Source of the DNA: Bacteroidia bacterium
GTDB taxonomy: Bacteria > Bacteroidota > Bacteroidia > SXHM01
Assembly (NCBI GenBank): GCA_022072225.1
Contig: JAJVIC010000015.1
Span: 49,762 to 113,761 of the forward strand
Length of the DNA: 64,000 nt
Direction: 5' to 3'
The position numbers were made by a program, and so were the translations under genes. Positions 1 to 64,000 of the stretch are shown here, piece after piece. A model generated the notes under the pieces. It ran no database searches, was not told where the DNA came from, and saw nothing but the letters and a program-made list of their open reading frames with translations. Position 1 is the stretch's first letter; the number at the start of each line of letters is the position of its first letter.

Positions 1-1
1 A

Positions 2-1336
2 TTCTCTAGTAAAGAGATAAACTATCTTTTTGTTGTAGATATTTTTAATGAAGGAATAGATATACCAGAAATTGATACCGTTTTATTTTTAAGACCAACA
101 GAAAGTTTGACAGTTTTTCTTCAACAACTTGGAAGAGGTTTGAGATTAGCAGAAGGTAAGGAGTGTTTAACAGTTTTAGATTTTGTTGGAAATTCAAGAC
201 CTGAGTATGATTTTGAAGGCAAATTCAGAGCTTTAGTTGGGAAAACAAATACACCCATCCAGAAAGAAATCGAAGATGATTTTCCTCATTTACCACTAGG
301 TTGTTCTATTATTCTAGAGAAAAAAGCAAAAGATATAATTCTTCAAAATATAAAGAATGCTACTTCGTTTAATATAAACCAACTCTTAAAAAAAATACGC
401 GATTACAAACATCAAACAACTTTACCTCTTACGATTAAAAACTTTTCAAACTTTAATAATATACCTCTTCAATTAATTTACAAAAAATATAATTGGAGGA
501 GATTATGTGTTATGGCTGAGCAATTGGAAAATTATTCAGAAACAAACGAGAAAGAAATTTATAGAGCTATTAATTTAAAATGGCTCTCTTGTAATTCAAA
601 CTCATACTTCAAATTTATTCTATCATTAGCGAGGAAAGGTTTTAACATCAGCTTCAATAAACTAAGTGACGAGGAAAAAATAATGTGTTTAATGCTTCAT
701 TATGATGTGTGGCAAACAGAGGGCGGCTATAAATCATTAGAGGAAAGCATTAAATCAATTGGGATTAATAAAACATTGACAGAAGAGATAATTGAAGTTC
801 TTGAAATCCTTATTGACAAAATTGATTTCTTAGAAAGAGAGATTTCACTTCCTTATCTGCAACCTCTTAAAATTCATAGTCGCTATACAAGAGATCAAAT
901 TCTTGCAGCATTTAGAATAAGTTCCTTTGAGAAAAAATCTTCAAATAGAGAAGGGGTTGCAGAAAACAAAAAATTGAAAACAGAACTTCTATTTATTGAT
1001 TTGGTTAAATCTGAAAAAGATTTTTCTCCTACAACATTGTATCAAGATTATGCCATTAGCGATACTCTATTTCATTGGCAAACGCAAAATTCTGCGAAAC
1101 CAGAAAGTGGTAAAGGGTTATCATACATTTCTCATGAAGAAAATGAAAAAATAGTTTTACTTTTTGTTAGAGAAAAGAACACAGATGAATTTGGAAATAC
1201 AATGTCTTATGTGTTTTTAGGTCAAGTTAAATATATAGACCACTATGGTTCAAAGCCTATGAGCATAAATTGGGAATTAAAAGAACCTATTCCTCCTTAT
1301 CTTTGGAAAGATATTGCTAAAATGGCAGTGGGCTAA
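2..1336 (+). CDS. SF2 helicase (type III restriction Res-like), C-terminal part, fused to a DUF3427-like C-terminal domain; the 5' end lies outside the window
   Basis: The frame of ORF 107..1336 stays open back to nt 2. The upstream part reads FVVDIFNEGIDIPEIDTVLFLRPTES (helicase motif V region), then QQLGRGLR (motif VI). The last ~130 aa (HSRYTRDQIL...LFHWQTQNS...VLLFVRE...YVFLGQV...KPMSINWEL) resemble DUF3427 as I remember it. The DNA is very AT-rich. Confidence 0.7.
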   Translation, partial: FSSKEINYLFVVDIFNEGIDIPEIDTVLFLRPTESLTVFLQQLGRGLRLAEGKECLTVLDFVGNSRPEYDFEGKFRALVGKTNTPIQKEIEDDFPHLPLGCSIILEKKAKDIILQNIKNATSFNINQLLKKIRDYKHQTTLPLTIKNFSNFNNIPLQLIYKKYNWRRLCVMAEQLENYSETNEKEIYRAINLKWLSCNSNSYFKFILSLARKGFNISFNKLSDEEKIMCLMLHYDVWQTEGGYKSLEESIKSIGINKTLTEEIIEVLEILIDKIDFLEREISLPYLQPLKIHSRYTRDQILAAFRISSFEKKSSNREGVAENKKLKTELLFIDLVKSEKDFSPTTLYQDYAISDTLFHWQTQNSAKPESGKGLSYISHEENEKIVLLFVREKNTDEFGNTMSYVFLGQVKYIDHYGSKPMSINWELKEPIPPYLWKDIAKMAVG

Positions 1337-1347
1337 TTAAACTAAAG

Positions 1348-1668
1348 ATGAACATCGAATTCAATTACATGTATCGTGATGGCGCAAACTATAAACAGTT
1401 TGGGTCAGTAGTTTTTGTTAATCCTGATAATATTTCTGTTGCAGAAATAGAAATGCAGATAAAAGAATTACTAATAGACGGTGAGTTTTTTGATTATAAA
1501 AAATGGAGTATTCCTTCAATACATAAATACCCATACGATTCAGAAATTGACCATGATTGGTATACTTTTGAAGGTCTCCTAACTACCGAAAACTCTGCTA
1601 ACGATAAAAGAACTGTAAGAGATTTCTTAAAGGAAATAAATAATAAGTTGGCTTACCTCCCCTGTTGA
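1348..1668 (+). CDS. hypothetical 106-aa protein, probably co-transcribed with the helicase
   Basis: The ORF starts 11 nt after the helicase stop, on the same strand, with the same AT-rich composition. I recognise no domain. The N-terminal motif is NYMYRDGANYK. Confidence 0.5.
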   Translation: MNIEFNYMYRDGANYKQFGSVVFVNPDNISVAEIEMQIKELLIDGEFFDYKKWSIPSIHKYPYDSEIDHDWYTFEGLLTTENSANDKRTVRDFLKEINNKLAYLPC

Positions 1669-1736
1669 ATCAAATCGCAATCCGGCTCTTAACACCCGCT
1701 CTTTTGTAATTACCTTTCTGCTAAAACTGCCTGCAG

Positions 1737-2861
1737 CTATTTCTTCTCCCCATCCGTTTTTTCCACAAAACCCTTCCATCTTTTCATATAATGGATAAAG
1801 GCAGGGCCCAGGTCTTGCTCTTTAAGATGCTGCACAGAGTAAGGTTGCGGAGCAGGCTGCACGCTAAAGTCTTTTACCAGCGTAGGCCAGTTGGCATGGG
1901 CTATGGCTGCCTTGCCTATGGCAACTATATCGGCACCCAGTTCCAGTGCTTTTTCGGCATCGCTGCGGCTCCATATATTACCGGCTACCATAATGGGGGT
2001 ATGGGGCAGCGCCTCCCGGAAATACGTAATAAGGGCTTTATCGCCTTCCGCATATTTATCGGGTTTTTTAAAGGCATCCCAGGGCGATAGGTGGATAAAA
2101 GCCGCACCATCGGCAGCCAGCCATTGAGCCACCTGAAGACTTTCGTCAAAATCAATTCCTTTAAAGGTATATTTATCTTCGGGCGAAAGACGCACGCCCA
2201 CCAGAAAGTTGTTGGAGGTAACGGCTTTTATCTTTTGCAATATGATGCGCAGCAAACGGCTGCGGTTTTCAAGCGAACCACCCCACTCATCGCTGCGCAT
2301 GTTGGTAGCCGCGCTTAAAAACTGATGCAGCAGATAGCCGTGGGCTCCGTGCAGTTCTACTCCGTCAAAGCCTGCCTGTTCGGCCCTTTCAGCGGCTGAT
2401 ACAAAATCGGCTATCGCACGGTTAATGTCATCGCTTGTTGCTGCCCTTACCTCAACCGGTTTTTTGGGGTGAGGCATCGTGTGCGCACTGGCGCTCCAGG
2501 GTTGTGTGCCGGTGCATTCCTGCGGGCTGCGGGCTCCCCCATGAAAAATCTGAACAAGGGCAAGACTGTTATAGCTGTGAATACCTGCTGCAAGGCGGGT
2601 AAGGCCCGCAAGATGACTATCGTGCGCAATGCCCAGTTCTCCGTCCCAGCCTTTGCCGTCTTCTGCAACATAAGCGGCACAGGTGCTGATCAGTCCAAAG
2701 CCTTCTTTAGCCCTGCGTTGAAGCCATTTAAATTCGTCATCGCTCAACGTGCCGTCAGTATTACTCTGCAGATTGGTAAGGGGAGCCAGCGCAATGCGGT
2801 TGGGCATTGTTTTGTCTGTATCACAAAAATGGAAAGGAGTAAAAAGCAAGGAAGTTTTCAT
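1737..2861 (-). CDS. NADH:flavin oxidoreductase, Old Yellow Enzyme family
   Basis: Contains LAPLTN, QIFHGG and ELHGAHGYLLHQFLS motifs typical of OYE TIM-barrel flavoenzymes. The start is set at the internal Met (MKTSLLFTPF...) because the upstream 41 codons of ORF 1737..2984 look like non-coding read-through. Confidence 0.85.
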   Translation of the reverse strand: MKTSLLFTPFHFCDTDKTMPNRIALAPLTNLQSNTDGTLSDDEFKWLQRRAKEGFGLISTCAAYVAEDGKGWDGELGIAHDSHLAGLTRLAAGIHSYNSLALVQIFHGGARSPQECTGTQPWSASAHTMPHPKKPVEVRAATSDDINRAIADFVSAAERAEQAGFDGVELHGAHGYLLHQFLSAATNMRSDEWGGSLENRSRLLRIILQKIKAVTSNNFLVGVRLSPEDKYTFKGIDFDESLQVAQWLAADGAAFIHLSPWDAFKKPDKYAEGDKALITYFREALPHTPIMVAGNIWSRSDAEKALELGADIVAIGKAAIAHANWPTLVKDFSVQPAPQPYSVQHLKEQDLGPAFIHYMKRWKGFVEKTDGEKK

Positions 2862-2965
2862 AGGTATAAAAGGTATGAATTGCGGGATGCAAAGGAATGA
2901 AAAATCCTCGCTCATCGGCCTCATCCGCGTGCCATTCCCCCGCTGGTTTGGTGCCACCCTCATTT

Positions 2966-2981
2966 TGTGATATATATCACA
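2966..2981. promoter_or_regulatory. Perfect 16-bp palindrome TGTGATATATATCACA (CRP/FNR-type TGTGA-N6-TCACA box), candidate operator
   Basis: Read directly from the sequence. It is centred about 112 bp upstream of the OYE start codon, in the divergent OYE/A2M intergenic region. Confidence 0.35.
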
Positions 2982-3032
2982 CACTTTCTGAAAAGTAATC
3001 CGTATTGGCCACCCCCTCCGCTTATACCTCCT

Positions 3033-3377
3033 CTATCGGGTCTCTCCAACAACCATATCGGGTCATCCCAAAAGGTATATCGGGTACCCCCAAGAGATAT
3101 ATCGGGTTCCCCCAAAAGGTATATCGGGTATCCCCAAAAGGTATATCGGGTACCCCAAAAAGGTATATCGGGTATCCCCAAAAGGTATATCGGGTCACCC
3201 CAAGAGGTATATCGGGTATCCCCAAAAGGTATATCGGGTTCCCCCAAAAGGTATATCGGGTCACCCCAAGAGGTATATCGGGTATCCCCAAAAGGTATAT
3301 CGGGTTCCCCCAAAAGGTATATCGGGTCACCCCAAAAGGTATACCGGGTACCCCCAAAAGGTATATCGGGTTCCCCT
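3033..3377. repeat. Tandem array of 16 units of a 22-bp repeat (consensus GGTATATCGGGTNNCCCCAAAA) with a 66-bp higher-order structure
   Basis: The ATATCGGGT core recurs at 3055, 3077, 3099 ... 3363, exactly every 22 bp. There is a degenerate unit at 3033. Units at 3187-3340 repeat as CAC/AT/TC triplets, giving a 66-bp period. Confidence 0.95.
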
Positions 3378-3559
3378 GATAACCATCCCCTGTTCCCTTT
3401 ATCAATATATGAGATGGAGTGGGATAAGAGGGTGAGGTCCGTCAGCTTATCAACGTACACAATCGTCCGCTTTAGGCGTCAACCCAATCTCGCGTGCATC
3501 GCCTGCCTCGTCCGCCTATGGCGGGTGGGCGGGTGTCCACGCTGAGTGCGTCTGCATTT

Positions 3560-3594
3560 CCCCCTCCTTTTTTCAAGGAGGGGGCAGGGGGTGG
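3560..3594. repeat. Intergenic copy of the short GC-rich hairpin element (family B: CCCCTCC-loop-GGAGGGG next to GGGGTG)
   Basis: CCCCCTCC TTTTTTCAA GGAGGGGG CAGGGGGTGG. It has the same architecture, in reverse orientation, as the copies at 10819, 24729 and 46821-46920. Confidence 0.6.
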
Positions 3595-3659
3595 TAAATT
3601 ATTTTTCACCACCACAAAATAATTTCCCTACCACCCCGTTATACAATTAAGCAATCTGT

Positions 3660-3667
3660 TAATTTTG
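3660..3667 (+). promoter_or_regulatory. Candidate Bacteroidota -7 promoter box (TAnnTTTG) for the A2M/pbpC operon
   Basis: TAATTTTG lies 33 nt upstream of the ATG at 3701. This is a motif match only. Confidence 0.3.
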
Positions 3668-3700
3668 TAACAGCGCTCCCTCAATCTTTTTCTTAAACCT

Positions 3701-6700
3701 ATGTCAAACCACAAAATTTTCCGCCTGCTGGCTGCCGCAGCCGCATTGACTTTATTCATTGTTATAATTATTGGCTACAATGCCAAGACAAGAGAGAATC
3801 AGCGCGTAAATCCTGAGTTTGCACCCTACATCTCCGCCTTCACCTCGGGGCTCATCTCCTCCGAGTCCTCCATCATCGTTCGCCTTGCCAGCGACTATGA
3901 AAAAGCAGGTGCCCCCGGTGAAGAAATAAGCGAAGAACTCTTCGACTTCTCACCCGGCATCAGCGGCAAAACCTATTGGGACGATAAACGCACCCTGCGT
4001 TTCAAACCCGATGCCCCTTTGCCTTCCGGTGTTGATTTCACCGTCAGCTTCTACATCTCCAAACTGTTGGAGATGCCTCAGGGCCTGGAAACCTTTGAGT
4101 TTTACTTCACCGTTATTGAACAAAGTGCGGGTTATTACCGCGATGGCTTCAAACCCCTGAATAATGCCGACCTCCGTTGGTATAAGGCTTATGGTTTTAT
4201 GTCCACTTCCGATGTAAGCGACAACGAAAGTTTCGAGAAAATACTTTCGGCAAAGCAGAACGGTAAAAACCTTTCCATCAAATGGACTCACAATGCCGAC
4301 CGCAAAAAGCATGACTTTGTTATCGACAGCATTGAGCGCACCGAAAACGAGCAGAAAATAATCGTTACCTGGGATGGTGCTCCTCTCAACATCAAAGGCA
4401 AAGGCAGCGATACCGTTACCATTCCGGGCTTAAAAGATTTCCGTTTTGTAGAACATTATCTTGAACAAAGTGGAGAACAATACCTGCGTCTCCTCTTTTC
4501 CGACCCGCTTTTGTCAACCCAGAACTTAGATGGTCTTATCCGTTTTGCGGACGACAGTCCCCTGCGCTTTATTATTGAAGACAACGAAGTGCGTGTGTAT
4601 CCTGCATCGCGTTTGCGTGGTGTTAAAAACCTGATCATCGAGCCCGGAATCAGGAACAGTGCTGATTACAAAACATTGGTGAAAGACATTCTCGAGCTGC
4701 GTTTCGAAGAACTGAAACCCGCAGTGCGTTTATTAGGAGACGGTGTTATACTTCCCAACTCCAGCGGATTGATTTTTCCGTTTGAAGCCGTGAACCTGAG
4801 TGCTGTGGATGTAAAAGTGATTCGTATTTACGAAAATAACATTGCACAATTCCTGCAGGTAAACAGCCTTGATGGCACCAACCAGTTGAAGCGCGTAGGC
4901 CGCACCGTCTTCAAAAAGAAAATAGATTTAAAAACCCTGAATAAAACCGACTACGGAAAATGGAATGCCTTCTCACTCGACCTAGCCGGGTTGATAGAAA
5001 CCGAACCGGGTGCTATCTATAAAATAGAACTCAGCTTCAGGCAGGATTACTCGCTCTATAGCTGCGAAGGAGATGAAAAGAAAAATAAAGAACTGCAACC
5101 GCTGGAAGAAGAGGAAAACGAAGATGAAGACAGTTATTATGGTGATTATTATTACGATGATTACTATTATAATGACTACTACGAAGACGACTATTACTAT
5201 GAAGATGAATACTACGGTGACTACGATTACCGTCAACGCGACAATCCCTGCAATGCTGCGTATTATAACAACAACCGCAAGGTAAGCCGAAATATTCTTG
5301 CTTCTGATTTGGGAATAATTGCAAAAGCCGGTTCTGCAAAAACAATGAGCTTTGCCATTACCGATTTGCGCACCGCTAACCCGCTGCCCGGCATTACACT
5401 GGAGGTTTACGATTTTCAGCAACAACTCATCACCTCCGTAAAAACCAACAACAACGGCACTGCCGATGTGGAAGTTGCCCGCAAACCTTTTCTACTCGTT
5501 GCAAAAAACGGTCGTCAGCGCGGCTACCTGAAACTGGATGACGGCTCATCACTTTCACTCAGTAAGTTTGATATTTCCGGTCAGCCCGTGCAGAAAGGAC
5601 TGAAAGGATTTATCTATGGTGAGCGCGGTGTATGGCGCCCCGGTGATTCATTATACCTTGTATTCATTCTCGAAGACAAGGAGAAAACATTGCCCCTTAA
5701 TCATCCTGTAACCCTCGATTTGGTAAACCCGCAGGGACAGATTGTGAAACGCATCACGCAATCAACCGGTGTGAATGGCATTTACAACCTGAGCACCGCA
5801 ACGGATAACAATGCGCCCACCGGAACATGGACAGCAAATGTAAGAGTGGGTGGCGCCTTGTTCAGTAAAAACCTGCGCGTGGAAGCCATCAAGCCCAACC
5901 GCCTGAAACTGAAACTGGATTTCGCTACCGAAATGCTCTCGGTGGATAAACCCGACCAGGAAGGGTTACTTTCCGTGAAGTGGCTGCACGGGGCAACTGC
6001 CCGCAATTTAAAAGCAACAGTAGCAGTTACACTCACTGAAGCATCCACCTCCTTTGAGAAATTCAAAGAGTATGTTTTCACCGACCCCGTGAAAAGTTTC
6101 TCATCGGAAGAGCAAATCATCTTTGATGCAAAGATTAACGAGAAAGGTGAAGCGAAAATAAAACCTGCGCTCACTGTTCACGATGCTGCTCCCGGAATGC
6201 TGAAAGCAAGTTTCGTGAACCGTGTGTTTGAAGAAGGCGGTGATTTCAGTATCGACCGTTTCTCTATTCCGTATTCACCGTATGAATGTTATGTGGGCGT
6301 GAATGTTCCCGATGGCGATAAATACCGCAACATGTTGTTGGTTGATTCAACACATACGGTAGATTTTGTTTCTGTTTCTCCCGAAGGAAAAACATTGGGC
6401 AACCGCAAGGTGCAGATTGAGATTTATAAAGTGCAATGGAGTTGGTGGTGGGAGAGTGCCAACTACTACGGCTATTATGCCGGTAATTATAACAACAAAC
6501 TGTTTTACCGCGATACCATTACTACTGACGCATCAGGAAAAGGGAAATACAATTTCAAAATAGAGTATCCCGAGTGGGGAAGGTTTATGGTTCGCATCAC
6601 GGATTTGAAAGGCGGACACAGTGCCGGAAACGACATTTACCTTGACTGGCCGGGCTGGGCAAGCCGCTCGTATGACGATAACTCGGGCGCGAATATTCTT

Positions 6701-9337
6701 TCTTTCTCTTGCGATAAAGACAAGTATAATGTTGGTGAACTGGCTACACTTACTATTCCCACAGGCACAGAGGGCCGTGCATTGGTAAGCATTGAGTCGG
6801 GCAAGAAAGTAGTGCAGATGAATTGGGTGGAAGCGAAGAAAGGCGAAACAACATTCCAGTTTAAAATAACTCCGGAGATGGCTCCCAACGTGTATGCGCA
6901 TGTAACCTTATTGCAACCGCACTCACAAACAGCTAATGACTTACCTATTCGTATGTATGGTGTTATACCCATTTTTGTGGAAGACCCGAATACCATCCTG
7001 TACCCTGAAATGAGTATGCCGGAAGTATTGGCTCCTGAACAGGATGTTACTATTAAAGTGAAAGAGAAAAACGGCAAAGCAATGACTTATACCATTGCCG
7101 TGGTGGACGAAGGTTTGCTTGACCTGACCCGTTTTAAAACACCTGACCCGTGGAGTTCATTTTATGCGCGCGAAGCATTGGGTGTGCGCACCTGGGATAT
7201 GTATGATTTGGTACTGGGTGCGTATGGCGGAAAGATTGAACAGGCATTTGCTATCGGTGGTGATGAGGGCATAAACGGTAAGGGAAAAAACACCGCTAAC
7301 CGTTTCAAGCCCGTAGTAAAATTCCTCGGACCTTTTAAACTGGAGAAAGGTAAATCGGCATCGCACACTTATAAAATGCCAAACTATGTAGGCTCTGTGC
7401 GCACGATGCTGATTGCAGGACAGGATGGTGCTTACGGAACGGATGAAGAAACAACTCCCGTTCGCAAACCGGTGATGGTACTGGCTACCTTGCCGCGCGT
7501 AGTTGGTCCGGGTGAAACGGTGAAACTTCCTGTAACAGTTTTCGCGATGGAGAAAAACATTAAGAATGTGAAAGTGGAAGTTTCAACAAATGAGAAATTC
7601 ACCGTGGTTGGAAATAAAGCGCAGAATATTTCTTTTGCCGAGCCGGGCGATGATGTGATTTATTTTGAATTGGATGTAGTGAAAACGGTTGGTATTGGCA
7701 AGGTAAAAGTTATTGCTACGAGCGGTAATGAACGTGCCGAGCACACCATTGAAATTGAGGTACGCAACCCCAACCCGAAAGAGGTGGATTATGTAGAAGC
7801 CGCTGTGGAAGCCGGAAAAACATGGGAGAGTGCCTACGCACTTCCCGGTGTGGATGGCACGAACAAAGGCACGATTGAATTTTCGAACATGCCTCCGCTC
7901 GACCTTGGCAGAAGACTGAAAGATCTGATTGAATATCCGCACGGTTGTGTGGAGCAAACTACTTCTGCTGCATTCCCGCAGTTATTTCTTTCGGATGTAA
8001 TGGAACTGGATAACAGAGTAAAACCTAAGATTGAGGAAAACATCAAAGCAGCTATTCACCGCCTGAGAAGTTTTCAGTATTCGGATGGCGGGTTGAGTTA
8101 CTGGCCCAACGGAACCGAATCAAGTGACTGGGGAACTTCATATGCCGGACATTTCTTGTTGGAAGCCGAAGCAAAAGGTTATTCATGGCCCGAAGGAATG
8201 AAAGCAAAATGGAAAAATTACCAGAGTAAAATTGCACGCAACTGGTCGCCTGTTACTGATTCGCGCTCTGCGTATTATTACCGCTATGAAGACAATGTGC
8301 AGGCCTATCGCCTTTACACATTGGCACTTGCAAAAGCACCTGAACTGAGCGCCATGAACCGTTTGCGCGAACGTCCTGCGCTTTCGCAACAGGCACGCTG
8401 GAGATTGGCTGCTGCATACATTCTTGCAGGTCAGCCCGAAGTTGCAACACAGCTGGTGAAAGACCTGAATATTTATGTTCCTGACTACAACGAAATGGCG
8501 TATTCGTATGGAAGTGCTACCCGCGATGAAGCCATGATTTTGGAAACAATGGTTTTATTAAACCGCAGGAACGAAGCTATTCCGCTGATGAAAAAAATAT
8601 CTGCGGCATTGTCGGCACAGCGTTGGATGTCAACACAGGAAACAGCATACTGCCTGATTGCGATGAGCAAATTTGCAGGAACAAACGGAACTTCAACACA
8701 AATGAAATATCAATATGTGATGAACGGAACTTCTTCTGAAACCATCACTACCAAGCTCCCTGTTTCGCAGGTGGACATGAAGGTAAAAGGTGATGCCGGA
8801 GGAAAACTGAAAGTCGTTAACCAGGGAGATGGTATCTTGTATGTTCGTATGACATTGGAAGGAATTCCTGCTGCAGGCAATGAAACTTCGGCAGAGAATA
8901 ATCTGAAAATGAACATCACCTATAAGAAAATGAATGGCGAAGTGCTTGACATCAGTCGCCTTGAACAGGGAACTGATTTTATAGCGGAGGTGAGCATTAC
9001 TAACCCGTCTATAACATCGTACTACCAAAACATGGCTTTGTCACAGGTATTTCCTTCGGGCTGGGAGATTCATAACACCAGAATGGATGAAGCCGAAAAT
9101 GTAAACCTGAAAGGCACAAGCACGCCAACGTATCAGGATATACGTGATGACAGGGTTTATACCTATTTCAATGTCAGCTCAGGTTGGACGGTAACCTATC
9201 GTGTATTGCTGAATGCTGCCTACCTTGGTGAGTTCTATTTACCTGCCCAAAGCTGCGAGGCGATGTATGACGGACACATCAATGCACGGAAAGCGGGTAA
9301 ATGGGTTAAGGTGGTGAGGGCGGGGGAGGCGTTGTAA
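3701..9337 (+). CDS. Bacterial alpha-2-macroglobulin family protein (thioester-containing, 1878 aa)
   Basis: Thioester motif GCVEQ is present (CVEQ at nt 7946-7957). Size and MG-domain-like architecture fit, and the gene sits directly upstream of pbpC. The N-terminus has a hydrophobic anchor and no lipobox Cys. Confidence 0.9.
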   Translation: MSNHKIFRLLAAAAALTLFIVIIIGYNAKTRENQRVNPEFAPYISAFTSGLISSESSIIVRLASDYEKAGAPGEEISEELFDFSPGISGKTYWDDKRTLRFKPDAPLPSGVDFTVSFYISKLLEMPQGLETFEFYFTVIEQSAGYYRDGFKPLNNADLRWYKAYGFMSTSDVSDNESFEKILSAKQNGKNLSIKWTHNADRKKHDFVIDSIERTENEQKIIVTWDGAPLNIKGKGSDTVTIPGLKDFRFVEHYLEQSGEQYLRLLFSDPLLSTQNLDGLIRFADDSPLRFIIEDNEVRVYPASRLRGVKNLIIEPGIRNSADYKTLVKDILELRFEELKPAVRLLGDGVILPNSSGLIFPFEAVNLSAVDVKVIRIYENNIAQFLQVNSLDGTNQLKRVGRTVFKKKIDLKTLNKTDYGKWNAFSLDLAGLIETEPGAIYKIELSFRQDYSLYSCEGDEKKNKELQPLEEEENEDEDSYYGDYYYDDYYYNDYYEDDYYYEDEYYGDYDYRQRDNPCNAAYYNNNRKVSRNILASDLGIIAKAGSAKTMSFAITDLRTANPLPGITLEVYDFQQQLITSVKTNNNGTADVEVARKPFLLVAKNGRQRGYLKLDDGSSLSLSKFDISGQPVQKGLKGFIYGERGVWRPGDSLYLVFILEDKEKTLPLNHPVTLDLVNPQGQIVKRITQSTGVNGIYNLSTATDNNAPTGTWTANVRVGGALFSKNLRVEAIKPNRLKLKLDFATEMLSVDKPDQEGLLSVKWLHGATARNLKATVAVTLTEASTSFEKFKEYVFTDPVKSFSSEEQIIFDAKINEKGEAKIKPALTVHDAAPGMLKASFVNRVFEEGGDFSIDRFSIPYSPYECYVGVNVPDGDKYRNMLLVDSTHTVDFVSVSPEGKTLGNRKVQIEIYKVQWSWWWESANYYGYYAGNYNNKLFYRDTITTDASGKGKYNFKIEYPEWGRFMVRITDLKGGHSAGNDIYLDWPGWASRSYDDNSGANILSFSCDKDKYNVGELATLTIPTGTEGRALVSIESGKKVVQMNWVEAKKGETTFQFKITPEMAPNVYAHVTLLQPHSQTANDLPIRMYGVIPIFVEDPNTILYPEMSMPEVLAPEQDVTIKVKEKNGKAMTYTIAVVDEGLLDLTRFKTPDPWSSFYAREALGVRTWDMYDLVLGAYGGKIEQAFAIGGDEGINGKGKNTANRFKPVVKFLGPFKLEKGKSASHTYKMPNYVGSVRTMLIAGQDGAYGTDEETTPVRKPVMVLATLPRVVGPGETVKLPVTVFAMEKNIKNVKVEVSTNEKFTVVGNKAQNISFAEPGDDVIYFELDVVKTVGIGKVKVIATSGNERAEHTIEIEVRNPNPKEVDYVEAAVEAGKTWESAYALPGVDGTNKGTIEFSNMPPLDLGRRLKDLIEYPHGCVEQTTSAAFPQLFLSDVMELDNRVKPKIEENIKAAIHRLRSFQYSDGGLSYWPNGTESSDWGTSYAGHFLLEAEAKGYSWPEGMKAKWKNYQSKIARNWSPVTDSRSAYYYRYEDNVQAYRLYTLALAKAPELSAMNRLRERPALSQQARWRLAAAYILAGQPEVATQLVKDLNIYVPDYNEMAYSYGSATRDEAMILETMVLLNRRNEAIPLMKKISAALSAQRWMSTQETAYCLIAMSKFAGTNGTSTQMKYQYVMNGTSSETITTKLPVSQVDMKVKGDAGGKLKVVNQGDGILYVRMTLEGIPAAGNETSAENNLKMNITYKKMNGEVLDISRLEQGTDFIAEVSITNPSITSYYQNMALSQVFPSGWEIHNTRMDEAENVNLKGTSTPTYQDIRDDRVYTYFNVSSGWTVTYRVLLNAAYLGEFYLPAQSCEAMYDGHINARKAGKWVKVVRAGEAL

Positions 9338-9352
9338 TGTAAGGTCATTGTA

Positions 9353-9392
9353 AATGAAGCTAAGAATCTTTCAAATGATTCTTAGCTTCATT
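9353..9392 (+). other. Perfect 16-bp-stem hairpin between A2M and pbpC (intercistronic stem-loop)
   Basis: AATGAAGCTAAGAATC - TTTCAAAT - GATTCTTAGCTTCATT. No T-run follows it. Confidence 0.6.
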
Positions 9393-9412
9393 CCCAGGAT
9401 ATAGCTTTATAG

Positions 9413-11755
9413 GTGAAGTTTATCAAAAAATACCGTTGGCATTTGTTTGTCCTCTTTCTTGTTTTGGCAACAGGTTATTGGTTTTTATTGCCCGAAAAAT
9501 TATTTGACACTCCAACTTGTACAGTTATCAATGACAGAGATGGAAACCTGCTGGGTGCAAAAATTGCCGATGATGGTCAGTGGCGTTTTCCGCACAATGA
9601 TTCGGTTCCCGAAAAATTCCGTGTGTGCATTGTTGAATTTGAGGATAAACATTTTTATAAACATCCCGGCATTAATCCTTTTTCCATGCTGCGCGCTGCG
9701 TGGCAGAACATTACTACTATGCACAGGGTGAGTGGTGGCAGTACACTTACCATGCAGGTGATACGTATCTCGCGTCCGGCAGGCTCACGGAATATTTTTC
9801 GAAAAGTGATTGAAATGATTTTGGCAACACGGATTGAGTTGGCCTATTCTAAAGAGGAGATACTTTCGTTCTACGCTTCCAATGCGCCATTCGGTGGAAA
9901 TGTGGTTGGGCTAGATGCTGCATCGTGGCGTTATTTCGGGCGTAACGCAACCGAGCTTTCGTGGGCAGAGGCAGCTACGCTTGCCGTTTTGCCCAATGCA
10001 CCTTCATTGATTTATCCCGGAAAAAATCATGATAAACTATTGCAAAAGCGTAATCGTTTGCTGAAGCGTTTGTATGAAAAAGGAGTAGTTGACAAAACCA
10101 CTTACGAACTCTCCTGTGAAGAACCTTTGCCCGAAAAGCCATTGGATATTCCGCAAAGAGCACCACATCTGCTTACACGATTTTTTAAGCAGAGCAAAGG
10201 GAAGAAGAGCAACACAACGATTGATGGCAATTTACAACAACGTGTTTCCGAAAAAGTAAATAATCATTATTTGCAATTAAAACACAATGAGATTCACAAT
10301 GCAGCGGTATTGGTTGTTGAGGTTGAAACAGGAAATGTATTGGCGTATGTTGGCAATACCGATTGCGGTGCAGAACATAATAATCACGTAGATGTTACTT
10401 CTGCTCCGCGCAGTACCGGAAGTGTTATGAAACCCTTGTTGTTTGCAACAATGTTGAATGATGGCGAGCTGCTTCCCGGGACTTTAATAGCGGATATTCC
10501 GACACAGATTGCGGGTTATACGCCCCAAAATTTCTCACTTACTTACGAAGGAGCTGTACCCGCAAAACAGGCTTTGGCAAAATCACTGAATATTCCTGCT
10601 GTTCGTATGCTACGTGAACACGGTGTTGAAAAATTTCATTATCAGTTAAAACAACTTGGTTTGTCAACGCTGACAAAAGATGCACGGCATTACGGACTTT
10701 CCATTATTCTGGGAGGAGCAGAAGCAACGCTTTGGGAGCTCACCGGAATTTATGCTTCGCTCTCACGAACGTTAAATCATTATCCGGTTTTTCGGGGGGA
10801 TGAGTTCAGGCGATTAAGCCTCACCCCCGATCCCTCTCCAAGGGTAGAGGGGAACCTGCCAACGAATAGGACTTCCCCGATCAGTGCAGGAGCCATTTAT
10901 CAAACCTACGAAGCCATGGCAGAGGTGAATCGTCCTGACATAGAAGCAGGCTGGAAAACATTTGCATCGTCCGGTTTTATAGCCTGGAAAACAGGAACCA
11001 GCTTTGGTTTCCGAGATGGTTGGGCAATTGGTACAACTCCTGAATATGTGGTAGGTGTTTGGGTTGGAAATGCAGATGGAGAAGGCCGTCCCGGATTAAC
11101 AGGTATAGGCGCAGCAGCTCCTCTTATGTTTGATGTGTTCAGCTTATTACCCGCATCACAAAATTTTCTTCCGCCTTATGATGATTTGGAAAAAGTTGCC
11201 GTTTGTCACCAAAGCGGACATCGTGCAGGTTCATATTGTGAGGTAATTGATTCAGTGAGAATTACCCTGGGGGGATTGAAAACAGAAGCTTGCCCCTACC
11301 ATCGTTTGGTGCATCTGGATAAAACAAAGCGCGAGCGCGTAAACAGCAGTTGCTATGCAACCAACGACATGGTTCATCAGAATTGGTTTGTCTTGCCGCC
11401 CGCTATGGAGTGGTATTACAAATCCAAGAATCCGTCATATAAAACCTTGCCTCCCATGCGTGCAAATTGCACAGATGAAAATCCATTGAAAAACATGGAG
11501 CTCATTTATCCTCACGAAAATATTATTGTGTACGTTCCTGTAAAATTAGACGGAACACCAAGTGAAGTGGTGTTTGAAGCGGCACACCGAAGAAGTTCAG
11601 CTACAATTTTCTGGCATCTCGATAATACGTTTGTAACACAAACCAAAAGCATTCATCAAATCGGTTTAAATCCCGAAGAAGGAAAACACCTGCTTACTTT
11701 AGTTGATGAAAACGGAGAAACGCTTTACAAAAGTTTTGAAGTGGTGAAGAAGTAG
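9413..11755 (+). CDS. pbpC: Penicillin-binding protein 1C (transglycosylase plus transpeptidase-like)
   Basis: GT51 motifs are present (EDKHFYKHPGINP, RISRPAGSRNIFRKVIEM). STGSVMKP matches the SxxK motif. Length is about 780 aa, and the position downstream of an A2M gene matches E. coli yfhM-pbpC. The start codon is GTG. Confidence 0.85.
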   Translation: MKFIKKYRWHLFVLFLVLATGYWFLLPEKLFDTPTCTVINDRDGNLLGAKIADDGQWRFPHNDSVPEKFRVCIVEFEDKHFYKHPGINPFSMLRAAWQNITTMHRVSGGSTLTMQVIRISRPAGSRNIFRKVIEMILATRIELAYSKEEILSFYASNAPFGGNVVGLDAASWRYFGRNATELSWAEAATLAVLPNAPSLIYPGKNHDKLLQKRNRLLKRLYEKGVVDKTTYELSCEEPLPEKPLDIPQRAPHLLTRFFKQSKGKKSNTTIDGNLQQRVSEKVNNHYLQLKHNEIHNAAVLVVEVETGNVLAYVGNTDCGAEHNNHVDVTSAPRSTGSVMKPLLFATMLNDGELLPGTLIADIPTQIAGYTPQNFSLTYEGAVPAKQALAKSLNIPAVRMLREHGVEKFHYQLKQLGLSTLTKDARHYGLSIILGGAEATLWELTGIYASLSRTLNHYPVFRGDEFRRLSLTPDPSPRVEGNLPTNRTSPISAGAIYQTYEAMAEVNRPDIEAGWKTFASSGFIAWKTGTSFGFRDGWAIGTTPEYVVGVWVGNADGEGRPGLTGIGAAAPLMFDVFSLLPASQNFLPPYDDLEKVAVCHQSGHRAGSYCEVIDSVRITLGGLKTEACPYHRLVHLDKTKRERVNSSCYATNDMVHQNWFVLPPAMEWYYKSKNPSYKTLPPMRANCTDENPLKNMELIYPHENIIVYVPVKLDGTPSEVVFEAAHRRSSATIFWHLDNTFVTQTKSIHQIGLNPEEGKHLLTLVDENGETLYKSFEVVKK
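10819..10856. repeat. Family B hairpin element inserted in frame in pbpC (encodes LTPDPSPRVEGN)
   Basis: CCTCACCCCCGATCCCTCTCCAAGGGTAGAGGGGAAC, with stem CCCTCT/AGAGGG. It is related to the copies at 3560, 24729 and 46821-46920. Confidence 0.6.
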
Positions 11756-11761
11756 TTTTTT

Positions 11762-11828
11762 ACCGCAGAGGCACTAAGGCGCAGAGAAAGTTTCAGTAAA
11801 GTCTTTCTGTTCTTTGTGCCTTTGTGGG
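11762..11828 (+). repeat. Imperfect hairpin of the CGCAGAGGC...GCGCAGAGA element (family D) just after the pbpC stop; possible terminator
   Basis: The left arm ACCGCAGAGGCACTAAGGCGCAGAGAAAG pairs with the right arm CTTTCTGTTCTTTGTGCCTTTGTGGG, partly through G:U pairs that work only in the plus-strand RNA. There is a related half-copy at 27916-27941. Confidence 0.5.
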
Positions 11829-11831
11829 AAA

Positions 11832-12866
11832 TTATTCTTTAAATGCTTGTTTGTTTCCAAGTACGCGGCTATACAACTGACCAAATGCTTTCTTCAGTTC
11901 AATATCTTCTTCACCGCGGTTGTTTTCTAGCAACAAACTCCCGTCTTCCTGTTTTTTGATAATGAAATAAAACGGAACCGCTTTTGAAACCGAAGTTGCA
12001 TTCTCATTTCCCGTTGTTCCAAATTTGAGTGAAACAAAGCGTAATTCATCGTCCACTTTTTCAATGGCATAAAAATTATTACTGAACCATTTTAGCCGGT
12101 TAACTTCATAAGTGTTTTCAATTCCGGCAAGCAGTTGTTCGTTGCGTTTATAAAATGCATAGTCGATGTTTTTGTCATTGTCCAGCAAAGAGTAATAACC
12201 AACGTAATAACCCGAATCAACTTCGGCAACGTTATACCACAACAGAATATTCAGTGGAGTTACACCGGTCATGCAATGTTCGGTTTTTATTCCTTTTTCT
12301 TCCAGCGAATTGGTGAATACATAACTTGCATAGCCTTTGTTTACCAAGGAAAGCAGCATATAAGCACTGCTGAATATCAAGCCGAAATTGTTCCATTTTC
12401 TGCGTTTCGGATTTTCACGGTTTATGAAAAGACAAGCAATAACGCACACCATCAACGGAACAGTGTAGACAAAATCAATGATGAAAATGTTATTCAGTCC
12501 TGCGCGGTAATCGCTGAATGGAAGAAACAACTGTGTCCCGTAAGTAGTGAACGAATCAAGGATGGGATGAGTAACAATGCTCCAGAAAAATAACAATGTC
12601 CAACCTTTAAAACCGACTTGGTCTTTATAAAACTTATTAATGAGCCAGCCAAGCAGTGGTGCCATCAATACTGCAAATAAAAGCGAATGAGAAAAGCCGC
12701 GGTGCAGCGTAATCTCTTTCAAGGCACTTCCCATGGTGAAAAAAACATCCAAATCGGGAATGGTACCGGCTATTCCGCCCCACAGAATGGCTTTGTTTCC
12801 TGCTTTTTTACCAAGCACTGCTTCTCCAACAGCAGCACCCAGAACAAATTGTGTTAGTGAGTCCAT
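11832..12866 (-). CDS. Membrane-bound metal-dependent hydrolase, YdjM/DUF457-like
   Basis: The N-terminus MDSLTQFVLGAAVGEAVLGKKAGNKAILWGGIAGTIPDLDV and multiple TM segments are typical of this family as I recall it. Confidence 0.65.
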   Translation of the reverse strand: MDSLTQFVLGAAVGEAVLGKKAGNKAILWGGIAGTIPDLDVFFTMGSALKEITLHRGFSHSLLFAVLMAPLLGWLINKFYKDQVGFKGWTLLFFWSIVTHPILDSFTTYGTQLFLPFSDYRAGLNNIFIIDFVYTVPLMVCVIACLFINRENPKRRKWNNFGLIFSSAYMLLSLVNKGYASYVFTNSLEEKGIKTEHCMTGVTPLNILLWYNVAEVDSGYYVGYYSLLDNDKNIDYAFYKRNEQLLAGIENTYEVNRLKWFSNNFYAIEKVDDELRFVSLKFGTTGNENATSVSKAVPFYFIIKKQEDGSLLLENNRGEEDIELKKAFGQLYSRVLGNKQAFKE

Positions 12867-13628
12867 TTATTTTTTATTTCTCCAAAGTTCACGAAGTTTG
12901 GCGTGTTTTAAAAATGCCGAGTAACCCGAAATCATGGCAATTACAAATCCGTAAAAGCCGTCTAAGAATCCAAGTTTGATGAAATAATGTTTGGTAAATT
13001 TTATCTGCAAAGCATTGCTGAGCAAAAGGAAATTGGTTTTTTCACCTTTTTCAAAGCGTGCTTTGGCAGCAATGGTTGAAAAATAATCTACCTGCCTTAC
13101 GTGCTCGTCAATGGTGTAAAAACTGTAATGCAGAATATCGCCTTTCAGCCGTGCTGTTGCTTTGTCGCCTTCAAATAGCTCGTATTTGTCATGCGGATTG
13201 GTGCCGCGCCATTCGCCTTTGCGGCTGTCCCACAGGCGCAGTTTTTTATCGGGATACCAGCCGCTGTGTTTTATCCATTGTCCGCAATAATTGGTCAGCC
13301 GGTTGATGTAATAACCATCGTGTGTCCAGTTTTTTTTTGCTTCCAGAATGGATTTTTTCAGTTCATCAGACAAAGCTTCATCAGCATCCAACGATAAAAT
13401 ATGAGGAAACTGGGCGTAGGTAATGGCACGGTTCTTTTGCTGAATGTGTCCGTCAAATTTGTGCTGAAAAAAACGAGCACCTTTTTGTCTGCAGATTTCT
13501 TCGGTTTTGTCGGTTGAAAATGAATCCAAAACAACAATGTCATCGGCAATTCCGGCCAACGAATCCAAACAACGCGCAATGTTGCGCTCTTCATTGTAAG
13601 TGATGATTACTGCCGAAATCTGGTACAT
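12867..13628 (-). CDS. Family 2 glycosyltransferase
   Basis: ISAVIITYNEERNIARCLDSL...VLDSFSTDKT...LSLDADE (the DxD region) is a typical GT2 N-terminal domain. Confidence 0.8.
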   Translation of the reverse strand: MYQISAVIITYNEERNIARCLDSLAGIADDIVVLDSFSTDKTEEICRQKGARFFQHKFDGHIQQKNRAITYAQFPHILSLDADEALSDELKKSILEAKKNWTHDGYYINRLTNYCGQWIKHSGWYPDKKLRLWDSRKGEWRGTNPHDKYELFEGDKATARLKGDILHYSFYTIDEHVRQVDYFSTIAAKARFEKGEKTNFLLLSNALQIKFTKHYFIKLGFLDGFYGFVIAMISGYSAFLKHAKLRELWRNKK

Positions 13629-13633
13629 TGTTA

Positions 13634-14089
13634 TTAATAGCGTGGCTTGAAATCCATGCGCTGTTCCGTTACGCCCATGTTGGAGGTGGCACGCGATAAT
13701 AATTTTCCTTCTTCACTGCGTATTTCACATGCCATGTTAATAATTCTTCTGCCCTGCCTGATTACCTGCGATTTCGCAATTACCTTACTTCCCAGTTTTA
13801 CGTTCCCCAGAAAATCAACCGACAAATTAACCGACACAAAATGAAATTCTTTATCCAAGGCAGCTACGGTCATTCCTATGACTTCGTCCATAATTGCCGC
13901 GTGCATACCACCGTGCAAATATCCGCCCGGATTGGTCATTTGCTCCGTTACTTCAAATTCAACCGTTATGGAATCATCCTGTACATCGCGGATAATTCCG
14001 CCAAGCCATTTTGAAAGGGCAGGTGCAATTTCGGGCGGCTTGCTTCCAACTATTGATTTGAAATACGTTTTATAAATATTGTCGCTCAT
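13634..14089 (-). CDS. PaaI-family hotdog-fold thioesterase
   Basis: Contains the motif NPGGYLHGGMHAAIMDEVIGM, at about 150 aa. Confidence 0.8.
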   Translation of the reverse strand: MSDNIYKTYFKSIVGSKPPEIAPALSKWLGGIIRDVQDDSITVEFEVTEQMTNPGGYLHGGMHAAIMDEVIGMTVAALDKEFHFVSVNLSVDFLGNVKLGSKVIAKSQVIRQGRRIINMACEIRSEEGKLLSRATSNMGVTEQRMDFKPRY

Positions 14090-14132
14090 TCTTAGCTTTG
14101 TGGTTTCAAGGTCGAAATTAAAGAAATAAAAA

Positions 14133-14936
14133 TTGGGAAAAGAAAAAATAAAATTCCGAGATGTTGATATTGCTTATTCCGTTTCTGGTGAAGGCAAGGT
14201 ATTGGTATTGTTACACGGGTTTCTTGAGTCCAAAACTATATGGAATGATTTTATGGTTGTTCTTGAAAAATATTTTCGGGTGGTGTGTATTGACCTTCCA
14301 GGTCATGGCGAAAGCGATTGCATAGGCTATGTACACGAAATGGAAATGAATGCAGAGGCTGTTTATGCCGTATTGCAACACCTGAATATAAAGAGTTGTG
14401 TGATGAGCGGCCATTCAATGGGCGGATATGTTACACTTGCCTTTGCCGAGAAATATCCTCAACTGCTGAAAGGTATCTGTCTGTTTCATTCTACCGCTTT
14501 GTCCGATTCGGAAGAGAAACAGCGCGACCGTGACCGCACCATCAACATTGTGAAAAAAGACGCTATGACTTTTATCCGTGCGGTAATTCCCAATCTGTTT
14601 GCACCTGCAAACAAAGAAAAATATAAAGCGGAAATTGATGAGTTGATTAATCGTGCAGGACAAATGTCTGTGCTGGGAATTATTGCAACTCTGGAAGGAA
14701 TGAAAATCCGGAAAGACCGCACAGCTGTTTTGAAAAATGTACAAGTTCCTGTTTTGATTATTGCCGGAAAGCAAGATACTGCCGTTCCTTTTGACAGTTT
14801 GCTCCCGCAGTTTGCTTTGCCTAAACATTGTGAAGCATTGATTTTGGATAATGTGGGTCATACCGGGTTTATTGAGGCTAAGGAGGAAACGTTGCTCAGG
14901 TTGTTAAGTTTTGTTGATTCATCGTTTAAATCCTAA
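14133..14936 (+). CDS. Alpha/beta hydrolase
   Basis: Contains VLLHGF (oxyanion region), the nucleophile elbow GHSMGG, and a C-terminal GH. The start codon is TTG. Confidence 0.8.
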   Translation: MGKEKIKFRDVDIAYSVSGEGKVLVLLHGFLESKTIWNDFMVVLEKYFRVVCIDLPGHGESDCIGYVHEMEMNAEAVYAVLQHLNIKSCVMSGHSMGGYVTLAFAEKYPQLLKGICLFHSTALSDSEEKQRDRDRTINIVKKDAMTFIRAVIPNLFAPANKEKYKAEIDELINRAGQMSVLGIIATLEGMKIRKDRTAVLKNVQVPVLIIAGKQDTAVPFDSLLPQFALPKHCEALILDNVGHTGFIEAKEETLLRLLSFVDSSFKS

Positions 14937-14968
14937 TTTTGTAATTCAATCTTATTAAAACAAACTTT

Positions 14969-15199
14969 ATGAAATCTGCGCAACAGCCATTAAGCAATTT
15001 ACAAGTTGAAATGCTGAAACTTTTTTCAAGGCAATTGAGCGAAGAAGATTTGCGTGCCGTAAAAAAACTGCTTGCTGATTTCTTTTCAAAAAAAGCAATG
15101 GATGAAGCTGATAAAATTTGGGAAGAAAAAGGTTGGTCAGAAGAGGATGAAAAGAAATTCACCGAAGGCCACGACAGAACTCCTTACCGTTCTGAATAA
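14969..15199 (+). CDS. Putative antitoxin (76 aa) of the PIN toxin-antitoxin pair
   Basis: This small acidic ORF ends 2 nt before the PIN gene. I recognise no domain, so the call rests on position alone. Confidence 0.45.
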   Translation: MKSAQQPLSNLQVEMLKLFSRQLSEEDLRAVKKLLADFFSKKAMDEADKIWEEKGWSEEDEKKFTEGHDRTPYRSE

Positions 15200-15201
15200 G
15201 A

Positions 15202-15609
15202 ATGAGGGTTGTAATTGATACGAACATTTTATGGGTTTCCATTTCGCGTAAATCCACTACTCATTGGGTATTTGAAGAACTCCTAAAACAGAAGTTTGAA
15301 CTTTGTGTGAGTTCAGAAATTTTAACTGAATATGAAGAAATTATCAGTAAGAGATTAAGCCCAACAATTGCTACTTCAACTATGGAATTGCTGGATACAC
15401 TTTCTAATGTTTTCAAAGTTGAAGTTTACTACCGATGGAATCTTATTACTGTTGATCCGGATGATAATAAGTTTACTGATTGTGCAATTGCTGGCGGGTG
15501 TAATTTTATTGTAACACAAGACCATCATTTCAATGGTGTTAAAAACCACTCATTTCCTCCGATTTCGGTAATAAATTTGGAGCAATTCAGACAAATCTTA
15601 GTGGGATAA
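15202..15609 (+). CDS. PIN-domain toxin (putative toxin-antitoxin system toxin, PIN family)
   Basis: The N-terminal VVIDTNIL carries the first acidic residue. Later acidic residues occur at SSEILTEYEE, VDPDDNKF and VTQDHHF. The protein is about 135 aa. Confidence 0.75.
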   Translation: MRVVIDTNILWVSISRKSTTHWVFEELLKQKFELCVSSEILTEYEEIISKRLSPTIATSTMELLDTLSNVFKVEVYYRWNLITVDPDDNKFTDCAIAGGCNFIVTQDHHFNGVKNHSFPPISVINLEQFRQILVG

Positions 15610-15620
15610 ATAAAAGAGGA

Positions 15621-16106
15621 ATGTCTGAAGAATTAATCATCCTTTCAAAAGCTACCAGAGAAGAACAATACAAAAACCTCTTCCCTCAGATTGAAGCATT
15701 GATTGCAGGTGAAAATGATTTGGTTGCCAACCTCGCCAACATTGCTGCTGCAATTAAACAAACCTTTGATTTTTTGTGGGTTGGCTTTTACTTAGTGAAA
15801 GAAAACGAGTTGGTTTTAGGACCTTTTCAGGGACCAATTGCCTGCACGCGCATTGCCTTCGGCAAAGGTGTGTGCGGAACAGCCTGGAAAGAAATGAAAA
15901 CCATAGTGGCAGAAGACGTAGATAAATTTCCCGGGCATATTGCCTGTAGCAGTGATTCGAAATCCGAAATAGTGGTTCCTCTTTTTAAAAACGGAAATGT
16001 AGCAATGGTACTGGATGTAGACAGTGCGCAACTTGCTTCGTTCAACCAAACCGATGAGTTATGGTTGGGCAAAATTTGTAGTTTGATAGAAGCCAAATTC
16101 AGCTAA
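15621..16106 (+). CDS. msrC: GAF-domain free methionine-(R)-sulfoxide reductase
   Basis: GKGVCGTAW...VDKFPGHIACSSDSKSEIVVPLF matches the fRMsr/YebR signature. Confidence 0.8.
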   Translation: MSEELIILSKATREEQYKNLFPQIEALIAGENDLVANLANIAAAIKQTFDFLWVGFYLVKENELVLGPFQGPIACTRIAFGKGVCGTAWKEMKTIVAEDVDKFPGHIACSSDSKSEIVVPLFKNGNVAMVLDVDSAQLASFNQTDELWLGKICSLIEAKFS

Positions 16107-16210
16107 AAATATTCATAACTTTTTAATGCTGATTTCGTATCTATTCCGCTTTTTACAAATACGGATTATAAAATACTTGATTTTATTAATGGTTTTTGCC
16201 TGCTTTTGCT

Positions 16211-16218
16211 TAATTTTG
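16211..16218 (+). promoter_or_regulatory. Candidate -7 box TAATTTTG for the giant adhesin gene
   Basis: It matches TAnnTTTG and lies 21 nt upstream of the ATG at 16239. It sits inside the TTG-extended ORF, which argues for the 16239 start. Confidence 0.3.
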
Positions 16219-16238
16219 TTGTGAATATCAAGCTATTA

Positions 16239-19200
16239 ATGTCTAAAAAATTATCCGGACTTTTAATCTTTATTTTACTTGCCGGTTCCCTGCACGCGCA
16301 GTACCTGTTGGAACCTGCTCAGCCTGAATACTATTCTTTTGCAAAAAAATCGGAACAACGGATTACACAGGAAGTCACAGACTTTATTCCTGCTACATTC
16401 CGAAACCACCCTGAATATGCCGTAAATCCTTACAATGCGCCTTGCGAAAATTGCACGGAATTAATTGACAGAAGAAAAGAGGATGAGCGCTATTTTGTAG
16501 AAAACGGAACTAAAGGCCAGCAAATTTATGTGCAGAAATCCTATGGCCCAATGCATTTAAAAGATGAGCAGGGTAACTGGATAAGTCTTGATACCCGCCT
16601 GAAACCTCTTTCACAAAGTCGTTTTGCGGCAAAAAATCAACAATTCCCGGTGAGTATTAATGCCGAAGAAGGCTTTGCAATGATTGAAGTTACCGGACAC
16701 AGCATTAAATTTAATTCGCAACTGGAGTTGCTGCACAAAAACAGTTCGGGTACAATTACTTCGCTTGGAAATGCAACATGGACCAACTACACAGCAGGCG
16801 ATAATGGGTTAATCGTTTACAACCTTTGGCCTGGAATAGACATGACTATTCAGGCTTATCAAGGTCAGGTAAAAACAAATTTTACAATCAGAGAAAGGTT
16901 GAATATCACTGCCGGCTGGCTGATGATAAAAGATAAACTCGCATTCGGTGATGATTTGCAGGCCGACTGGACTTTAGCAACTCAAACAGGTGCAAATACT
17001 TTTGACGGAAACCTTTCGTTGCGTAACTCAACCGGTCAGGAATATTTTACCATAGCCCGGGCTTTTATGAATGATGCTTCAGAAGCAAGTGAGCCTTATT
17101 ACCTTAGCTATGAACTAAGCGATTCTAAAGACTTTTTTGTTTACGTTCCTGTTGATTGGCTTAATGCATCTGAAAGAATTTACCCGATAACAATTGACCC
17201 GCTGGTTTCTGCGTCTAATACCCTTCCTCAGGCTTCAATAATTGGTTCCGGTGACGGAAATGGCTGGACAAACGGATGCCCTTACACCATCAGCGTTCCT
17301 GTTCCCACAAACTGTACGGTAACTGATCTTCAGTGGTCGTTTAACTATAATGCCATCGGAACCTGTTTCAGAAATCAGGGGGCTGTAGATTTTATGCTTG
17401 GTGCATGCCGCAGCCCTGACCAAAACGGATTTTACTGGTATTGCAATAATCCAACGGCCGGGGCCTGCAATGGCAACAATATCTCCATTTTCTCGGATGT
17501 TGATCCTTGCATTCCTAACCCACAATGTGCTTCGTACAACCTTTCGTTAACGATGAATTTTTATCGCAATAATCCGTTTGGTGGAAATACTTGCAATAAC
17601 CTTTGCATTGCTTCAGGAAGTCCATGGACAGTTACTGTTATTGGCAGAACAGTTGAAATACCAACCATTACAGGCAATCAAACCATTTGCATCGGCAACA
17701 GCGCAACCATTACTGCCAGTGGCAATTATGGTGTTCCGCCTTATACTTATTCGTGGAGTAACGGAGCTACAGGAACAACTATTACGGTTACTCCCAACAC
17801 TACTACAACGTATACGGCAACCATAACAGATGCCTGCAATCAAACGGCTACTGCAAGCTCAACAGTAACCGTAACTCAAAATACAAATCCGGGTTTTACC
17901 ATTACACCCAATCCTGTTTGTGCGGGGCAACCTGTTGCAATCACGGGCCTGGGGGCAGGCCCTTCCAGCGCTTACGACTGGTTGTTTCCAAGTTCAACAA
18001 CGCCTACGGTAAACAATAATAAAACACCTTCGGTTACTTACAATACCGCAGGTACTTATAACATCACGCTGAACTATGCACAGGGCGCCTGCATATTCCC
18101 CTTAGTGCAAACTATTGATGTAACACCCAACGGAGGAGCACCTTCGGTAACGGTTGCCGCAAATCCTGCGGGAGCAATCTGTGCCGGAACAAGTGTAACG
18201 TTCACGGCAACACCCACAAATGGCGGAGGTGCGCCAACGTATCAATGGCAGGTGAATGGTGTAAATGCAGGTAGCGGAGGCGCAACATTTACTTCATCAA
18301 CCTTAAACAACGGAGATGCGGTAACAGTAATTATGACTTCCAGTTCCAACTGTGTTTCACCGGCAACCGGAACTTCTACGGCAGTAGTCATGATAGTTAA
18401 CCCAACGGTTGTTCCTTCGGTAACTATTGCAGCCAATCCTTCGGGAGCAATTTGTGCGGGAACGAATGTTACGTTTACGGCTACACCAACCAATGGAGGC
18501 GGAGCGCCAACCTATCAATGGACTGTAAACGGAACCAATGTAGCAACAGGAGCAACATTTACTACCAATTCATTAAATAACGGAGATGTTGTAAGGGTAA
18601 CACTGACATCAAATGCAAATTGTGTTTCACCAGCTACTGCCAATTCGAATACTATTAACATGACGGTAAATGCTCCGGTTACACCATCAGTGAGCATCAC
18701 GGCAAATCCGAATACACCTGTTTGTCCGGGTACAAGCATTACCTTTACTGCAACCCCTACCAACGGAGGCGGAGCACCAACCTATCAATGGCAGGTAAAC
18801 GGTGCTAATGCCGGAAGCGGAGGTGCAACATTTACAACTACTACATTAAATGATGGAGATGTGGTTCATGTGATACTAACATCCAATGCAGCCTGTGTTT
18901 CTCCGGCAACAGCTACCTCTAATGATATTACCGTTTCCATTTTACCGGCACCTGTTCCTTCTGTATCCATTGCGGCAAATCCGGCAGGAGCAATCTGTGC
19001 CGGAACCAGTGTAATATTTACCGCAACGCCAACCAACGGGGGCGGAGCGCCAACCTATCAATGGCAGGTAAACGGAACCAATGCCGGAACCGGAGCTACG
19101 TTTACATCATCTTCTTTAAATAATAATGATGCGGTTACTGTAGTGATGACCTCCAATGCAACCTGTGCTTCACCTGCTACAGCAACATCTAATACCATTA

Positions 19201-21866
19201 CAATTTCTGTAACAACCAACTTAGTACCTTCGGTAAGCATTGCGGCAAACCCTGCCGGAATTGTTTGTGCCGGAACCAGTGTAACGTTTACAGCAACCCC
19301 AACAAATGGAGGCGGAGCGCCAACCTATCAATGGACTGTAAACGGGGTCAATTCAGGAACAGGAGCAACATTTACTTCAACAACACTTAATAATAATGAT
19401 GTGGTTGCAGTGGTGATGACTTCCAACGCAACCTGCGTTTCCACACCAACTGCAAATTCCAATACCATCAACATGCTGGTTCTGCCTATTGTTGCACCAA
19501 CGGTAACTATCGCGGCAAATCCCGCAGGAGCAATCTGTGCAGGAGCCAGCGTTACTTTTACAGCAACACCGACTAACGGAGGAGTTCCAACGTATCAATG
19601 GCAGGTGAACGGAACCAACTCAGTAACCGGAGCAAGCTTTACATCCGCATCACTGAACAACGGAGATAATGTAACGGTAATCATGACTTCCAATGCTGCC
19701 TGTGTTTCGCCCAACACGGCCACATCCAATACTATTACCATGGTTGTTACGCCAACCGTTACGCCTTTGGTTACTGTTGCAGCAGTTCCTTCTGGACAAA
19801 TATGCACCGGAACCAGTGTAACCTTTACAGCTACCCCAACTAACGGAGGCGGAGCACCAACGTATCAATGGCAGGTGAACGGAATCAATGCAGGAACAGG
19901 CGCTACGTTTACTTCTGCTGCATTGAATGATAACGATGTTGTTACCGTTACCATGACCTCCAATGCAACCTGTGCTTCACCAATAACCGCAAGTTCAGCG
20001 CCTGTTACAATGGATGTAAGCACAACAGTAGTTCCTTCTATTTCCATTGCAGCAGCACCATCCAATGTTATTTGCAGCGGAACCAATGTTACGTTTACGC
20101 CCACCACAAGCGGAGGCGGAAATGGCCCGACTTATCAATGGACAGTAAACGGAGTTAATGCCGGAACCAATTCAACTTTTTCATCATCTACACTCAATGA
20201 CAACGATGTTATTGAAGTAGTGATGACTTCTGCCAGCACGTGTGCCACTCCGCAAACGGCCACATCCAATCAGGTGGTGATGACGGTTGACCAGGTGGTT
20301 ACACCTTCGGTTACCATTGCAGATTTTCCAAGCGGACCGCAATGTGCCGGAACAAACATTACCATTACACCCACTCCTGTAAACGAAGGAACTAATCCGG
20401 TTTATGAATGGTTCATCAATGGAGTAAGCTCAGGAAACTCAACGTCACTTTCTTCTTCATCCTTTAATGATGGCGATGTGGTTTCGGTTATTCTTACTTC
20501 TGATGCCGTGTGTGCTACTCCGGTAACGGCTGCATCCAATTCCATCACTATTGCTATTGATCAGGTAATTAATCCAAGTGTTACGGTTGCTGCTGTTCCG
20601 GCAGGAACAATCTGTTTCGGAGAACAGGTAACATTTACGGCAACGCCAAGCAGTGCAGGAGCAAACCCAAGCTATCAATGGACCGTAAACGGAACCAACG
20701 CGGGAACAGGCGATACCTTTTCATCGTCTTCCTTAAATGATGGCGATGTGGTGGTGGTTACTCTCACTTCATCTTCGCCTTGCGCTAATCCTACTACAGC
20801 AACATCCACACCTATTGCAGCGGATGTAAATACATACGTTACACCGAGTGTAACCATTGTGGCATCGCCTTCAGGGCCGGTTTGCACAGGGGCAACGGTT
20901 ACCTTTACGGCAAGCGGAACAAATGGCGGAAGCGCAGCAGCCTATCAGTGGCAGATAAACGGAGTTAACGTAGGAACGGGAACAACTTTTTCTTCCAGTA
21001 CATTTAATGAAGGCGATGTTGTTTTCGTCATACTTACTTCGAGCGAGCCCTGCACCAACGGAAACCCGGCCACATCCAATCAGATTGTTATGACGCTGGC
21101 ACAGCCTATTGCAGTTACTGCTTCTGATGACGTAACGGTTTGTTCCAGCGCACCCATTTCTTTAGATGCGCAGGCAACAGGCGGTGACGGAATTTACAGC
21201 TACACCTGGAATAACGGTGCAGGAAACGGCAGTACGGTAAGTGTTAATCCTGCACAAACAACAACGTATACGGTAACCGTAAGCGATCAATGCGGTTCCA
21301 CACCGGCAAGTGATGATGTTACCGTTACCGTTAATCAGCCCGTTGCAAGTTTTGGGTTTACACCCCAGCAACCAGACATGAATGATTCGGAAGTGCGTTT
21401 TGAAAACCAATCGGAAGGTGGTGTTGATTATTTCTGGGATTTTGGAGACGGAACTACCAGCACGGATGTAAATCCTGTACACAATTTCGGCTCGCCCGGT
21501 GATTATACCGTTACGCTAACGGTTACTTCCGCGGGTGGCTGCGTTGAAACCACTACCTATATTATAACGGTTGATGATGTAATGGCTTTCTGGGTTCCCA
21601 GCGCCTTTACTCCCAATGGTGACGGACTGAACGACACCTTCTTTATGAACGGAACGATGGACAAACCTTATGTGATGCGTGTTTACAACCGCCTTGGTTC
21701 TGAAATTTATTTCACCGATAATTCAGTGCCCTGGAATGGTGCAATCTTCAATGTGGGCGATGTAGTGCAAAACGGTGTTTACGTTTATGAAATTGATTTA
21801 GACGATTCCGATTTCAAAGGAAAAACCGTTGTGGGAAGGGTTACGGTTATCAGGGACGGAAGATAA
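16239..21866 (+). CDS. Giant secreted repeat adhesin with a T9SS type B (CHU_C / gliding-motility-associated) C-terminal sorting domain
   Basis: Signal peptide MSKKLSGLLIFILLAGSLHAQ. There are 11 tandem ~90-aa Ig-like modules and a PKD-like module (FWDFGDGTTS). The C-terminus carries FWVPSAFTPNGDGLNDTFF, typical of the type B sorting domain. Confidence 0.85.
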   Translation: MSKKLSGLLIFILLAGSLHAQYLLEPAQPEYYSFAKKSEQRITQEVTDFIPATFRNHPEYAVNPYNAPCENCTELIDRRKEDERYFVENGTKGQQIYVQKSYGPMHLKDEQGNWISLDTRLKPLSQSRFAAKNQQFPVSINAEEGFAMIEVTGHSIKFNSQLELLHKNSSGTITSLGNATWTNYTAGDNGLIVYNLWPGIDMTIQAYQGQVKTNFTIRERLNITAGWLMIKDKLAFGDDLQADWTLATQTGANTFDGNLSLRNSTGQEYFTIARAFMNDASEASEPYYLSYELSDSKDFFVYVPVDWLNASERIYPITIDPLVSASNTLPQASIIGSGDGNGWTNGCPYTISVPVPTNCTVTDLQWSFNYNAIGTCFRNQGAVDFMLGACRSPDQNGFYWYCNNPTAGACNGNNISIFSDVDPCIPNPQCASYNLSLTMNFYRNNPFGGNTCNNLCIASGSPWTVTVIGRTVEIPTITGNQTICIGNSATITASGNYGVPPYTYSWSNGATGTTITVTPNTTTTYTATITDACNQTATASSTVTVTQNTNPGFTITPNPVCAGQPVAITGLGAGPSSAYDWLFPSSTTPTVNNNKTPSVTYNTAGTYNITLNYAQGACIFPLVQTIDVTPNGGAPSVTVAANPAGAICAGTSVTFTATPTNGGGAPTYQWQVNGVNAGSGGATFTSSTLNNGDAVTVIMTSSSNCVSPATGTSTAVVMIVNPTVVPSVTIAANPSGAICAGTNVTFTATPTNGGGAPTYQWTVNGTNVATGATFTTNSLNNGDVVRVTLTSNANCVSPATANSNTINMTVNAPVTPSVSITANPNTPVCPGTSITFTATPTNGGGAPTYQWQVNGANAGSGGATFTTTTLNDGDVVHVILTSNAACVSPATATSNDITVSILPAPVPSVSIAANPAGAICAGTSVIFTATPTNGGGAPTYQWQVNGTNAGTGATFTSSSLNNNDAVTVVMTSNATCASPATATSNTITISVTTNLVPSVSIAANPAGIVCAGTSVTFTATPTNGGGAPTYQWTVNGVNSGTGATFTSTTLNNNDVVAVVMTSNATCVSTPTANSNTINMLVLPIVAPTVTIAANPAGAICAGASVTFTATPTNGGVPTYQWQVNGTNSVTGASFTSASLNNGDNVTVIMTSNAACVSPNTATSNTITMVVTPTVTPLVTVAAVPSGQICTGTSVTFTATPTNGGGAPTYQWQVNGINAGTGATFTSAALNDNDVVTVTMTSNATCASPITASSAPVTMDVSTTVVPSISIAAAPSNVICSGTNVTFTPTTSGGGNGPTYQWTVNGVNAGTNSTFSSSTLNDNDVIEVVMTSASTCATPQTATSNQVVMTVDQVVTPSVTIADFPSGPQCAGTNITITPTPVNEGTNPVYEWFINGVSSGNSTSLSSSSFNDGDVVSVILTSDAVCATPVTAASNSITIAIDQVINPSVTVAAVPAGTICFGEQVTFTATPSSAGANPSYQWTVNGTNAGTGDTFSSSSLNDGDVVVVTLTSSSPCANPTTATSTPIAADVNTYVTPSVTIVASPSGPVCTGATVTFTASGTNGGSAAAYQWQINGVNVGTGTTFSSSTFNEGDVVFVILTSSEPCTNGNPATSNQIVMTLAQPIAVTASDDVTVCSSAPISLDAQATGGDGIYSYTWNNGAGNGSTVSVNPAQTTTYTVTVSDQCGSTPASDDVTVTVNQPVASFGFTPQQPDMNDSEVRFENQSEGGVDYFWDFGDGTTSTDVNPVHNFGSPGDYTVTLTVTSAGGCVETTTYIITVDDVMAFWVPSAFTPNGDGLNDTFFMNGTMDKPYVMRVYNRLGSEIYFTDNSVPWNGAIFNVGDVVQNGVYVYEIDLDDSDFKGKTVVGRVTVIRDGR
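18141..21100 (+). repeat. Eleven tandem ~270-276-bp coding repeats inside the adhesin gene
   Basis: The protein module ...ICAGTSVTFTATPTNGGGAPTYQWQVNGxNAGTGATFTSxxLNNGDxVTVxMTSNAxCxSPxTAxSN... recurs 11 times. The first seven copies are also very similar at the DNA level. Confidence 0.9.
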
Positions 21867-21875
21867 AATTAAGCA

Positions 21876-23000
21876 CTATTTTTTCACAAACTTAGTAATC
21901 ACATTTCTGTGATTATTCATCATTTTTACGCAATAAACTCCGGGCGAAAAGGTGTCAACTGAAATAGAAGAAGCGTTTTTATAATCGGTATTGCGGTAAA
22001 CAATTTTGCCAGCCAGATCATAGATAAGCAGTTCAACTTTTCCGGTTAAATCATTTTGCAGCGATAGTGTATTTTCAACGGGGTTGGGGAAAACCAAAAC
22101 CGCTGTTGATTTATTTTCTTCCAGAGAAGTAGAGGTAACGCAACGGGGATGATTATTAAAAAACTGAAGGATTTCTGAATTGGCGCTGATGTCGTGGGTG
22201 GTAACGCCAATCGTAAACGCGGCATCGGGCCAGGTATGTGCGCCACCGTTTATTCTAAACGTTATCAGTTCGGTAGCAGCATCGCAGGTTGTGTGGTGAA
22301 TTTTGGTAACCGTTGCACCATCCAATGGGTCGGTGTCGGGCAAATCCTGTGTGATGGCAGCGCCCAAACAGGAATTATGTGAAGCCCAGAAATTAAAATT
22401 TTCGTCAACGGAAGTGAAAGCCACTGTGCCGTTGTAGGGAACTGTATTGTCTGCCGTTCCGTGAATTTCCATAACGGCCACCGCACGGGTATTCTGACAA
22501 TAAAACATCATGCTGTCGGTCATACTTCCGGTAACGGAAGCTACGGCTGCAATTTTATTTTCCAGTTCGCAGGCAAGACGGTAGCTCATAAAACCACCGT
22601 TGCTCATTCCGGTTGAAAAAACACGGCAAGCATCAATGTTATAATTCGCAGAAATGGTATCAATCAGAGCAGATAAAAAACCAACATCATCCACTCCCGA
22701 ATGATAAGGATTATTCCAGCCGCTGTTCCAGGCGTTTGCAATTCCGTTGGGATAAACCACAATATAACCTGCCGTGTCGGCATCGCTGTCAAAGCCGGTG
22801 TATAATTGCTGTTGCTGTGCGTTGGAAGTGTAGCCGTGCAGGTTTAAGACAAGCGGAGTGGCCACCGAAGCATTGTAGCCGGGCGGAACATGTAAAATGT
22901 AATCACGCAATACACCATTGTAAGTAAAGCTTCCGGTTGAGTTTTGACCAGAAACAGCAAGAGTTGCAAGCAGCAGAAATGACACTAAAAATGTTTTCAT
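21876..23000 (-). CDS. Secreted PHB-depolymerase-family esterase (LpqC-like) with a T9SS type A C-terminal sorting domain
   Basis: Signal peptide present. Motifs include PLVLNLHGY and the nucleophile elbow GMSNGG. The C-terminal ~80 aa are VFPNPVENTLSL...GVYCVKMM..., a Por secretion tail. Confidence 0.8.
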   Translation of the reverse strand: MKTFLVSFLLLATLAVSGQNSTGSFTYNGVLRDYILHVPPGYNASVATPLVLNLHGYTSNAQQQQLYTGFDSDADTAGYIVVYPNGIANAWNSGWNNPYHSGVDDVGFLSALIDTISANYNIDACRVFSTGMSNGGFMSYRLACELENKIAAVASVTGSMTDSMMFYCQNTRAVAVMEIHGTADNTVPYNGTVAFTSVDENFNFWASHNSCLGAAITQDLPDTDPLDGATVTKIHHTTCDAATELITFRINGGAHTWPDAAFTIGVTTHDISANSEILQFFNNHPRCVTSTSLEENKSTAVLVFPNPVENTLSLQNDLTGKVELLIYDLAGKIVYRNTDYKNASSISVDTFSPGVYCVKMMNNHRNVITKFVKK

Positions 23001-23065
23001 AAGGCGATTTATTGAAGCACTAAAGTATAAAATGATTTCCGCTTGGCAGATTTAACCATATTTGC

Positions 23066-23770
23066 ATGATTTTAAAAAAACAGAAAACGATGAACAAACT
23101 TTCTCTTGCAATAAATGCAGTGCTGGTGATAGCAGTTGGCGTGCTTTATTATTTTCATTTCTCGGGCAAAAAAGAAACTACCGTTACGGATGCCGATTTG
23201 CTGGCCAGCCGCGACAGTATATCGCGCAACCTTACGATGGTTTATGTAAACATTGATTCGTTGCTAACAAATTATAAGTATGTTGAAGAAGTTGAGAAAC
23301 AGTTAGAGGCGAAAAAAAATACCATGCTTTCGCAAATCAGTTCAAAAAGCAGTCAGCTGGAAAGCAAACTTGGAGCTAAAGCCGAAGCCTTGCAAAGAAA
23401 AGCACAGGATTTTGAGGCAAAGGCAGAAGGTATGAGCCCTTCGTTGCAACAGATAAGAATGCAATCGCTTCAGGAAGAAGATCAGGCTTTGCAGCAAGAA
23501 AGCATGGAAGCGCAACAAACGATTATGGAACTGAAAGAGACTTTGGGCGCCCAATTGATGCAGGACGAAGCTGAACTGAATGACGAAGTTCAGCAATTAA
23601 TTACAGACTACATTGAAAAATATAACAAAGACCACAATTATACCTTTGTTCTTGCAAAAGGAACAGGTGCGGGGGTTTTATTTGCACACGATGCCTTAGA
23701 CATTACCAACGAAATTCTTGACGGATTGAATAAAGAATACGAAGAGAAGAAGAAAGAGGAGAAGAAGTAG
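23066..23770 (+). CDS. OmpH/Skp-family periplasmic chaperone-like protein
   Basis: It has an N-terminal anchor, a long Q/E/K-rich coiled coil and a K/E-rich tail. The real start may be the Met at 23090. Confidence 0.7.
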   Translation: MILKKQKTMNKLSLAINAVLVIAVGVLYYFHFSGKKETTVTDADLLASRDSISRNLTMVYVNIDSLLTNYKYVEEVEKQLEAKKNTMLSQISSKSSQLESKLGAKAEALQRKAQDFEAKAEGMSPSLQQIRMQSLQEEDQALQQESMEAQQTIMELKETLGAQLMQDEAELNDEVQQLITDYIEKYNKDHNYTFVLAKGTGAGVLFAHDALDITNEILDGLNKEYEEKKKEEKK

Positions 23771-23773
23771 GCA

Positions 23774-24724
23774 GTGGAAAAAGTCAAAAGCCAAAAGTCA
23801 AAATTCAAAAGTTTTTTTCAGCTAATCCGTTTTCCGAATCTTGTAATAATGGCACTCACCATGCTTTTGGTAAAATGGTGCCTGATTGATACGCTTCTGG
23901 CCTTTGAGAGCATAGTTCCTGCATTTTCCAATCTTAGTTTTGCACTCTTGGTAATCTCTACATTATTGATTGCCGCAGGCGGTTATGTAGTAAATGATTA
24001 TTTGGATACCGATATTGATGCAGTAAACAAATCAGATAAAATCATTGTTGGGAATACTATTTCAAAAAATGCTGCATGGAATAGTTATGTTGCTTTATCG
24101 CTTGCCGGTTTACTCGCAGCAGCATTGCCTGCATGGGAAATTGGTAATGTAAATTATGTACTGATACAAGTTATTTCAGGCGGGTTGTTGTGGTTTTATT
24201 CTTATTCTTACAAGCGGCAAGTGTTGATTGGAAACATTGTGGTCTCAGGCCTTTCAGCAATTATAGTGTTGCTTCCGGTTTATTATGAGGCTATGGCAGA
24301 AGACAAACTTTACAATACCATTTCCGTCAATTTCTTTTTTGTGAAAGCTTATTTTGTCTTTGCCTTTCTTACCACTTTTTCGCGTGAACTAATTAAAGAT
24401 ATGGAAGATATGGAAGGCGATAAAAGCGCTAACTGCCGCACTTTCCCGATTGTTGCCGGTGTTGTTCCCGCAAAAATTCTGGCTATTTTTTTTACATTAA
24501 TCGTAATGGCAGCTGTTGCGTACATTCAGTATTATCAGTATGAATCGCAGGATTATATTTCCATGATTTATTTTTTAGTAGCGGTGCAGCTACCCTCACT
24601 CTGGTTGGTGCTGAAAACTGCGCGTGCAAAGGAGAAAAATGATTTCCATTTTGCAAGTACGCTTTCAAAAGTGGTAATGGTAGGAGGTGTTTTGTCTATG
24701 CTGGTTTTTAAATACACGTTATGA
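23774..24724 (+). CDS. UbiA-family prenyltransferase
   Basis: Contains the NDYLDTDIDAVNK (NDxxDxxxD) motif, about 8 TM segments, and a second Asp-rich region, KDMEDMEGD. The start codon is GTG. Confidence 0.75.
   Translation: MEKVKSQKSKFKSFFQLIRFPNLVIMALTMLLVKWCLIDTLLAFESIVPAFSNLSFALLVISTLLIAAGGYVVNDYLDTDIDAVNKSDKIIVGNTISKNAAWNSYVALSLAGLLAAALPAWEIGNVNYVLIQVISGGLLWFYSYSYKRQVLIGNIVVSGLSAIIVLLPVYYEAMAEDKLYNTISVNFFFVKAYFVFAFLTTFSRELIKDMEDMEGDKSANCRTFPIVAGVVPAKILAIFFTLIVMAAVAYIQYYQYESQDYISMIYFLVAVQLPSLWLVLKTARAKEKNDFHFASTLSKVVMVGGVLSMLVFKYTL
23777..23811. repeat. Short 9-10-bp tandem repeat element (AAAGTCAAAAG-like, family E) forming the N-terminal codons of the UbiA-family gene
   Basis: GAAAAAGTCAAAAGCCAAAAGTCAAAATTCAAAAG encodes KVKSQKSKFKS. 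There is a related copy at 49275-49308. Confidence 0.5.
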
Positions 24725-25425
24725 AAGACCTCACCCCCAACACCTCTCCTCCAGGAGAGGGGAGAAAGATCATCCTCGCATCCGCTTCTCCCCGCAGGCA
24801 GCAACTGCTGAAAGAGTTGGGTGTTGATTTTACCGTTGAGGTAAAACCTGTTGACGAAACAGCACCCAAAGAATTGAAAGCAGAACAAATTCCGATTTAC
24901 CTCTCGCAACTGAAAGCGGCTCAATTCAAAAATACGGTGGATGAACACACACTTGTCATCACAGCTGACACAATAGTGTGGATTAACGAAAAAGAAATAG
25001 GTAAACCCAAAGATTATGCAGATGCGGTAAACATGCTGAAAACACTTTCGGGAAATATGCACACCGTGTTTACAGGTGTTACGCTTACCTCTAAAAACAA
25101 ACAACATTCATTTTTTGTGGCCACAAAAGTGTATTTCAAAAAGCTATCCGACAGTGCTGTTGCGGATTACGTATCAACGTATAAGCCTTTTGATAAAGCA
25201 GGTTCGTACGGTTTACAGGAGTTTCTTTCAACAGGAATAAACCCGTGTTCAGATGAAGAAAATGAGTTTCTGAAAAAAATCGGTAAGCCAAATCTATACG
25301 AAGCTACCTTGCAAGGAACGCATGAGCAGTCGCCTGATTTTGGTATCGAAAAAATTGAAGGCTCTTATTTCAATGTAATGGGTTTGCCGCTGATGGAGTT
25401 GTATGAGGAGTTGGGAAGGTTTTAA
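24721..25425 (+). CDS. maf: Maf-like nucleoside triphosphate pyrophosphatase
   Basis: Contains ILASASPRRQQLL, ITADTIV and KAGSYGLQE...IEKIEGSYFNVMGLP. It is longer than typical Maf proteins because of two insertions. Confidence 0.8.
   Translation: MKDLTPNTSPPGEGRKIILASASPRRQQLLKELGVDFTVEVKPVDETAPKELKAEQIPIYLSQLKAAQFKNTVDEHTLVITADTIVWINEKEIGKPKDYADAVNMLKTLSGNMHTVFTGVTLTSKNKQHSFFVATKVYFKKLSDSAVADYVSTYKPFDKAGSYGLQEFLSTGINPCSDEENEFLKKIGKPNLYEATLQGTHEQSPDFGIEKIEGSYFNVMGLPLMELYEELGRF
24729..24766. repeat. Family B hairpin element in the first codons of maf (encodes LTPNTSPPGEGR)
   Basis: CCTCACCCCCAACACCTCTCCTCCAGGAGAGGGGAG, with stem CCTCTCC/GGAGAGG. Confidence 0.6.
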
Positions 25426-25430
25426 CAAAT

Positions 25431-27134
25431 TTAAAACCTAATATCCTTCACATTTAACTGGATACTTGTTCTTACGTTCCAGTTATTCTCTTCAATAGTA
25501 TAGCAAATGGTAAAGGGTATTTTGCTGCAAAGGGTTTCAAAGTACTCCGCCATATTAAAAGCAACAGCTTCAACTGTGCGCAGAGGGTTATCGGAGTCAA
25601 ACACTTCTAATTTCAGATGTTTTTCTTTCATCACTTTTGGAAATCCCTTGCACGATAGATTTTTAGTAATAAAAACCGGGTTCATGTTTCCCGGGCCAAA
25701 AGGCGCAAACTGTTTCAGTATGCGCAGAAATTTTTCGTTGATGTTGTCTAATTTCAATTCATCATCAACCTCAATGCAGGGGGTAAGCATATCTTCGGTA
25801 ATGGTTTCGGAAACCACGCGTTCAAATTTTTCTGCAAACGCTTCCACATTTTCAATTTTTATTTTCAATCCTGCGGCATATTTGTGTCCGCCAAACTGTT
25901 CTAATAAATCACTGCATGCTTCTATGGCTTGATATACATTGTAGTCGCGCACCGAGCGAGCCGAGCCTGTTGCGTACCCATCTTCCACTGCCAACACAAT
26001 GGTGGGGCGATAGTATTTTTCTATAAGTCGCGAAGCCACAATTCCTACCACACCCTTGCTCCATGTTTCGTGAAACAAAACCGTTGATTTACGTTTCTGC
26101 AACACAACACTTTTGTCAATCATGTCTAATGCGTGTGCGGTTATGTTCTTATCAAGGTCAGAACGTTCAATATTCAGGTTATTTATTTCAAATGCTTTAG
26201 CATTGGTGTTTTCTCTCCCCGAAGCAATCAGCAGTTCAACAGCCTGTCTCCCGCTAGCAATACGCCCGGCTGCATTGATACGTGGAGCAATGATAAACAC
26301 AATATCGCTGATGCCTAATTCGCGCTTTATGTTGTTAAGCTCCATAATGGAACGCAATCCGCTGGAAGGATTCTCATTCAGCTTTTTTAACCCGTAGTAA
26401 CTCAGCACACGGTTTTCTCCAGTTATAGGAACTATGTCGGCTGCAATACTTACCGCAACTAAATCAATGTATTTTTCAAGTTCCGTGAATGCAATGTTAT
26501 TGTTCAGTGCATAAGCCTGTGCCAGTTTAAAACCAATTCCGCAACCACTTAGTTCTTTATATGGATAGGAGCAATCGGCTTGTTTTGGGTCAAGCACAGC
26601 AGCAGCATCCGGACATTTTTCTCCGGGCAAATGGTGGTCACAGATAATAAAGTCTATTCCCTTTTCTCTTGCATACGCTACTTTATCATTAGAGCGTATT
26701 CCGCAATCCAGCGCAATAGTGAGCGAAAAATTATTGGCTTCGGCAAAATCAATTCCGGCAAACGAAATTCCGTAACCTTCTTTATATCGGTCGGGAATGT
26801 AGTAATCTGTTTTTGCGTAAAAAGCTGAAAGAAAGCTATAGAAAAATGCAACGGCAGTTGTGCCGTCCACATCGTAATCGCCATACACTAAAATATTTTC
26901 TCCCTTGGCAATAGCTTGTTCAAGGCGTGCAACAGCTTTGTCCATATCCTTCATCAGAAAAGGATTGTGTAAATCACTGTACTCAGGACGAAAGAAATGT
27001 TTTGCTTCTTCAAACGTTGTTACTCCGCGCTGTGCAAGCAGCGAAGCAAGTTTGTGGTCAATGTTCAGCGAGGCAGAAAGCGAGTCAACTATTGTTGCTT
27101 CCGGTTTTGATTTTACGAGCCAACGCTTTTGCAT
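25431..27134 (-). CDS. recJ: Single-stranded-DNA-specific exonuclease RecJ
   Basis: DHH motifs are present (YGDYDVDGTT, DCG, ICDHH), along with a DHHA1-like GGHKYAAG. The protein is 567 aa. Confidence 0.9.
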   Translation of the reverse strand: MQKRWLVKSKPEATIVDSLSASLNIDHKLASLLAQRGVTTFEEAKHFFRPEYSDLHNPFLMKDMDKAVARLEQAIAKGENILVYGDYDVDGTTAVAFFYSFLSAFYAKTDYYIPDRYKEGYGISFAGIDFAEANNFSLTIALDCGIRSNDKVAYAREKGIDFIICDHHLPGEKCPDAAAVLDPKQADCSYPYKELSGCGIGFKLAQAYALNNNIAFTELEKYIDLVAVSIAADIVPITGENRVLSYYGLKKLNENPSSGLRSIMELNNIKRELGISDIVFIIAPRINAAGRIASGRQAVELLIASGRENTNAKAFEINNLNIERSDLDKNITAHALDMIDKSVVLQKRKSTVLFHETWSKGVVGIVASRLIEKYYRPTIVLAVEDGYATGSARSVRDYNVYQAIEACSDLLEQFGGHKYAAGLKIKIENVEAFAEKFERVVSETITEDMLTPCIEVDDELKLDNINEKFLRILKQFAPFGPGNMNPVFITKNLSCKGFPKVMKEKHLKLEVFDSDNPLRTVEAVAFNMAEYFETLCSKIPFTICYTIEENNWNVRTSIQLNVKDIRF

Positions 27135-27159
27135 GTATTAATGGAACGCAGATTTTTAT

Positions 27160-27269
27160 GATTGCTCCGTCATTGCGAGGGTTTTTTCACCCGAAGCAAT
27201 CTCTGAATGAGTTACTATCGTTATTTGTATGTGAGATTGCTTCGCTTGTTCCTCGCTCGCAATGACGAG
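27160..27269. repeat. About 110-bp composite palindrome (family C: CGTCATTGCGAGG...CGAAGCAATCTC / GAGATTGCTTCG...CTCGCAATGACG) between frr and recJ
   Basis: The two arm pairs are near-perfect reverse complements (CGAAGCAATCTC/GAGATTGCTTCG and CGTCATTGCGAG/CTCGCAATGACG). Confidence 0.75.
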
Positions 27270-27273
27270 AACA

Positions 27274-27837
27274 CTACACCGTCATTATTTCCTTCTCCTT
27301 GCTTTCAAGATGCGCATCCGTCTTAGCCGTATAAGCGTTGGTAAGATTTTGGATTTTCTCTTCCGCGCCTTTACCCATATCTTCGGGTAAGCCTTGTTTC
27401 ACCAAGCCTTTGATGTATTCATTTGCATCTTTACGTGCAGTACGTATGCTTACTTTACAATGCTCAGCTTCACCTTTGGCTTGTTTTACCAAACCTTTTC
27501 TGCGCTCTTCGGTCAGTGGCGGAATATTAATACGGATTACCGAACCATCGTTAGAAGGCGTAAAGCCAAGGTTGGCATCCAGAATGGCTTTTTCAATATC
27601 TTTCAGCAATGATTTTTCAAAAGGCTGAATAACCAATGTTTTCGGGTCGGGTGTGTTAATGCCCGACACATTTTTCAAAGGTGCCATGGTTCCGTAATAC
27701 GGCACTTGTATTCCGTCCAACATAAAAGGGTTTGCTTTTCCCGCTCTGATTTTTGTCAACTCCGCTTCAAAATGCTTAATAGCATTTTGCATTTCCTCTT
27801 CAGCTGTGGCAATTGCCAATTCTAATTCTTCGTCCAT
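27274..27837 (-). CDS. frr: Ribosome recycling factor
   Basis: It is 187 aa with typical RRF sequence (LTKIRAGKANP, IPPLTEERRK). Confidence 0.95.
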   Translation of the reverse strand: MDEELELAIATAEEEMQNAIKHFEAELTKIRAGKANPFMLDGIQVPYYGTMAPLKNVSGINTPDPKTLVIQPFEKSLLKDIEKAILDANLGFTPSNDGSVIRINIPPLTEERRKGLVKQAKGEAEHCKVSIRTARKDANEYIKGLVKQGLPEDMGKGAEEKIQNLTNAYTAKTDAHLESKEKEIMTV

Positions 27838-27915
27838 AAGATTTTTGTTTAAGAGGCACGAAGGTAAAAAAAGAAAAGTGATTATTAAGATAGGAATTCT
27901 GTTCCAAAATCATTG

Positions 27916-27941
27916 TCTCTGCGTCTTTGCGCCTCTGCGGT
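27916..27941. repeat. Half-copy of the family D element (reverse complement ACCGCAGAGGCGCAAAGACGCAGAGA)
   Basis: It matches 11762-11787 (ACCGCAGAGGCACTAAGGCGCAGAGA) in the opposite orientation. Confidence 0.45.
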
Positions 27942-27979
27942 GAAAAAAACTACCTTCGCGCGCTAAATCAAACTTAATA

Positions 27980-30640
27980 ATGAATAAAGTCCTTTCGCTT
28001 ATTATCCTGATTGCAGTTGTTTTTTTTACTGCCTGCAAATCCAATAAAGACCTTTCTGATACAGAAGTGGCTACCGACACCGCAGCATTTGATATGGAAG
28101 AGTGGCTGAAGAATTATAACGAAGCAATGGATAAAAGTCCATACCGCGCTTCCAACAAACGAATTAATGATTTGCTGCATACCAAACTGGAAGTAAATTT
28201 TAATTGGGAAAAACAACAACTCAATGGAAAAGCAACCTTGAGTTTTAAGCCCTATTTCTATCCAACCGATTCGCTTACGTTGGATGCAAAAGGTTTTGAC
28301 ATTCGTGAAATTTCGTTGCTCACCGCAACCGGGAAAACGCCCTTGAAGTTTCAATACGACAGTCTTAAAATCCGTATTACTTTGGATAAAACCTACACCC
28401 GCAGCGAAGAATACAAACTCTTTATTGACTACACTGCCAAGCCCGAAGAACTGGAAGCAGGCGGCAGCAAAGCCATCACTTCCGACAAAGGTTTGTATTT
28501 CATCAATCCCTTAGGCAAAGACAAAAACAAACCTAAACAAGTGTGGACACAAGGCGAAACCGAGGCCAGCTCCTGCTGGTTTCCAACCATTGATTCGCCC
28601 AACGAACGCATGACTCAGGAAATTTACATGACCGTTGATACAGCTTTTGTAACACTTTCCAACGGTTTACTGCTTTCATCAAAAAACAATGGCAACGGAA
28701 CCCGCACCGATTACTGGAAGCAATCACTCGGACATGCACCTTATCTCGCTATGATGGCAGTTAGCAATTTTGCTATTGTAAAGGACTCGTGGAAAGGCTT
28801 GGATGTAAATTATTACGTTGACAAAGAATACCAAAAATATGCAAAAGCTATTTTTGGCAACACTCCCGAGATGCTCACTTTCTTTTCCGAAAAGTTTGGT
28901 AACTATCCCTGGGAAAAATATTCGCAGGTTGTAGTTCACGATTATGTTTCGGGCGCGATGGAAAATACAAGTGCAACACTACACGGTGAGTTTCTTCATC
29001 AGACCTCACGCGAAATGCTGGATGGCGATAATGAAGACATTATTTCTCACGAATTATTTCACCAGTGGTTTGGCGATTTGGTTACCTGTGAGTCATGGTC
29101 AAATCTTCCTTTGAATGAATCATTTGCAACTTACGGTGAATACCTCTGGCGCGAATATAAATACGGCCGCGATGCTGCCGATCATCATTTAGATGGTGAT
29201 TTAAGCAACTACCTGCGCGAAGCTGCATACGATAAAAAAGACCTTATTCGTTTTCAGTATGACGACAAAGAAGACATGTTCGACAGCCACAGCTATGCAA
29301 AAGGCGGGCGCGTATTACACATGTTGCGCAAGTATATTGGTGATGATGCCTTCTTTGCTTCATTGAAATTGTATCTGGAGAAAAACAAATTCACATCCGT
29401 TGAAATTCATCAGTTGCGTTTGGCATTTGAAGAAGTAACAGGTGAAGATTTAAACTGGTTTTTCAATCAGTGGTTTTTGGCAAAAGGTCATCCTGAGCTG
29501 GGAATTTTCTGGACATACTATGATGAAACAGACTATCCCGAAGAAACAAACCGTTTAACCATCACCATTGAACAAAAACAGGATTTGGAAACAACTCCTC
29601 TTTACAAACTGCCCATGTATGTGGATGTATATCACGGCAAAGAAAAAGTGCGTCATCAGATTATTCTTGAAGAACACCTGCAAACCTTTGCTCTTCCCTG
29701 CAAAGGCAAGCCCGATTTGGTAAATATTGATGCCGAAAAAATGTTGCTCTGCACTAAAGAAGAAGAAAAAGAAGCATCGGAATACATTCACCAATATCAT
29801 CATGCCCCGCTTTATTTAGACCGTCAGGAAGCATTGCTTAAACTATCAAACGCAGACGATTCGCTTGCTCAGATGGTTGTTCTGGAAGGCTTGAACGATA
29901 AGTACTGGAAGCTGCGTTCCAATACCATCAGCTATTTATCAGGACTGGAATATGCCGACAAAGAACAACTGAAAACCAAAATTTCGGCAATGGCCCAGAA
30001 CGATGAAAAAGCGGCAGTGCGCGCAGCAGCTCTTAAATATTTAATTAAAAACCATCCGGGAGCTGACTTGCTTACCGTGTATGAAAAAGCCATAAACGAT
30101 TCATCGTACACTGTTTCGGGTATGGCCTTGGCAGCTATTGCAAAAACCGATAAAGAAAAAGGACTTGCCAAAGCAGAAGAATTGGAAAACCGGGGCGACC
30201 TGAAAACCTTTACCGATGTGGCAACTGTTTACATGCAATATGGCGGAAGAGAGAAAGAAAAATTCTTTGCCGACAACTGCAAGCGCCTGACAGATAACAA
30301 TGACAAATACAGTTTTGTATTACTCTACAGCCGCTTCCTGCAACGCACCGATGATGCTGAAATGACCAAACGTACACTGCCATTTTTTAAAACAATTGCC
30401 GAAACCGACAATGCATGGTTTATGCGTTTAGGTGGTATTCAGGCTTTGGCTGAGTTGCGTGATGCTTTAGCGAAAAAATCAGAAAACCTGGAACCTTCTT
30501 CCGATGAAAAAGATAAGGCCCTGCTGGCAGAAACCAATACCCTGCGCGATTCAATAGACGCCATGGTAGGCGAACTCATTGAAAAAGAAAAAGACGCAAA
30601 AGTTCTCAGGTACCTTGGAATTGAGGTAGAGGAGGAGTAG
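27980..30640 (+). CDS. M1-family zinc metallopeptidase (aminopeptidase N-like) with HEAT-like C-terminal repeats
   Basis: Contains the GAMEN motif and HELFHQWFGDLVTCESWSNLPLNESFATYGE (HExxH-18-E). There is an N-terminal lipoprotein-like signal (FFTAC). Confidence 0.9.
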   Translation: MNKVLSLIILIAVVFFTACKSNKDLSDTEVATDTAAFDMEEWLKNYNEAMDKSPYRASNKRINDLLHTKLEVNFNWEKQQLNGKATLSFKPYFYPTDSLTLDAKGFDIREISLLTATGKTPLKFQYDSLKIRITLDKTYTRSEEYKLFIDYTAKPEELEAGGSKAITSDKGLYFINPLGKDKNKPKQVWTQGETEASSCWFPTIDSPNERMTQEIYMTVDTAFVTLSNGLLLSSKNNGNGTRTDYWKQSLGHAPYLAMMAVSNFAIVKDSWKGLDVNYYVDKEYQKYAKAIFGNTPEMLTFFSEKFGNYPWEKYSQVVVHDYVSGAMENTSATLHGEFLHQTSREMLDGDNEDIISHELFHQWFGDLVTCESWSNLPLNESFATYGEYLWREYKYGRDAADHHLDGDLSNYLREAAYDKKDLIRFQYDDKEDMFDSHSYAKGGRVLHMLRKYIGDDAFFASLKLYLEKNKFTSVEIHQLRLAFEEVTGEDLNWFFNQWFLAKGHPELGIFWTYYDETDYPEETNRLTITIEQKQDLETTPLYKLPMYVDVYHGKEKVRHQIILEEHLQTFALPCKGKPDLVNIDAEKMLLCTKEEEKEASEYIHQYHHAPLYLDRQEALLKLSNADDSLAQMVVLEGLNDKYWKLRSNTISYLSGLEYADKEQLKTKISAMAQNDEKAAVRAAALKYLIKNHPGADLLTVYEKAINDSSYTVSGMALAAIAKTDKEKGLAKAEELENRGDLKTFTDVATVYMQYGGREKEKFFADNCKRLTDNNDKYSFVLLYSRFLQRTDDAEMTKRTLPFFKTIAETDNAWFMRLGGIQALAELRDALAKKSENLEPSSDEKDKALLAETNTLRDSIDAMVGELIEKEKDAKVLRYLGIEVEEE

Positions 30641-30700
30641 GATATTTTTTCTACTTTCGTTCGTTACTGATTAAATCAAAACCGTTTCTACAGAAAAAAT

Positions 30701-33090
30701 ATGTGGGAAAATTCAGCAAGACTTATTCTTCGCCAAAGGATAGCTATCCTTATTATCATTGGCTTGCTGACGGCATTAATGGGCTATTATTCCCGCTTTG
30801 CTGAAATCCGTTACGACTTTGCAAAAATGCTGCCTTCTGACGACAGCACCTTTATTGAATACGAAAACTTTAAAAAACTTTTTGGCGAAGACGGCAACGT
30901 CCTTTTTCTTGGCATAACCGATAATGAACTTTACAAACTCGACCACTTCAACGCATGGTATGATTTAGGCGAGCAAATGAAAAAACTCGAAGGTGTTGAA
31001 GAGGTGGTTTCCGTTGCGCGTCTCTACAATTTAACCCGCAACGACAGCCTCAAAAAGTTTGATTTTTCACCTATTCTGAACCGCAAACCGCAAACTCAAA
31101 CCGAACTCGACAGCCTTAAAAACATCATCACCGGCTTGCCTTTTTACAGCAATGTAATCTACAATCCCGAAACCCATACTACCATTATGTTCATCACCAT
31201 GAGCAAAAAAGTGCTGGACAATAAAAAGCGCAACAAACTGGTGTTGCAGATTGAAGATGTTGCCTACAAATTTCAGGAAACACAAAAAACAGAAGTACAC
31301 TTTTCGGGTTTGCCTTATATCCGGAGTAAAGTTGCCATTCAGGTTGCTGAAGAGTTAACCATGTTTCTTTTTCTTGCTGCATTCATAACTTCTTTAGTGC
31401 TCTATCTCTTCTTCCGCTCTTTTAAAATAGTATTTGTCTCCATGCTGGTTCTTGCAATCGGAGTGGTGTGGTGCATGGGTCTGCAGGGAATGTTGGGCTA
31501 CAAAATAAGTATCCTCACAGGACTTATTCCTCCGCTGTTAATCGTAATCGGAATTCCCAACAACATTTACCTTATTAATAAATACCATCGCGAATTCAAA
31601 ACACATGGTAATCAGGCCAGGGCCTTAATGCGTACCATTTCAAAAGTAGGCAACGCTACTTTTCTTACCAATGCAAATACAGCCGTTGGTTTCGCAACAT
31701 TTTTGCTTGTTGAAAGCCAGATGATGAAAGAGTTTGGTATTGTGGCTACCATTAGCGTTATGCTTATTTTCTTTCTTTCACTGGCGCTTATCCCCATCTT
31801 TTTCAGCTTTCTTGCCCCGCCCTCACTCAAACATACCAAACATTTAGACAACCGCTTCTTTAGCGGCTTTGTCGAAAAACTAATCACCTTAGTTACCGAA
31901 TACCGCAAACCGGTTTACATAGTTTCTCTTCTGCTTACAGTCCTTTCAATCGCTGGAATTACACAAATGAAAACAACCGGAAACCTTGTTGACGATGTTC
32001 CCCGAAGCGATAAATTATACACCGATCTTAAATACTTTGAAAATAATTTCAACGGAGTAATGCCCTTTGAAATTGAGATAGACACCAAAAAGAAAGGCAA
32101 GGTAATGAGCCCTGCTATGTTCAAAAAAATTGACGAACTGCAGGGAGTGATTGCAACCTATCCCGAGTTCTCAAAACCACTTTCGGTGCTCGAAGTTTTC
32201 AAATTCTCCAAGCAGGCTTTTTACCGTGGCGACATAGAAAAATACAGTGTTCCCAACTCACAGGAACAAGGTTTCATTCTGGATTATGTTCCCGAGCAAA
32301 CACAAAACCGCAACCTGCTCCATTCCTTTATTGACAGCAATAAACAAATAACCCGCGTTACTGCCCACATCGAAGATATTGGTACGCCCCAACTGAAAAC
32401 CCTGAAAGAAAGCATTCAGCCCAAAATCGATTCCATTTTCCCGCCCGATAAATACAATGTAACACTTACCGGAACCAGCGTGGTGTTTTTAAAAGGTAAT
32501 GAATACATGATTAGCAACCTGCTTTGGAGTTTGTTGCTGGCAATCTTTCTTATTTCATTGATGATGGCAGGAATGTTTTCCTCCTGGCGTATGGTTATGA
32601 TTTCGCTTGTTCCCAATCTTATTCCGCAATTGGTTACCGCAGGTATGATGGGCTTTTTCGGCATTCCGATTAAAATTTCAACAATTTTGGTCTTTAGTAT
32701 AGCCTACGGAATTTCAGTAGATAACACCATTCACTTCCTTGCTAAATACCGTCAGGAACTTAAACAGCACAATTGGAATATCCGCAAATCTGCCATTCTC
32801 ACCCTGCGCGATACAGGTTTCAGTATCATTTACACATCCATCATTCTGTTTTTCGGTTTCGGTATTTTTTGTGCTTCTACTTTTGGAGGAACACAGGCAT
32901 TGGGCCTGCTCACAGCAATAACCTTAATGGTTTCTATGTTTACTAATCTCATTCTTCTTCCGGCACTAATCCTCTCACTCGATAAGTCCATTACTACCAA
33001 AGCATTTACCGAACCCTTGCTCGAAATTTATGACGAAGAAGAAGACATAGACCTTGAAAGTTTAAAAATCAGAAAAACAGAACCTGAATT

Positions 33091-33094
<4 letters not shown>
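30701..33094 (+). CDS. RND-superfamily / MMPL-type exporter (COG1033-like)
   Basis: It is 797 aa with two blocks of about 6 TM helices, each preceded by a soluble loop. This is the typical two-fold repeat of RND exporters. Confidence 0.8.
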
Positions 33095-33954
<860 letters not shown>

Positions 33955-33955
33955 T

Positions 33956-35467
33956 TTAGTGCTCCGGCCGCATCTGCGGAAAGAATAATACTTCCTGAAT
34001 ACTTTCCTGATTAGTCATCAGCATGGTGAGGCGGTCAATACCGATACCCATTCCTGAGGTTGGCGGCATTCCATATTCCAATGCACGCAGAAAATCTTGG
34101 TCAATCAACATCGCTTCGTCATCGCCTTTTTCTGAAAGTCTCATTTGTTCTTCAAAGCGCTCGCGCTGGTCAATCGGGTCGTTCAGCTCTGTGTAGGCGT
34201 TGGCTATTTCTTTTCCGTTTACCATTAATTCAAAACGTTCTACCAAACCTTCTTTGCTGCGGTGTTTTTTGCACAGTGGCGACATTTCAACCGGATAGTC
34301 AATAATAAAAGTAGGCTGAATAAAATTCTTCTCGCATTTTGCTCCGAAAATTTCATCAATCATTTTTCCTTTACCCATACTCGGGTCGGTTTCAATGTGC
34401 AACTGTTTGCAAACTTCACGCAGCATATCTTCGCCCATTCCGGTAATGTCAATTCCGGTGTATTCTTTTATTGCATCATACATGCTGATGCGTTTGAAAG
34501 GCGGTTTGAAATCAATTTCTTTATCACCCACTTTCACTACAGTTTGTCCGTGCAAATCCAACGCAATTTTTTCCAGCATCTGCTCGGTAAAATCCATCAT
34601 CCAGAAATAATCTTTGTACGCCACATAAATTTCCATCACGGTAAATTCAGGATTATGTGTGCGATCCATTCCCTCGTTGCGGAAATCTTTTGCAAATTCA
34701 TACACACCATCAAAGCCCCCTACAATCAGACGTTTCAGGTAAAGCTCATTTGCAATCCGTAAATACAAAGGAATATCCAACGCATTGTGATGCGTAACAA
34801 ATGGTCGCGCTGCGGCCCCGCCCGGAATAGGTTGCAGAATTGGAGTTTCCACTTCCAGATAACCGTTTTTATTGAACAGTTCGCGCATCGAGTTCATCAG
34901 TTGCGTGCGTTTGATAAAGGTATCGCGCACGCCTTTATTCACAATCAAATCAACATAGCGTTGACGATAGCGCAACTCCGGATTTGCAAAAGCATCGTGT
35001 ACATTTCCGTCTGCATCGGTTTTTACAACAGGCAGCGGCTTCAGCGATTTACTGAGCAGTTTCAACGTTTTCACATGAATGGAAACTTCGCCTACCTGCG
35101 TGATGAAAATATAGCCCGTAACACCGATAAAATCTCCGAGGTCAAGGTATTTTTTAAAAATATCATTGTACAAAACCTTGTCTTCGCCCGGACAAACTTC
35201 ATCACGGTTGATGTACAACTGAATTTTACCGCTGCTATCCTGCAGTTCTGCAAAACTTGCTTTTCCCATAATGCGTTTGCTCATCAGGCGTCCCGCAATG
35301 CTTACGTTGGTATAGTCTGTTGAGCCGGCTGTAAAATGCTGATGAATATCGGCAGCCGAAACATTTACATCAAACAACTCCTGCGGATAGGGATTAATAC
35401 CTAATGCTTTTATTTTTTCCAGCGAGTCTCTGCGCTGGATTTCAAGTTCTGTCAATTCTTTGCTCAT
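33956..35467 (-). CDS. lysS: Lysine--tRNA ligase (class II)
   Basis: Contains the class II motifs FRNEG and [11 protein letters not shown]. The protein is 503 aa. Confidence 0.95.
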
Positions 35468-35481
35468 TATAAAATAGATTT

Positions 35482-35961
35482 CTAATTCAATTCTTTTTCT
35501 GAAATCACCAAACCATCTTCATCTGCGTATAAAAAATGTCCCGGCATAAAATTCACTCCGGCAAAACGAACCGGAATGTTGGTTTGTCCTTCATTACGTT
35601 TTATGCTTTTCACGGGGCAAGTACCGATTGCTTTTACGCCCACATCAATTCCTGCAATTTCTTCGCTGTCGCGGATGCAACCAAATACTACAATCCCGTT
35701 CCAGTTGTTTTTCTTTGCCAGCTGACCTATTAATCCTCCCACCAAAGCACAGCGGGTTGAACCTCCGCCATCCACCACCAATACTTTTCCTGTTCCGTCT
35801 GCTTCCAATGCAGTGCGTACAAAGGTGTTGTCTTCAAAAACTTTAACCGTAACAATTTGTCCATTAAATGTTTTTCTGCCGCCAAAATCATTAAAAATAT
35901 CTTCGGCAACCTGTAGTTTTTCTATGTGTTCATCACACAAATCGGCTGTTTTTAAACTCAT
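35482..35961 (-). CDS. rraA: RraA-family protein (RNase E regulator / HMG aldolase-like)
   Basis: TADLCDE...VLVVDGGGS...[24 protein letters not shown] is typical RraA sequence. Confidence 0.8.
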
Positions 35962-36055
35962 ATTATTCAGTTTTGAGGGCAGCGAAAATACAAAAACCCT
36001 AATCTGACTGAGGAGAATTTATTGAAAAGTACATTGTTTTTAGCCTTTTGTAAAC

Positions 36056-36063
36056 TATATTTG
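36056..36063 (+). promoter_or_regulatory. Candidate -7 box TATATTTG for the lectin adhesin gene
   Basis: It matches TAnnTTTG and lies 45 nt upstream of the GTG at 36108. Confidence 0.3.
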
Positions 36064-36107
36064 CGAAATCATAAAAGTTTAATCTTCAACAAATACAAAG
36101 CTCGGTT

Positions 36108-39100
36108 GTGAAAAAAAATATACGCTATGTTTCACTGCTTTACCTTGCTTTTGCAGTGCTCAATAACACTTACGCACAAAACGGTTGTGATATTAATGCA
36201 ATAAATGCTGCTTTTACAGGTGCGGGTTACATACCCATTCCCGTAAACAGTCAACCTTGCAGTATGTACTTTATTAATCCTACTTCACAAGATGCCGCAG
36301 CCAGTGAAGCACAGGCACAGGCTCTTGGTGCACACACCGTAGTATTTAATGATGCAGCAGAAAATACAAATGTTGTTGCCGGACTTAATGCTGCCGGATA
36401 TGGAGGAGCTACCATTTGGATTGGCTACCATCGGACGGGAGAAAATTCACCAACTTTTTATGCTTTGGATGGAACAACAGGTAATTTTCCTGTTCCTTCC
36501 GGTGGCGGTGTGTATCAGAATTGGGCAGGTGGGGAACCTAACAATAATGGTTATGATGATTGCACGTTTGGTTGCGGAAGTCCGTTTTGCAGTGACGAAT
36601 ACAGGTGTGAGAACGGAGAACAATGTGTGCAGGTTTATCCCGATGGAATGTGGAACGATCTTCCGTGCGACCGTACGAGTATATCGTTGATAGAAGTAAA
36701 TCTTTGTCCCGAAACCACTGCCGACCCCGATGTTACTATTTGTTATGGTGATCCGGTAACGTTTAATACTTCAGCCGCTCTGCTTGGCTCAACTCCTTAT
36801 ACCTATGCATGGACCCCCCCGGGAGATTTAAACAATCCGAATGTGCAAACAACAATCGGTTACCCGGTTGCAACTACAACATATACAGTAACCGTTACTG
36901 ATCGCTACGGTTGTCAGGCAACTTCTGATATGACCGTTACTGTAAATGGCGCTTCCGGTGATGCAGGCCCCGATGCCAATGTGTGCAACGGTTCAGCTGC
37001 GCAGTTGAATGCTTCAGGAGGTGTAACGTATTCATGGTTTCCTGCAACAGGATTAAGTGCAACTAATATTCCTAATCCTACGGCTACTCCATCTATAACC
37101 ACTGCCTACTTTTGTACTATTACCACTGCTGATGGTTGTTCTATCACCGATGATGTTACGGTTACCGTTTCAGCAAATGCGCCAATCAATGCCGGAACCG
37201 ATGTAGCTATTTGCCCCGGTGCAAGTACCAATTTAGCTGCAACGGGAGGTGCTGTTTATGTCTGGACACCAACCACCGGTTTAAGCGACCCTAATATTGC
37301 CAACCCTGTTGCTACACCTGCCGCCACTACAACCTACACCGTAAACGGAACAGATGCTAACGGATGCACAGGCACCGATGCTGTTACCGTTACCGTTAAT
37401 ACCGCACCTGTGGCCAATGCAGGAGCAGATGCTGATTTTTGTATTGGCGGTTCAACCACCTTAAATGGCGCAGGAGGAACTTCTTATGACTGGACACCTG
37501 CAACAGGATTAAGCAATCCCGCTATCAACAACCCGGTTGCTACTCCTTCAGCCACTACAACTTATACACTTACCGTAACCGATGCCAACGGATGTACCGA
37601 TACCGATGATGTAGAGGTAACCGTAAACCCTCTGCCGCCTGCTGATGCAGGTGCTGATGTTGCTGTTTGCACAGGTTCATCCACTACACTGGGTGCAAGC
37701 GGAGGAACACAATACTCCTGGTCGCCAACAACTGATTTAAGCAATCCTAATATCGCTGCTCCGGTTTGCACACCGGCCGCTGCTATTACTTACACCGTTA
37801 CTGTTACCGACAACAACGGCTGCGTTGCCACCGATGATGTGGATGTAACCATCAATCCTGTGCCGGTTGCCGATGCAGGCACCGATGCAAGTATTTGTCA
37901 GAATGCGAGCACCACATTGAACGGTGCAGGTGGAGTAAGTTATTTGTGGAGTCCCGCAACGGGATTGGATGATGCCACCTTACAAAACCCTTCGGCAAGT
38001 CCGCAAGCAACAACTACCTATACCGTTACGGTTACCGATGCCAACGGATGTACCGCAACCGATGATGTGGATGTAACCGTTACTCCTTCAGAGCCTGTTG
38101 ATGCAGGTCTGGATGACAGCGCCTGCTCGGGTGACCCGGTTTCGCTTTCAGCAACAGGTAACGGAGTTTCATTTTCATGGAGTCCGGCAACAGGTTTGAG
38201 CAGCACCAATACGGCAAGTACAACCGCTACGCTTACTTCAACGGTTCAATACACCGTTACCATGACCGATGCCAATGGCTGCAGCAGTTCCGATGATGTA
38301 ACGGTTAGCATCAATCCAATTCCGGTGGCAGCCTTTTCAGCCGCTGAGGTTTGCAACGGAGAACCAACGGTTTTCTTAAATCAAAGTACGGTAGCTTCAG
38401 GAACTATAGCCGGCTATGCATGGGATTTTGGCGACAGTAATACTTCAACTGTTGCAAGCCCCTCCAATACATACACGCTTCCCGATGATTACACCGTAAC
38501 ACTTGCCATTGTTTCTGACGCAGGTTGTACCAATACAATTACACAAACAGTTACAGTACATCCGCTGCCGGTTGTTGATTTTGAAGCGGTTCCGGTTGAA
38601 GGTTGTATTCCGCTCGAAGTGGAGTTCAATGATTTGAGCACCATTGCCTCGGGCAACAATGTTTCGTGGCTGTGGAATATTGAAGGCGTGGGACCAATAA
38701 ACGAACAAACTACTACACAAACATTTACCAGCGCAGGTTTGTATGATGCTACGCTTACTGTAACTTCGGATGAAGGCTGCATAACCACACTTACGCAAAG
38801 CAATTTTGTAACCGTGCATCCAAATCCTGTTGCGCAATTTTATGCACTTCCCGAGCGCACCGAAATTCTTTACCCCGAAATTACATTTACCGATTTATCA
38901 TCGGGAGACCCTACCGGATGGACCTGGGATTTCGGAGGTACAGGTAACTCGACCGAGCAAAGCCCCGTTTACAGTTTTCCCGATACCGGAACATTTACCG
39001 TATTACTTGAAATTGCCAATCAATATGGCTGCACCGACACGGTGAGCCACACGGTGGTTATCACCCCTTCGTTTACCATTTATGTACCCAGTGCATTTAC

Positions 39101-39350
39101 GCCCGATGGCGATGGGGTAAACGATATTTTTCTGCCCAAAGGAATTGGCTGGCGCGATTATGAACTGCGTATTTTCAGCCGCTCGGGAACCCAGGTTTTC
39201 AGCACCTTTGACCCTGCCGAAGGTTGGGACGGAAGCGTAAACCACAAGGGCCGGGTAACCATTTCGGATGTTTATGTATGGCGCATTTATGTGCGGGACA
39301 AAAACAACCGCAAACAGGATTATATTGGAACGGTTACGCTGGTGAAGTAA
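36108..39350 (+). CDS. Secreted adhesin: N-terminal C-type lectin-like domain, seven ~75-aa repeats, three PKD-like domains, and a T9SS type B sorting domain
   Basis: Signal peptide present. CTLD motifs are WIGYHR, EPN (36534-36542) and WND (36651-36659). The repeats follow DAGxDxxxCxGxSxxLxAxGGxxYxWxPxxGL...TTTYTVTVTDxNGC. PKD signatures are WDFGD and WTWDFGG. The C-terminus has YVPSAFTPDGDGVNDIF. Confidence 0.85.
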   Translation: MKKNIRYVSLLYLAFAVLNNTYAQNGCDINAINAAFTGAGYIPIPVNSQPCSMYFINPTSQDAAASEAQAQALGAHTVVFNDAAENTNVVAGLNAAGYGGATIWIGYHRTGENSPTFYALDGTTGNFPVPSGGGVYQNWAGGEPNNNGYDDCTFGCGSPFCSDEYRCENGEQCVQVYPDGMWNDLPCDRTSISLIEVNLCPETTADPDVTICYGDPVTFNTSAALLGSTPYTYAWTPPGDLNNPNVQTTIGYPVATTTYTVTVTDRYGCQATSDMTVTVNGASGDAGPDANVCNGSAAQLNASGGVTYSWFPATGLSATNIPNPTATPSITTAYFCTITTADGCSITDDVTVTVSANAPINAGTDVAICPGASTNLAATGGAVYVWTPTTGLSDPNIANPVATPAATTTYTVNGTDANGCTGTDAVTVTVNTAPVANAGADADFCIGGSTTLNGAGGTSYDWTPATGLSNPAINNPVATPSATTTYTLTVTDANGCTDTDDVEVTVNPLPPADAGADVAVCTGSSTTLGASGGTQYSWSPTTDLSNPNIAAPVCTPAAAITYTVTVTDNNGCVATDDVDVTINPVPVADAGTDASICQNASTTLNGAGGVSYLWSPATGLDDATLQNPSASPQATTTYTVTVTDANGCTATDDVDVTVTPSEPVDAGLDDSACSGDPVSLSATGNGVSFSWSPATGLSSTNTASTTATLTSTVQYTVTMTDANGCSSSDDVTVSINPIPVAAFSAAEVCNGEPTVFLNQSTVASGTIAGYAWDFGDSNTSTVASPSNTYTLPDDYTVTLAIVSDAGCTNTITQTVTVHPLPVVDFEAVPVEGCIPLEVEFNDLSTIASGNNVSWLWNIEGVGPINEQTTTQTFTSAGLYDATLTVTSDEGCITTLTQSNFVTVHPNPVAQFYALPERTEILYPEITFTDLSSGDPTGWTWDFGGTGNSTEQSPVYSFPDTGTFTVLLEIANQYGCTDTVSHTVVITPSFTIYVPSAFTPDGDGVNDIFLPKGIGWRDYELRIFSRSGTQVFSTFDPAEGWDGSVNHKGRVTISDVYVWRIYVRDKNNRKQDYIGTVTLVK
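36708..38320 (+). repeat. Seven tandem ~225-bp coding repeats in the lectin adhesin
   Basis: The protein-level repeat is listed under the CDS. DNA-level similarity is lower than in the 16239 adhesin. Confidence 0.7.
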
Positions 39351-39515
39351 CAGCCTCAATTTCCCTATCTTTTTTAAGAGTTGATAAATTTCCTCCTTTT
39401 TGAGATGAATTTTTAACTGCAGATAAACTGCAAATTGACTGTACTTAAGTTACACCAAACTGTGCCTAATTTACTTTTTTATTGTAATAAACTGTAATTT
39501 TCTATTCCTAAAAAT

Positions 39516-39553
39516 AAAAAGAGCGGTACGTAAAGCCGCACCGCTCTTTTTTT
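39516..39553. terminator. Bidirectional Rho-independent terminator between convergent genes
   Basis: AAAAAGAGCGGT-ACGTAAAGCCGC-ACCGCTCTTTTTTT has an 8-bp GC-rich stem, an A-run upstream and a T7 run downstream. Confidence 0.65.
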
Positions 39554-39569
39554 ATCTGTTTGGTTAAAC

Positions 39570-40940
39570 CTACAGAAGGTCATTCGCCAGGTTCGCGAGT
39601 TCGCTTCTTTCTCCTTTTTCCAAAGTTATGTGTGCACAAATCGGGTGATTACGGATTTTGTCAATCAAGTAAGACAGCCCGTTACTCTGCGTATCAAGGT
39701 AAGGCGTATCAATCTGGAAAATATCACCTGTGAAAATAATTTTGGTGTTTTCGCCTGCACGTGTAATAATGGTTTTTACTTCGTGTGGTGTTAAATTCTG
39801 TGCTTCGTCAACAATAAAGAAAATATTAGAAAGACTGCGTCCGCGAATATATGCAAGCGGTGTAATCACTAATTTTTCGTTATCCACCATATCCTGAATT
39901 TTTTTGTACTCTTTACCGCCTTCGGGAAACTGGTTCTGAATAAATTTCAGATTATCCCACAGTGGTTCCATGTATGGATTGATTTTAGATTTGATGTCGC
40001 CCGGAAGATATCCGATGTCTTTGTTGCTGAGCGGAACAATAGGTCGCGCCAGATAGATCTGGCGGAACTCACGTTTTTGTTCCAATGCGCCTGCCAATGC
40101 CAGTAGAGTTTTTCCTGTTCCCGCAACGCCTTGTATCGTAACCAGGCTGATGCGTGGATTCATAATAGCATTCAACGCAAATACCTGTTCGGCATTCAGT
40201 GCTTTTATACCATAAGCGATGTTTTTTTCAACGCGTTCCAGCACTTTTGCTTCAGCATTATAGCAAGTCATTGCTGAAGTTTTTCCATTCCGTAAAATGT
40301 AGTAATGATTGGTAAGTGGCTCTTTTATTCCGGCTTCTTCTGCTTCGCAGGTTCCGGTTTCGTAAATTTTGTTGATTGCTTCGGTGCTTGTTTTATCAAC
40401 AATGGTTCTGCCGGTGTAAAGCGTGTCTACATTTTTAATTTTTCCGGTTTCAAAATCTTCGGCAGTCAGGTTAAGAGATTTTGCTTTCAGTCTTAGATTG
40501 ATGTCTTTTGAAACCAAAATTACTTTGCGGTCAGGAAATTCTTTAACCAGCGAAAGCGCAGAGTTCAGAATTTTATGGTCGGCTTTTTTCTCGCCAAAAA
40601 CTTTGTCGGCATCAACGGAACTGTTGCCGTTCATAACCACTTTGAATTTTCCTTTTTTGTCGGAACCGTTCAGGTTTACCCATTCCTGCAATGTGTGATG
40701 CTCAGAGAGTGCATCAATCATGCGAATGAATTCCCGAGCTGAAAAATTTTTGGTGTCGTTCCCTTTTTTGAAGTTGTCAAGTTCTTCAAGCACGGTAATC
40801 GGAATAGCTACATCGTGCTCCTGAAAACTCTGGATGGCGTTGTGGTCGTAGATGATTACTGAAGTGTCGAGAACAAAAATTTTGCGGTTTTTTTCTTTTT
40901 CTTTTGGCGGCATGCTCGATGCTGGGGGATTGGTTCGCAA
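39570..40940 (-). CDS. PhoH2/YlaK-type protein (N-terminal PIN domain plus PhoH-like ATPase)
   Basis: IFVLDTSVII is the PIN start. Walker A is GVAGTGKT. IFFIVDEAQNLTPHE matches the Walker B/PhoH signature. The start could instead be the Met at 40913. Confidence 0.85.
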   Translation of the reverse strand: MRTNPPASSMPPKEKEKNRKIFVLDTSVIIYDHNAIQSFQEHDVAIPITVLEELDNFKKGNDTKNFSAREFIRMIDALSEHHTLQEWVNLNGSDKKGKFKVVMNGNSSVDADKVFGEKKADHKILNSALSLVKEFPDRKVILVSKDINLRLKAKSLNLTAEDFETGKIKNVDTLYTGRTIVDKTSTEAINKIYETGTCEAEEAGIKEPLTNHYYILRNGKTSAMTCYNAEAKVLERVEKNIAYGIKALNAEQVFALNAIMNPRISLVTIQGVAGTGKTLLALAGALEQKREFRQIYLARPIVPLSNKDIGYLPGDIKSKINPYMEPLWDNLKFIQNQFPEGGKEYKKIQDMVDNEKLVITPLAYIRGRSLSNIFFIVDEAQNLTPHEVKTIITRAGENTKIIFTGDIFQIDTPYLDTQSNGLSYLIDKIRNHPICAHITLEKGERSELANLANDLL

Positions 40941-41023
40941 CGAAAGTATGTTTTGGAATCACAACAAATTGAACCTGCCGATTCAATTTTTAAACAAAAT
41001 GCTGTTACTAAATATTTTTATGG

Positions 41024-42223
41024 TCAGAACAACAAATTTTCAAATGGGTAACGTTTCACGTGAATCGTTTTTACCTGAGAATAAATCTTCTCGCGGAATT
41101 CATCAATATTTATTTTTTTCTCAGCAGAAATAAATACACAACTACTTCCCAATCGTGCCATCCAGCTCTCACGCAAATCGTCTAATGAAAGATTTTCTTT
41201 TGTTGCGGGTAATAAATCATCTTCCTCTTTTTTAGTGTAGGTGAATGCATCAATTTTATTGAACACTACAATTACCTCTTTATCTTTTGCGCCAATCTCA
41301 ATCAGCGTTTCGTTTACTACGCGCATCTGGTCTTCAAACTCGGGATGCGAAATGTCAACAACATGGAGCAACACATCTGCTTCACGCACTTCATCCAATG
41401 TTGATTTAAATGACTCAACTAATTGGTGAGGGAGTTTGCGGATAAAACCAACCGTATCGGTAAGCAGAAACGGAAGATTTTCAATTACCACTTTTCTAAC
41501 GGTTGTGTCGAGTGTTGCAAACAATTTATTTTCGGCAAACACTTCGCTTTTGCTCATCAGATTCATGATGGTGGATTTACCAACATTGGTATAACCTACC
41601 AGCGCAACACGCACCAATTGCCCGCGGTTTTTGCGTTGTGTTGCCATCTGCTTGTCAATGGTGTCGAGCTTTTCTTTCAGGCGTACAATTTTGTCGCGGA
41701 TAATTCGCCTGTCGGTTTCAATTTCCGTTTCGCCCGGACCGCGCATACCAATACCTCCTTTTTGTCTTTCCAAGTGAGTCCACATGCGGGTTAATCGCGG
41801 AAGCAAATACTCATATTGAGCCAATTCTACCTGCGCTTTGGCGTGTGCAGTTCGCGCTCTTGCTGCAAAAATATCGAGGATGAGGTTGCTGCGGTCAAGA
41901 ATGCGGCATTCCAGAATTTTTTCGATGTTTCGCAGTTGCGAAGGACTTAACTCGTCATCAAAAATGGCGATGTTGATTTCGTTTTCTTTGATATAGAGTT
42001 TTATCTCGTTTATTTTCCCCGACCCCAGAAACGTTGCCGAATCGGGTTTGTCCATTTTTTGAGTAAAACGCTTTACGGGCAAGGCACCCGCTGTTTCAGT
42101 AAGGAATGCGAGTTCGTCCATGTATTCCTTCACCTTCTGTTCGTTCTGATGCTGGTTAATCAGGCCAATCAAAACCGCTTTTTCCTGCTTTTTTGCGGTA
42201 TCAAATAATTGTTTCTTGCTCAT
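41024..42223 (-). CDS. hflX: GTPase HflX
   Basis: It has an HflX N-terminal domain, G1 GYTNVGKS, DTVGF and NKID motifs. Confidence 0.9.
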   Translation of the reverse strand: MSKKQLFDTAKKQEKAVLIGLINQHQNEQKVKEYMDELAFLTETAGALPVKRFTQKMDKPDSATFLGSGKINEIKLYIKENEINIAIFDDELSPSQLRNIEKILECRILDRSNLILDIFAARARTAHAKAQVELAQYEYLLPRLTRMWTHLERQKGGIGMRGPGETEIETDRRIIRDKIVRLKEKLDTIDKQMATQRKNRGQLVRVALVGYTNVGKSTIMNLMSKSEVFAENKLFATLDTTVRKVVIENLPFLLTDTVGFIRKLPHQLVESFKSTLDEVREADVLLHVVDISHPEFEDQMRVVNETLIEIGAKDKEVIVVFNKIDAFTYTKKEEDDLLPATKENLSLDDLRESWMARLGSSCVFISAEKKINIDEFREKIYSQVKTIHVKRYPFENLLF

Positions 42224-42375
42224 GTTGTCTTGTGGCAGACAAAAGTAGATAAAAGAATTTCACCTATGAGACGCGAAGAAACAGAGCCTTTTAACATTAT
42301 TTAAGAATTAAGAAAAGCTATTCTGCCCGCATTACAACTCAATCATTACCTTTGCCGCGCTATAAATCAAAATTT

Positions 42376-43797
42376 ATGAAATCCGGTTTCATCGTTCTCG
42401 TTTGCTTTTTGTTTTTATCCTTTCAGGGAAAGGCGCAGGAAGCATGGTCGCTGCAAAAGTGCATTGAGTATGCGCTTGAAAATAACATCTCGGTTAAGCA
42501 AAACGAACTGAATGCCGATTTAGCCAAAGAGAATTATAATCAAAGCATAGCAAATATGGCTCCTACGCTGAATGCGGGAGCATCACATTCTTACAACTGG
42601 GGACAGCGTATTGACCCTTTCACCAATCAATTTGCTACCAATCGGGTGCGTTCCAACAACCTTTACATAGGTTCACAGGTAACGCTTTTCAGCGGACTTC
42701 AGCTGCAAAACACACTGAAACAAAACAGCCTCAATTATATGGCCGGCAAATACGATGTTGAGAAAATGAAAAACGATATTGTGCTCAACGTAGCTACTGC
42801 ATACCTTAATGTTTTATTTGCACAGGAACTTTTGACTGTTGCCAAAACACAAAAATCAATTACAGAGGCACAGGTTACCCGTACACAGAAATTAGTAGAT
42901 GCAGGTACCTTGCCCCAAGGCAATTTACTGGATTTACAGGCACAGCTTGCATCGGACGAACTGAACGAAGTGAACACGCAAAATCAGTTAGATATTGCAA
43001 TGCTTACACTTTCACAGCTGATGAATATAAAAACAGCAAGTGATTTCAGTATTGTGCGCCCCGACCTTGAAATACCCGCAAATCCTGTGCTTGCCGAAAA
43101 CCCTGAACAGATTTATCAATTTGCTTTGAGTAATCAGCCATCAATAAAAAGTGCAGAAACAAAAGTTTTAAGTGCAGAAAAAGGAGTGAAAATTGCAAAA
43201 GGAACAGCATACCCCACAATAACCATGAGCGGTTCAATAGGAACAGGTTATTCAGGTTTGAGCCAGAAAGTGGTAGGTTATGAGCAGGGAACACCGGGCA
43301 TTATAGGTTACACAGCAGACACAGTTCCTGTTTATTCCATTTCATCATCCATTATTCCTATCACCGAAAAAACACCTTTTGGCGAACAGATGAAAGACAA
43401 CCTCAACGAAAATCTGGGGTTCAATCTTAATATTCCCATTTTCAACGGCTGGCAGAGCCATAATGCAATCAGCCGCGCAAAAATTACAAAGCAAAATGCT
43501 GAATACACCTTGCAGCTGAGTGAGCAAAACCTGCGACAAACAATTGAACAGGCATACGTTGACGCTCAAAGTGCCTTGAAACAATTTTATGCAACAAAAA
43601 AAACAGTGGAAGCACTTTCTCAGGCTTTTGACTATGCCGAGAAAAGGTTCAATGTTGGCGCATTAAACAGTACTGATTACAACACTGCTAAAAACAGATT
43701 CAATAACTCGCAGTCAGATTTGCTGCGCAACAAATACAACTACATTTTTAAATCCAAGGTATTGGATTTTTATATGGGCAAGCCGATTACGTTGTAA
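42376..43797 (+). CDS. TolC-family outer membrane efflux protein
   Basis: Signal peptide present. It shows the two-fold repeat of coiled-coil/beta segments, and WSLQKCIEYALENNISVKQ is a typical N-terminus. The start is set at the ATG at 42376. Confidence 0.8.
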   Translation: MKSGFIVLVCFLFLSFQGKAQEAWSLQKCIEYALENNISVKQNELNADLAKENYNQSIANMAPTLNAGASHSYNWGQRIDPFTNQFATNRVRSNNLYIGSQVTLFSGLQLQNTLKQNSLNYMAGKYDVEKMKNDIVLNVATAYLNVLFAQELLTVAKTQKSITEAQVTRTQKLVDAGTLPQGNLLDLQAQLASDELNEVNTQNQLDIAMLTLSQLMNIKTASDFSIVRPDLEIPANPVLAENPEQIYQFALSNQPSIKSAETKVLSAEKGVKIAKGTAYPTITMSGSIGTGYSGLSQKVVGYEQGTPGIIGYTADTVPVYSISSSIIPITEKTPFGEQMKDNLNENLGFNLNIPIFNGWQSHNAISRAKITKQNAEYTLQLSEQNLRQTIEQAYVDAQSALKQFYATKKTVEALSQAFDYAEKRFNVGALNSTDYNTAKNRFNNSQSDLLRNKYNYIFKSKVLDFYMGKPITL

Positions 43798-43836
43798 TCA
43801 TCCTTACATTTGCCTGCGTTTTAAAAAAATCTTTTC

Positions 43837-45225
43837 ATGAAGAACAACAGACTTCTGATTATTGCAGGCATTGCAACAGTCATTCTTATTATTGCTTTAA
43901 TAATCGGGAAAAAACAGGGATGGATTGGAAAAAGCGATGCCACGGAAGTGAGCATTGAAAAAGTTACCAAACGAACAATTGTTGAAACCGTTGCTGCCAG
44001 CGGAAAAGTTCAACCCGAGGCCGAAGTAAAAATTACACCCGATGTTCCCGGAGAAATTATTGAACTTACCGTAAAGGAAGGCGATAAAGTAACTGCCGGA
44101 CAGTTACTTGTTCGTATTGACCCCGATATTCAGCAATCGAACGTGGAGCGCCTTGAAGCCGCCATGAATACAGCAAAGGCAAACCTTGCCAACGCAAAAT
44201 CAAGAAAAGCGCAGGTTGATGCGCAGTTTACCAACGCCAAAGCATTGTATGAACGCAACAAAAAATTATTTGAACAAAAAGTAATTTCAGAACAGGAAAT
44301 GGATGCAGCCACATCAAGTTTTGAAGTGGCGAAAAATGAAGTGGAAGCCGCCAAACAAAATGTAAGCGGAGCCGACTTCAATGTAAAAAGTGCAAATGCA
44401 GCTTTGCAGGAAGCCAAGAAAAACCTGACCCGGACAACCATTTTTTCACCGGTGAACGGAACCATTTCAAAACTTTCGGTTGAGAAAGGTGAGCGCGTAG
44501 TGGGAACTTCGCAAATGGCGGGAACGGAAATTATGACCATTGCCAATCTGAACGAAATGGAAGTGAATGTTGATGTGAATGAAAACGATATTGTCCGCGT
44601 TGGCGTTGGCGACAGTGCCGAAATTGAAGTGGATGCTTACATCGGCAGAAAATTTCGCGGTGTGGTTACCAGTATTGCCAACTCGGCAAATGTTACAGGT
44701 GCATTGGTAGACCAGGTTACCAACTTTGAAGTAAAAATTCGCATTCTTCAGGAATCATACAAAGACCTGGTAAACGAAAAGCAGCCCTTGCTTTCGCCTT
44801 TCCGTCCCGGCATGTCGGCTACGGTTGAAATAAGAACCAAAACAGCAAAAGATGTTTTAACTGTTCCTATTCAGGCAGTAACATCGCGCAGCGCAAGCGA
44901 CACCTTAGACCCTGAAGAAAAAGAGAAATTTAAAAAAGATGAATTTGCTGATGCAGACGAAAGCATGCAGCAAGAAAAAACCATTGTGGTTGAAAAAGAA
45001 GAAGAAGTAAAAGAATGTGTCTTTGTTCTTGAAAACGGCAAAGCAAAATTAGTGTATGTAAAAACAGGAATTCAGGATAATAACTACATCGAAATAGTTT
45101 CCGGGTTGGAAGAAAATACGCAAGTAATTACTGCGCCCTACAGTCAGGTTTCAAAACTGCTGAAAGCCGGTGATGAGGTGCAGGTGGTGGATGAAAAAGA
45201 ACTTTACGGGAAGAAGAAAAAATAA
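43837..45225 (+). CDS. Efflux periplasmic adaptor subunit (HlyD/MacA family)
   Basis: It has an N-terminal anchor, a lipoyl-like motif ([24 protein letters not shown]), a long coiled-coil hairpin and a beta-barrel domain. Confidence 0.8.
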
Positions 45226-48200
45226 TGGAATACAATCATAAAGAAATAGAAGAACGCTGGCAAAAATTCTGGGCGGATACAAAAACATTTACTGCAAAAA
45301 ACAATTCTGATTCTCCAAAATATTATGTGCTTGATATGTTTCCGTATCCTTCGGGAGCAGGCTTGCACGTAGGGCATCCGCTGGGCTACATTGCTTCTGA
45401 TATTTATTCCCGATACAAGCGTGCGCAAGGATTTAATGTGCTGCACCCGATGGGTTATGATTCATTTGGCTTGCCTGCCGAGCAATATGCAATTCAAACA
45501 GGACAGCATCCTGCGGTTACCACCGAACAGAATATAAAACGCTACCGCGAACAATTAGACAAACTTGGTTTTTCGTTTGACTGGGACAGGCAGGTGAAAA
45601 CTTCTGACCCCAGCTATTACAAATGGACTCAATGGATATTTCTCCAACTTTTTAATTCATGGTATAATCCTGAAACGGATAAAGCGGAACCAATCGATTC
45701 ATTGATTAAAAAATTTGAATCGGAAAGAAGCGACTGGAAAACCTTATCTGAAAAAGAAAAGAGCGATGTGCTGATGGATTATCGCATTGCTTATTTGGGC
45801 GAAGCCTTTGTGAACTGGTGTCCTGCTTTGGGAACAGTACTGGCAAATGATGAAGTGAAAGACGGTGTTTCAGAACGTGGCGGTTATCCTGTAGAGCGCA
45901 AGCTGATGAAGCAATGGAGCATGCGCATTACTGCTTATGCCGAAAGATTGTTGACCGGTTTGGATTCTATTGACTGGAGTGAATCAATTAAAGAAGCACA
46001 ACGAAATTGGATCGGAAAATCTGAAGGGTGCAGTATACGATTCAAAATCCGTCACCCTGAACTTGTTTCAGGGTCTGATAATGAGATGCTGAAACAAGTT
46101 CAGCATGACGATACTACTATTGAGGTTTTTACGACAAGACCGGATACATTATTTGGAATCACATTTTTAACACTTGCTCCCGAACACGAGTTAGTTTCTA
46201 AAATTACAACCGAAGAAAATAAACAGCAAGTTGAAGCCTATTTAAACTACGCTAAAAACCGCAGTGAACGCGACCGTCAGGCTGATGTAAAAAAAATAAC
46301 AGGACAGTTCACGGGTGCTTATGCAATTCATCCTTTTACCGGAAAACAAATACCGATTTGGGTGGGTGATTATGTGTTGGCGGGTTATGGAACAGGTGCT
46401 GTGATGGCGGTTCCGGGTGGCGACCAGCGCGACTGGAATTTTGCAAAGCATTTTGGCTTACCCATTATTCCGGTGATTGAAGGCAGCGACATTGAAAAAG
46501 AAGCCAACGAAAGCAAGGAAGGAAAAATGATCAATTCAGATTTTCTGAATGGCTTGCAGGTGAAAGAGGCTATCAAAAAAATAATTGCGGAAATTGAAAA
46601 GCGCGGACTCGGAAAAGGTAAAATAAATTACCGTTTGCGCGATGCTGCTTTTGGTCGTCAGCGCTATTGGGGCGAACCGATTCCTATTTATTACAAAGAC
46701 GGAATTCCGTTTGCTGTTGATGAAAAAGATTTACCGATAGTACTCCCCGAAGTAGATAAATTTTTACCCACTGAAGATGGCGAGCCACCATTGGCGCGTG
46801 CAAAAGATTGGACTTACACGCCTCATCCTCAACCCTTCTCCAAAGGAGAAGGGAGCAGAGAGCCACAAACATCTGGGGCGGTTAGCGACTCCCTCTCCTT
46901 CGGAGAGGGCCGGGGTGAGGCTAAAGAGGCTTATCCGCTTGAAACTACCACTATGCCCGGTTGGGCAGGCAGCTCCTGGTATTATCTGCGCTACATGGAC
47001 CCGCACAACGAAAAAGAATTTGTTTCCAAAGCAGCAGCTGATTACTGGAAAGATGTTGACTTTTATTTAGGCGGTTCTGAACACGCCACAGGGCATTTAT
47101 TGTATGTGCGTTTCTGGACAAAGTTTTTGAAAGACCGGGGATTTATTTCTATTGAAGAGCCTGCAAAGAAATTGGTTAATCAGGGAATGATACAGGGAGT
47201 TTCAGAATTTGCATGGGTTACCGTAAGTAAAGAAGTATTAGGCAAATTATTGAGTGTTGTTAATATTTCATCAGACTTTATTGAACAATATGAAGGGCCA
47301 GCTTACTTGAGCGCTGATTTAGTAGGTGAAGTTTATAAAATTGCTATGAAAGACCCTGAAGTAAATACAAAATACTCCTTTTTAAAACAAGTAAATAATT
47401 CAACCTTTCCAATTCAAGCAAGGAAACAAGATAGAAATGATGTAAATGATTTAGTTGCTCTTGATTTAAATGTAGTATTTAATGTTTGGCCCGATAGAAA
47501 AGAAGCTGTATTTATTAGTCAAGGATGTGCATTAATAAAAAATAGGTTAATTGACTTTGAAAATGGGAAATCAAAAGATTTCTTTTCTAGAGGAACTATT
47601 GACAAAATGTCAAAATCAAAACATAATGTTGTAAATCCTGATGAGTTGGTTGAAAAATTCGGAGCAGATACTTTGCGCATGTATGAAATGTTCCTTGGCC
47701 CGCTGGAGCAAAGCAAGCCCTGGAATACCAATGGGATTACAGGAGTTTCAGGCTTTCTGAAAAAATTCTGGAAACTGTATCTGAATACTTCGGAAGAAAA
47801 AGCAAGTGCAGCCGAACTGAAAATACTTCACAACACTATCAAAAAAATCACAGATGATATTGAGAAGTTATCGTTCAATACTTCTGTCAGCACATTTATG
47901 ATCTGTGTGAATGAACTCACCGATTTAAAATGCAACAAACGTGAAATCCTTGAACCACTCGTGATTTTGATAGCACCGTTTGCTCCTCACATTGCAGAAG
48001 AGCTTTGGAAGAACTTCGGAAATAATGAAAGTGTAACGTTTGCGAAATGGCCCGAATACAAAGAGGAATACACGGTTGAGAATTCGTTCAGCTATCCTGT
48101 TTCGTTCAATGGCAAAACCCGTTTCTTCCACGAACTGGATGTGGCACTTTCAAAAGAAGATGTAGAGAAGGAAGTGATGGCGCTGGAGCAAACACAAAAA

Positions 48201-48269
48201 TACCTGGAAGGCAAACAACCTAAAAAGGTGATTGTGGTGCCTAAGAAGATTGTAAACATAGTGGTGTGA
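45225..48269 (+). CDS. leuS: Leucine--tRNA ligase
   Basis: Contains the HIGH region ([13 protein letters not shown]), KMSKS (DKMSKSKHN), the CP1 editing domain ([11 protein letters not shown]) and [15 protein letters not shown]. At 1014 aa it includes several insertions. Its ATG overlaps the upstream stop codon (TAATG). Confidence 0.95.
46051..46109. repeat. Family A palindromic element (GTCACCCTGAACTTGTTTCAGGGTCT ... GATGCTGAAACAAGTTCAGCATGAC) in frame inside leuS
   Basis: It has a perfect 15-bp inverted repeat, CTGAACTTGTTTCAG / CTGAAACAAGTTCAG. It encodes [20 protein letters not shown] second copy is at 59828-59887. Confidence 0.8.
46821..46920. repeat. Two family B hairpin elements in inverted orientation (about 100 bp) in frame inside leuS
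   Basis: The left copy is CCTCATCCTCAACCCTTCTCCAAAGGAGAAGGGAG. The right copy is CTCCCTCTCCTTCGGAGAGGGCCGGGGTGAGG. Together they encode [33 protein letters not shown]. Confidence 0.7.
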
Positions 48270-48272
48270 AGG

Positions 48273-48343
48273 AAGGTATAGGATATAGAGGTATAAGGAA
48301 ATAGGGAAAACTTTATACCTCTATACCTTTATATCCTTATACC
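48273..48343. terminator. Long imperfect palindrome between the convergent leuS and membrane-protein genes; probable bidirectional terminator
   Basis: ATAGAGGTATAAGG - AAATAGGGAAAA - CTTTATACCTCTAT, with further outer pairing (GGTATAGGAT / ATCCTTATACC). Confidence 0.45.
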
Positions 48344-48948
48344 CAAAATAAAATTCCTGCCATCAACGCAGTGCCCACCAAAAAACCTGAATACACCTGT
48401 GCGGGTGTATGTGCAAATAATTTCAGCCGCGCATAACCGACAAAACCGGCAAGCAAAATTACCAGATAAATAGGCAGGATAAAATCTGCACCTAAACGTA
48501 CAGAGAGTGCAAACAGGCTACCGATAACACCGCCAACCGCAATCATGTGGATACTAATTTTCCACACAAGGGTGATGAAAAAGCAAATGACAATGGACAG
48601 AATAGTGCCCAATAACAATACATACACTATTTCGGGCAGCAGTAGTTTGCGCAACAAATAATACAAGGCAAAATAAAGAATGATGGAAACAAGGAAAGGA
48701 ATTTTGCGCTCTGATGCTTCGGGCATTTCAAGGCTCGAAATTATTCCGCGTTTTATAAGCCATAAAAAAATCATGGTGGGTAACACCACCGTAAATGCGA
48801 TGAAGAGAAAATAAATGAATGTCTTCATCTCGTCTGCAATACTGAATGCAATAAATGTATTACTGTTAAATACAATTAGCAGAGTTAACAGCGGCATCAT
48901 CAACGGCTGAAAAATGATGGATATTATTTTAGCGAATTTCTCTTCCAT
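48337..48948 (-). CDS. Integral membrane protein, possibly PAP2-superfamily-like
   Basis: It has six predicted TM segments. KISIHM and AHTPAQVYSG loosely resemble PAP2 C2/C3 motifs. This is a weak call. Confidence 0.5.
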   Translation of the reverse strand: MEEKFAKIISIIFQPLMMPLLTLLIVFNSNTFIAFSIADEMKTFIYFLFIAFTVVLPTMIFLWLIKRGIISSLEMPEASERKIPFLVSIILYFALYYLLRKLLLPEIVYVLLLGTILSIVICFFITLVWKISIHMIAVGGVIGSLFALSVRLGADFILPIYLVILLAGFVGYARLKLFAHTPAQVYSGFLVGTALMAGILFWV

Positions 48949-49770
48949 TTATTTTAATTCAAAATCATCGGCATCCATAGCAGCAGGAAATTTATCACGA
49001 TAGTCCTGCAAAAATTTCCGGGAAAGTGTAATGGTTTCGTGCGTGTTCTCATTTGGTTTAATGCTGCTTAGTTTTTCTCCAAGCGGATTGTAAACTGCGC
49101 TGTCGCCCGAATAATCCACATCGTGTCCGTCACCACCAATGCGGTTTACAGCAACAACATAGCTTTGATTTTCTACTGCACGCGCAGGAATCAACATGTT
49201 CCATGCCAGGCTTCTTCGTGCAGGCCAGTTGGCAACATACAGAAGCAAATCATATTCCAGAGAATTGTGTTCAACTTCTGACTTTTCACTTTTGATTTTT
49301 GACTTTACTTTATTTCTGCTCCACACCGGGAAACGCAAATCGTAACAAATCAAGGGACAGATTTTCCAGCCTTTTAAAGTTGTAATCAATTTTTTATCTC
49401 CGGCTGTAAAATGGTTTTGTTCGTTTGCCATTCGAAAAAGATGACGTTTGTTGTAGGTTTCAAAACTTCCGTCAGGCTGCATCCAGATTAAGCGGTTATA
49501 GTTCTTACCGTTTTCTTTAATCATCAGACTTCCTGTGATGACACAGTTTTTTTCTTTCGCTTTTTCTTTCAGCCAGATTATTGATTTTCCCTGCATGGTT
49601 TCGGCTACTGCAGTATTCATAGTAAACCCGGTGCTGAACATTTCAGGGAGAACTATCAAATCTGTTTGTTCTTTAACAGCGTTCAATAACTCATCGAACA
49701 TGGAGATATTCTTCTCCACACTTTCCCAGTGAAGTTGTGTTTGAACGAGTGTTATTTTTAAGTCTTCCAT
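48949..49770 (-). CDS. Carbon-nitrogen hydrolase (nitrilase superfamily), YafV-like omega-amidase
   Basis: Contains LPEMFSTGF (catalytic Glu), KRHLF (Lys) and ICYDLRFPVWSRN (Cys). Confidence 0.85.
   Translation of the reverse strand: MEDLKITLVQTQLHWESVEKNISMFDELLNAVKEQTDLIVLPEMFSTGFTMNTAVAETMQGKSIIWLKEKAKEKNCVITGSLMIKENGKNYNRLIWMQPDGSFETYNKRHLFRMANEQNHFTAGDKKLITTLKGWKICPLICYDLRFPVWSRNKVKSKIKSEKSEVEHNSLEYDLLLYVANWPARRSLAWNMLIPARAVENQSYVVAVNRIGGDGHDVDYSGDSAVYNPLGEKLSSIKPNENTHETITLSRKFLQDYRDKFPAAMDADDFELK
49275..49308. repeat. Family E short tandem element in frame inside the amidase gene (encodes KVKSKIKSEKSE)
   Basis: The minus strand reads TAAAGTCAAAAATCAAAAGTGAAAAGTCAGAAG. The element sits between the conserved FPVWSRN and YDLLLYVANWP blocks. 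Confidence 0.5.
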
Positions 49771-49777
49771 TTATATT

Positions 49778-50188
49778 TTATTCATTTGGTAATGATGCAT
49801 ATAATTCATTAACCAATGTCTTTTGTCCCTCTTTAAATATATTGATGCAATTAAAGTTTATCAAAATACCCTTTGGCTTCTTTAACATCTGCATATATGA
49901 CAATAATACTGCATCATGTATCGGATGAAAATCATCTGTAGATTTTAATTCAACACATAATATATCTTCAACCAAAATATCTAATCTTAGTTCGGTATCT
50001 AATTCTAATCCTTTGTATTCAATCGGAACCCATAATTGCTGTTTGTAATTTATTCCCTGCAAGGCTAATTCTCTGACAAAACATTTTTCATAAACACTTT
50101 CCAATAAACCTGGACCAAGTTGCTTATGAACTTCAATAGCACAACCGATTACTTTATATGTCAGGTTGTCTAAATATTTCTTTGTCAT
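49778..50188 (-). CDS. GxxExxY-family protein (PD-(D/E)XK-like small protein)
   Basis: GPGLLESVYEKC contains the GxxExxY motif, followed by RLDILVEDILCVELK. The protein is about 136 aa from the internal Met. The upstream 48 codons of ORF 49778..50332 cover the palindrome. The DNA is AT-rich. Confidence 0.8.
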   Translation of the reverse strand: MTKKYLDNLTYKVIGCAIEVHKQLGPGLLESVYEKCFVRELALQGINYKQQLWVPIEYKGLELDTELRLDILVEDILCVELKSTDDFHPIHDAVLLSYMQMLKKPKGILINFNCINIFKEGQKTLVNELYASLPNE

Positions 50189-50208
50189 CTCTATCTTCAA
50201 TTTTTTTA

Positions 50209-50288
50209 CCACATAGACACATAGGAAACATAGTGTTTTCACATAGAATCTATGTGCTTTTCTTATGTGCCCTATGTGTCTATGTGGT
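50209..50288. repeat. Nested ~80-bp palindrome (ACCACATAGACACATAGG ... CACATAGAATCTATGTG ... CCCTATGTGTCTATGTGGT) upstream of the GxxExxY gene
   Basis: The outer arms are reverse complements and the central 17-mer is itself palindromic. Confidence 0.75.
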
Positions 50289-50300
50289 TCAATGCAATTT

Positions 50301-51455
50301 TTAAATCTTACAAAGCTTCTCCGCTGCTGCACTCAACACCTCTTCGCTTTTAGCAAAACAAAACCGTATGTATTTATTATCCACTCCCTCGTGATAAAAA
50401 ACAGAGATGGGAATAGATGCCACTTTATTTTGTTTGGTAATACGTACCGCAAAGTCGGTATCCTTTTCTCTTGAAATGCTATCATATTTCACTAACTGAA
50501 AATACGTTCCTGCAGAAGGCACAAAACTGAAACGCGAATTTTTTATCAATGAATTAAAGTAGTCCCGTTTCTGCTGATAAAATGTGGGAAGACTTAAATA
50601 GTTATTTTCTTCTTTCAGAAAATCTGCCAACGCCATTTGTATCGGTGTGTTGCAACTGAAAACAATGTATTGGTGCGCCTTGCGGTATTCACTCATTAAA
50701 TTTTCAGGACCTACCACATAACCCATTTTCCAGCCGGTGTTGTGAAAGGTTTTGCCGAATGAAAACACGGCCAGACTCCGCTCGGCAAGTTTCGGAAACC
50801 TGCATACACTCTGGTGTTGCTGTCCGTCAAAAATTATATGCTCATATACCTCGTCACTTAAAATAATGATGTCGGTACCGTTGGTCAGTTTTTCCAATTC
50901 CTGCATATCGGCTGCGCTTAACACACTGCCCGTTGGATTATGCGGTGTATTAATGATAATCATTTTTGTGCGCGGAGAAACTAATTTTCGAACCTCGCTC
51001 CAGTCGATATGAAAATCGGGTTGTTTCAACTGAATGTAAACGGGAACACCTCCGTTCAGTTCAATGGAAGGGGTGTAACTGTCGTAGGCAGGCTCAAACA
51101 CAATCACTTCATCGCCTGCGCGAATCAAAGCAGCAACAGCGGTGTAGATTGCAAGTGTTGCTCCGGCTGTTATGGTTACTTCGGTACCCGGATTGTAGGT
51201 TGTTGAATAGAGTTTTTCAATTTTTCCGGCAATGGATTCGCGCAGACCGATAAACCCGGGCATGGGTGCATACTGATTAAAACCTTTCTTCATGTAGTGC
51301 TGCACCTTGTCAAATAAATCCTGCGAACTGCTGTAATCCGGAAAGCCCTGCGAAAGGTTGGTTGCACCAACTTCGGCAGCCAGTTTTGACATTACCGTAA
51401 AAATGGTAGTTCCTGTTTTGGGCAGTCGTGATTGTATTTCTCCGGGAAATTGCAT
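50301..51455 (-). CDS. PLP-dependent aminotransferase, YbdL-like methionine/glutamine aminotransferase
   Basis: LSQGFPDY, NPHNPTG-like INTPHNPTG and SFGKTFHNTGWKMGY (PLP lysine) are present. Confidence 0.85.
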   Translation of the reverse strand: MQFPGEIQSRLPKTGTTIFTVMSKLAAEVGATNLSQGFPDYSSSQDLFDKVQHYMKKGFNQYAPMPGFIGLRESIAGKIEKLYSTTYNPGTEVTITAGATLAIYTAVAALIRAGDEVIVFEPAYDSYTPSIELNGGVPVYIQLKQPDFHIDWSEVRKLVSPRTKMIIINTPHNPTGSVLSAADMQELEKLTNGTDIIILSDEVYEHIIFDGQQHQSVCRFPKLAERSLAVFSFGKTFHNTGWKMGYVVGPENLMSEYRKAHQYIVFSCNTPIQMALADFLKEENNYLSLPTFYQQKRDYFNSLIKNSRFSFVPSAGTYFQLVKYDSISREKDTDFAVRITKQNKVASIPISVFYHEGVDNKYIRFCFAKSEEVLSAAAEKLCKI

Positions 51456-51473
51456 CGGTGGTTTTGTTTTGAA

Positions 51474-52166
51474 CTATGCTTTGGTTTTATACAACCTCCA
51501 CCAGGGAACAGCAGGATTATCGTGATGCTCGTAGTGGTAGCCGAAAAAATAACAACTTACAAACGCCCAAAGGTGATTTTTCTTTTGCGTACCACTTTTG
51601 TGAATGTTGTGGTGTATTCCGCTGTGGGGTTGAAAGGTTCCGAAATAAAACAACTGAACAGTACTAAGGCTCATGGGCAGTACATAAAACAGGAGCAGGT
51701 TTGCAACATCAACTTTTAATACCCACAAAAGGAAGTTGAAAAAAACAGCAGTAAACAAAAACTGTTTCCAGCCGATGTAGTGACTGATGAAGGAAATAAA
51801 CCAGGGAATAAATTTCCGGCTTGCGTGAAAATCCGGGTCATGGTCTTCGCCATTGTACTCATGATGTGCAAGATGATTTTTATACATCACATCATACGAG
51901 TTGAAGGCAAATAGCGATGCACACACAACGCCAATCAGGTGGTTTATTTTTTTGCTGGCCGGATATAACGCATCGTGTATGGCATCGTGGGCGGTAATAA
52001 AAACTCCGGTAAAAAGATGCGTAAGCATCAGTACCAGCGGAATGGACCAGAACCCCAAAACAGCAAGCGGTTGCGAAAGCGCGAAAATAAACGCAGCCAG
52101 CCAAAGCAACAGAATGCTAATACCAATCAGAAGCCCTTTGTTTCCGATTTCTTCTCTGGTAATCAT
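51474..52166 (-). CDS. Fatty-acid-desaturase-family membrane di-iron enzyme, CrtW-like (beta-carotene ketolase-like)
   Basis: Three His boxes are present: HDAIHD, HLAHHEY and HYEHHD. The protein is about 230 aa with 4 TM segments. Confidence 0.7.
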   Translation of the reverse strand: MITREEIGNKGLLIGISILLLWLAAFIFALSQPLAVLGFWSIPLVLMLTHLFTGVFITAHDAIHDALYPASKKINHLIGVVCASLFAFNSYDVMYKNHLAHHEYNGEDHDPDFHASRKFIPWFISFISHYIGWKQFLFTAVFFNFLLWVLKVDVANLLLFYVLPMSLSTVQLFYFGTFQPHSGIHHNIHKSGTQKKNHLWAFVSCYFFGYHYEHHDNPAVPWWRLYKTKA

Positions 52167-54982
52167 TTTGGTTTTTTCTCCAGCTCAAACAATAATGAGA
52201 TATAAGCCATACGGCCAATCCGCGGTCCGCCATACACCTGAAACTGTTTGTTGTTGGTAAGGTTTGATGCGCCCACTTTCAGCGTGCAGTATATTTTTGG
52301 AATAAACTTGTTGATCTGTGCATCAACCGCATAGTAAGAAGGTACAAAACCGGTGAATTGCGGGCTGCCTGTAAAATCAAATCCCTGAACCCATTTGTAA
52401 TTGGTATTAAAGCCCCAGTGATGCGTTTTCCAACCAAACAGGTTAAGGTCAAAATCGCGGCCGCTGATACCTACATTGTATTTGTTGGCAGGAGTGTTAA
52501 AGGCAGGAATAATCGGGTCTTTTGAACTGGATGATTCATTCAGTACATTCCAGGAATAGTTACCGTTGAGCGAGAAATTTTTAGCAAAGAAAAAATTTGC
52601 GCCAATTGAAAAGCCCTGTGTGGTAACAGCCCCCTCAGCATTGGAAGCAATACGGTAGGCCTGCAGGTAGTTTATCTGATTGGTGAAAATGGTATCAAAG
52701 CGCGCAACGGCTGCCAGCTTGTAGCCGATAAAATCGGTGTAGTAGCTGAAATAATAATTCAGGTCAACATACAGGCGGTTAAACAAAGTTCCGCGATAAC
52801 CGATTTCGGCAGTTTTAACTTTTTCAGGGCGTATAGGGTCAATGTTGAAATATTCAAGCAGTGATTTATCAAGGCTGGTTGAATTAAAATACTCCTGCAG
52901 CGATGGAATGGTAATAAGCGAATCATAACCGCTTACGTTTCCGATAAGGATAGCGCGACCTACGTTATAATATAAGTATTGGTCGGCAAGGGTGGGGTTG
53001 CGGATAGCGGCAGAAAAAGAAACACGCAGGGTGTGGTTTTTATCGGGGTTCCAGATAATGGAGGCGGCAGGCGAAACCAGAAAATTGAAATTCCTGTTTT
53101 TGTCGAGACGCGCGGTAATGTTAAATTTCCATTTTTCTTCTTTTATTTTTTTCTCCAGTCCGAGGTAAATACCATACTCGTAGTTATATATTTTTATGCG
53201 GTTGCTGTCGCTGTCTAAGGTATCGCTGAAAATGGTTCCTTCAGAATTGGGAGCATACAGCCTTCCGTTGGCACCTACAATTATATCCATGAACGAGGGT
53301 TTGAATTTGTATTCGCCATGTACATGGTAAAGGGCCGATTTATCATAAAACAGCGTACCGCCTTCGCCAAACGATTTGCGCGAAGTGATGAGGTTTTTTA
53401 AACTGTCGTATGCAGCTGTTCCGGGTTCAAAATAGGCAAGTGTATTATTCAGGGTGTTGGCAGCGTTGGCATAATCTCTGGCCTGTTCGTGCCAGAGGTT
53501 AAGCGAATCCATATACATGTTCAGCACGGCATTGGCGGCAGTGGTGTCGTAAGGGAAAGTAGTAGGCGGAAAGCCGGGTAAATCCCTTACTGTTGATTTA
53601 ATGTCGCCAAGGCTGGGTGAATTCCAGAAGTTACGGTAGTCGCGGCTCCAGTCGTTGTTGCTTTTGGCTGCGTTCTGCAGCAGGTAGGCGGTAAAAACGG
53701 CATCGTAGCTTTGGCCGGCATCTTCGTTGGTAGCATAAAAGCGGAAAAAGTATTTGTCGCGTTTATTGATTTCGAGGCGGTTTTGAAAAAACAATATGTT
53801 TTTAAGGCTGTAGCGGTTGTCGCCCTGATACACAGTTGTACCGGTTCCGAAGTTGGAGGCCACAATCAGTTCCACATCTTCTTTCAGGCGGTAGTGCATG
53901 GCCAGCGAAGCTTTCAGGTTGCGGGCGTTGTAGTCCACCAGGTCTTTTTCCCAGTAGCCATCGCGGTGCCATATACCCAGCCCGGGGTAGTCGCGCTGCT
54001 GGCCTATGCTGGTGGCATTGTTGATGCCGTTGGTAAGGTTTTCGTCACCGTAGCGGTTTACGGCATCGTAGCCTCCGGGATTTTGTTTGCCCACTCGGCT
54101 GGAGGTGGAGGGGTCTTCATTGGTTGCTTCCCAGTCGTAGGCCTGCATGTAAAACAGGTTGAGCTTGTAGGCAAATTTGTCTTCACCTTTTTTGTTTTTG
54201 AATACCTGTGCATAGCGCACCGCTGTTTCCAGTAATCCGCGCTCGCCTGCTTTAAACTGTACCGCAAGGCCGGGTTTTATAAAGGGGTTTTTGGTGGTCA
54301 TACTCAGCACCCCGTTAAAGGCGTTGGGACCATAAAAGGCCGAGCTGGCTCCCTGTATAATATCTACTTTCAATACGTCAAGGTCGGAGGCTCCCAGAAA
54401 GTTGCCGAGCGAAAAGTTAAGGCCCGGACTTTGGTTGTCAACCCCGTCAATGATTTGCAGGGAGCGCACAGGCGAGGTGCTGTTAAAGCCCCGCGTGTTA
54501 ATGATTTTAAACCCGATACTGGCGCTGGTAAGGTCAACGCCTTTCAGGTTTCCGAGGCCTTCGTAAAAGTTGGCGGCAGGGGTTTCTTTAATGGCTATAA
54601 CGTCCATGCTCTCCACCGTAAGCGCGCTTTCTTTCTGTTTTTCGGAAATACGTTGTTCTACCTTGGTGGCTTCTTTCAGGGCTATTTTGCTGCTGCCCAA
54701 ACTGATGTTAAGCGGTGTAGCGGCCGACTGCAATACTTTTTCCTGGGTATCGTACCCGATGAAGGAAATGACCAGGGTGTAGGGTGCTTTCTGGTCTTTG
54801 GGGTTAAACGAAAACTTGCCGTCAAAATCGGTTACGGCTCCTATGCTGGTGCCTTTTATAACTACGCTGGCACCTATCAGTGATTCGCCTGTGGTTTCGT
54901 CTTTTATGGTTCCGGTTATGTTCTGGGCTATAAGCTGAACAGCAGCTATACTTAACAGGGCTAATAAACTCAGTCGCTTCAT
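52163..54982 (-). CDS. TonB-dependent receptor with an N-terminal CarboxypepD_reg-like domain
   Basis: Signal peptide MKRLSLLALLSIAAVQLIAQ, then ITGTIKDETTGESLIGASVVIKGTSIGAVTDFDGKFSF, a plug domain, and a long beta-barrel region. The start is set at the internal Met. Confidence 0.85.
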   Translation of the reverse strand: MKRLSLLALLSIAAVQLIAQNITGTIKDETTGESLIGASVVIKGTSIGAVTDFDGKFSFNPKDQKAPYTLVISFIGYDTQEKVLQSAATPLNISLGSSKIALKEATKVEQRISEKQKESALTVESMDVIAIKETPAANFYEGLGNLKGVDLTSASIGFKIINTRGFNSTSPVRSLQIIDGVDNQSPGLNFSLGNFLGASDLDVLKVDIIQGASSAFYGPNAFNGVLSMTTKNPFIKPGLAVQFKAGERGLLETAVRYAQVFKNKKGEDKFAYKLNLFYMQAYDWEATNEDPSTSSRVGKQNPGGYDAVNRYGDENLTNGINNATSIGQQRDYPGLGIWHRDGYWEKDLVDYNARNLKASLAMHYRLKEDVELIVASNFGTGTTVYQGDNRYSLKNILFFQNRLEINKRDKYFFRFYATNEDAGQSYDAVFTAYLLQNAAKSNNDWSRDYRNFWNSPSLGDIKSTVRDLPGFPPTTFPYDTTAANAVLNMYMDSLNLWHEQARDYANAANTLNNTLAYFEPGTAAYDSLKNLITSRKSFGEGGTLFYDKSALYHVHGEYKFKPSFMDIIVGANGRLYAPNSEGTIFSDTLDSDSNRIKIYNYEYGIYLGLEKKIKEEKWKFNITARLDKNRNFNFLVSPAASIIWNPDKNHTLRVSFSAAIRNPTLADQYLYYNVGRAILIGNVSGYDSLITIPSLQEYFNSTSLDKSLLEYFNIDPIRPEKVKTAEIGYRGTLFNRLYVDLNYYFSYYTDFIGYKLAAVARFDTIFTNQINYLQAYRIASNAEGAVTTQGFSIGANFFFAKNFSLNGNYSWNVLNESSSSKDPIIPAFNTPANKYNVGISGRDFDLNLFGWKTHHWGFNTNYKWVQGFDFTGSPQFTGFVPSYYAVDAQINKFIPKIYCTLKVGASNLTNNKQFQVYGGPRIGRMAYISLLFELEKKPK

Positions 54983-55127
54983 TCGGTTGGTTTTTTTCTT
55001 TGTGGATTGCAAAGAAAGGAATTTTTTGGAAAGTGGGGAGCTAAGCAAGATGGTACTAATCGTATAACCGAATTGCATAAAAAATATCCTTACACAATAT
55101 TTGGTTTTATTTTTCGTTTACTATTTA

Positions 55128-55135
55128 TAGTTTTG
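55128..55135 (+). promoter_or_regulatory. Candidate -7 box TAGTTTTG for the 55155-57665 operon
   Basis: It matches TAnnTTTG and lies 20 nt upstream of the ATG at 55155. Confidence 0.3.
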
Positions 55136-55154
55136 AATTACAAAATCATTTACT

Positions 55155-56267
55155 ATGGATTCAATCATCTATAATTTTATGGGAGACCGCTATATAAACG
55201 GTAGGTCTGAATCAATGGCCTTGCGCTCTGCTTACCTATTGGGTGACGGGGTTTGCTCTGCCGGAAACTCTTATGGTACCATTACCTATGACTCATTTTT
55301 TAAAACCATGCGCATTGAGGATAAGGTAAGGCATATTGAAAAACGCTCGCCCGATGAGTTTAAGAGTATGGGAGTATCAGCGGAACAGTTTATTCAAATG
55401 CTGAAGCTGCATAAAAAACTAAAACATCCCACCCCGCAGCAAATAATAGCGCATAAAAAAATGGTAAACGCGCTTGAAACACTCTGGAAATTGGATCATC
55501 AGGATGCGCTGAACAGAATGATGACTACCGGTCTGCCGCAATTAGCGCCACTTACTGAAACCGATGAACTTAATATGTTGGGTGCTGATAATAATAATCC
55601 CGAGCGCGATGATTTTGACAGTTTTCCCTTAAGCAAATCGCTTACCCTTGATTTTGGTGAAAATGCCAACAACGATATCTTTTTCCTTACCCTTGAATTT
55701 ATGGTTGACCTGTTTCAGCAAAAGTTGCCTGTAGACCGCAAACCGTTTTTTGTTGAACAGGTTTTTACGTTTCCTAACCTTAACGTTTTAAATGTTGACG
55801 AACTGCGAACCGTAAAGGCTAACGTAAAAAAAGAAGCCGACCCTTTTCGCCAAAAAGTGAACGAATGGATTAAAGCCTGCAACGAAAAATCACCGGAGCA
55901 AAGCCGCAACCTGTTTTATAATGAGCTGCTGCCGCTTACCAAACCCCTGAACCAAAAATTAGAGCAAGACCCTATTTTGCAGCATACCGGCAGGCTTTAT
56001 ACCCAAAAGGTAGAAGGGTATGTAGTTATGGGCGAAATGCCCCTGCTTACCGTTTGGGCATTTTTCCTTTTCAACGGGGTTATTCCCGAAGCTACCCGTA
56101 AGGTATTGGAAGAATACTCGCAAAAACCGGAATACCAAAACCGCAGAGTACCCTTTCTGGCCAATAAATTTACAGAAAATGCAAATGACCTTACTACCGA
56201 AATTACTACCCCCGAAGACAATACAACACCACCGTTGCCCACACGCAAAACATTAGACATAGATTAA
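55155..56267 (+). CDS. Hypothetical 370-aa protein, first gene of the NYN operon
   Basis: It is a long clean ORF with host-like composition and ends 21 nt upstream of the NYN gene. I recognise no signal peptide, TM segment or domain. Confidence 0.6.
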   Translation: MDSIIYNFMGDRYINGRSESMALRSAYLLGDGVCSAGNSYGTITYDSFFKTMRIEDKVRHIEKRSPDEFKSMGVSAEQFIQMLKLHKKLKHPTPQQIIAHKKMVNALETLWKLDHQDALNRMMTTGLPQLAPLTETDELNMLGADNNNPERDDFDSFPLSKSLTLDFGENANNDIFFLTLEFMVDLFQQKLPVDRKPFFVEQVFTFPNLNVLNVDELRTVKANVKKEADPFRQKVNEWIKACNEKSPEQSRNLFYNELLPLTKPLNQKLEQDPILQHTGRLYTQKVEGYVVMGEMPLLTVWAFFLFNGVIPEATRKVLEEYSQKPEYQNRRVPFLANKFTENANDLTTEITTPEDNTTPPLPTRKTLDID

Positions 56268-56288
56268 TATTCACTAAAAAACTCAGCC

Positions 56289-57665
56289 ATGAAAAACGAA
56301 TCGTATAACTATTTTCCGGTAAACCTGATTCAAAGTGAGCATTTAATTGAGTTTACAGGACTAAAAGATTTTAACCGCTTTTTGCTTACCCAGCGCATAA
56401 GCACCATTTTTGTACTTAACAACGAGCAGGGCGAAGCCGCCCATTTTGCCGTTAGCTACAAGGGCGGTTTGCTGCGTCAGGCAACCCTGGGTTTTAAAAC
56501 CATGGAAGATTATATGGAAGCGGTGCGCGACCAGTTTCCCGACTCAGAATCATTTTATACTGCTCGACAGATGGGTTACAAAACTTACAGCGACTATAAG
56601 CTGGTAAGCGAAGCCGGAATAACCAACAACGATGAGTATAAAGCCATGAAAGAAAAAGGCTTTATACAAGGCTATGACGAGTATAAACAGGCTACCGCTG
56701 CCGAAAATGCAGCCTTTGCAAACCCTTTTGAATTGTATAAACACGCAATTGAACAGCAGTTTGAAAACTTTGCCGAATATAAAACCGCCACCGCCAAAGG
56801 TTTTGACAACGGAGGCATTTACCGCACTGCCACTGCCAAAGGTTTTGACACGGCTGCCGATTTTAAAGCAGCCTCTGACTGCGGCTTCGACTCTGCATTG
56901 GATTTAAAAACCGCCCGCAAACTACAAATCCGCGACCGTGCCGATTTTCATCGCTACAACGACCTTGAGTTTTTGAAAAACACGCAGGCCACCCACGACC
57001 AGCGCCTGCTACTTACCCTGCTTAGCAAATTACCCGAAGGCAAAAAGGTTTCTATCAACAAACTGGAAGAACTGCTTGCCAAAGCCCTGCCCGAATACCG
57101 CTATGCCGATACCAATGAAATGCCCAAATGGTTTACCATCGCTTTTAACGGAAAGCAAAGCATTGTAGATTTTTTGATTAGCAATAATGCCGTAAAAAAA
57201 TACGGACACTTTGATGCCGATGGTGAATTTTTTGAAACCAAAACCATACAAAATCGCAAAGTAGTTATTGACGGCAGCAACGTAGCCCACAACTCACAAG
57301 GCAACGAAAAATCAAAAGCACGGGTTGCCAACATAATAGCCCTTACTAAAGAATTGCAAAAGCGAGGCTTTACCGACATTTCGGTTATAGCCGATGCCGC
57401 CCTGCGCCACCGCCTTGAAGACAAAGACAAACTGGGTGAATTGAAAAAATTAGTGGACTACCTGGAAGCACCTGCCGAAACACAAGCCGATATGTTTATT
57501 CTCCAATACGTAAAGATGCAGCACTGCCTGCTGGTGAGCAATGACCTTTTCCGCGATTGGAAAAATATTGACCCCTGGGTAGCACATAATATAGACTACT
57601 ACCGCATCGCCTTTCTTATTAAAGAAGATGCCGTATTGCTGCCCGATTTAGACAAAAAGGACTAA
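56289..57665 (+). CDS. Zc3h12a/Regnase-like NYN-domain ribonuclease with an N-terminal array of 14-residue repeats
   Basis: The C-terminal ~125 aa (nt 57255-57623) contain KVVIDGSNVAHN, GFTDISVIAD, QADMFILQY and LLVSNDLFRDW. These parallel the VVIDGSNVA / HTDITVFVP / YDDRFIV / VVSNDTYRD blocks of Regnase-1 as I recall them. Confidence 0.75.
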   Translation: MKNESYNYFPVNLIQSEHLIEFTGLKDFNRFLLTQRISTIFVLNNEQGEAAHFAVSYKGGLLRQATLGFKTMEDYMEAVRDQFPDSESFYTARQMGYKTYSDYKLVSEAGITNNDEYKAMKEKGFIQGYDEYKQATAAENAAFANPFELYKHAIEQQFENFAEYKTATAKGFDNGGIYRTATAKGFDTAADFKAASDCGFDSALDLKTARKLQIRDRADFHRYNDLEFLKNTQATHDQRLLLTLLSKLPEGKKVSINKLEELLAKALPEYRYADTNEMPKWFTIAFNGKQSIVDFLISNNAVKKYGHFDADGEFFETKTIQNRKVVIDGSNVAHNSQGNEKSKARVANIIALTKELQKRGFTDISVIADAALRHRLEDKDKLGELKKLVDYLEAPAETQADMFILQYVKMQHCLLVSNDLFRDWKNIDPWVAHNIDYYRIAFLIKEDAVLLPDLDKKD

Positions 57666-57698
57666 GTAACTTCATGCGTGATAAAAGAATAGTTTTAT

Positions 57699-58052
57699 TC
57701 ATTTTCCTGCCAGCAAATCAACCACATTTTGCAGGGTTTTAAGCTGCGCACGCAGTTCTGCATTTTCTTTTTCAAGTTCAGATCTTCGTGTGGCAGGGTT
57801 GCCCTTGGAGGCATGCATATCGGGAGGTAACCAACCCGCAAAGTCTGCAAAAAAAATATGATTCATGGCCTTGCAAAATTCCCATAAAATATAAGTTTGC
57901 ACAGAGGTATTGTTCATCAATCTTTTTACTGTTGCCCTGTTGCGGCTCATTTTACGGGCAATAACTGAATAGTTAAGGTTTTGCTGCTTCATTTCCCAAC
58001 GCAGCATGTTGCCAGTGTCTAAATTTTTAACTCTGTTTCCTTTCATTTTCAT
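57699..58052 (-). CDS. Small helix-turn-helix protein with a C-terminal coiled coil
   Basis: NYSVIARKMSRNRATVKRLMNNTS is HTH-like. The C-terminus SELEKENAELRAQLKTLQNVVDLL is leucine-zipper-like. Confidence 0.6.
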   Translation of the reverse strand: MKMKGNRVKNLDTGNMLRWEMKQQNLNYSVIARKMSRNRATVKRLMNNTSVQTYILWEFCKAMNHIFFADFAGWLPPDMHASKGNPATRRSELEKENAELRAQLKTLQNVVDLLAGK

Positions 58053-58059
58053 TTTTATT

Positions 58060-58265
58060 TGTTATAGTTTGTTGTTGTTATACCATATTTTGTTTCCTCA
58101 TTACCATGCTTTGTTGTTTTATTGCTATGTTCTGTTGTTTTATTGTTGTCTTTAGTTGTTGTTATGATATTCTCTGGTGTTTTAAAACTATATTTTGTTG
58201 TCTTTTTATAATGATTTGTTGCATTTATGCTGTATTTTGTAGGCTTTATGACACTTTTTTACTTA
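58060..58265. repeat. About 10 degenerate T/G-rich repeats with ~21-bp periodicity (approx TTATnnnnTnTTTGTTGTT) upstream of the HTH gene
   Basis: TTAT/TTAC/TTAA anchors occur at 58062, 58078, 58101, 58119, 58140, 58162, 58182, 58206, 58225 and 58246. The strand composition is strongly skewed: T and G on the plus strand. Confidence 0.6.
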
Positions 58266-58515
58266 ACCGATGGTTAAAAATCAGGTAATAGAGGTAAGTT
58301 AGTGTTGCAGTAAAAGCTAATGTAGTTTTGAAAACACCTGATTTACGACATGGACTCTAACTATTTAGTTTATGAAAGCTAAATACAATCATTCATATTA
58401 TGGTATAGTTTAGTAAAGGCTATGCTTTTATTACGGAATAGTAAAAATTGTAAAAACGCCTGTATTTATTTGTTTGCCTTTTACCTAAGTTGATAAATAT
58501 GTTTGCAATACTTAT

Positions 58516-59097
58516 TTATTTCACATTTTTCTTTCCCGAAAAGCTTAACGGCACTTTGTCTTTAGCCTCTTTTTTAAACGAGAACCCATCTAAAAACTCG
58601 TAGGGCACGGCCATACCATCGGGGTTGGGAGTGTGTACGTATAATACCACCAGGGCATTTTTATCAACCCAGCCTTTTACGGCCCATTGGGCGTGGCGCT
58701 CGTCTTCCCAGAAGTCGAGAATACCATTGGCATCGGGGTTTGAGGGGTGTTTTTGTTCGCGTATGTAGCCAATGCCGCTGGTAACATCGTATGATAATTT
58801 TAAAAGCTGCATATACGAAACCAGCAGGCTTTCGAGTGTTTCTTTTTCCGAATTCATAAAATTGGTTCCGAGTAAAACCAGTTGCATACCGTAGCGTTTA
58901 CCATTGCTCGAAACTTCCATGGTATATTCTTCCAGTTCGCTGTTGTTAAGGGTAACGTAAGGAGGTCCGGGGTCGGCAGGAAAAAGGGCCGAGTAACCGG
59001 TGTTGGCAATAGGGTAATTTTTAAATTGGGTTGTTTGGGCTGAGGTTGTAAGCGTGGCAGCAATAAAACAACAAACGAGGGGTATTGAATCTTTCAT
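58516..59097 (-). CDS. Secreted hypothetical protein
   Basis: The signal peptide is MKDSIPLVCCFIAATLTTSAQ. I recognise no domain. Confidence 0.55.
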   Translation of the reverse strand: MKDSIPLVCCFIAATLTTSAQTTQFKNYPIANTGYSALFPADPGPPYVTLNNSELEEYTMEVSSNGKRYGMQLVLLGTNFMNSEKETLESLLVSYMQLLKLSYDVTSGIGYIREQKHPSNPDANGILDFWEDERHAQWAVKGWVDKNALVVLYVHTPNPDGMAVPYEFLDGFSFKKEAKDKVPLSFSGKKNVK

Positions 59098-59173
59098 GGC
59101 GCACAAATTATCTATCTGCCTTCGTGTATGCAGTTGGTTCGGGAAGGTTTCGTTTTTTCGGTAAACGACAGGC

Positions 59174-59902
59174 TTATTGGCCTAACTCCTTTACAAACCA
59201 GAACGTAGCGTCTTTGTGCAGGCCGCCTTCCAGCAGTTCGCGCACTTTTTTAAGGGTATTGTAAGGGCCGGTGTCAATGGTTGAATTAATAAGCCATGCG
59301 GGTACCGAGCCTCCCGGGTCAATGCAGGCATAGTAGTCTACATCTACATAGCCGCCTTCAACAGGGGTAAGCGTCCAGGCGGTGCGGCCTTCGCGTATGC
59401 GTACTATGTCTTCGTTTTCGTCAAGCATTTCGGGCATGCACACCGAGTTGGTGCGTATGACCAGGGTTTTTTCGTCCTGCTTCAGTGACGAGCGGAAAAT
59501 CAGATCGCGGTTGCTTACCGGCCAGGGCAATTCGGTTTGGGTATAGTAGCATTGCGCGGTGTCGCACACTATTTTTACCACTTTTGATTCCACACAGTTA
59601 TAGGCCCAGTCTTTATAACCCGGCACATCTTTAAGCAAAGCGGTAAAAGCCGAGAGCGTAGTTTTTACCCGAACCGTGGCGCGCACTTCTTCTAATTTTT
59701 TGCCTTCGGGCAGGCGGGTATATACTTTAATTCCGTCCTGGTCTTTTTTCAGTGTCCATTCCTGTGCCTGCAAAGTAGCAGCAGTAAAAAGGAGCAGGCA
59801 GCAGCAGGCGGTCGTCCAATACTGAGCGTCACCCTGAACTTGTTTCAGGGTCTTTTTAGTGGGATGCTGAAACAAGTTCAGCATGACGTGAAACTGCTTC
59901 AT
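59174..59902 (-). CDS. START-domain (lipid-binding, Bet v1-like) protein
   Basis: WTLKKDQDGIKVYTR...VPGYKDWAYNC...LPWPVSNRDLIF...GGSVPAWLIN is a typical START pattern. The N-terminal codons are supplied by a family A palindromic element. Confidence 0.75.
   Translation of the reverse strand: MKQFHVMLNLFQHPTKKTLKQVQGDAQYWTTACCCLLLFTAATLQAQEWTLKKDQDGIKVYTRLPEGKKLEEVRATVRVKTTLSAFTALLKDVPGYKDWAYNCVESKVVKIVCDTAQCYYTQTELPWPVSNRDLIFRSSLKQDEKTLVIRTNSVCMPEMLDENEDIVRIREGRTAWTLTPVEGGYVDVDYYACIDPGGSVPAWLINSTIDTGPYNTLKKVRELLEGGLHKDATFWFVKELGQ
59828..59887. repeat. Second copy of the family A palindromic element, inside the 5' codons of the START gene
   Basis: GTCACCCTGAACTTGTTTCAGGGTCT-TTTTAGTGG-GATGCTGAAACAAGTTCAGCATGAC. 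The arms are identical to those of the copy at 46051-46109, in the same plus-strand orientation. Confidence 0.8.
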
Positions 59903-60954
59903 GCCCTCAGATAAAAATCTTCGCCCATACCGAAGAGGTTTTCAATCATCACTTTTTCGCCAGTGGTTTTTTTCAGGTAGCCGTTGAAAAAGCCGTAAGG
60001 CCCTTCGTACTTGCTGCGCAACAGCAGCAGATTAATGTTTACCGAAGTATGAATAACGGGTGTGAATTCCAGATTCACATTATCATACTCATCACTGATT
60101 TGCCATTTGCCTTTTACACCCTCGGGGCGTTTTACTTTTATCGGGGGCAGCGGATGCAGTTCGCCATCAAACCACAGGCAGTTTTCGTTGTATTTTTCCT
60201 GTTGAATCACCTGGTTATTGGTAAGGTTAAAACCAATGATTCGGTTTTCTTTGTCGCGCCCCATGCCCGTTACCCAGTCATAAACAGTAGGGTAGGGGTA
60301 ATAACCTTTGTGGTCGTCAATAATCAGTTGCGAGTTTTCGCGGTTGAAAACAAGGTGTTTATCACCAATGGTCAGAAAACCATCCATCGGCATCAGGCAT
60401 TTGTGCGAATACATTACGCGCCCTGCCGAAAAGGGATTGCACACCACCATGGGCGTATAGTTTACTACATCGTGCAGACCGTTAAAATGAGCGTTCACAT
60501 CCGGAAGGTTTTGAAAGCCTTTGATGGTTGCGGTCAGTTCCAGTTTATGGCTGCTCAGATTATGTTTTGCTTCGAGCGAAAAATTTTTGCTTTTGTACGA
60601 TGCCACCGAATTATAAAGGGTGTCGGGAACTTTTAAATCCCACGCTGGAACTTTCTTCTCGTATTTTATTTTTTTATTGTTCACAATGTCGTAAACAATA
60701 AACTGCACCAGCGAAATTTTCTTGGCGTTATAAATAGCCACCATTATAAAATGGTCTTTGCCCATCAGTTGAAAAGCCTGCCACTCGCGCAGTTGTAACG
60801 CACGCATGCTGCGCGGCAAAGGCAGTTTGTAGGGCGAGGGAAAGTCCAACAGGTTGGCTTGTTTTACGGGTGTGTTAAAACAACCAAGATGATAGTTGCC
60901 GTTTTCCACTAATTTTTCGGGAGCTGCGGTTACCGGGCGCGAGTAGATTTTCAT
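59899..60954 (-). CDS. DUF2804-like protein
   Basis: The ~350-aa size and sequence pattern (LREWQAFQL..., beta-rich) resemble DUF2804 as I remember it. Its stop overlaps the START gene's ATG (ATGA). Confidence 0.6.
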   Translation of the reverse strand: MKIYSRPVTAAPEKLVENGNYHLGCFNTPVKQANLLDFPSPYKLPLPRSMRALQLREWQAFQLMGKDHFIMVAIYNAKKISLVQFIVYDIVNNKKIKYEKKVPAWDLKVPDTLYNSVASYKSKNFSLEAKHNLSSHKLELTATIKGFQNLPDVNAHFNGLHDVVNYTPMVVCNPFSAGRVMYSHKCLMPMDGFLTIGDKHLVFNRENSQLIIDDHKGYYPYPTVYDWVTGMGRDKENRIIGFNLTNNQVIQQEKYNENCLWFDGELHPLPPIKVKRPEGVKGKWQISDEYDNVNLEFTPVIHTSVNINLLLLRSKYEGPYGFFNGYLKKTTGEKVMIENLFGMGEDFYLRA

Positions 60955-61018
60955 TCTGCAAGTTTAAGGATTTTGAAGGCTGTGTTAAGAAAATCTATAT
61001 TTACTGAAATTTTATTCC

Positions 61019-63544
61019 ATGAAAAAACTTCTTCTCGCTTTTGTAATTATCAATTATCAATTATCAATTATCAATTGCAACGCACAGGTTCTCATCAACG
61101 AGTTCTCCTGTTCCAACCTCGACCAGTTTGTTGACGACCACAGCGATTATGGTGACTGGATTGAACTTTACAATACAACCGGCAGCACTGTAAATCTTAC
61201 GGGTTATTACCTCAGTGACGATTCGCTGAACAATACCAAATGGCAGTTTCCGGCTGGCTCAACCATAGCTGCAAACGCTTTTATGCGCATCTGGGCATCG
61301 GGCAGAAATACTTCTTCAGGCGGAACGCACCACACCAATTTTACGCTGAAACAAACCAAAAACAATGGCGAGTTTGTGGTGTTTTCAAATGCTTCGGGTG
61401 TTATTGTTGATTACCACAAAACAGAACCGGTAACCAAAGTAGGTCATTCATACGGGCGCACCACTAATGGTAGCAGCACCTGGAGTATTTTCAATGCACC
61501 TACTCCCGGTGCGTCTAATAATTCTTCTACACCTTACACTGCTTATGCCGATAAACCGGATGTGGATATCAGCGCTGGATTTTATACTTCAGCACAAACC
61601 ATAACACTTACAACTACCGAAACCAATTCAACCATACGGTATACATTAAATGGCGATGAGCCCACACAATCGTCTGCACTTTACACCGGGCCTATTACCA
61701 TTTCATCAACCAAAATACTGAAAGCGAAAACTTATACCACCAATTCAGGTGTGTTGAGCAGTTTTATCCGTTTTGAGACATATTTTATAAACGAAGTGCA
61801 CACGCTTCCTGTTGTTTCTGTTTCCGGCACTCAGCTAACTACCCTTGCCAATGGCGACAACAGCCTGCGCCCAACCGGAACATTTGAATTTTTTAATACA
61901 GCCGGTTTGCGAACAGCAAAAACGTATGGCGAGTTTAACAGCCATGGTCAGGATTCCTGGGCAAACAGCCAACGCAGTTTGGATTTTGTTTCGCGTGATG
62001 AAATGGGCTACAATCACTCAGTGGAACAACAGGTATTTAATACTTCTCCCCGCAACAACTACCAGCGTTTGATATTGCGTGCAGCAGGTGATGATAATTA
62101 TCCTGCCGACCATAATCCTTCCAATGCAGGCAGTGCTCATTTGCGCGATGCCTATATTCATAACCTCAGTTTGCAGGGCGGGTTAAGCCTTGATGTGCGC
62201 AGAGGTTCAAAATGCGTGGTTTACCTGAATGGGGCCTATTGGGGTGTTTATGATTTACGCGATAATCCGGATGACCATGATAATACCGAGTATTATTACG
62301 GTCAGGATAAATACCACCTCTATTTTATTGAAACATGGGGAAGCACCTGGGCCGAGTATGGAGGGCAGGCAGCGTTTGACGATTGGCACTCAGTCTATGA
62401 TTATATCATGAATAACGATATGAGCATTGAGAACAATTACCAGTATGTAGCTGACCGCTATGATGTAACCAGTCTTACTGATTATGTGTTGGTAAACATG
62501 TTTACAGTATGCAGTGACTGGTTGAACTGGAATACCGCATGGTGGCGCGGAACCGACCCCAATGGTACACATCAGAAATGGGGTTACGCACTTTGGGATA
62601 ATGATGCAACTTTTGGTCATTATATCAATTACACCGGTATACCTGATATTTCGCCCAATGCAGATGTTTGCGACCCTGAAGGGTTGGATAATGAATCTGA
62701 CCCCGAAGACCACATCGGTGTTTTAATGAAGCTTCGCGACAATGAGGGATTCAATGATTATTACATCTCCCGCCAGATTGATTTGTGGAATACCGTTTTC
62801 AGTTGCGATAACATGTTGCCAAAATTAGACAGTACAGCCGCACTGATAGAACCGGAGATGACACGCCACTCTACCCGCTGGAGCGGAACCTACAGCGAGT
62901 GGACAGAGAATGTTCAGCAGCTGCGCGATTTTATTGACGAGCGCTGCACAGCGCTTACCACCAGCTGGACCGATTGTTATTCCTTAACAGGCCCTTATGA
63001 AATTACCCTTCAAACCCAGCCTGACGGAGCAGGAACTATTTTGTTTAATTCTTTAAATCTGAATCAGTTTCCATGGACGGGAACTTATTTCGGTAACGTA
63101 ACCAGCAACCTTACCGCAACGGCTAACTCAAATTTCACGTTCAGTCATTGGGAAACTGCCAGCGGAACAGTATTGAGTAACAATGTAACCGATTTACACG
63201 TGTTCACCGATTTTACAACAAGCGATACCATTACTGCGGTGTTTACCGATAACAGCATAGGGATAAATGAACAGGATATTTTTGACTTCAAGGTGTACCC
63301 CACACAAACAGGCGATGTTGTAACGGTTGAATACCTGATTACAAAACCGGAAAAAGTAAACCTGCAATTGTTTGATGTAAACGGTCAGTTGGTTTTTGAT
63401 AATGGTACTGCAGAAAACCCTGCCGGACGCAACCGAACCTCAATAAACCTTTCAGCAATTAATCTGGCTCAGGGGATTTATTACATACGCCTGCAAACAG
63501 AGCACCACAGGGCTGCGGGAAAGGTGGTATTTATGCCGCAGTAG
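61019..63544 (+). CDS. Secreted CotH-family protein with an N-terminal lamin-tail-like domain and a T9SS type A sorting domain
   Basis: The LTD-like region is LINEFSCSN...DWIELYNTTGSTVNLTGYYLSDD. The CotH-like core is LILRAAGDD...HLRDAYIHNL...VVYLNGAYWGVYDLRDNPDD. The C-terminus is VYPTQTGDVVTVEY...GIYYIRLQT. Confidence 0.8.
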   Translation: MKKLLLAFVIINYQLSIINCNAQVLINEFSCSNLDQFVDDHSDYGDWIELYNTTGSTVNLTGYYLSDDSLNNTKWQFPAGSTIAANAFMRIWASGRNTSSGGTHHTNFTLKQTKNNGEFVVFSNASGVIVDYHKTEPVTKVGHSYGRTTNGSSTWSIFNAPTPGASNNSSTPYTAYADKPDVDISAGFYTSAQTITLTTTETNSTIRYTLNGDEPTQSSALYTGPITISSTKILKAKTYTTNSGVLSSFIRFETYFINEVHTLPVVSVSGTQLTTLANGDNSLRPTGTFEFFNTAGLRTAKTYGEFNSHGQDSWANSQRSLDFVSRDEMGYNHSVEQQVFNTSPRNNYQRLILRAAGDDNYPADHNPSNAGSAHLRDAYIHNLSLQGGLSLDVRRGSKCVVYLNGAYWGVYDLRDNPDDHDNTEYYYGQDKYHLYFIETWGSTWAEYGGQAAFDDWHSVYDYIMNNDMSIENNYQYVADRYDVTSLTDYVLVNMFTVCSDWLNWNTAWWRGTDPNGTHQKWGYALWDNDATFGHYINYTGIPDISPNADVCDPEGLDNESDPEDHIGVLMKLRDNEGFNDYYISRQIDLWNTVFSCDNMLPKLDSTAALIEPEMTRHSTRWSGTYSEWTENVQQLRDFIDERCTALTTSWTDCYSLTGPYEITLQTQPDGAGTILFNSLNLNQFPWTGTYFGNVTSNLTATANSNFTFSHWETASGTVLSNNVTDLHVFTDFTTSDTITAVFTDNSIGINEQDIFDFKVYPTQTGDVVTVEYLITKPEKVNLQLFDVNGQLVFDNGTAENPAGRNRTSINLSAINLAQGIYYIRLQTEHHRAAGKVVFMPQ
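61045..61076 (+). repeat. Heptanucleotide tandem repeat (AATTATC)x4 plus a partial unit, within the signal-peptide codons of the CotH gene
   Basis: Read directly from the sequence: AATTATC AATTATC AATTATC AATTATC AATT. It encodes IINYQLSIIN. Confidence 0.9.
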
Positions 63545-63628
63545 TTTTTCAACAATTTATTGTCTGTTTCTTCGTTTTTTACTCAAAGGGCATCTGAGAT
63601 TTGTATTACTTTTATGCCCTGATTTACT

Positions 63629-64000
63629 ATGGCGAAAACTACTGATAATAAAAAGTATGTAAGGCTTTTCTGGCTTTTGTTTGCATTCCCTTTTGTGCTG
63701 ATCGGATTACTCATTTCACTCATATCATTTGGGGTGTTTGGCAAGTTGCCAAGTTTTGAAGAATTGGATAATCCTAAAAGTCTGCTGGCTTCGCAGGTTA
63801 TTTCAGCCGACCAGAAAATTCTGGGAACGTATTATGCCGTAAACCGCACCCAGGTGCAGTACAAGGACCTTTCTCCCGCACTGGTAAATGCCTTGGTGGC
63901 TACAGAAGATGCCCGCTTCTACGAGCATTCAGGAATTGATTTTCGTGCACTGGGCAGGGTTATAAAAGGTGTGCTTACCGGTAATACCAGCAGCGGTGGC
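63629..64000 (+). CDS. Penicillin-binding protein 1A, N-terminal part (3' end outside the window)
   Basis: It has an N-terminal TM anchor followed by the GT51 motif ATEDARFYEHSGIDFRALGR. Confidence 0.85.
   Translation, partial: MAKTTDNKKYVRLFWLLFAFPFVLIGLLISLISFGVFGKLPSFEELDNPKSLLASQVISADQKILGTYYAVNRTQVQYKDLSPALVNALVATEDARFYEHSGIDFRALGRVIKGVLTGNTSSGG

Follow-up and report, generated by a model that had tools for sequence, protein, structure and literature searches.

The locus examined here raises the question of whether two genes that lie side by side in a Bacteroidia bacterium, one for a protein without recognised relatives and one for a predicted RNase, form a functional unit, and what such a unit might do. 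The window is the whole stretch of DNA that was analysed, 64,000 nt from assembly GCA_022072225.1 (contig JAJVIC010000015.1, positions 49,762-113,761 of the forward strand). We refer to the two genes as A and B; positions below are those of the window.

Layout of the locus

Both ORFs were found exactly at the coordinates first given for them, on the same strand and 21 nt apart. The features of the locus are as follows.

55128..55135, + strand: promoter-type box TAgtTTTG (Bacteroidota-type -7, TAnnTTTG), read from the sequence
55155..56267, + strand: gene A, an ORF with ATG start for a 370-aa protein, the putative non-catalytic partner
56244..56264, + strand: C-terminal tail of A (residues 364-370, RKTLDID), a conserved motif
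56289..57665, + strand: gene B, an ORF with ATG start for a 458-aa NYN nuclease
56289..56483, + strand: small α/β domain (β-β-α-β-β-β), B residues 1-65, from the AlphaFold2 model
56484..56984, + strand: eleven short helices with a 14-residue repeat, B residues ~66-232, from self-similarity and the model
56985..57248, + strand: winged-helix-like segment (α-β-α-α-β-β), B residues ~233-320, from the model and the family consensus
57252..57665, + strand: Zc3h12a-type NYN (PIN-like) domain, B residues 322-458 with the stop codon, from PF11977, PDB profile and Foldseek

The TAnnTTTG-like box that had been reported before the pair is present, with 19 nt between it and the ATG of gene A. Judged by its sequence it is a putative promoter of that gene; a sigma-70 consensus scan gave no enrichment around the box region. 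The start of A at 55155 is preferred over a 362-aa database call (P0121) because the N-terminus MxxIxFN is conserved.

On the left the pair adjoins a TonB-dependent receptor gene (PF00593, PF07715), as originally described. The right neighbour, described as an HTH gene, is a convergent ORF of 117 aa that matches HTH families only weakly (E ~0.03-0.05), and a degenerate T/G-rich repeat lies upstream of it at 58109-58184. Neither the HTH-like gene nor the repeat is conserved together with A and B. The HTH-like family is represented by just nine ORFs across seventy-nine loci plus the window and is also missing from the two closest relatives (L001 and L002), and the repeat array lies outside the A-B pair and is not conserved with it, so both were rejected as components. 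An Rfam search of the whole window returned no match and revealed no conserved RNA gene next to the pair.

Gene B ends in a Zc3h12a-type nuclease domain

Pfam and the fold both identify the C-terminus of B as a true NYN domain of the Zc3h12a type, with an intact catalytic core. PF11977 matches residues 322-455 (profile positions 2-144 of 154) with 61.4 bits, where the gathering score is 23 (E 1.1e-16), and the same family is present in all B homologues listed. Among PDB sequences, the B family profile matched ZC3H12B, ZC3H12C, ZC3H12A, and KHNYN (E 2e-7 to 3e-5). A Foldseek search with the AlphaFold2 model of B (mean pLDDT 90.2) found ZC3H12C and MCPIP1 at E 1.7e-7 and TM 0.69-0.72 (normalised to target), with the NYN domains superposed at an rmsd of 2.4-2.7 Å and 27-30 per cent identity.

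The blocks from which the domain had been recognised (KVVIDGSNVAHN, GFTDISVIAD, QADMFILQY, and LLVSNDLFRDW) all occur in the B translation, and the acidic residues D328, D401, D419, and D423 had been numbered correctly. The catalogue by Matelska et al. (2017, PMC5499597) gives the MCPIP1 active-site residues as D141, D225, D226, D244, and D248, plus N144. In our alignment D328, N331, D401, N418, and D419 of B are invariant in 75 of 75 homologues; the residues that B shares with the eukaryotic Zc3h12a RNases, likewise invariant, are the equivalents of D141, N144, D226, N243, and D244. Position 423, D in the window protein, varies among E, D, and Q in the family. The equivalent of D225 is A400, which is invariably Ala in the family, so the window protein keeps four of the five active-site aspartates. 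B is predicted to be an active Mg2+/Mn2+-dependent NYN endoribonuclease, with RNA as its presumed substrate.

The catalytic domain places B in one family, by HMM and by fold, with Regnase-1/MCPIP1, ZC3H12B/C, KHNYN, and N4BP1 (PF11977), and like these eukaryotic RNases it joins a nuclease to separate binding domains. It differs from them in lacking CCCH zinc finger, KH, UBA, and CUBAN domains, and its N-terminal 320 residues have no counterpart among them. No zinc-finger family matched B, even with E allowed to reach 1, and B stops at residue 458, right after the NYN domain, so that no CCCH finger follows it; we therefore rejected B as a Regnase/MCPIP protein proper.

An N-terminal helical repeat array in B

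The N-terminal 320 residues, which had been reported as matching nothing recognisable, are a conserved and well-folded region (pLDDT 90) and not a spacer; conservation extends well along the whole length of B. Outside the NYN region we found no significant fold match in the PDB or BFVD. The α/β domain (residues 1-65) is the least conserved part, with an identity of 0.27 within the group of loci whose A proteins carry the C-terminal tail described below. It is followed by a 14-residue helical repeat, which is novel, with the consensus G[FY]-x4-[DE][YF]-x2-A-x3. BLOSUM self-similarity across twenty-seven B homologues peaks at lags of 14, 28, and 42 (+0.15, where the background is near -0.9), the model places helices from residues 72-80 through 217-227 at a spacing of ~14 residues, and Pfam gives no match to the region even with E as high as 1. 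The topology of residues ~233-320 can be read as winged-helix-like, and this segment includes the conserved motif LLSKLxxGKKVSINKL.

Protein-only RNase P (PRORP) consists of PPR repeats, a zinc-binding central domain, and an NYN-like nuclease. B has a similar order, with a helical-repeat array, a connector, and a C-terminal NYN-type metallonuclease, but its repeats are 14-residue single helices where those of PRORP are 35-residue PPR hairpins. We found neither a PPR match nor a recognisable zinc-binding central domain in B. The Pfam PRORP model PF16953 scores 27.3 bits, below its gathering threshold of 39.1, and Foldseek aligns B with PRORP1/2 over the full length but poorly (TM ~0.25, rmsd >15 Å). 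Given the sub-threshold score, the absence of PPRs, and a repeat period of 14 rather than 35, B was rejected as a PRORP.

The gene A family and its C-terminal peptide

Gene A, first taken for an orphan, belongs to a divergent family of ~410 representative clusters found by exhaustive HMM search; the best 150 of these are nearly all standalone proteins of 340-400 aa. Word-indexed searches under-count the family, returning three clusters with a single sequence and eight with a 54-sequence profile. Across seventy-nine loci we counted 107 A-family ORFs. The family is fast-evolving and specific to Bacteroidota. Its alignment has a mean column identity of 22 per cent, no invariant residue besides M1, and no conserved candidate catalytic residues. 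Searches against Pfam, NCBIfam, PHROG, PADLOC, and PDB sequences gave no family match, and no DNA-binding or known antitoxin domain was detected. The AlphaFold2 model built from an eight-sequence alignment was poor (pLDDT 53.9), and a PDB fold search with it returned nothing below E = 2. Two candidate relationships were rejected: residues ~222-283 resemble ApoA-I and perilipin (E 0.0025-0.03) through amphipathic-helix composition, and homology to the N-terminal domain of B received an hhalign probability of 0.1.

The motif [RK][RK]-x-[ILV]-x-[ILV]-D, which follows a low-confidence linker rich in T, P, E, and D, terminates every full-length A copy, tandem paralogues included, in fifty-one loci, and it is kept although the proteins are only ~20 per cent identical. 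We infer that this tail is a docking peptide. It is missing from a divergent clade of thirteen loci, so the peptide is not universally required; a search of the B proteins of this clade for a compensating insertion found only small indels of 1-4 residues.

The pair across Bacteroidota

In 69 of the 73 Bacteroidota loci that could be evaluated, B is immediately preceded by at least one A gene in the same orientation; these loci cover at least four classes of the phylum and have unrelated flanks. The median gap between A and B is 18 nt. In the reverse direction, three A proteins retrieved by the A profile were looked up in their context, and each adjoins a B gene. The two proteins co-diverge (r = 0.83), with A evolving about twice as fast as B (mean identity 22 against 38 per cent). 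Loci hold zero to five A copies; where A is present, the one to five copies are tandem paralogues, old and diversified (22-53 per cent identity). In four loci with a catalytically intact B, a six-frame translation search of the surrounding ±8 kb found no A, which indicates that B can work, or at least be tolerated, alone. Altogether ~100 of 185,579 species representatives carry the module, a motif-based lower bound.

The expectation that the pair would recur outside this genome is thus borne out, and so, within the available text of the literature on the family, is the suggestion that it had not been described: it is absent from the profile libraries as well. Matelska et al. (2017, PMC5499597) list bacterial PF11977 members as 'Unknown function in bacteria', and B falls in this uncharacterised group. 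The available portions of that catalogue and of related literature mention no partner gene and no tandem arrays of one, and neither the C-terminal peptide nor the 14-residue repeat. The A-B module is real and conserved, and apparently undescribed.

Genomic context

The original prediction placed the pair among possible defence systems and asked whether it localises to defence islands. The flanks are unrelated between loci, with 308 flanking ORFs falling in 260 clusters. We scanned 145 non-redundant flanking proteins from ~40 loci, a sample that left out ~110 further flank clusters, and found overwhelmingly housekeeping families such as metabolic and translation genes, with a type I restriction-modification system at about one locus. 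The twenty-five most frequent flank families listed included neither an integrase nor a transposase, and defence or mobile-element genes were not in excess in the flanks scanned. A defence-island location was rejected on these grounds. In PADLOC-DB 2.0, B has no match; those of A are scattered, reach E 0.003 at best, and each involve no more than 2 of the 54 members. No relatives were found in IMG/VR viral contigs. The B tree largely follows taxonomy, suggesting old vertical inheritance. Taken over these results, the defence reading of the module is weak.

A polymorphic toxin/immunity system was also rejected. B has no secretion or trafficking domain in Pfam, and the variable genes (A) are upstream of the nuclease, while the immunity genes of polymorphic toxins are downstream. 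By eye, the N-termini of A and B are unlike signal peptides.

Possible functions of the module

We tentatively favour the reading that A and B are a self-contained, Bacteroidota-specific, two-component RNA-cleavage module, a partner-guided endoribonuclease in which A docks on B, though we put its chances somewhat below even. The α/β domain, repeat array, and winged-helix-like segment of B would form a surface that binds RNA or the partner. A would be a non-enzymatic subunit, an adaptor or sensor that sets what, or when, B cuts, and it would dock through its C-terminal peptide, probably at the N-terminal domain or repeat array of B. The tandem A paralogues (one to five per locus) would then compete for a single nuclease, each as an alternative subunit that confers specificity or acts as a sensor. 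In animals, ZAP recruits KHNYN and Roquin cooperates with Regnase-1, and A paralogues together with B might be compared to these pairs; A itself is related neither to ZAP or Roquin nor to any known family. KHNYN and Regnase-1 have partner proteins that choose their targets (PMC5499597).

The module would most likely act in the selective destruction of particular RNAs, and we lean slightly towards a role in conflict, against foreign or phage RNA, over endogenous RNA regulation. Three roles had been proposed for the pair. RNA processing or RNA targeting fits best; abortive infection is possible, with no positive evidence found for it, and a toxin/immunity module is not supported.

A possible but rather doubtful alternative is lineage-specific housekeeping or regulatory RNA processing, in which B matures or degrades particular cellular RNAs, with the A paralogues serving as cofactors or regulators for individual substrates. 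This explanation likens B to the PRORP architecture and A to the adaptor proteins of other bacterial RNases. It agrees with the ordinary metabolic and translation genes in the flanks, a B tree that tracks taxonomy, conservation of B from end to end, and the succession of repeat array and NYN domain with its loose full-length alignment to PRORP1/2. However, the ~100 species counted, again as a lower bound, indicate that the module is dispensable for most Bacteroidota, and so sparse a distribution rules out an essential RNase P role. A fast-evolving A with zero to five copies and no invariant residues would be unusual for a fixed-substrate cofactor, and the window has no conserved RNA gene adjoining the module.

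The partner-guided reading could be carried further, to an immune system outside defence islands in which diversified A sensors or adaptors recruit or activate one Regnase/KHNYN-type nuclease; we consider this unlikely. Each A would recognise a different foreign RNA or protein and share a common C-terminal docking peptide, and the module would correspond in bacteria to the adaptor-guided antiviral RNA decay of animals, to which it might be related by descent.

We regard as distinctly improbable that the pair is a toxin-antitoxin or abortive infection system, with B a growth-arresting RNase toxin that A neutralises until infection or stress. Several features recall such systems: the putative inhibitor gene comes first in an apparent operon with a short gap, the effector is an RNase, A evolves faster than B while the pair co-diverges, and the distribution is sparse. 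VapBC-type type II systems are likewise two-gene operons with a PIN-superfamily RNase second and a faster-evolving first gene. Here, however, the product of the first gene is ~370 aa long, no DNA-binding domain or known antitoxin domain was detected in it, and the gene is frequently present in several copies; up to five diversified copies are hard to reconcile with an antidote. The nuclease is a 458-aa multidomain protein, and its occurrence without A in four loci, catalytically intact, argues against a toxin-antitoxin pair. Nor does the module share a mobile-element or defence context, its inheritance is mostly vertical, and PADLOC offers no match.

That A and B are unrelated genes adjacent by coincidence in the window, as the absence of homology between the two families might suggest, is effectively refuted by their adjacency in the same orientation at 69 of 73 loci from at least four classes with non-conserved flanks, and by their co-divergence.

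Significance and carriers of the module

In animals, antiviral restriction and the RNA-based control of immunity depend centrally on Zc3h12a-type NYN nucleases. Around one bacterial nuclease of this type a complete and conserved module is now defined, and its new elements are a partner family with a terminal peptide, copy-variable partner arrays, and a 14-residue helical repeat. If the partners are interchangeable specificity subunits, the module would be a compact model of adaptor-guided RNA decay and a conflict or regulatory system missed by guilt-by-association with defence islands.

Cultured carriers include Flavobacterium aureirubrum J3, Flavobacterium sp. SM2513, SUN046, and RSB2_4_14, and Parapedobacter flavus CGMCC 1.10938, which makes the function and targeting of bacterial Regnase-like RNases directly testable. 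Some metagenome-assembled genomes hold two modules or a second B (L004 with L061, L041 with L059, and L063 with L073), and in one case one is tail-positive and the other tail-negative.

A conserved two-gene locus

Both genes of the original prediction, A (the upstream partner) and B (the downstream NYN nuclease), were reproduced exactly in coordinates, strand and 21-nt spacing. The locus is laid out as follows.

55128-55135: TAgtTTTG box, 19 nt 5' of the gene A ATG, matching the Bacteroidota TAnnTTTG element
55155..56267, + strand: gene A, ORF of 370 aa
56289..57665, + strand: gene B, ORF of 458 aa
57699..58052, - strand: ORF of 117 aa, right of B and convergent, 33 nt from the B stop
Left of A, divergent orientation: TonB-dependent receptor (PF00593, with Plug and CarboxypepD_reg domains)

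In the public annotation, A (P0121, 362 aa) begins eight codons downstream of 55155 (window 55155-55178), and a conserved family N-terminus, MxxIxFN, supports the 370-aa frame from 55155 as the probable gene start. The wider surroundings are ordinary chromosome (LeuRS, aminotransferase, C-N hydrolase, fatty-acid desaturase, START, DUF2804, and a CotH/T9SS protein), and an Rfam scan of the whole window returned zero families at threshold. The sole nuclease-like gene near the module is a PD-(D/E)XK_3 superfamily member (PF13366, E 1.5e-35) at 49778-50332 on the - strand, between the C-N hydrolase and aminotransferase genes, with about 30 nt of its ORF shared with that of the aminotransferase. 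The first third of the window also holds two very large + strand ORFs (3701-9337 and 16206-21866; 1878 and 1886 aa).

Pairing of A and B across Bacteroidota

A motif-guided scan (three motifs, one genome per GTDB species) gave seventy-nine loci. Seventy-seven come from Bacteroidota and carry a full-length-type B; their hosts are Chitinophagaceae, Flavobacterium and Chryseobacterium, Sphingobacteriaceae, Cytophagia-type bacteria, and Bacteroidales/Marinifilum. The pair co-occurs well beyond this genome: at least one A lies directly upstream of B on the same strand in sixty-nine of seventy-three evaluable loci, among unrelated flanks, with a median gap of 18 nt. The 308 flanking ORFs fall into 260 clusters; since these flanks are not conserved, the A–B block travels, or persists, as a unit. 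The reverse test agrees, as all three A proteins found with the A profile (not via B) adjoin a B gene. The module was present in about 100 of 185,579 species representatives, which is a lower bound given the three-motif scan.

Copy number of A varies. Among forty-nine loci with at least 6 kb upstream, A was absent from four, single in twenty-nine, and present in two (eight loci), three (four loci), four (one locus), or five copies (three loci). Two loci have an additional A downstream of B. The two proteins diverge together (r = 0.83 over 300 locus pairs), with A changing about twice as fast as B (mean identity 22 vs 38 per cent).

B is a Zc3h12a-type NYN nuclease

Pfam family PF11977 covers B residues 322-455 (61.4 bits, E 1.1e-16; gathering score 23); a PRORP match was weaker and under its threshold. 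A profile of twenty-seven B sequences searched against PDB sequences found ZC3H12B, ZC3H12C, ZC3H12A, and KHNYN (E 2e-7 to 3e-5); the motifs RxVVIDGSNVA, (D)DxF, and VSNDxxRD align in register. An AlphaFold2 model from the same twenty-seven-sequence alignment was confident (mean pLDDT 90.2), and its NYN domain matched ZC3H12C and MCPIP1 with a target-normalised TM of about 0.7, an rmsd of 2.4-2.7 Å, and 27-30 per cent identity. D328, N331, D401, N418, and D419 are invariant in seventy-five full-length homologues; position 423 is E, D, or Q, and the equivalent of MCPIP1 D225 is Ala throughout (MCPIP1 active-site residues as listed in PMC5499597). Because profile, fold superposition, and residue invariance agree, the NYN domain and the acidic residues originally named (D328, D401, D419, D423) were correctly assigned, and B is a real Zc3h12a-type NYN nuclease, predicted to be active.

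A contig binned as Promethearchaeota archaeon (L078:3029-5038) encodes a 670-aa protein in which a PQQ/BamB-type β-propeller is fused to a Zc3h12a-type NYN domain. This domain is 49 per cent identical to that of the window, a level similar to that among Bacteroidota B proteins themselves; this suggests inter-phylum transfer of the nuclease domain or a mis-binned contig.

At least 154 clusters make up the B family; their lengths all fall within 451-487 aa, and conservation extends from end to end. Three parts precede the nuclease domain in the AlphaFold2 model.

B residues 1-65: small β-β-α-β-β-β domain
B residues ~72-227: eleven helices of 9-11 residues
B residues ~236-317: α-β-α-α-β-β segment

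The helices match a sequence repeat of 14 residues, G[FY]-x4-[DE][YF]-x2-A-x3. Across twenty-seven homologues, mean BLOSUM self-similarity reaches +0.15 for lag 14 and 0.0 for lag 28, with other lags near -0.9. From its topology the third part may be winged-helix-like, a reading for which the fold searches gave no confirming match. Mean pairwise identity rises along the protein, from 0.27 in the N-domain through 0.33 in the repeats and 0.41 in the winged-helix-like segment to 0.53 in the NYN domain. These N-terminal parts had no match in Pfam, NCBIfam, PHROGs, or PDB sequences and no PDB or BFVD fold at a significant E-value. The N-terminal 320 aa are as unrecognised as first reported, though they are conserved, confidently modelled parts and not an unmatched spacer. 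A PRORP1/2 fold alignment spans the full length of B loosely (TM about 0.25) and reflects a common general layout, helical-repeat array then NYN nuclease, which does not imply homology of the repeats.

A is a divergent family with a conserved terminal peptide

A had been called an orphan; instead, 410 clusters (E up to 1e-3) came out of an exhaustive HMM search over 1.84 billion representative proteins, and BLAST with iterated HMMs on crude ORF calls found 107 A-family ORFs in the seventy-nine loci. The best 150 of the 410 clusters are nearly all standalone proteins of 340-400 aa, without fusions. Mean column identity is 22 per cent and the initiator Met is the sole invariant residue, making a catalytic function unlikely. 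Searches of Pfam, NCBIfam, PHROGs, PADLOC, and PDB sequences returned nothing consistent. Similarities to ApoA-I and perilipin were weak, amphipathic-helix noise, and comparison of the two families ruled out a relationship between A and B. The structural model of A was poor (pLDDT 53.9, eight-sequence alignment) and a fold search with it uninformative.

The most telling feature of A is its extreme C-terminal peptide. In fifty-one loci all full-length copies, tandem ones included, terminate in [RK][RK]-x-[ILV]-x-[ILV]-D (RKTLDID in the window), preceded by a variable T/P/E/D-rich linker that has low confidence in the model (pLDDT about 29-34). Neither linker nor peptide is present in thirteen loci that form a divergent clade, most of them Bacteroidales-type and with a B 476-487 aa long. 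Tandem copies within one locus are 22-53 per cent identical to each other and are therefore old, maintained paralogues.

Two B loci occur in single MAGs in the pairs L004 and L061 (a tail-positive with a tail-negative module), L041 and L059 (an orphan B alongside an A-B-A locus), and L063 and L073 (the latter a B fragment at a contig end). This suggests coexisting paralogous subtypes, which may be insulated from each other.

Possible mechanism and known systems

As the most likely mechanism, though a tentative one, we picture B as a partner-controlled, metal-dependent endoribonuclease that would carry its own binding platform. A would be a non-catalytic partner controlling substrate choice or activation, docked on B by the common terminal peptide, and paralogous A copies would offer one nuclease a choice of specificity or sensor subunits. 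The alternating hydrophobic pattern of the tail would suit β-strand addition to the N-terminal α/β domain of B, or capture by the repeat array. A regulatory or housekeeping role of the pair in RNA processing is the stronger of the rival readings and somewhat less likely than this picture.

ZAP recruits KHNYN, and Roquin works with Regnase-1. The A–B pair may resemble these in logic only, as a partner-guided nuclease: B has just the catalytic domain in common with KHNYN and Regnase-1, and A is unrelated to their partners. B belongs to the NYN/Zc3h12a domain family, lacks the CCCH finger of Regnase proper, and falls outside PRORP, type II toxin-antitoxin pairs, and catalogued defence systems. 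Bacterial PF11977 members are entered as 'Unknown function in bacteria' in the PIN-like domain catalogue (PMC5499597). Within the literature searched, neither the partner family and its arrays nor the terminal peptide or 14-residue repeat had been described. A–B is a known nuclease domain within a new, conserved, two-family system. The original observation of the pair is borne out and extended; the module is clean, phylum-wide, uncharacterised, built on an immune-type RNase, and open to test in cultured strains.

Defence and toxin readings

The original prediction had also suggested a toxin/immunity or abortive-infection module and a check for defence islands. We scanned 145 non-redundant flanking proteins, leaving out about 110 further flank clusters. 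The families are housekeeping (EF-Tu/EF-G, PrmA, PEPCK, PFK, queuosine synthesis, BshC, histidine kinases, TonB receptors), PADLOC found essentially one type I restriction-modification locus, and the twenty-five most frequent families include no integrase or transposase. No B relatives were found in IMG/VR viral contigs, and a BFVD search with B hit only giant-virus NYN/PRORP proteins. Average-linkage clustering of B mostly tracks taxonomy, with a few misfits (L032, L035, L047), which suggests that B is old and passed on for the most part vertically, with many losses, rather than by rampant transfer. Four loci (L041, L047, L064, L075) lack an A within ±8 kb, even when all six frames are translated; the active site of their B is intact, and the adjoining genes are ordinary.

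Taken as a whole, these findings speak against a classical toxin-antitoxin pair and leave the module without the genomic context typical of a defence system, the expected defence-island setting included. A toxin-antitoxin or abortive-infection role is improbable. The original interpretation is partly supported: the NYN nuclease and the conserved pair stand, and the defence-island setting and toxin-antitoxin role are not supported. A role in conflict is possible, given the sparse distribution, fast evolution of A, and variable A copy number.

Neighbouring genes and repeats

The HTH gene and the unusual repeat array had been noted next to the module. The 117-aa protein (57699-58052, - strand) has a weak HTH-like match at its N-terminus and, at its C-terminus, a coiled coil resembling a leucine zipper (E about 0.03-0.05). 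Homologues adjoin A–B in syntenic Flavobacterium loci (L042, L045, L049, L053, L072) and in L010, and are absent beside it in the window's closest relatives (L001, L002); the protein may be an occasional regulator, or merely syntenic. The repeat is likewise not conserved with A–B. It is a T/G-rich degenerate tandem repeat at 58109-58184 (wider tract ~58060-58250) with period 21/11, consensus CTTTGTTGTTTTATTGCTAT, about 3.7 copies, and 73 per cent matches, in the upstream region of the - strand HTH-like gene and overlapping a probably spurious 60-aa ORF (58106..58288).

A different array lies at L075:6420-6600, where an extended non-coding region upstream of an orphan B holds a direct repeat of about 47 bp (…TATGTAATTACGAAGAGGCTCCCCAATAAGTTTTTCCGCC…) in four to five tandem copies; lacking spacers, it is not a CRISPR array. 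An aminopeptidase P/M24 peptidase gene (~430 aa) recurs no more than two genes from the module both in Chitinophagales (L027, L028, L055) and in Flavobacterium (L042, L045, L049, L053, L057, L072), which belong to different classes; it is the sole flanking family common to more than one class, possibly by coincidence.
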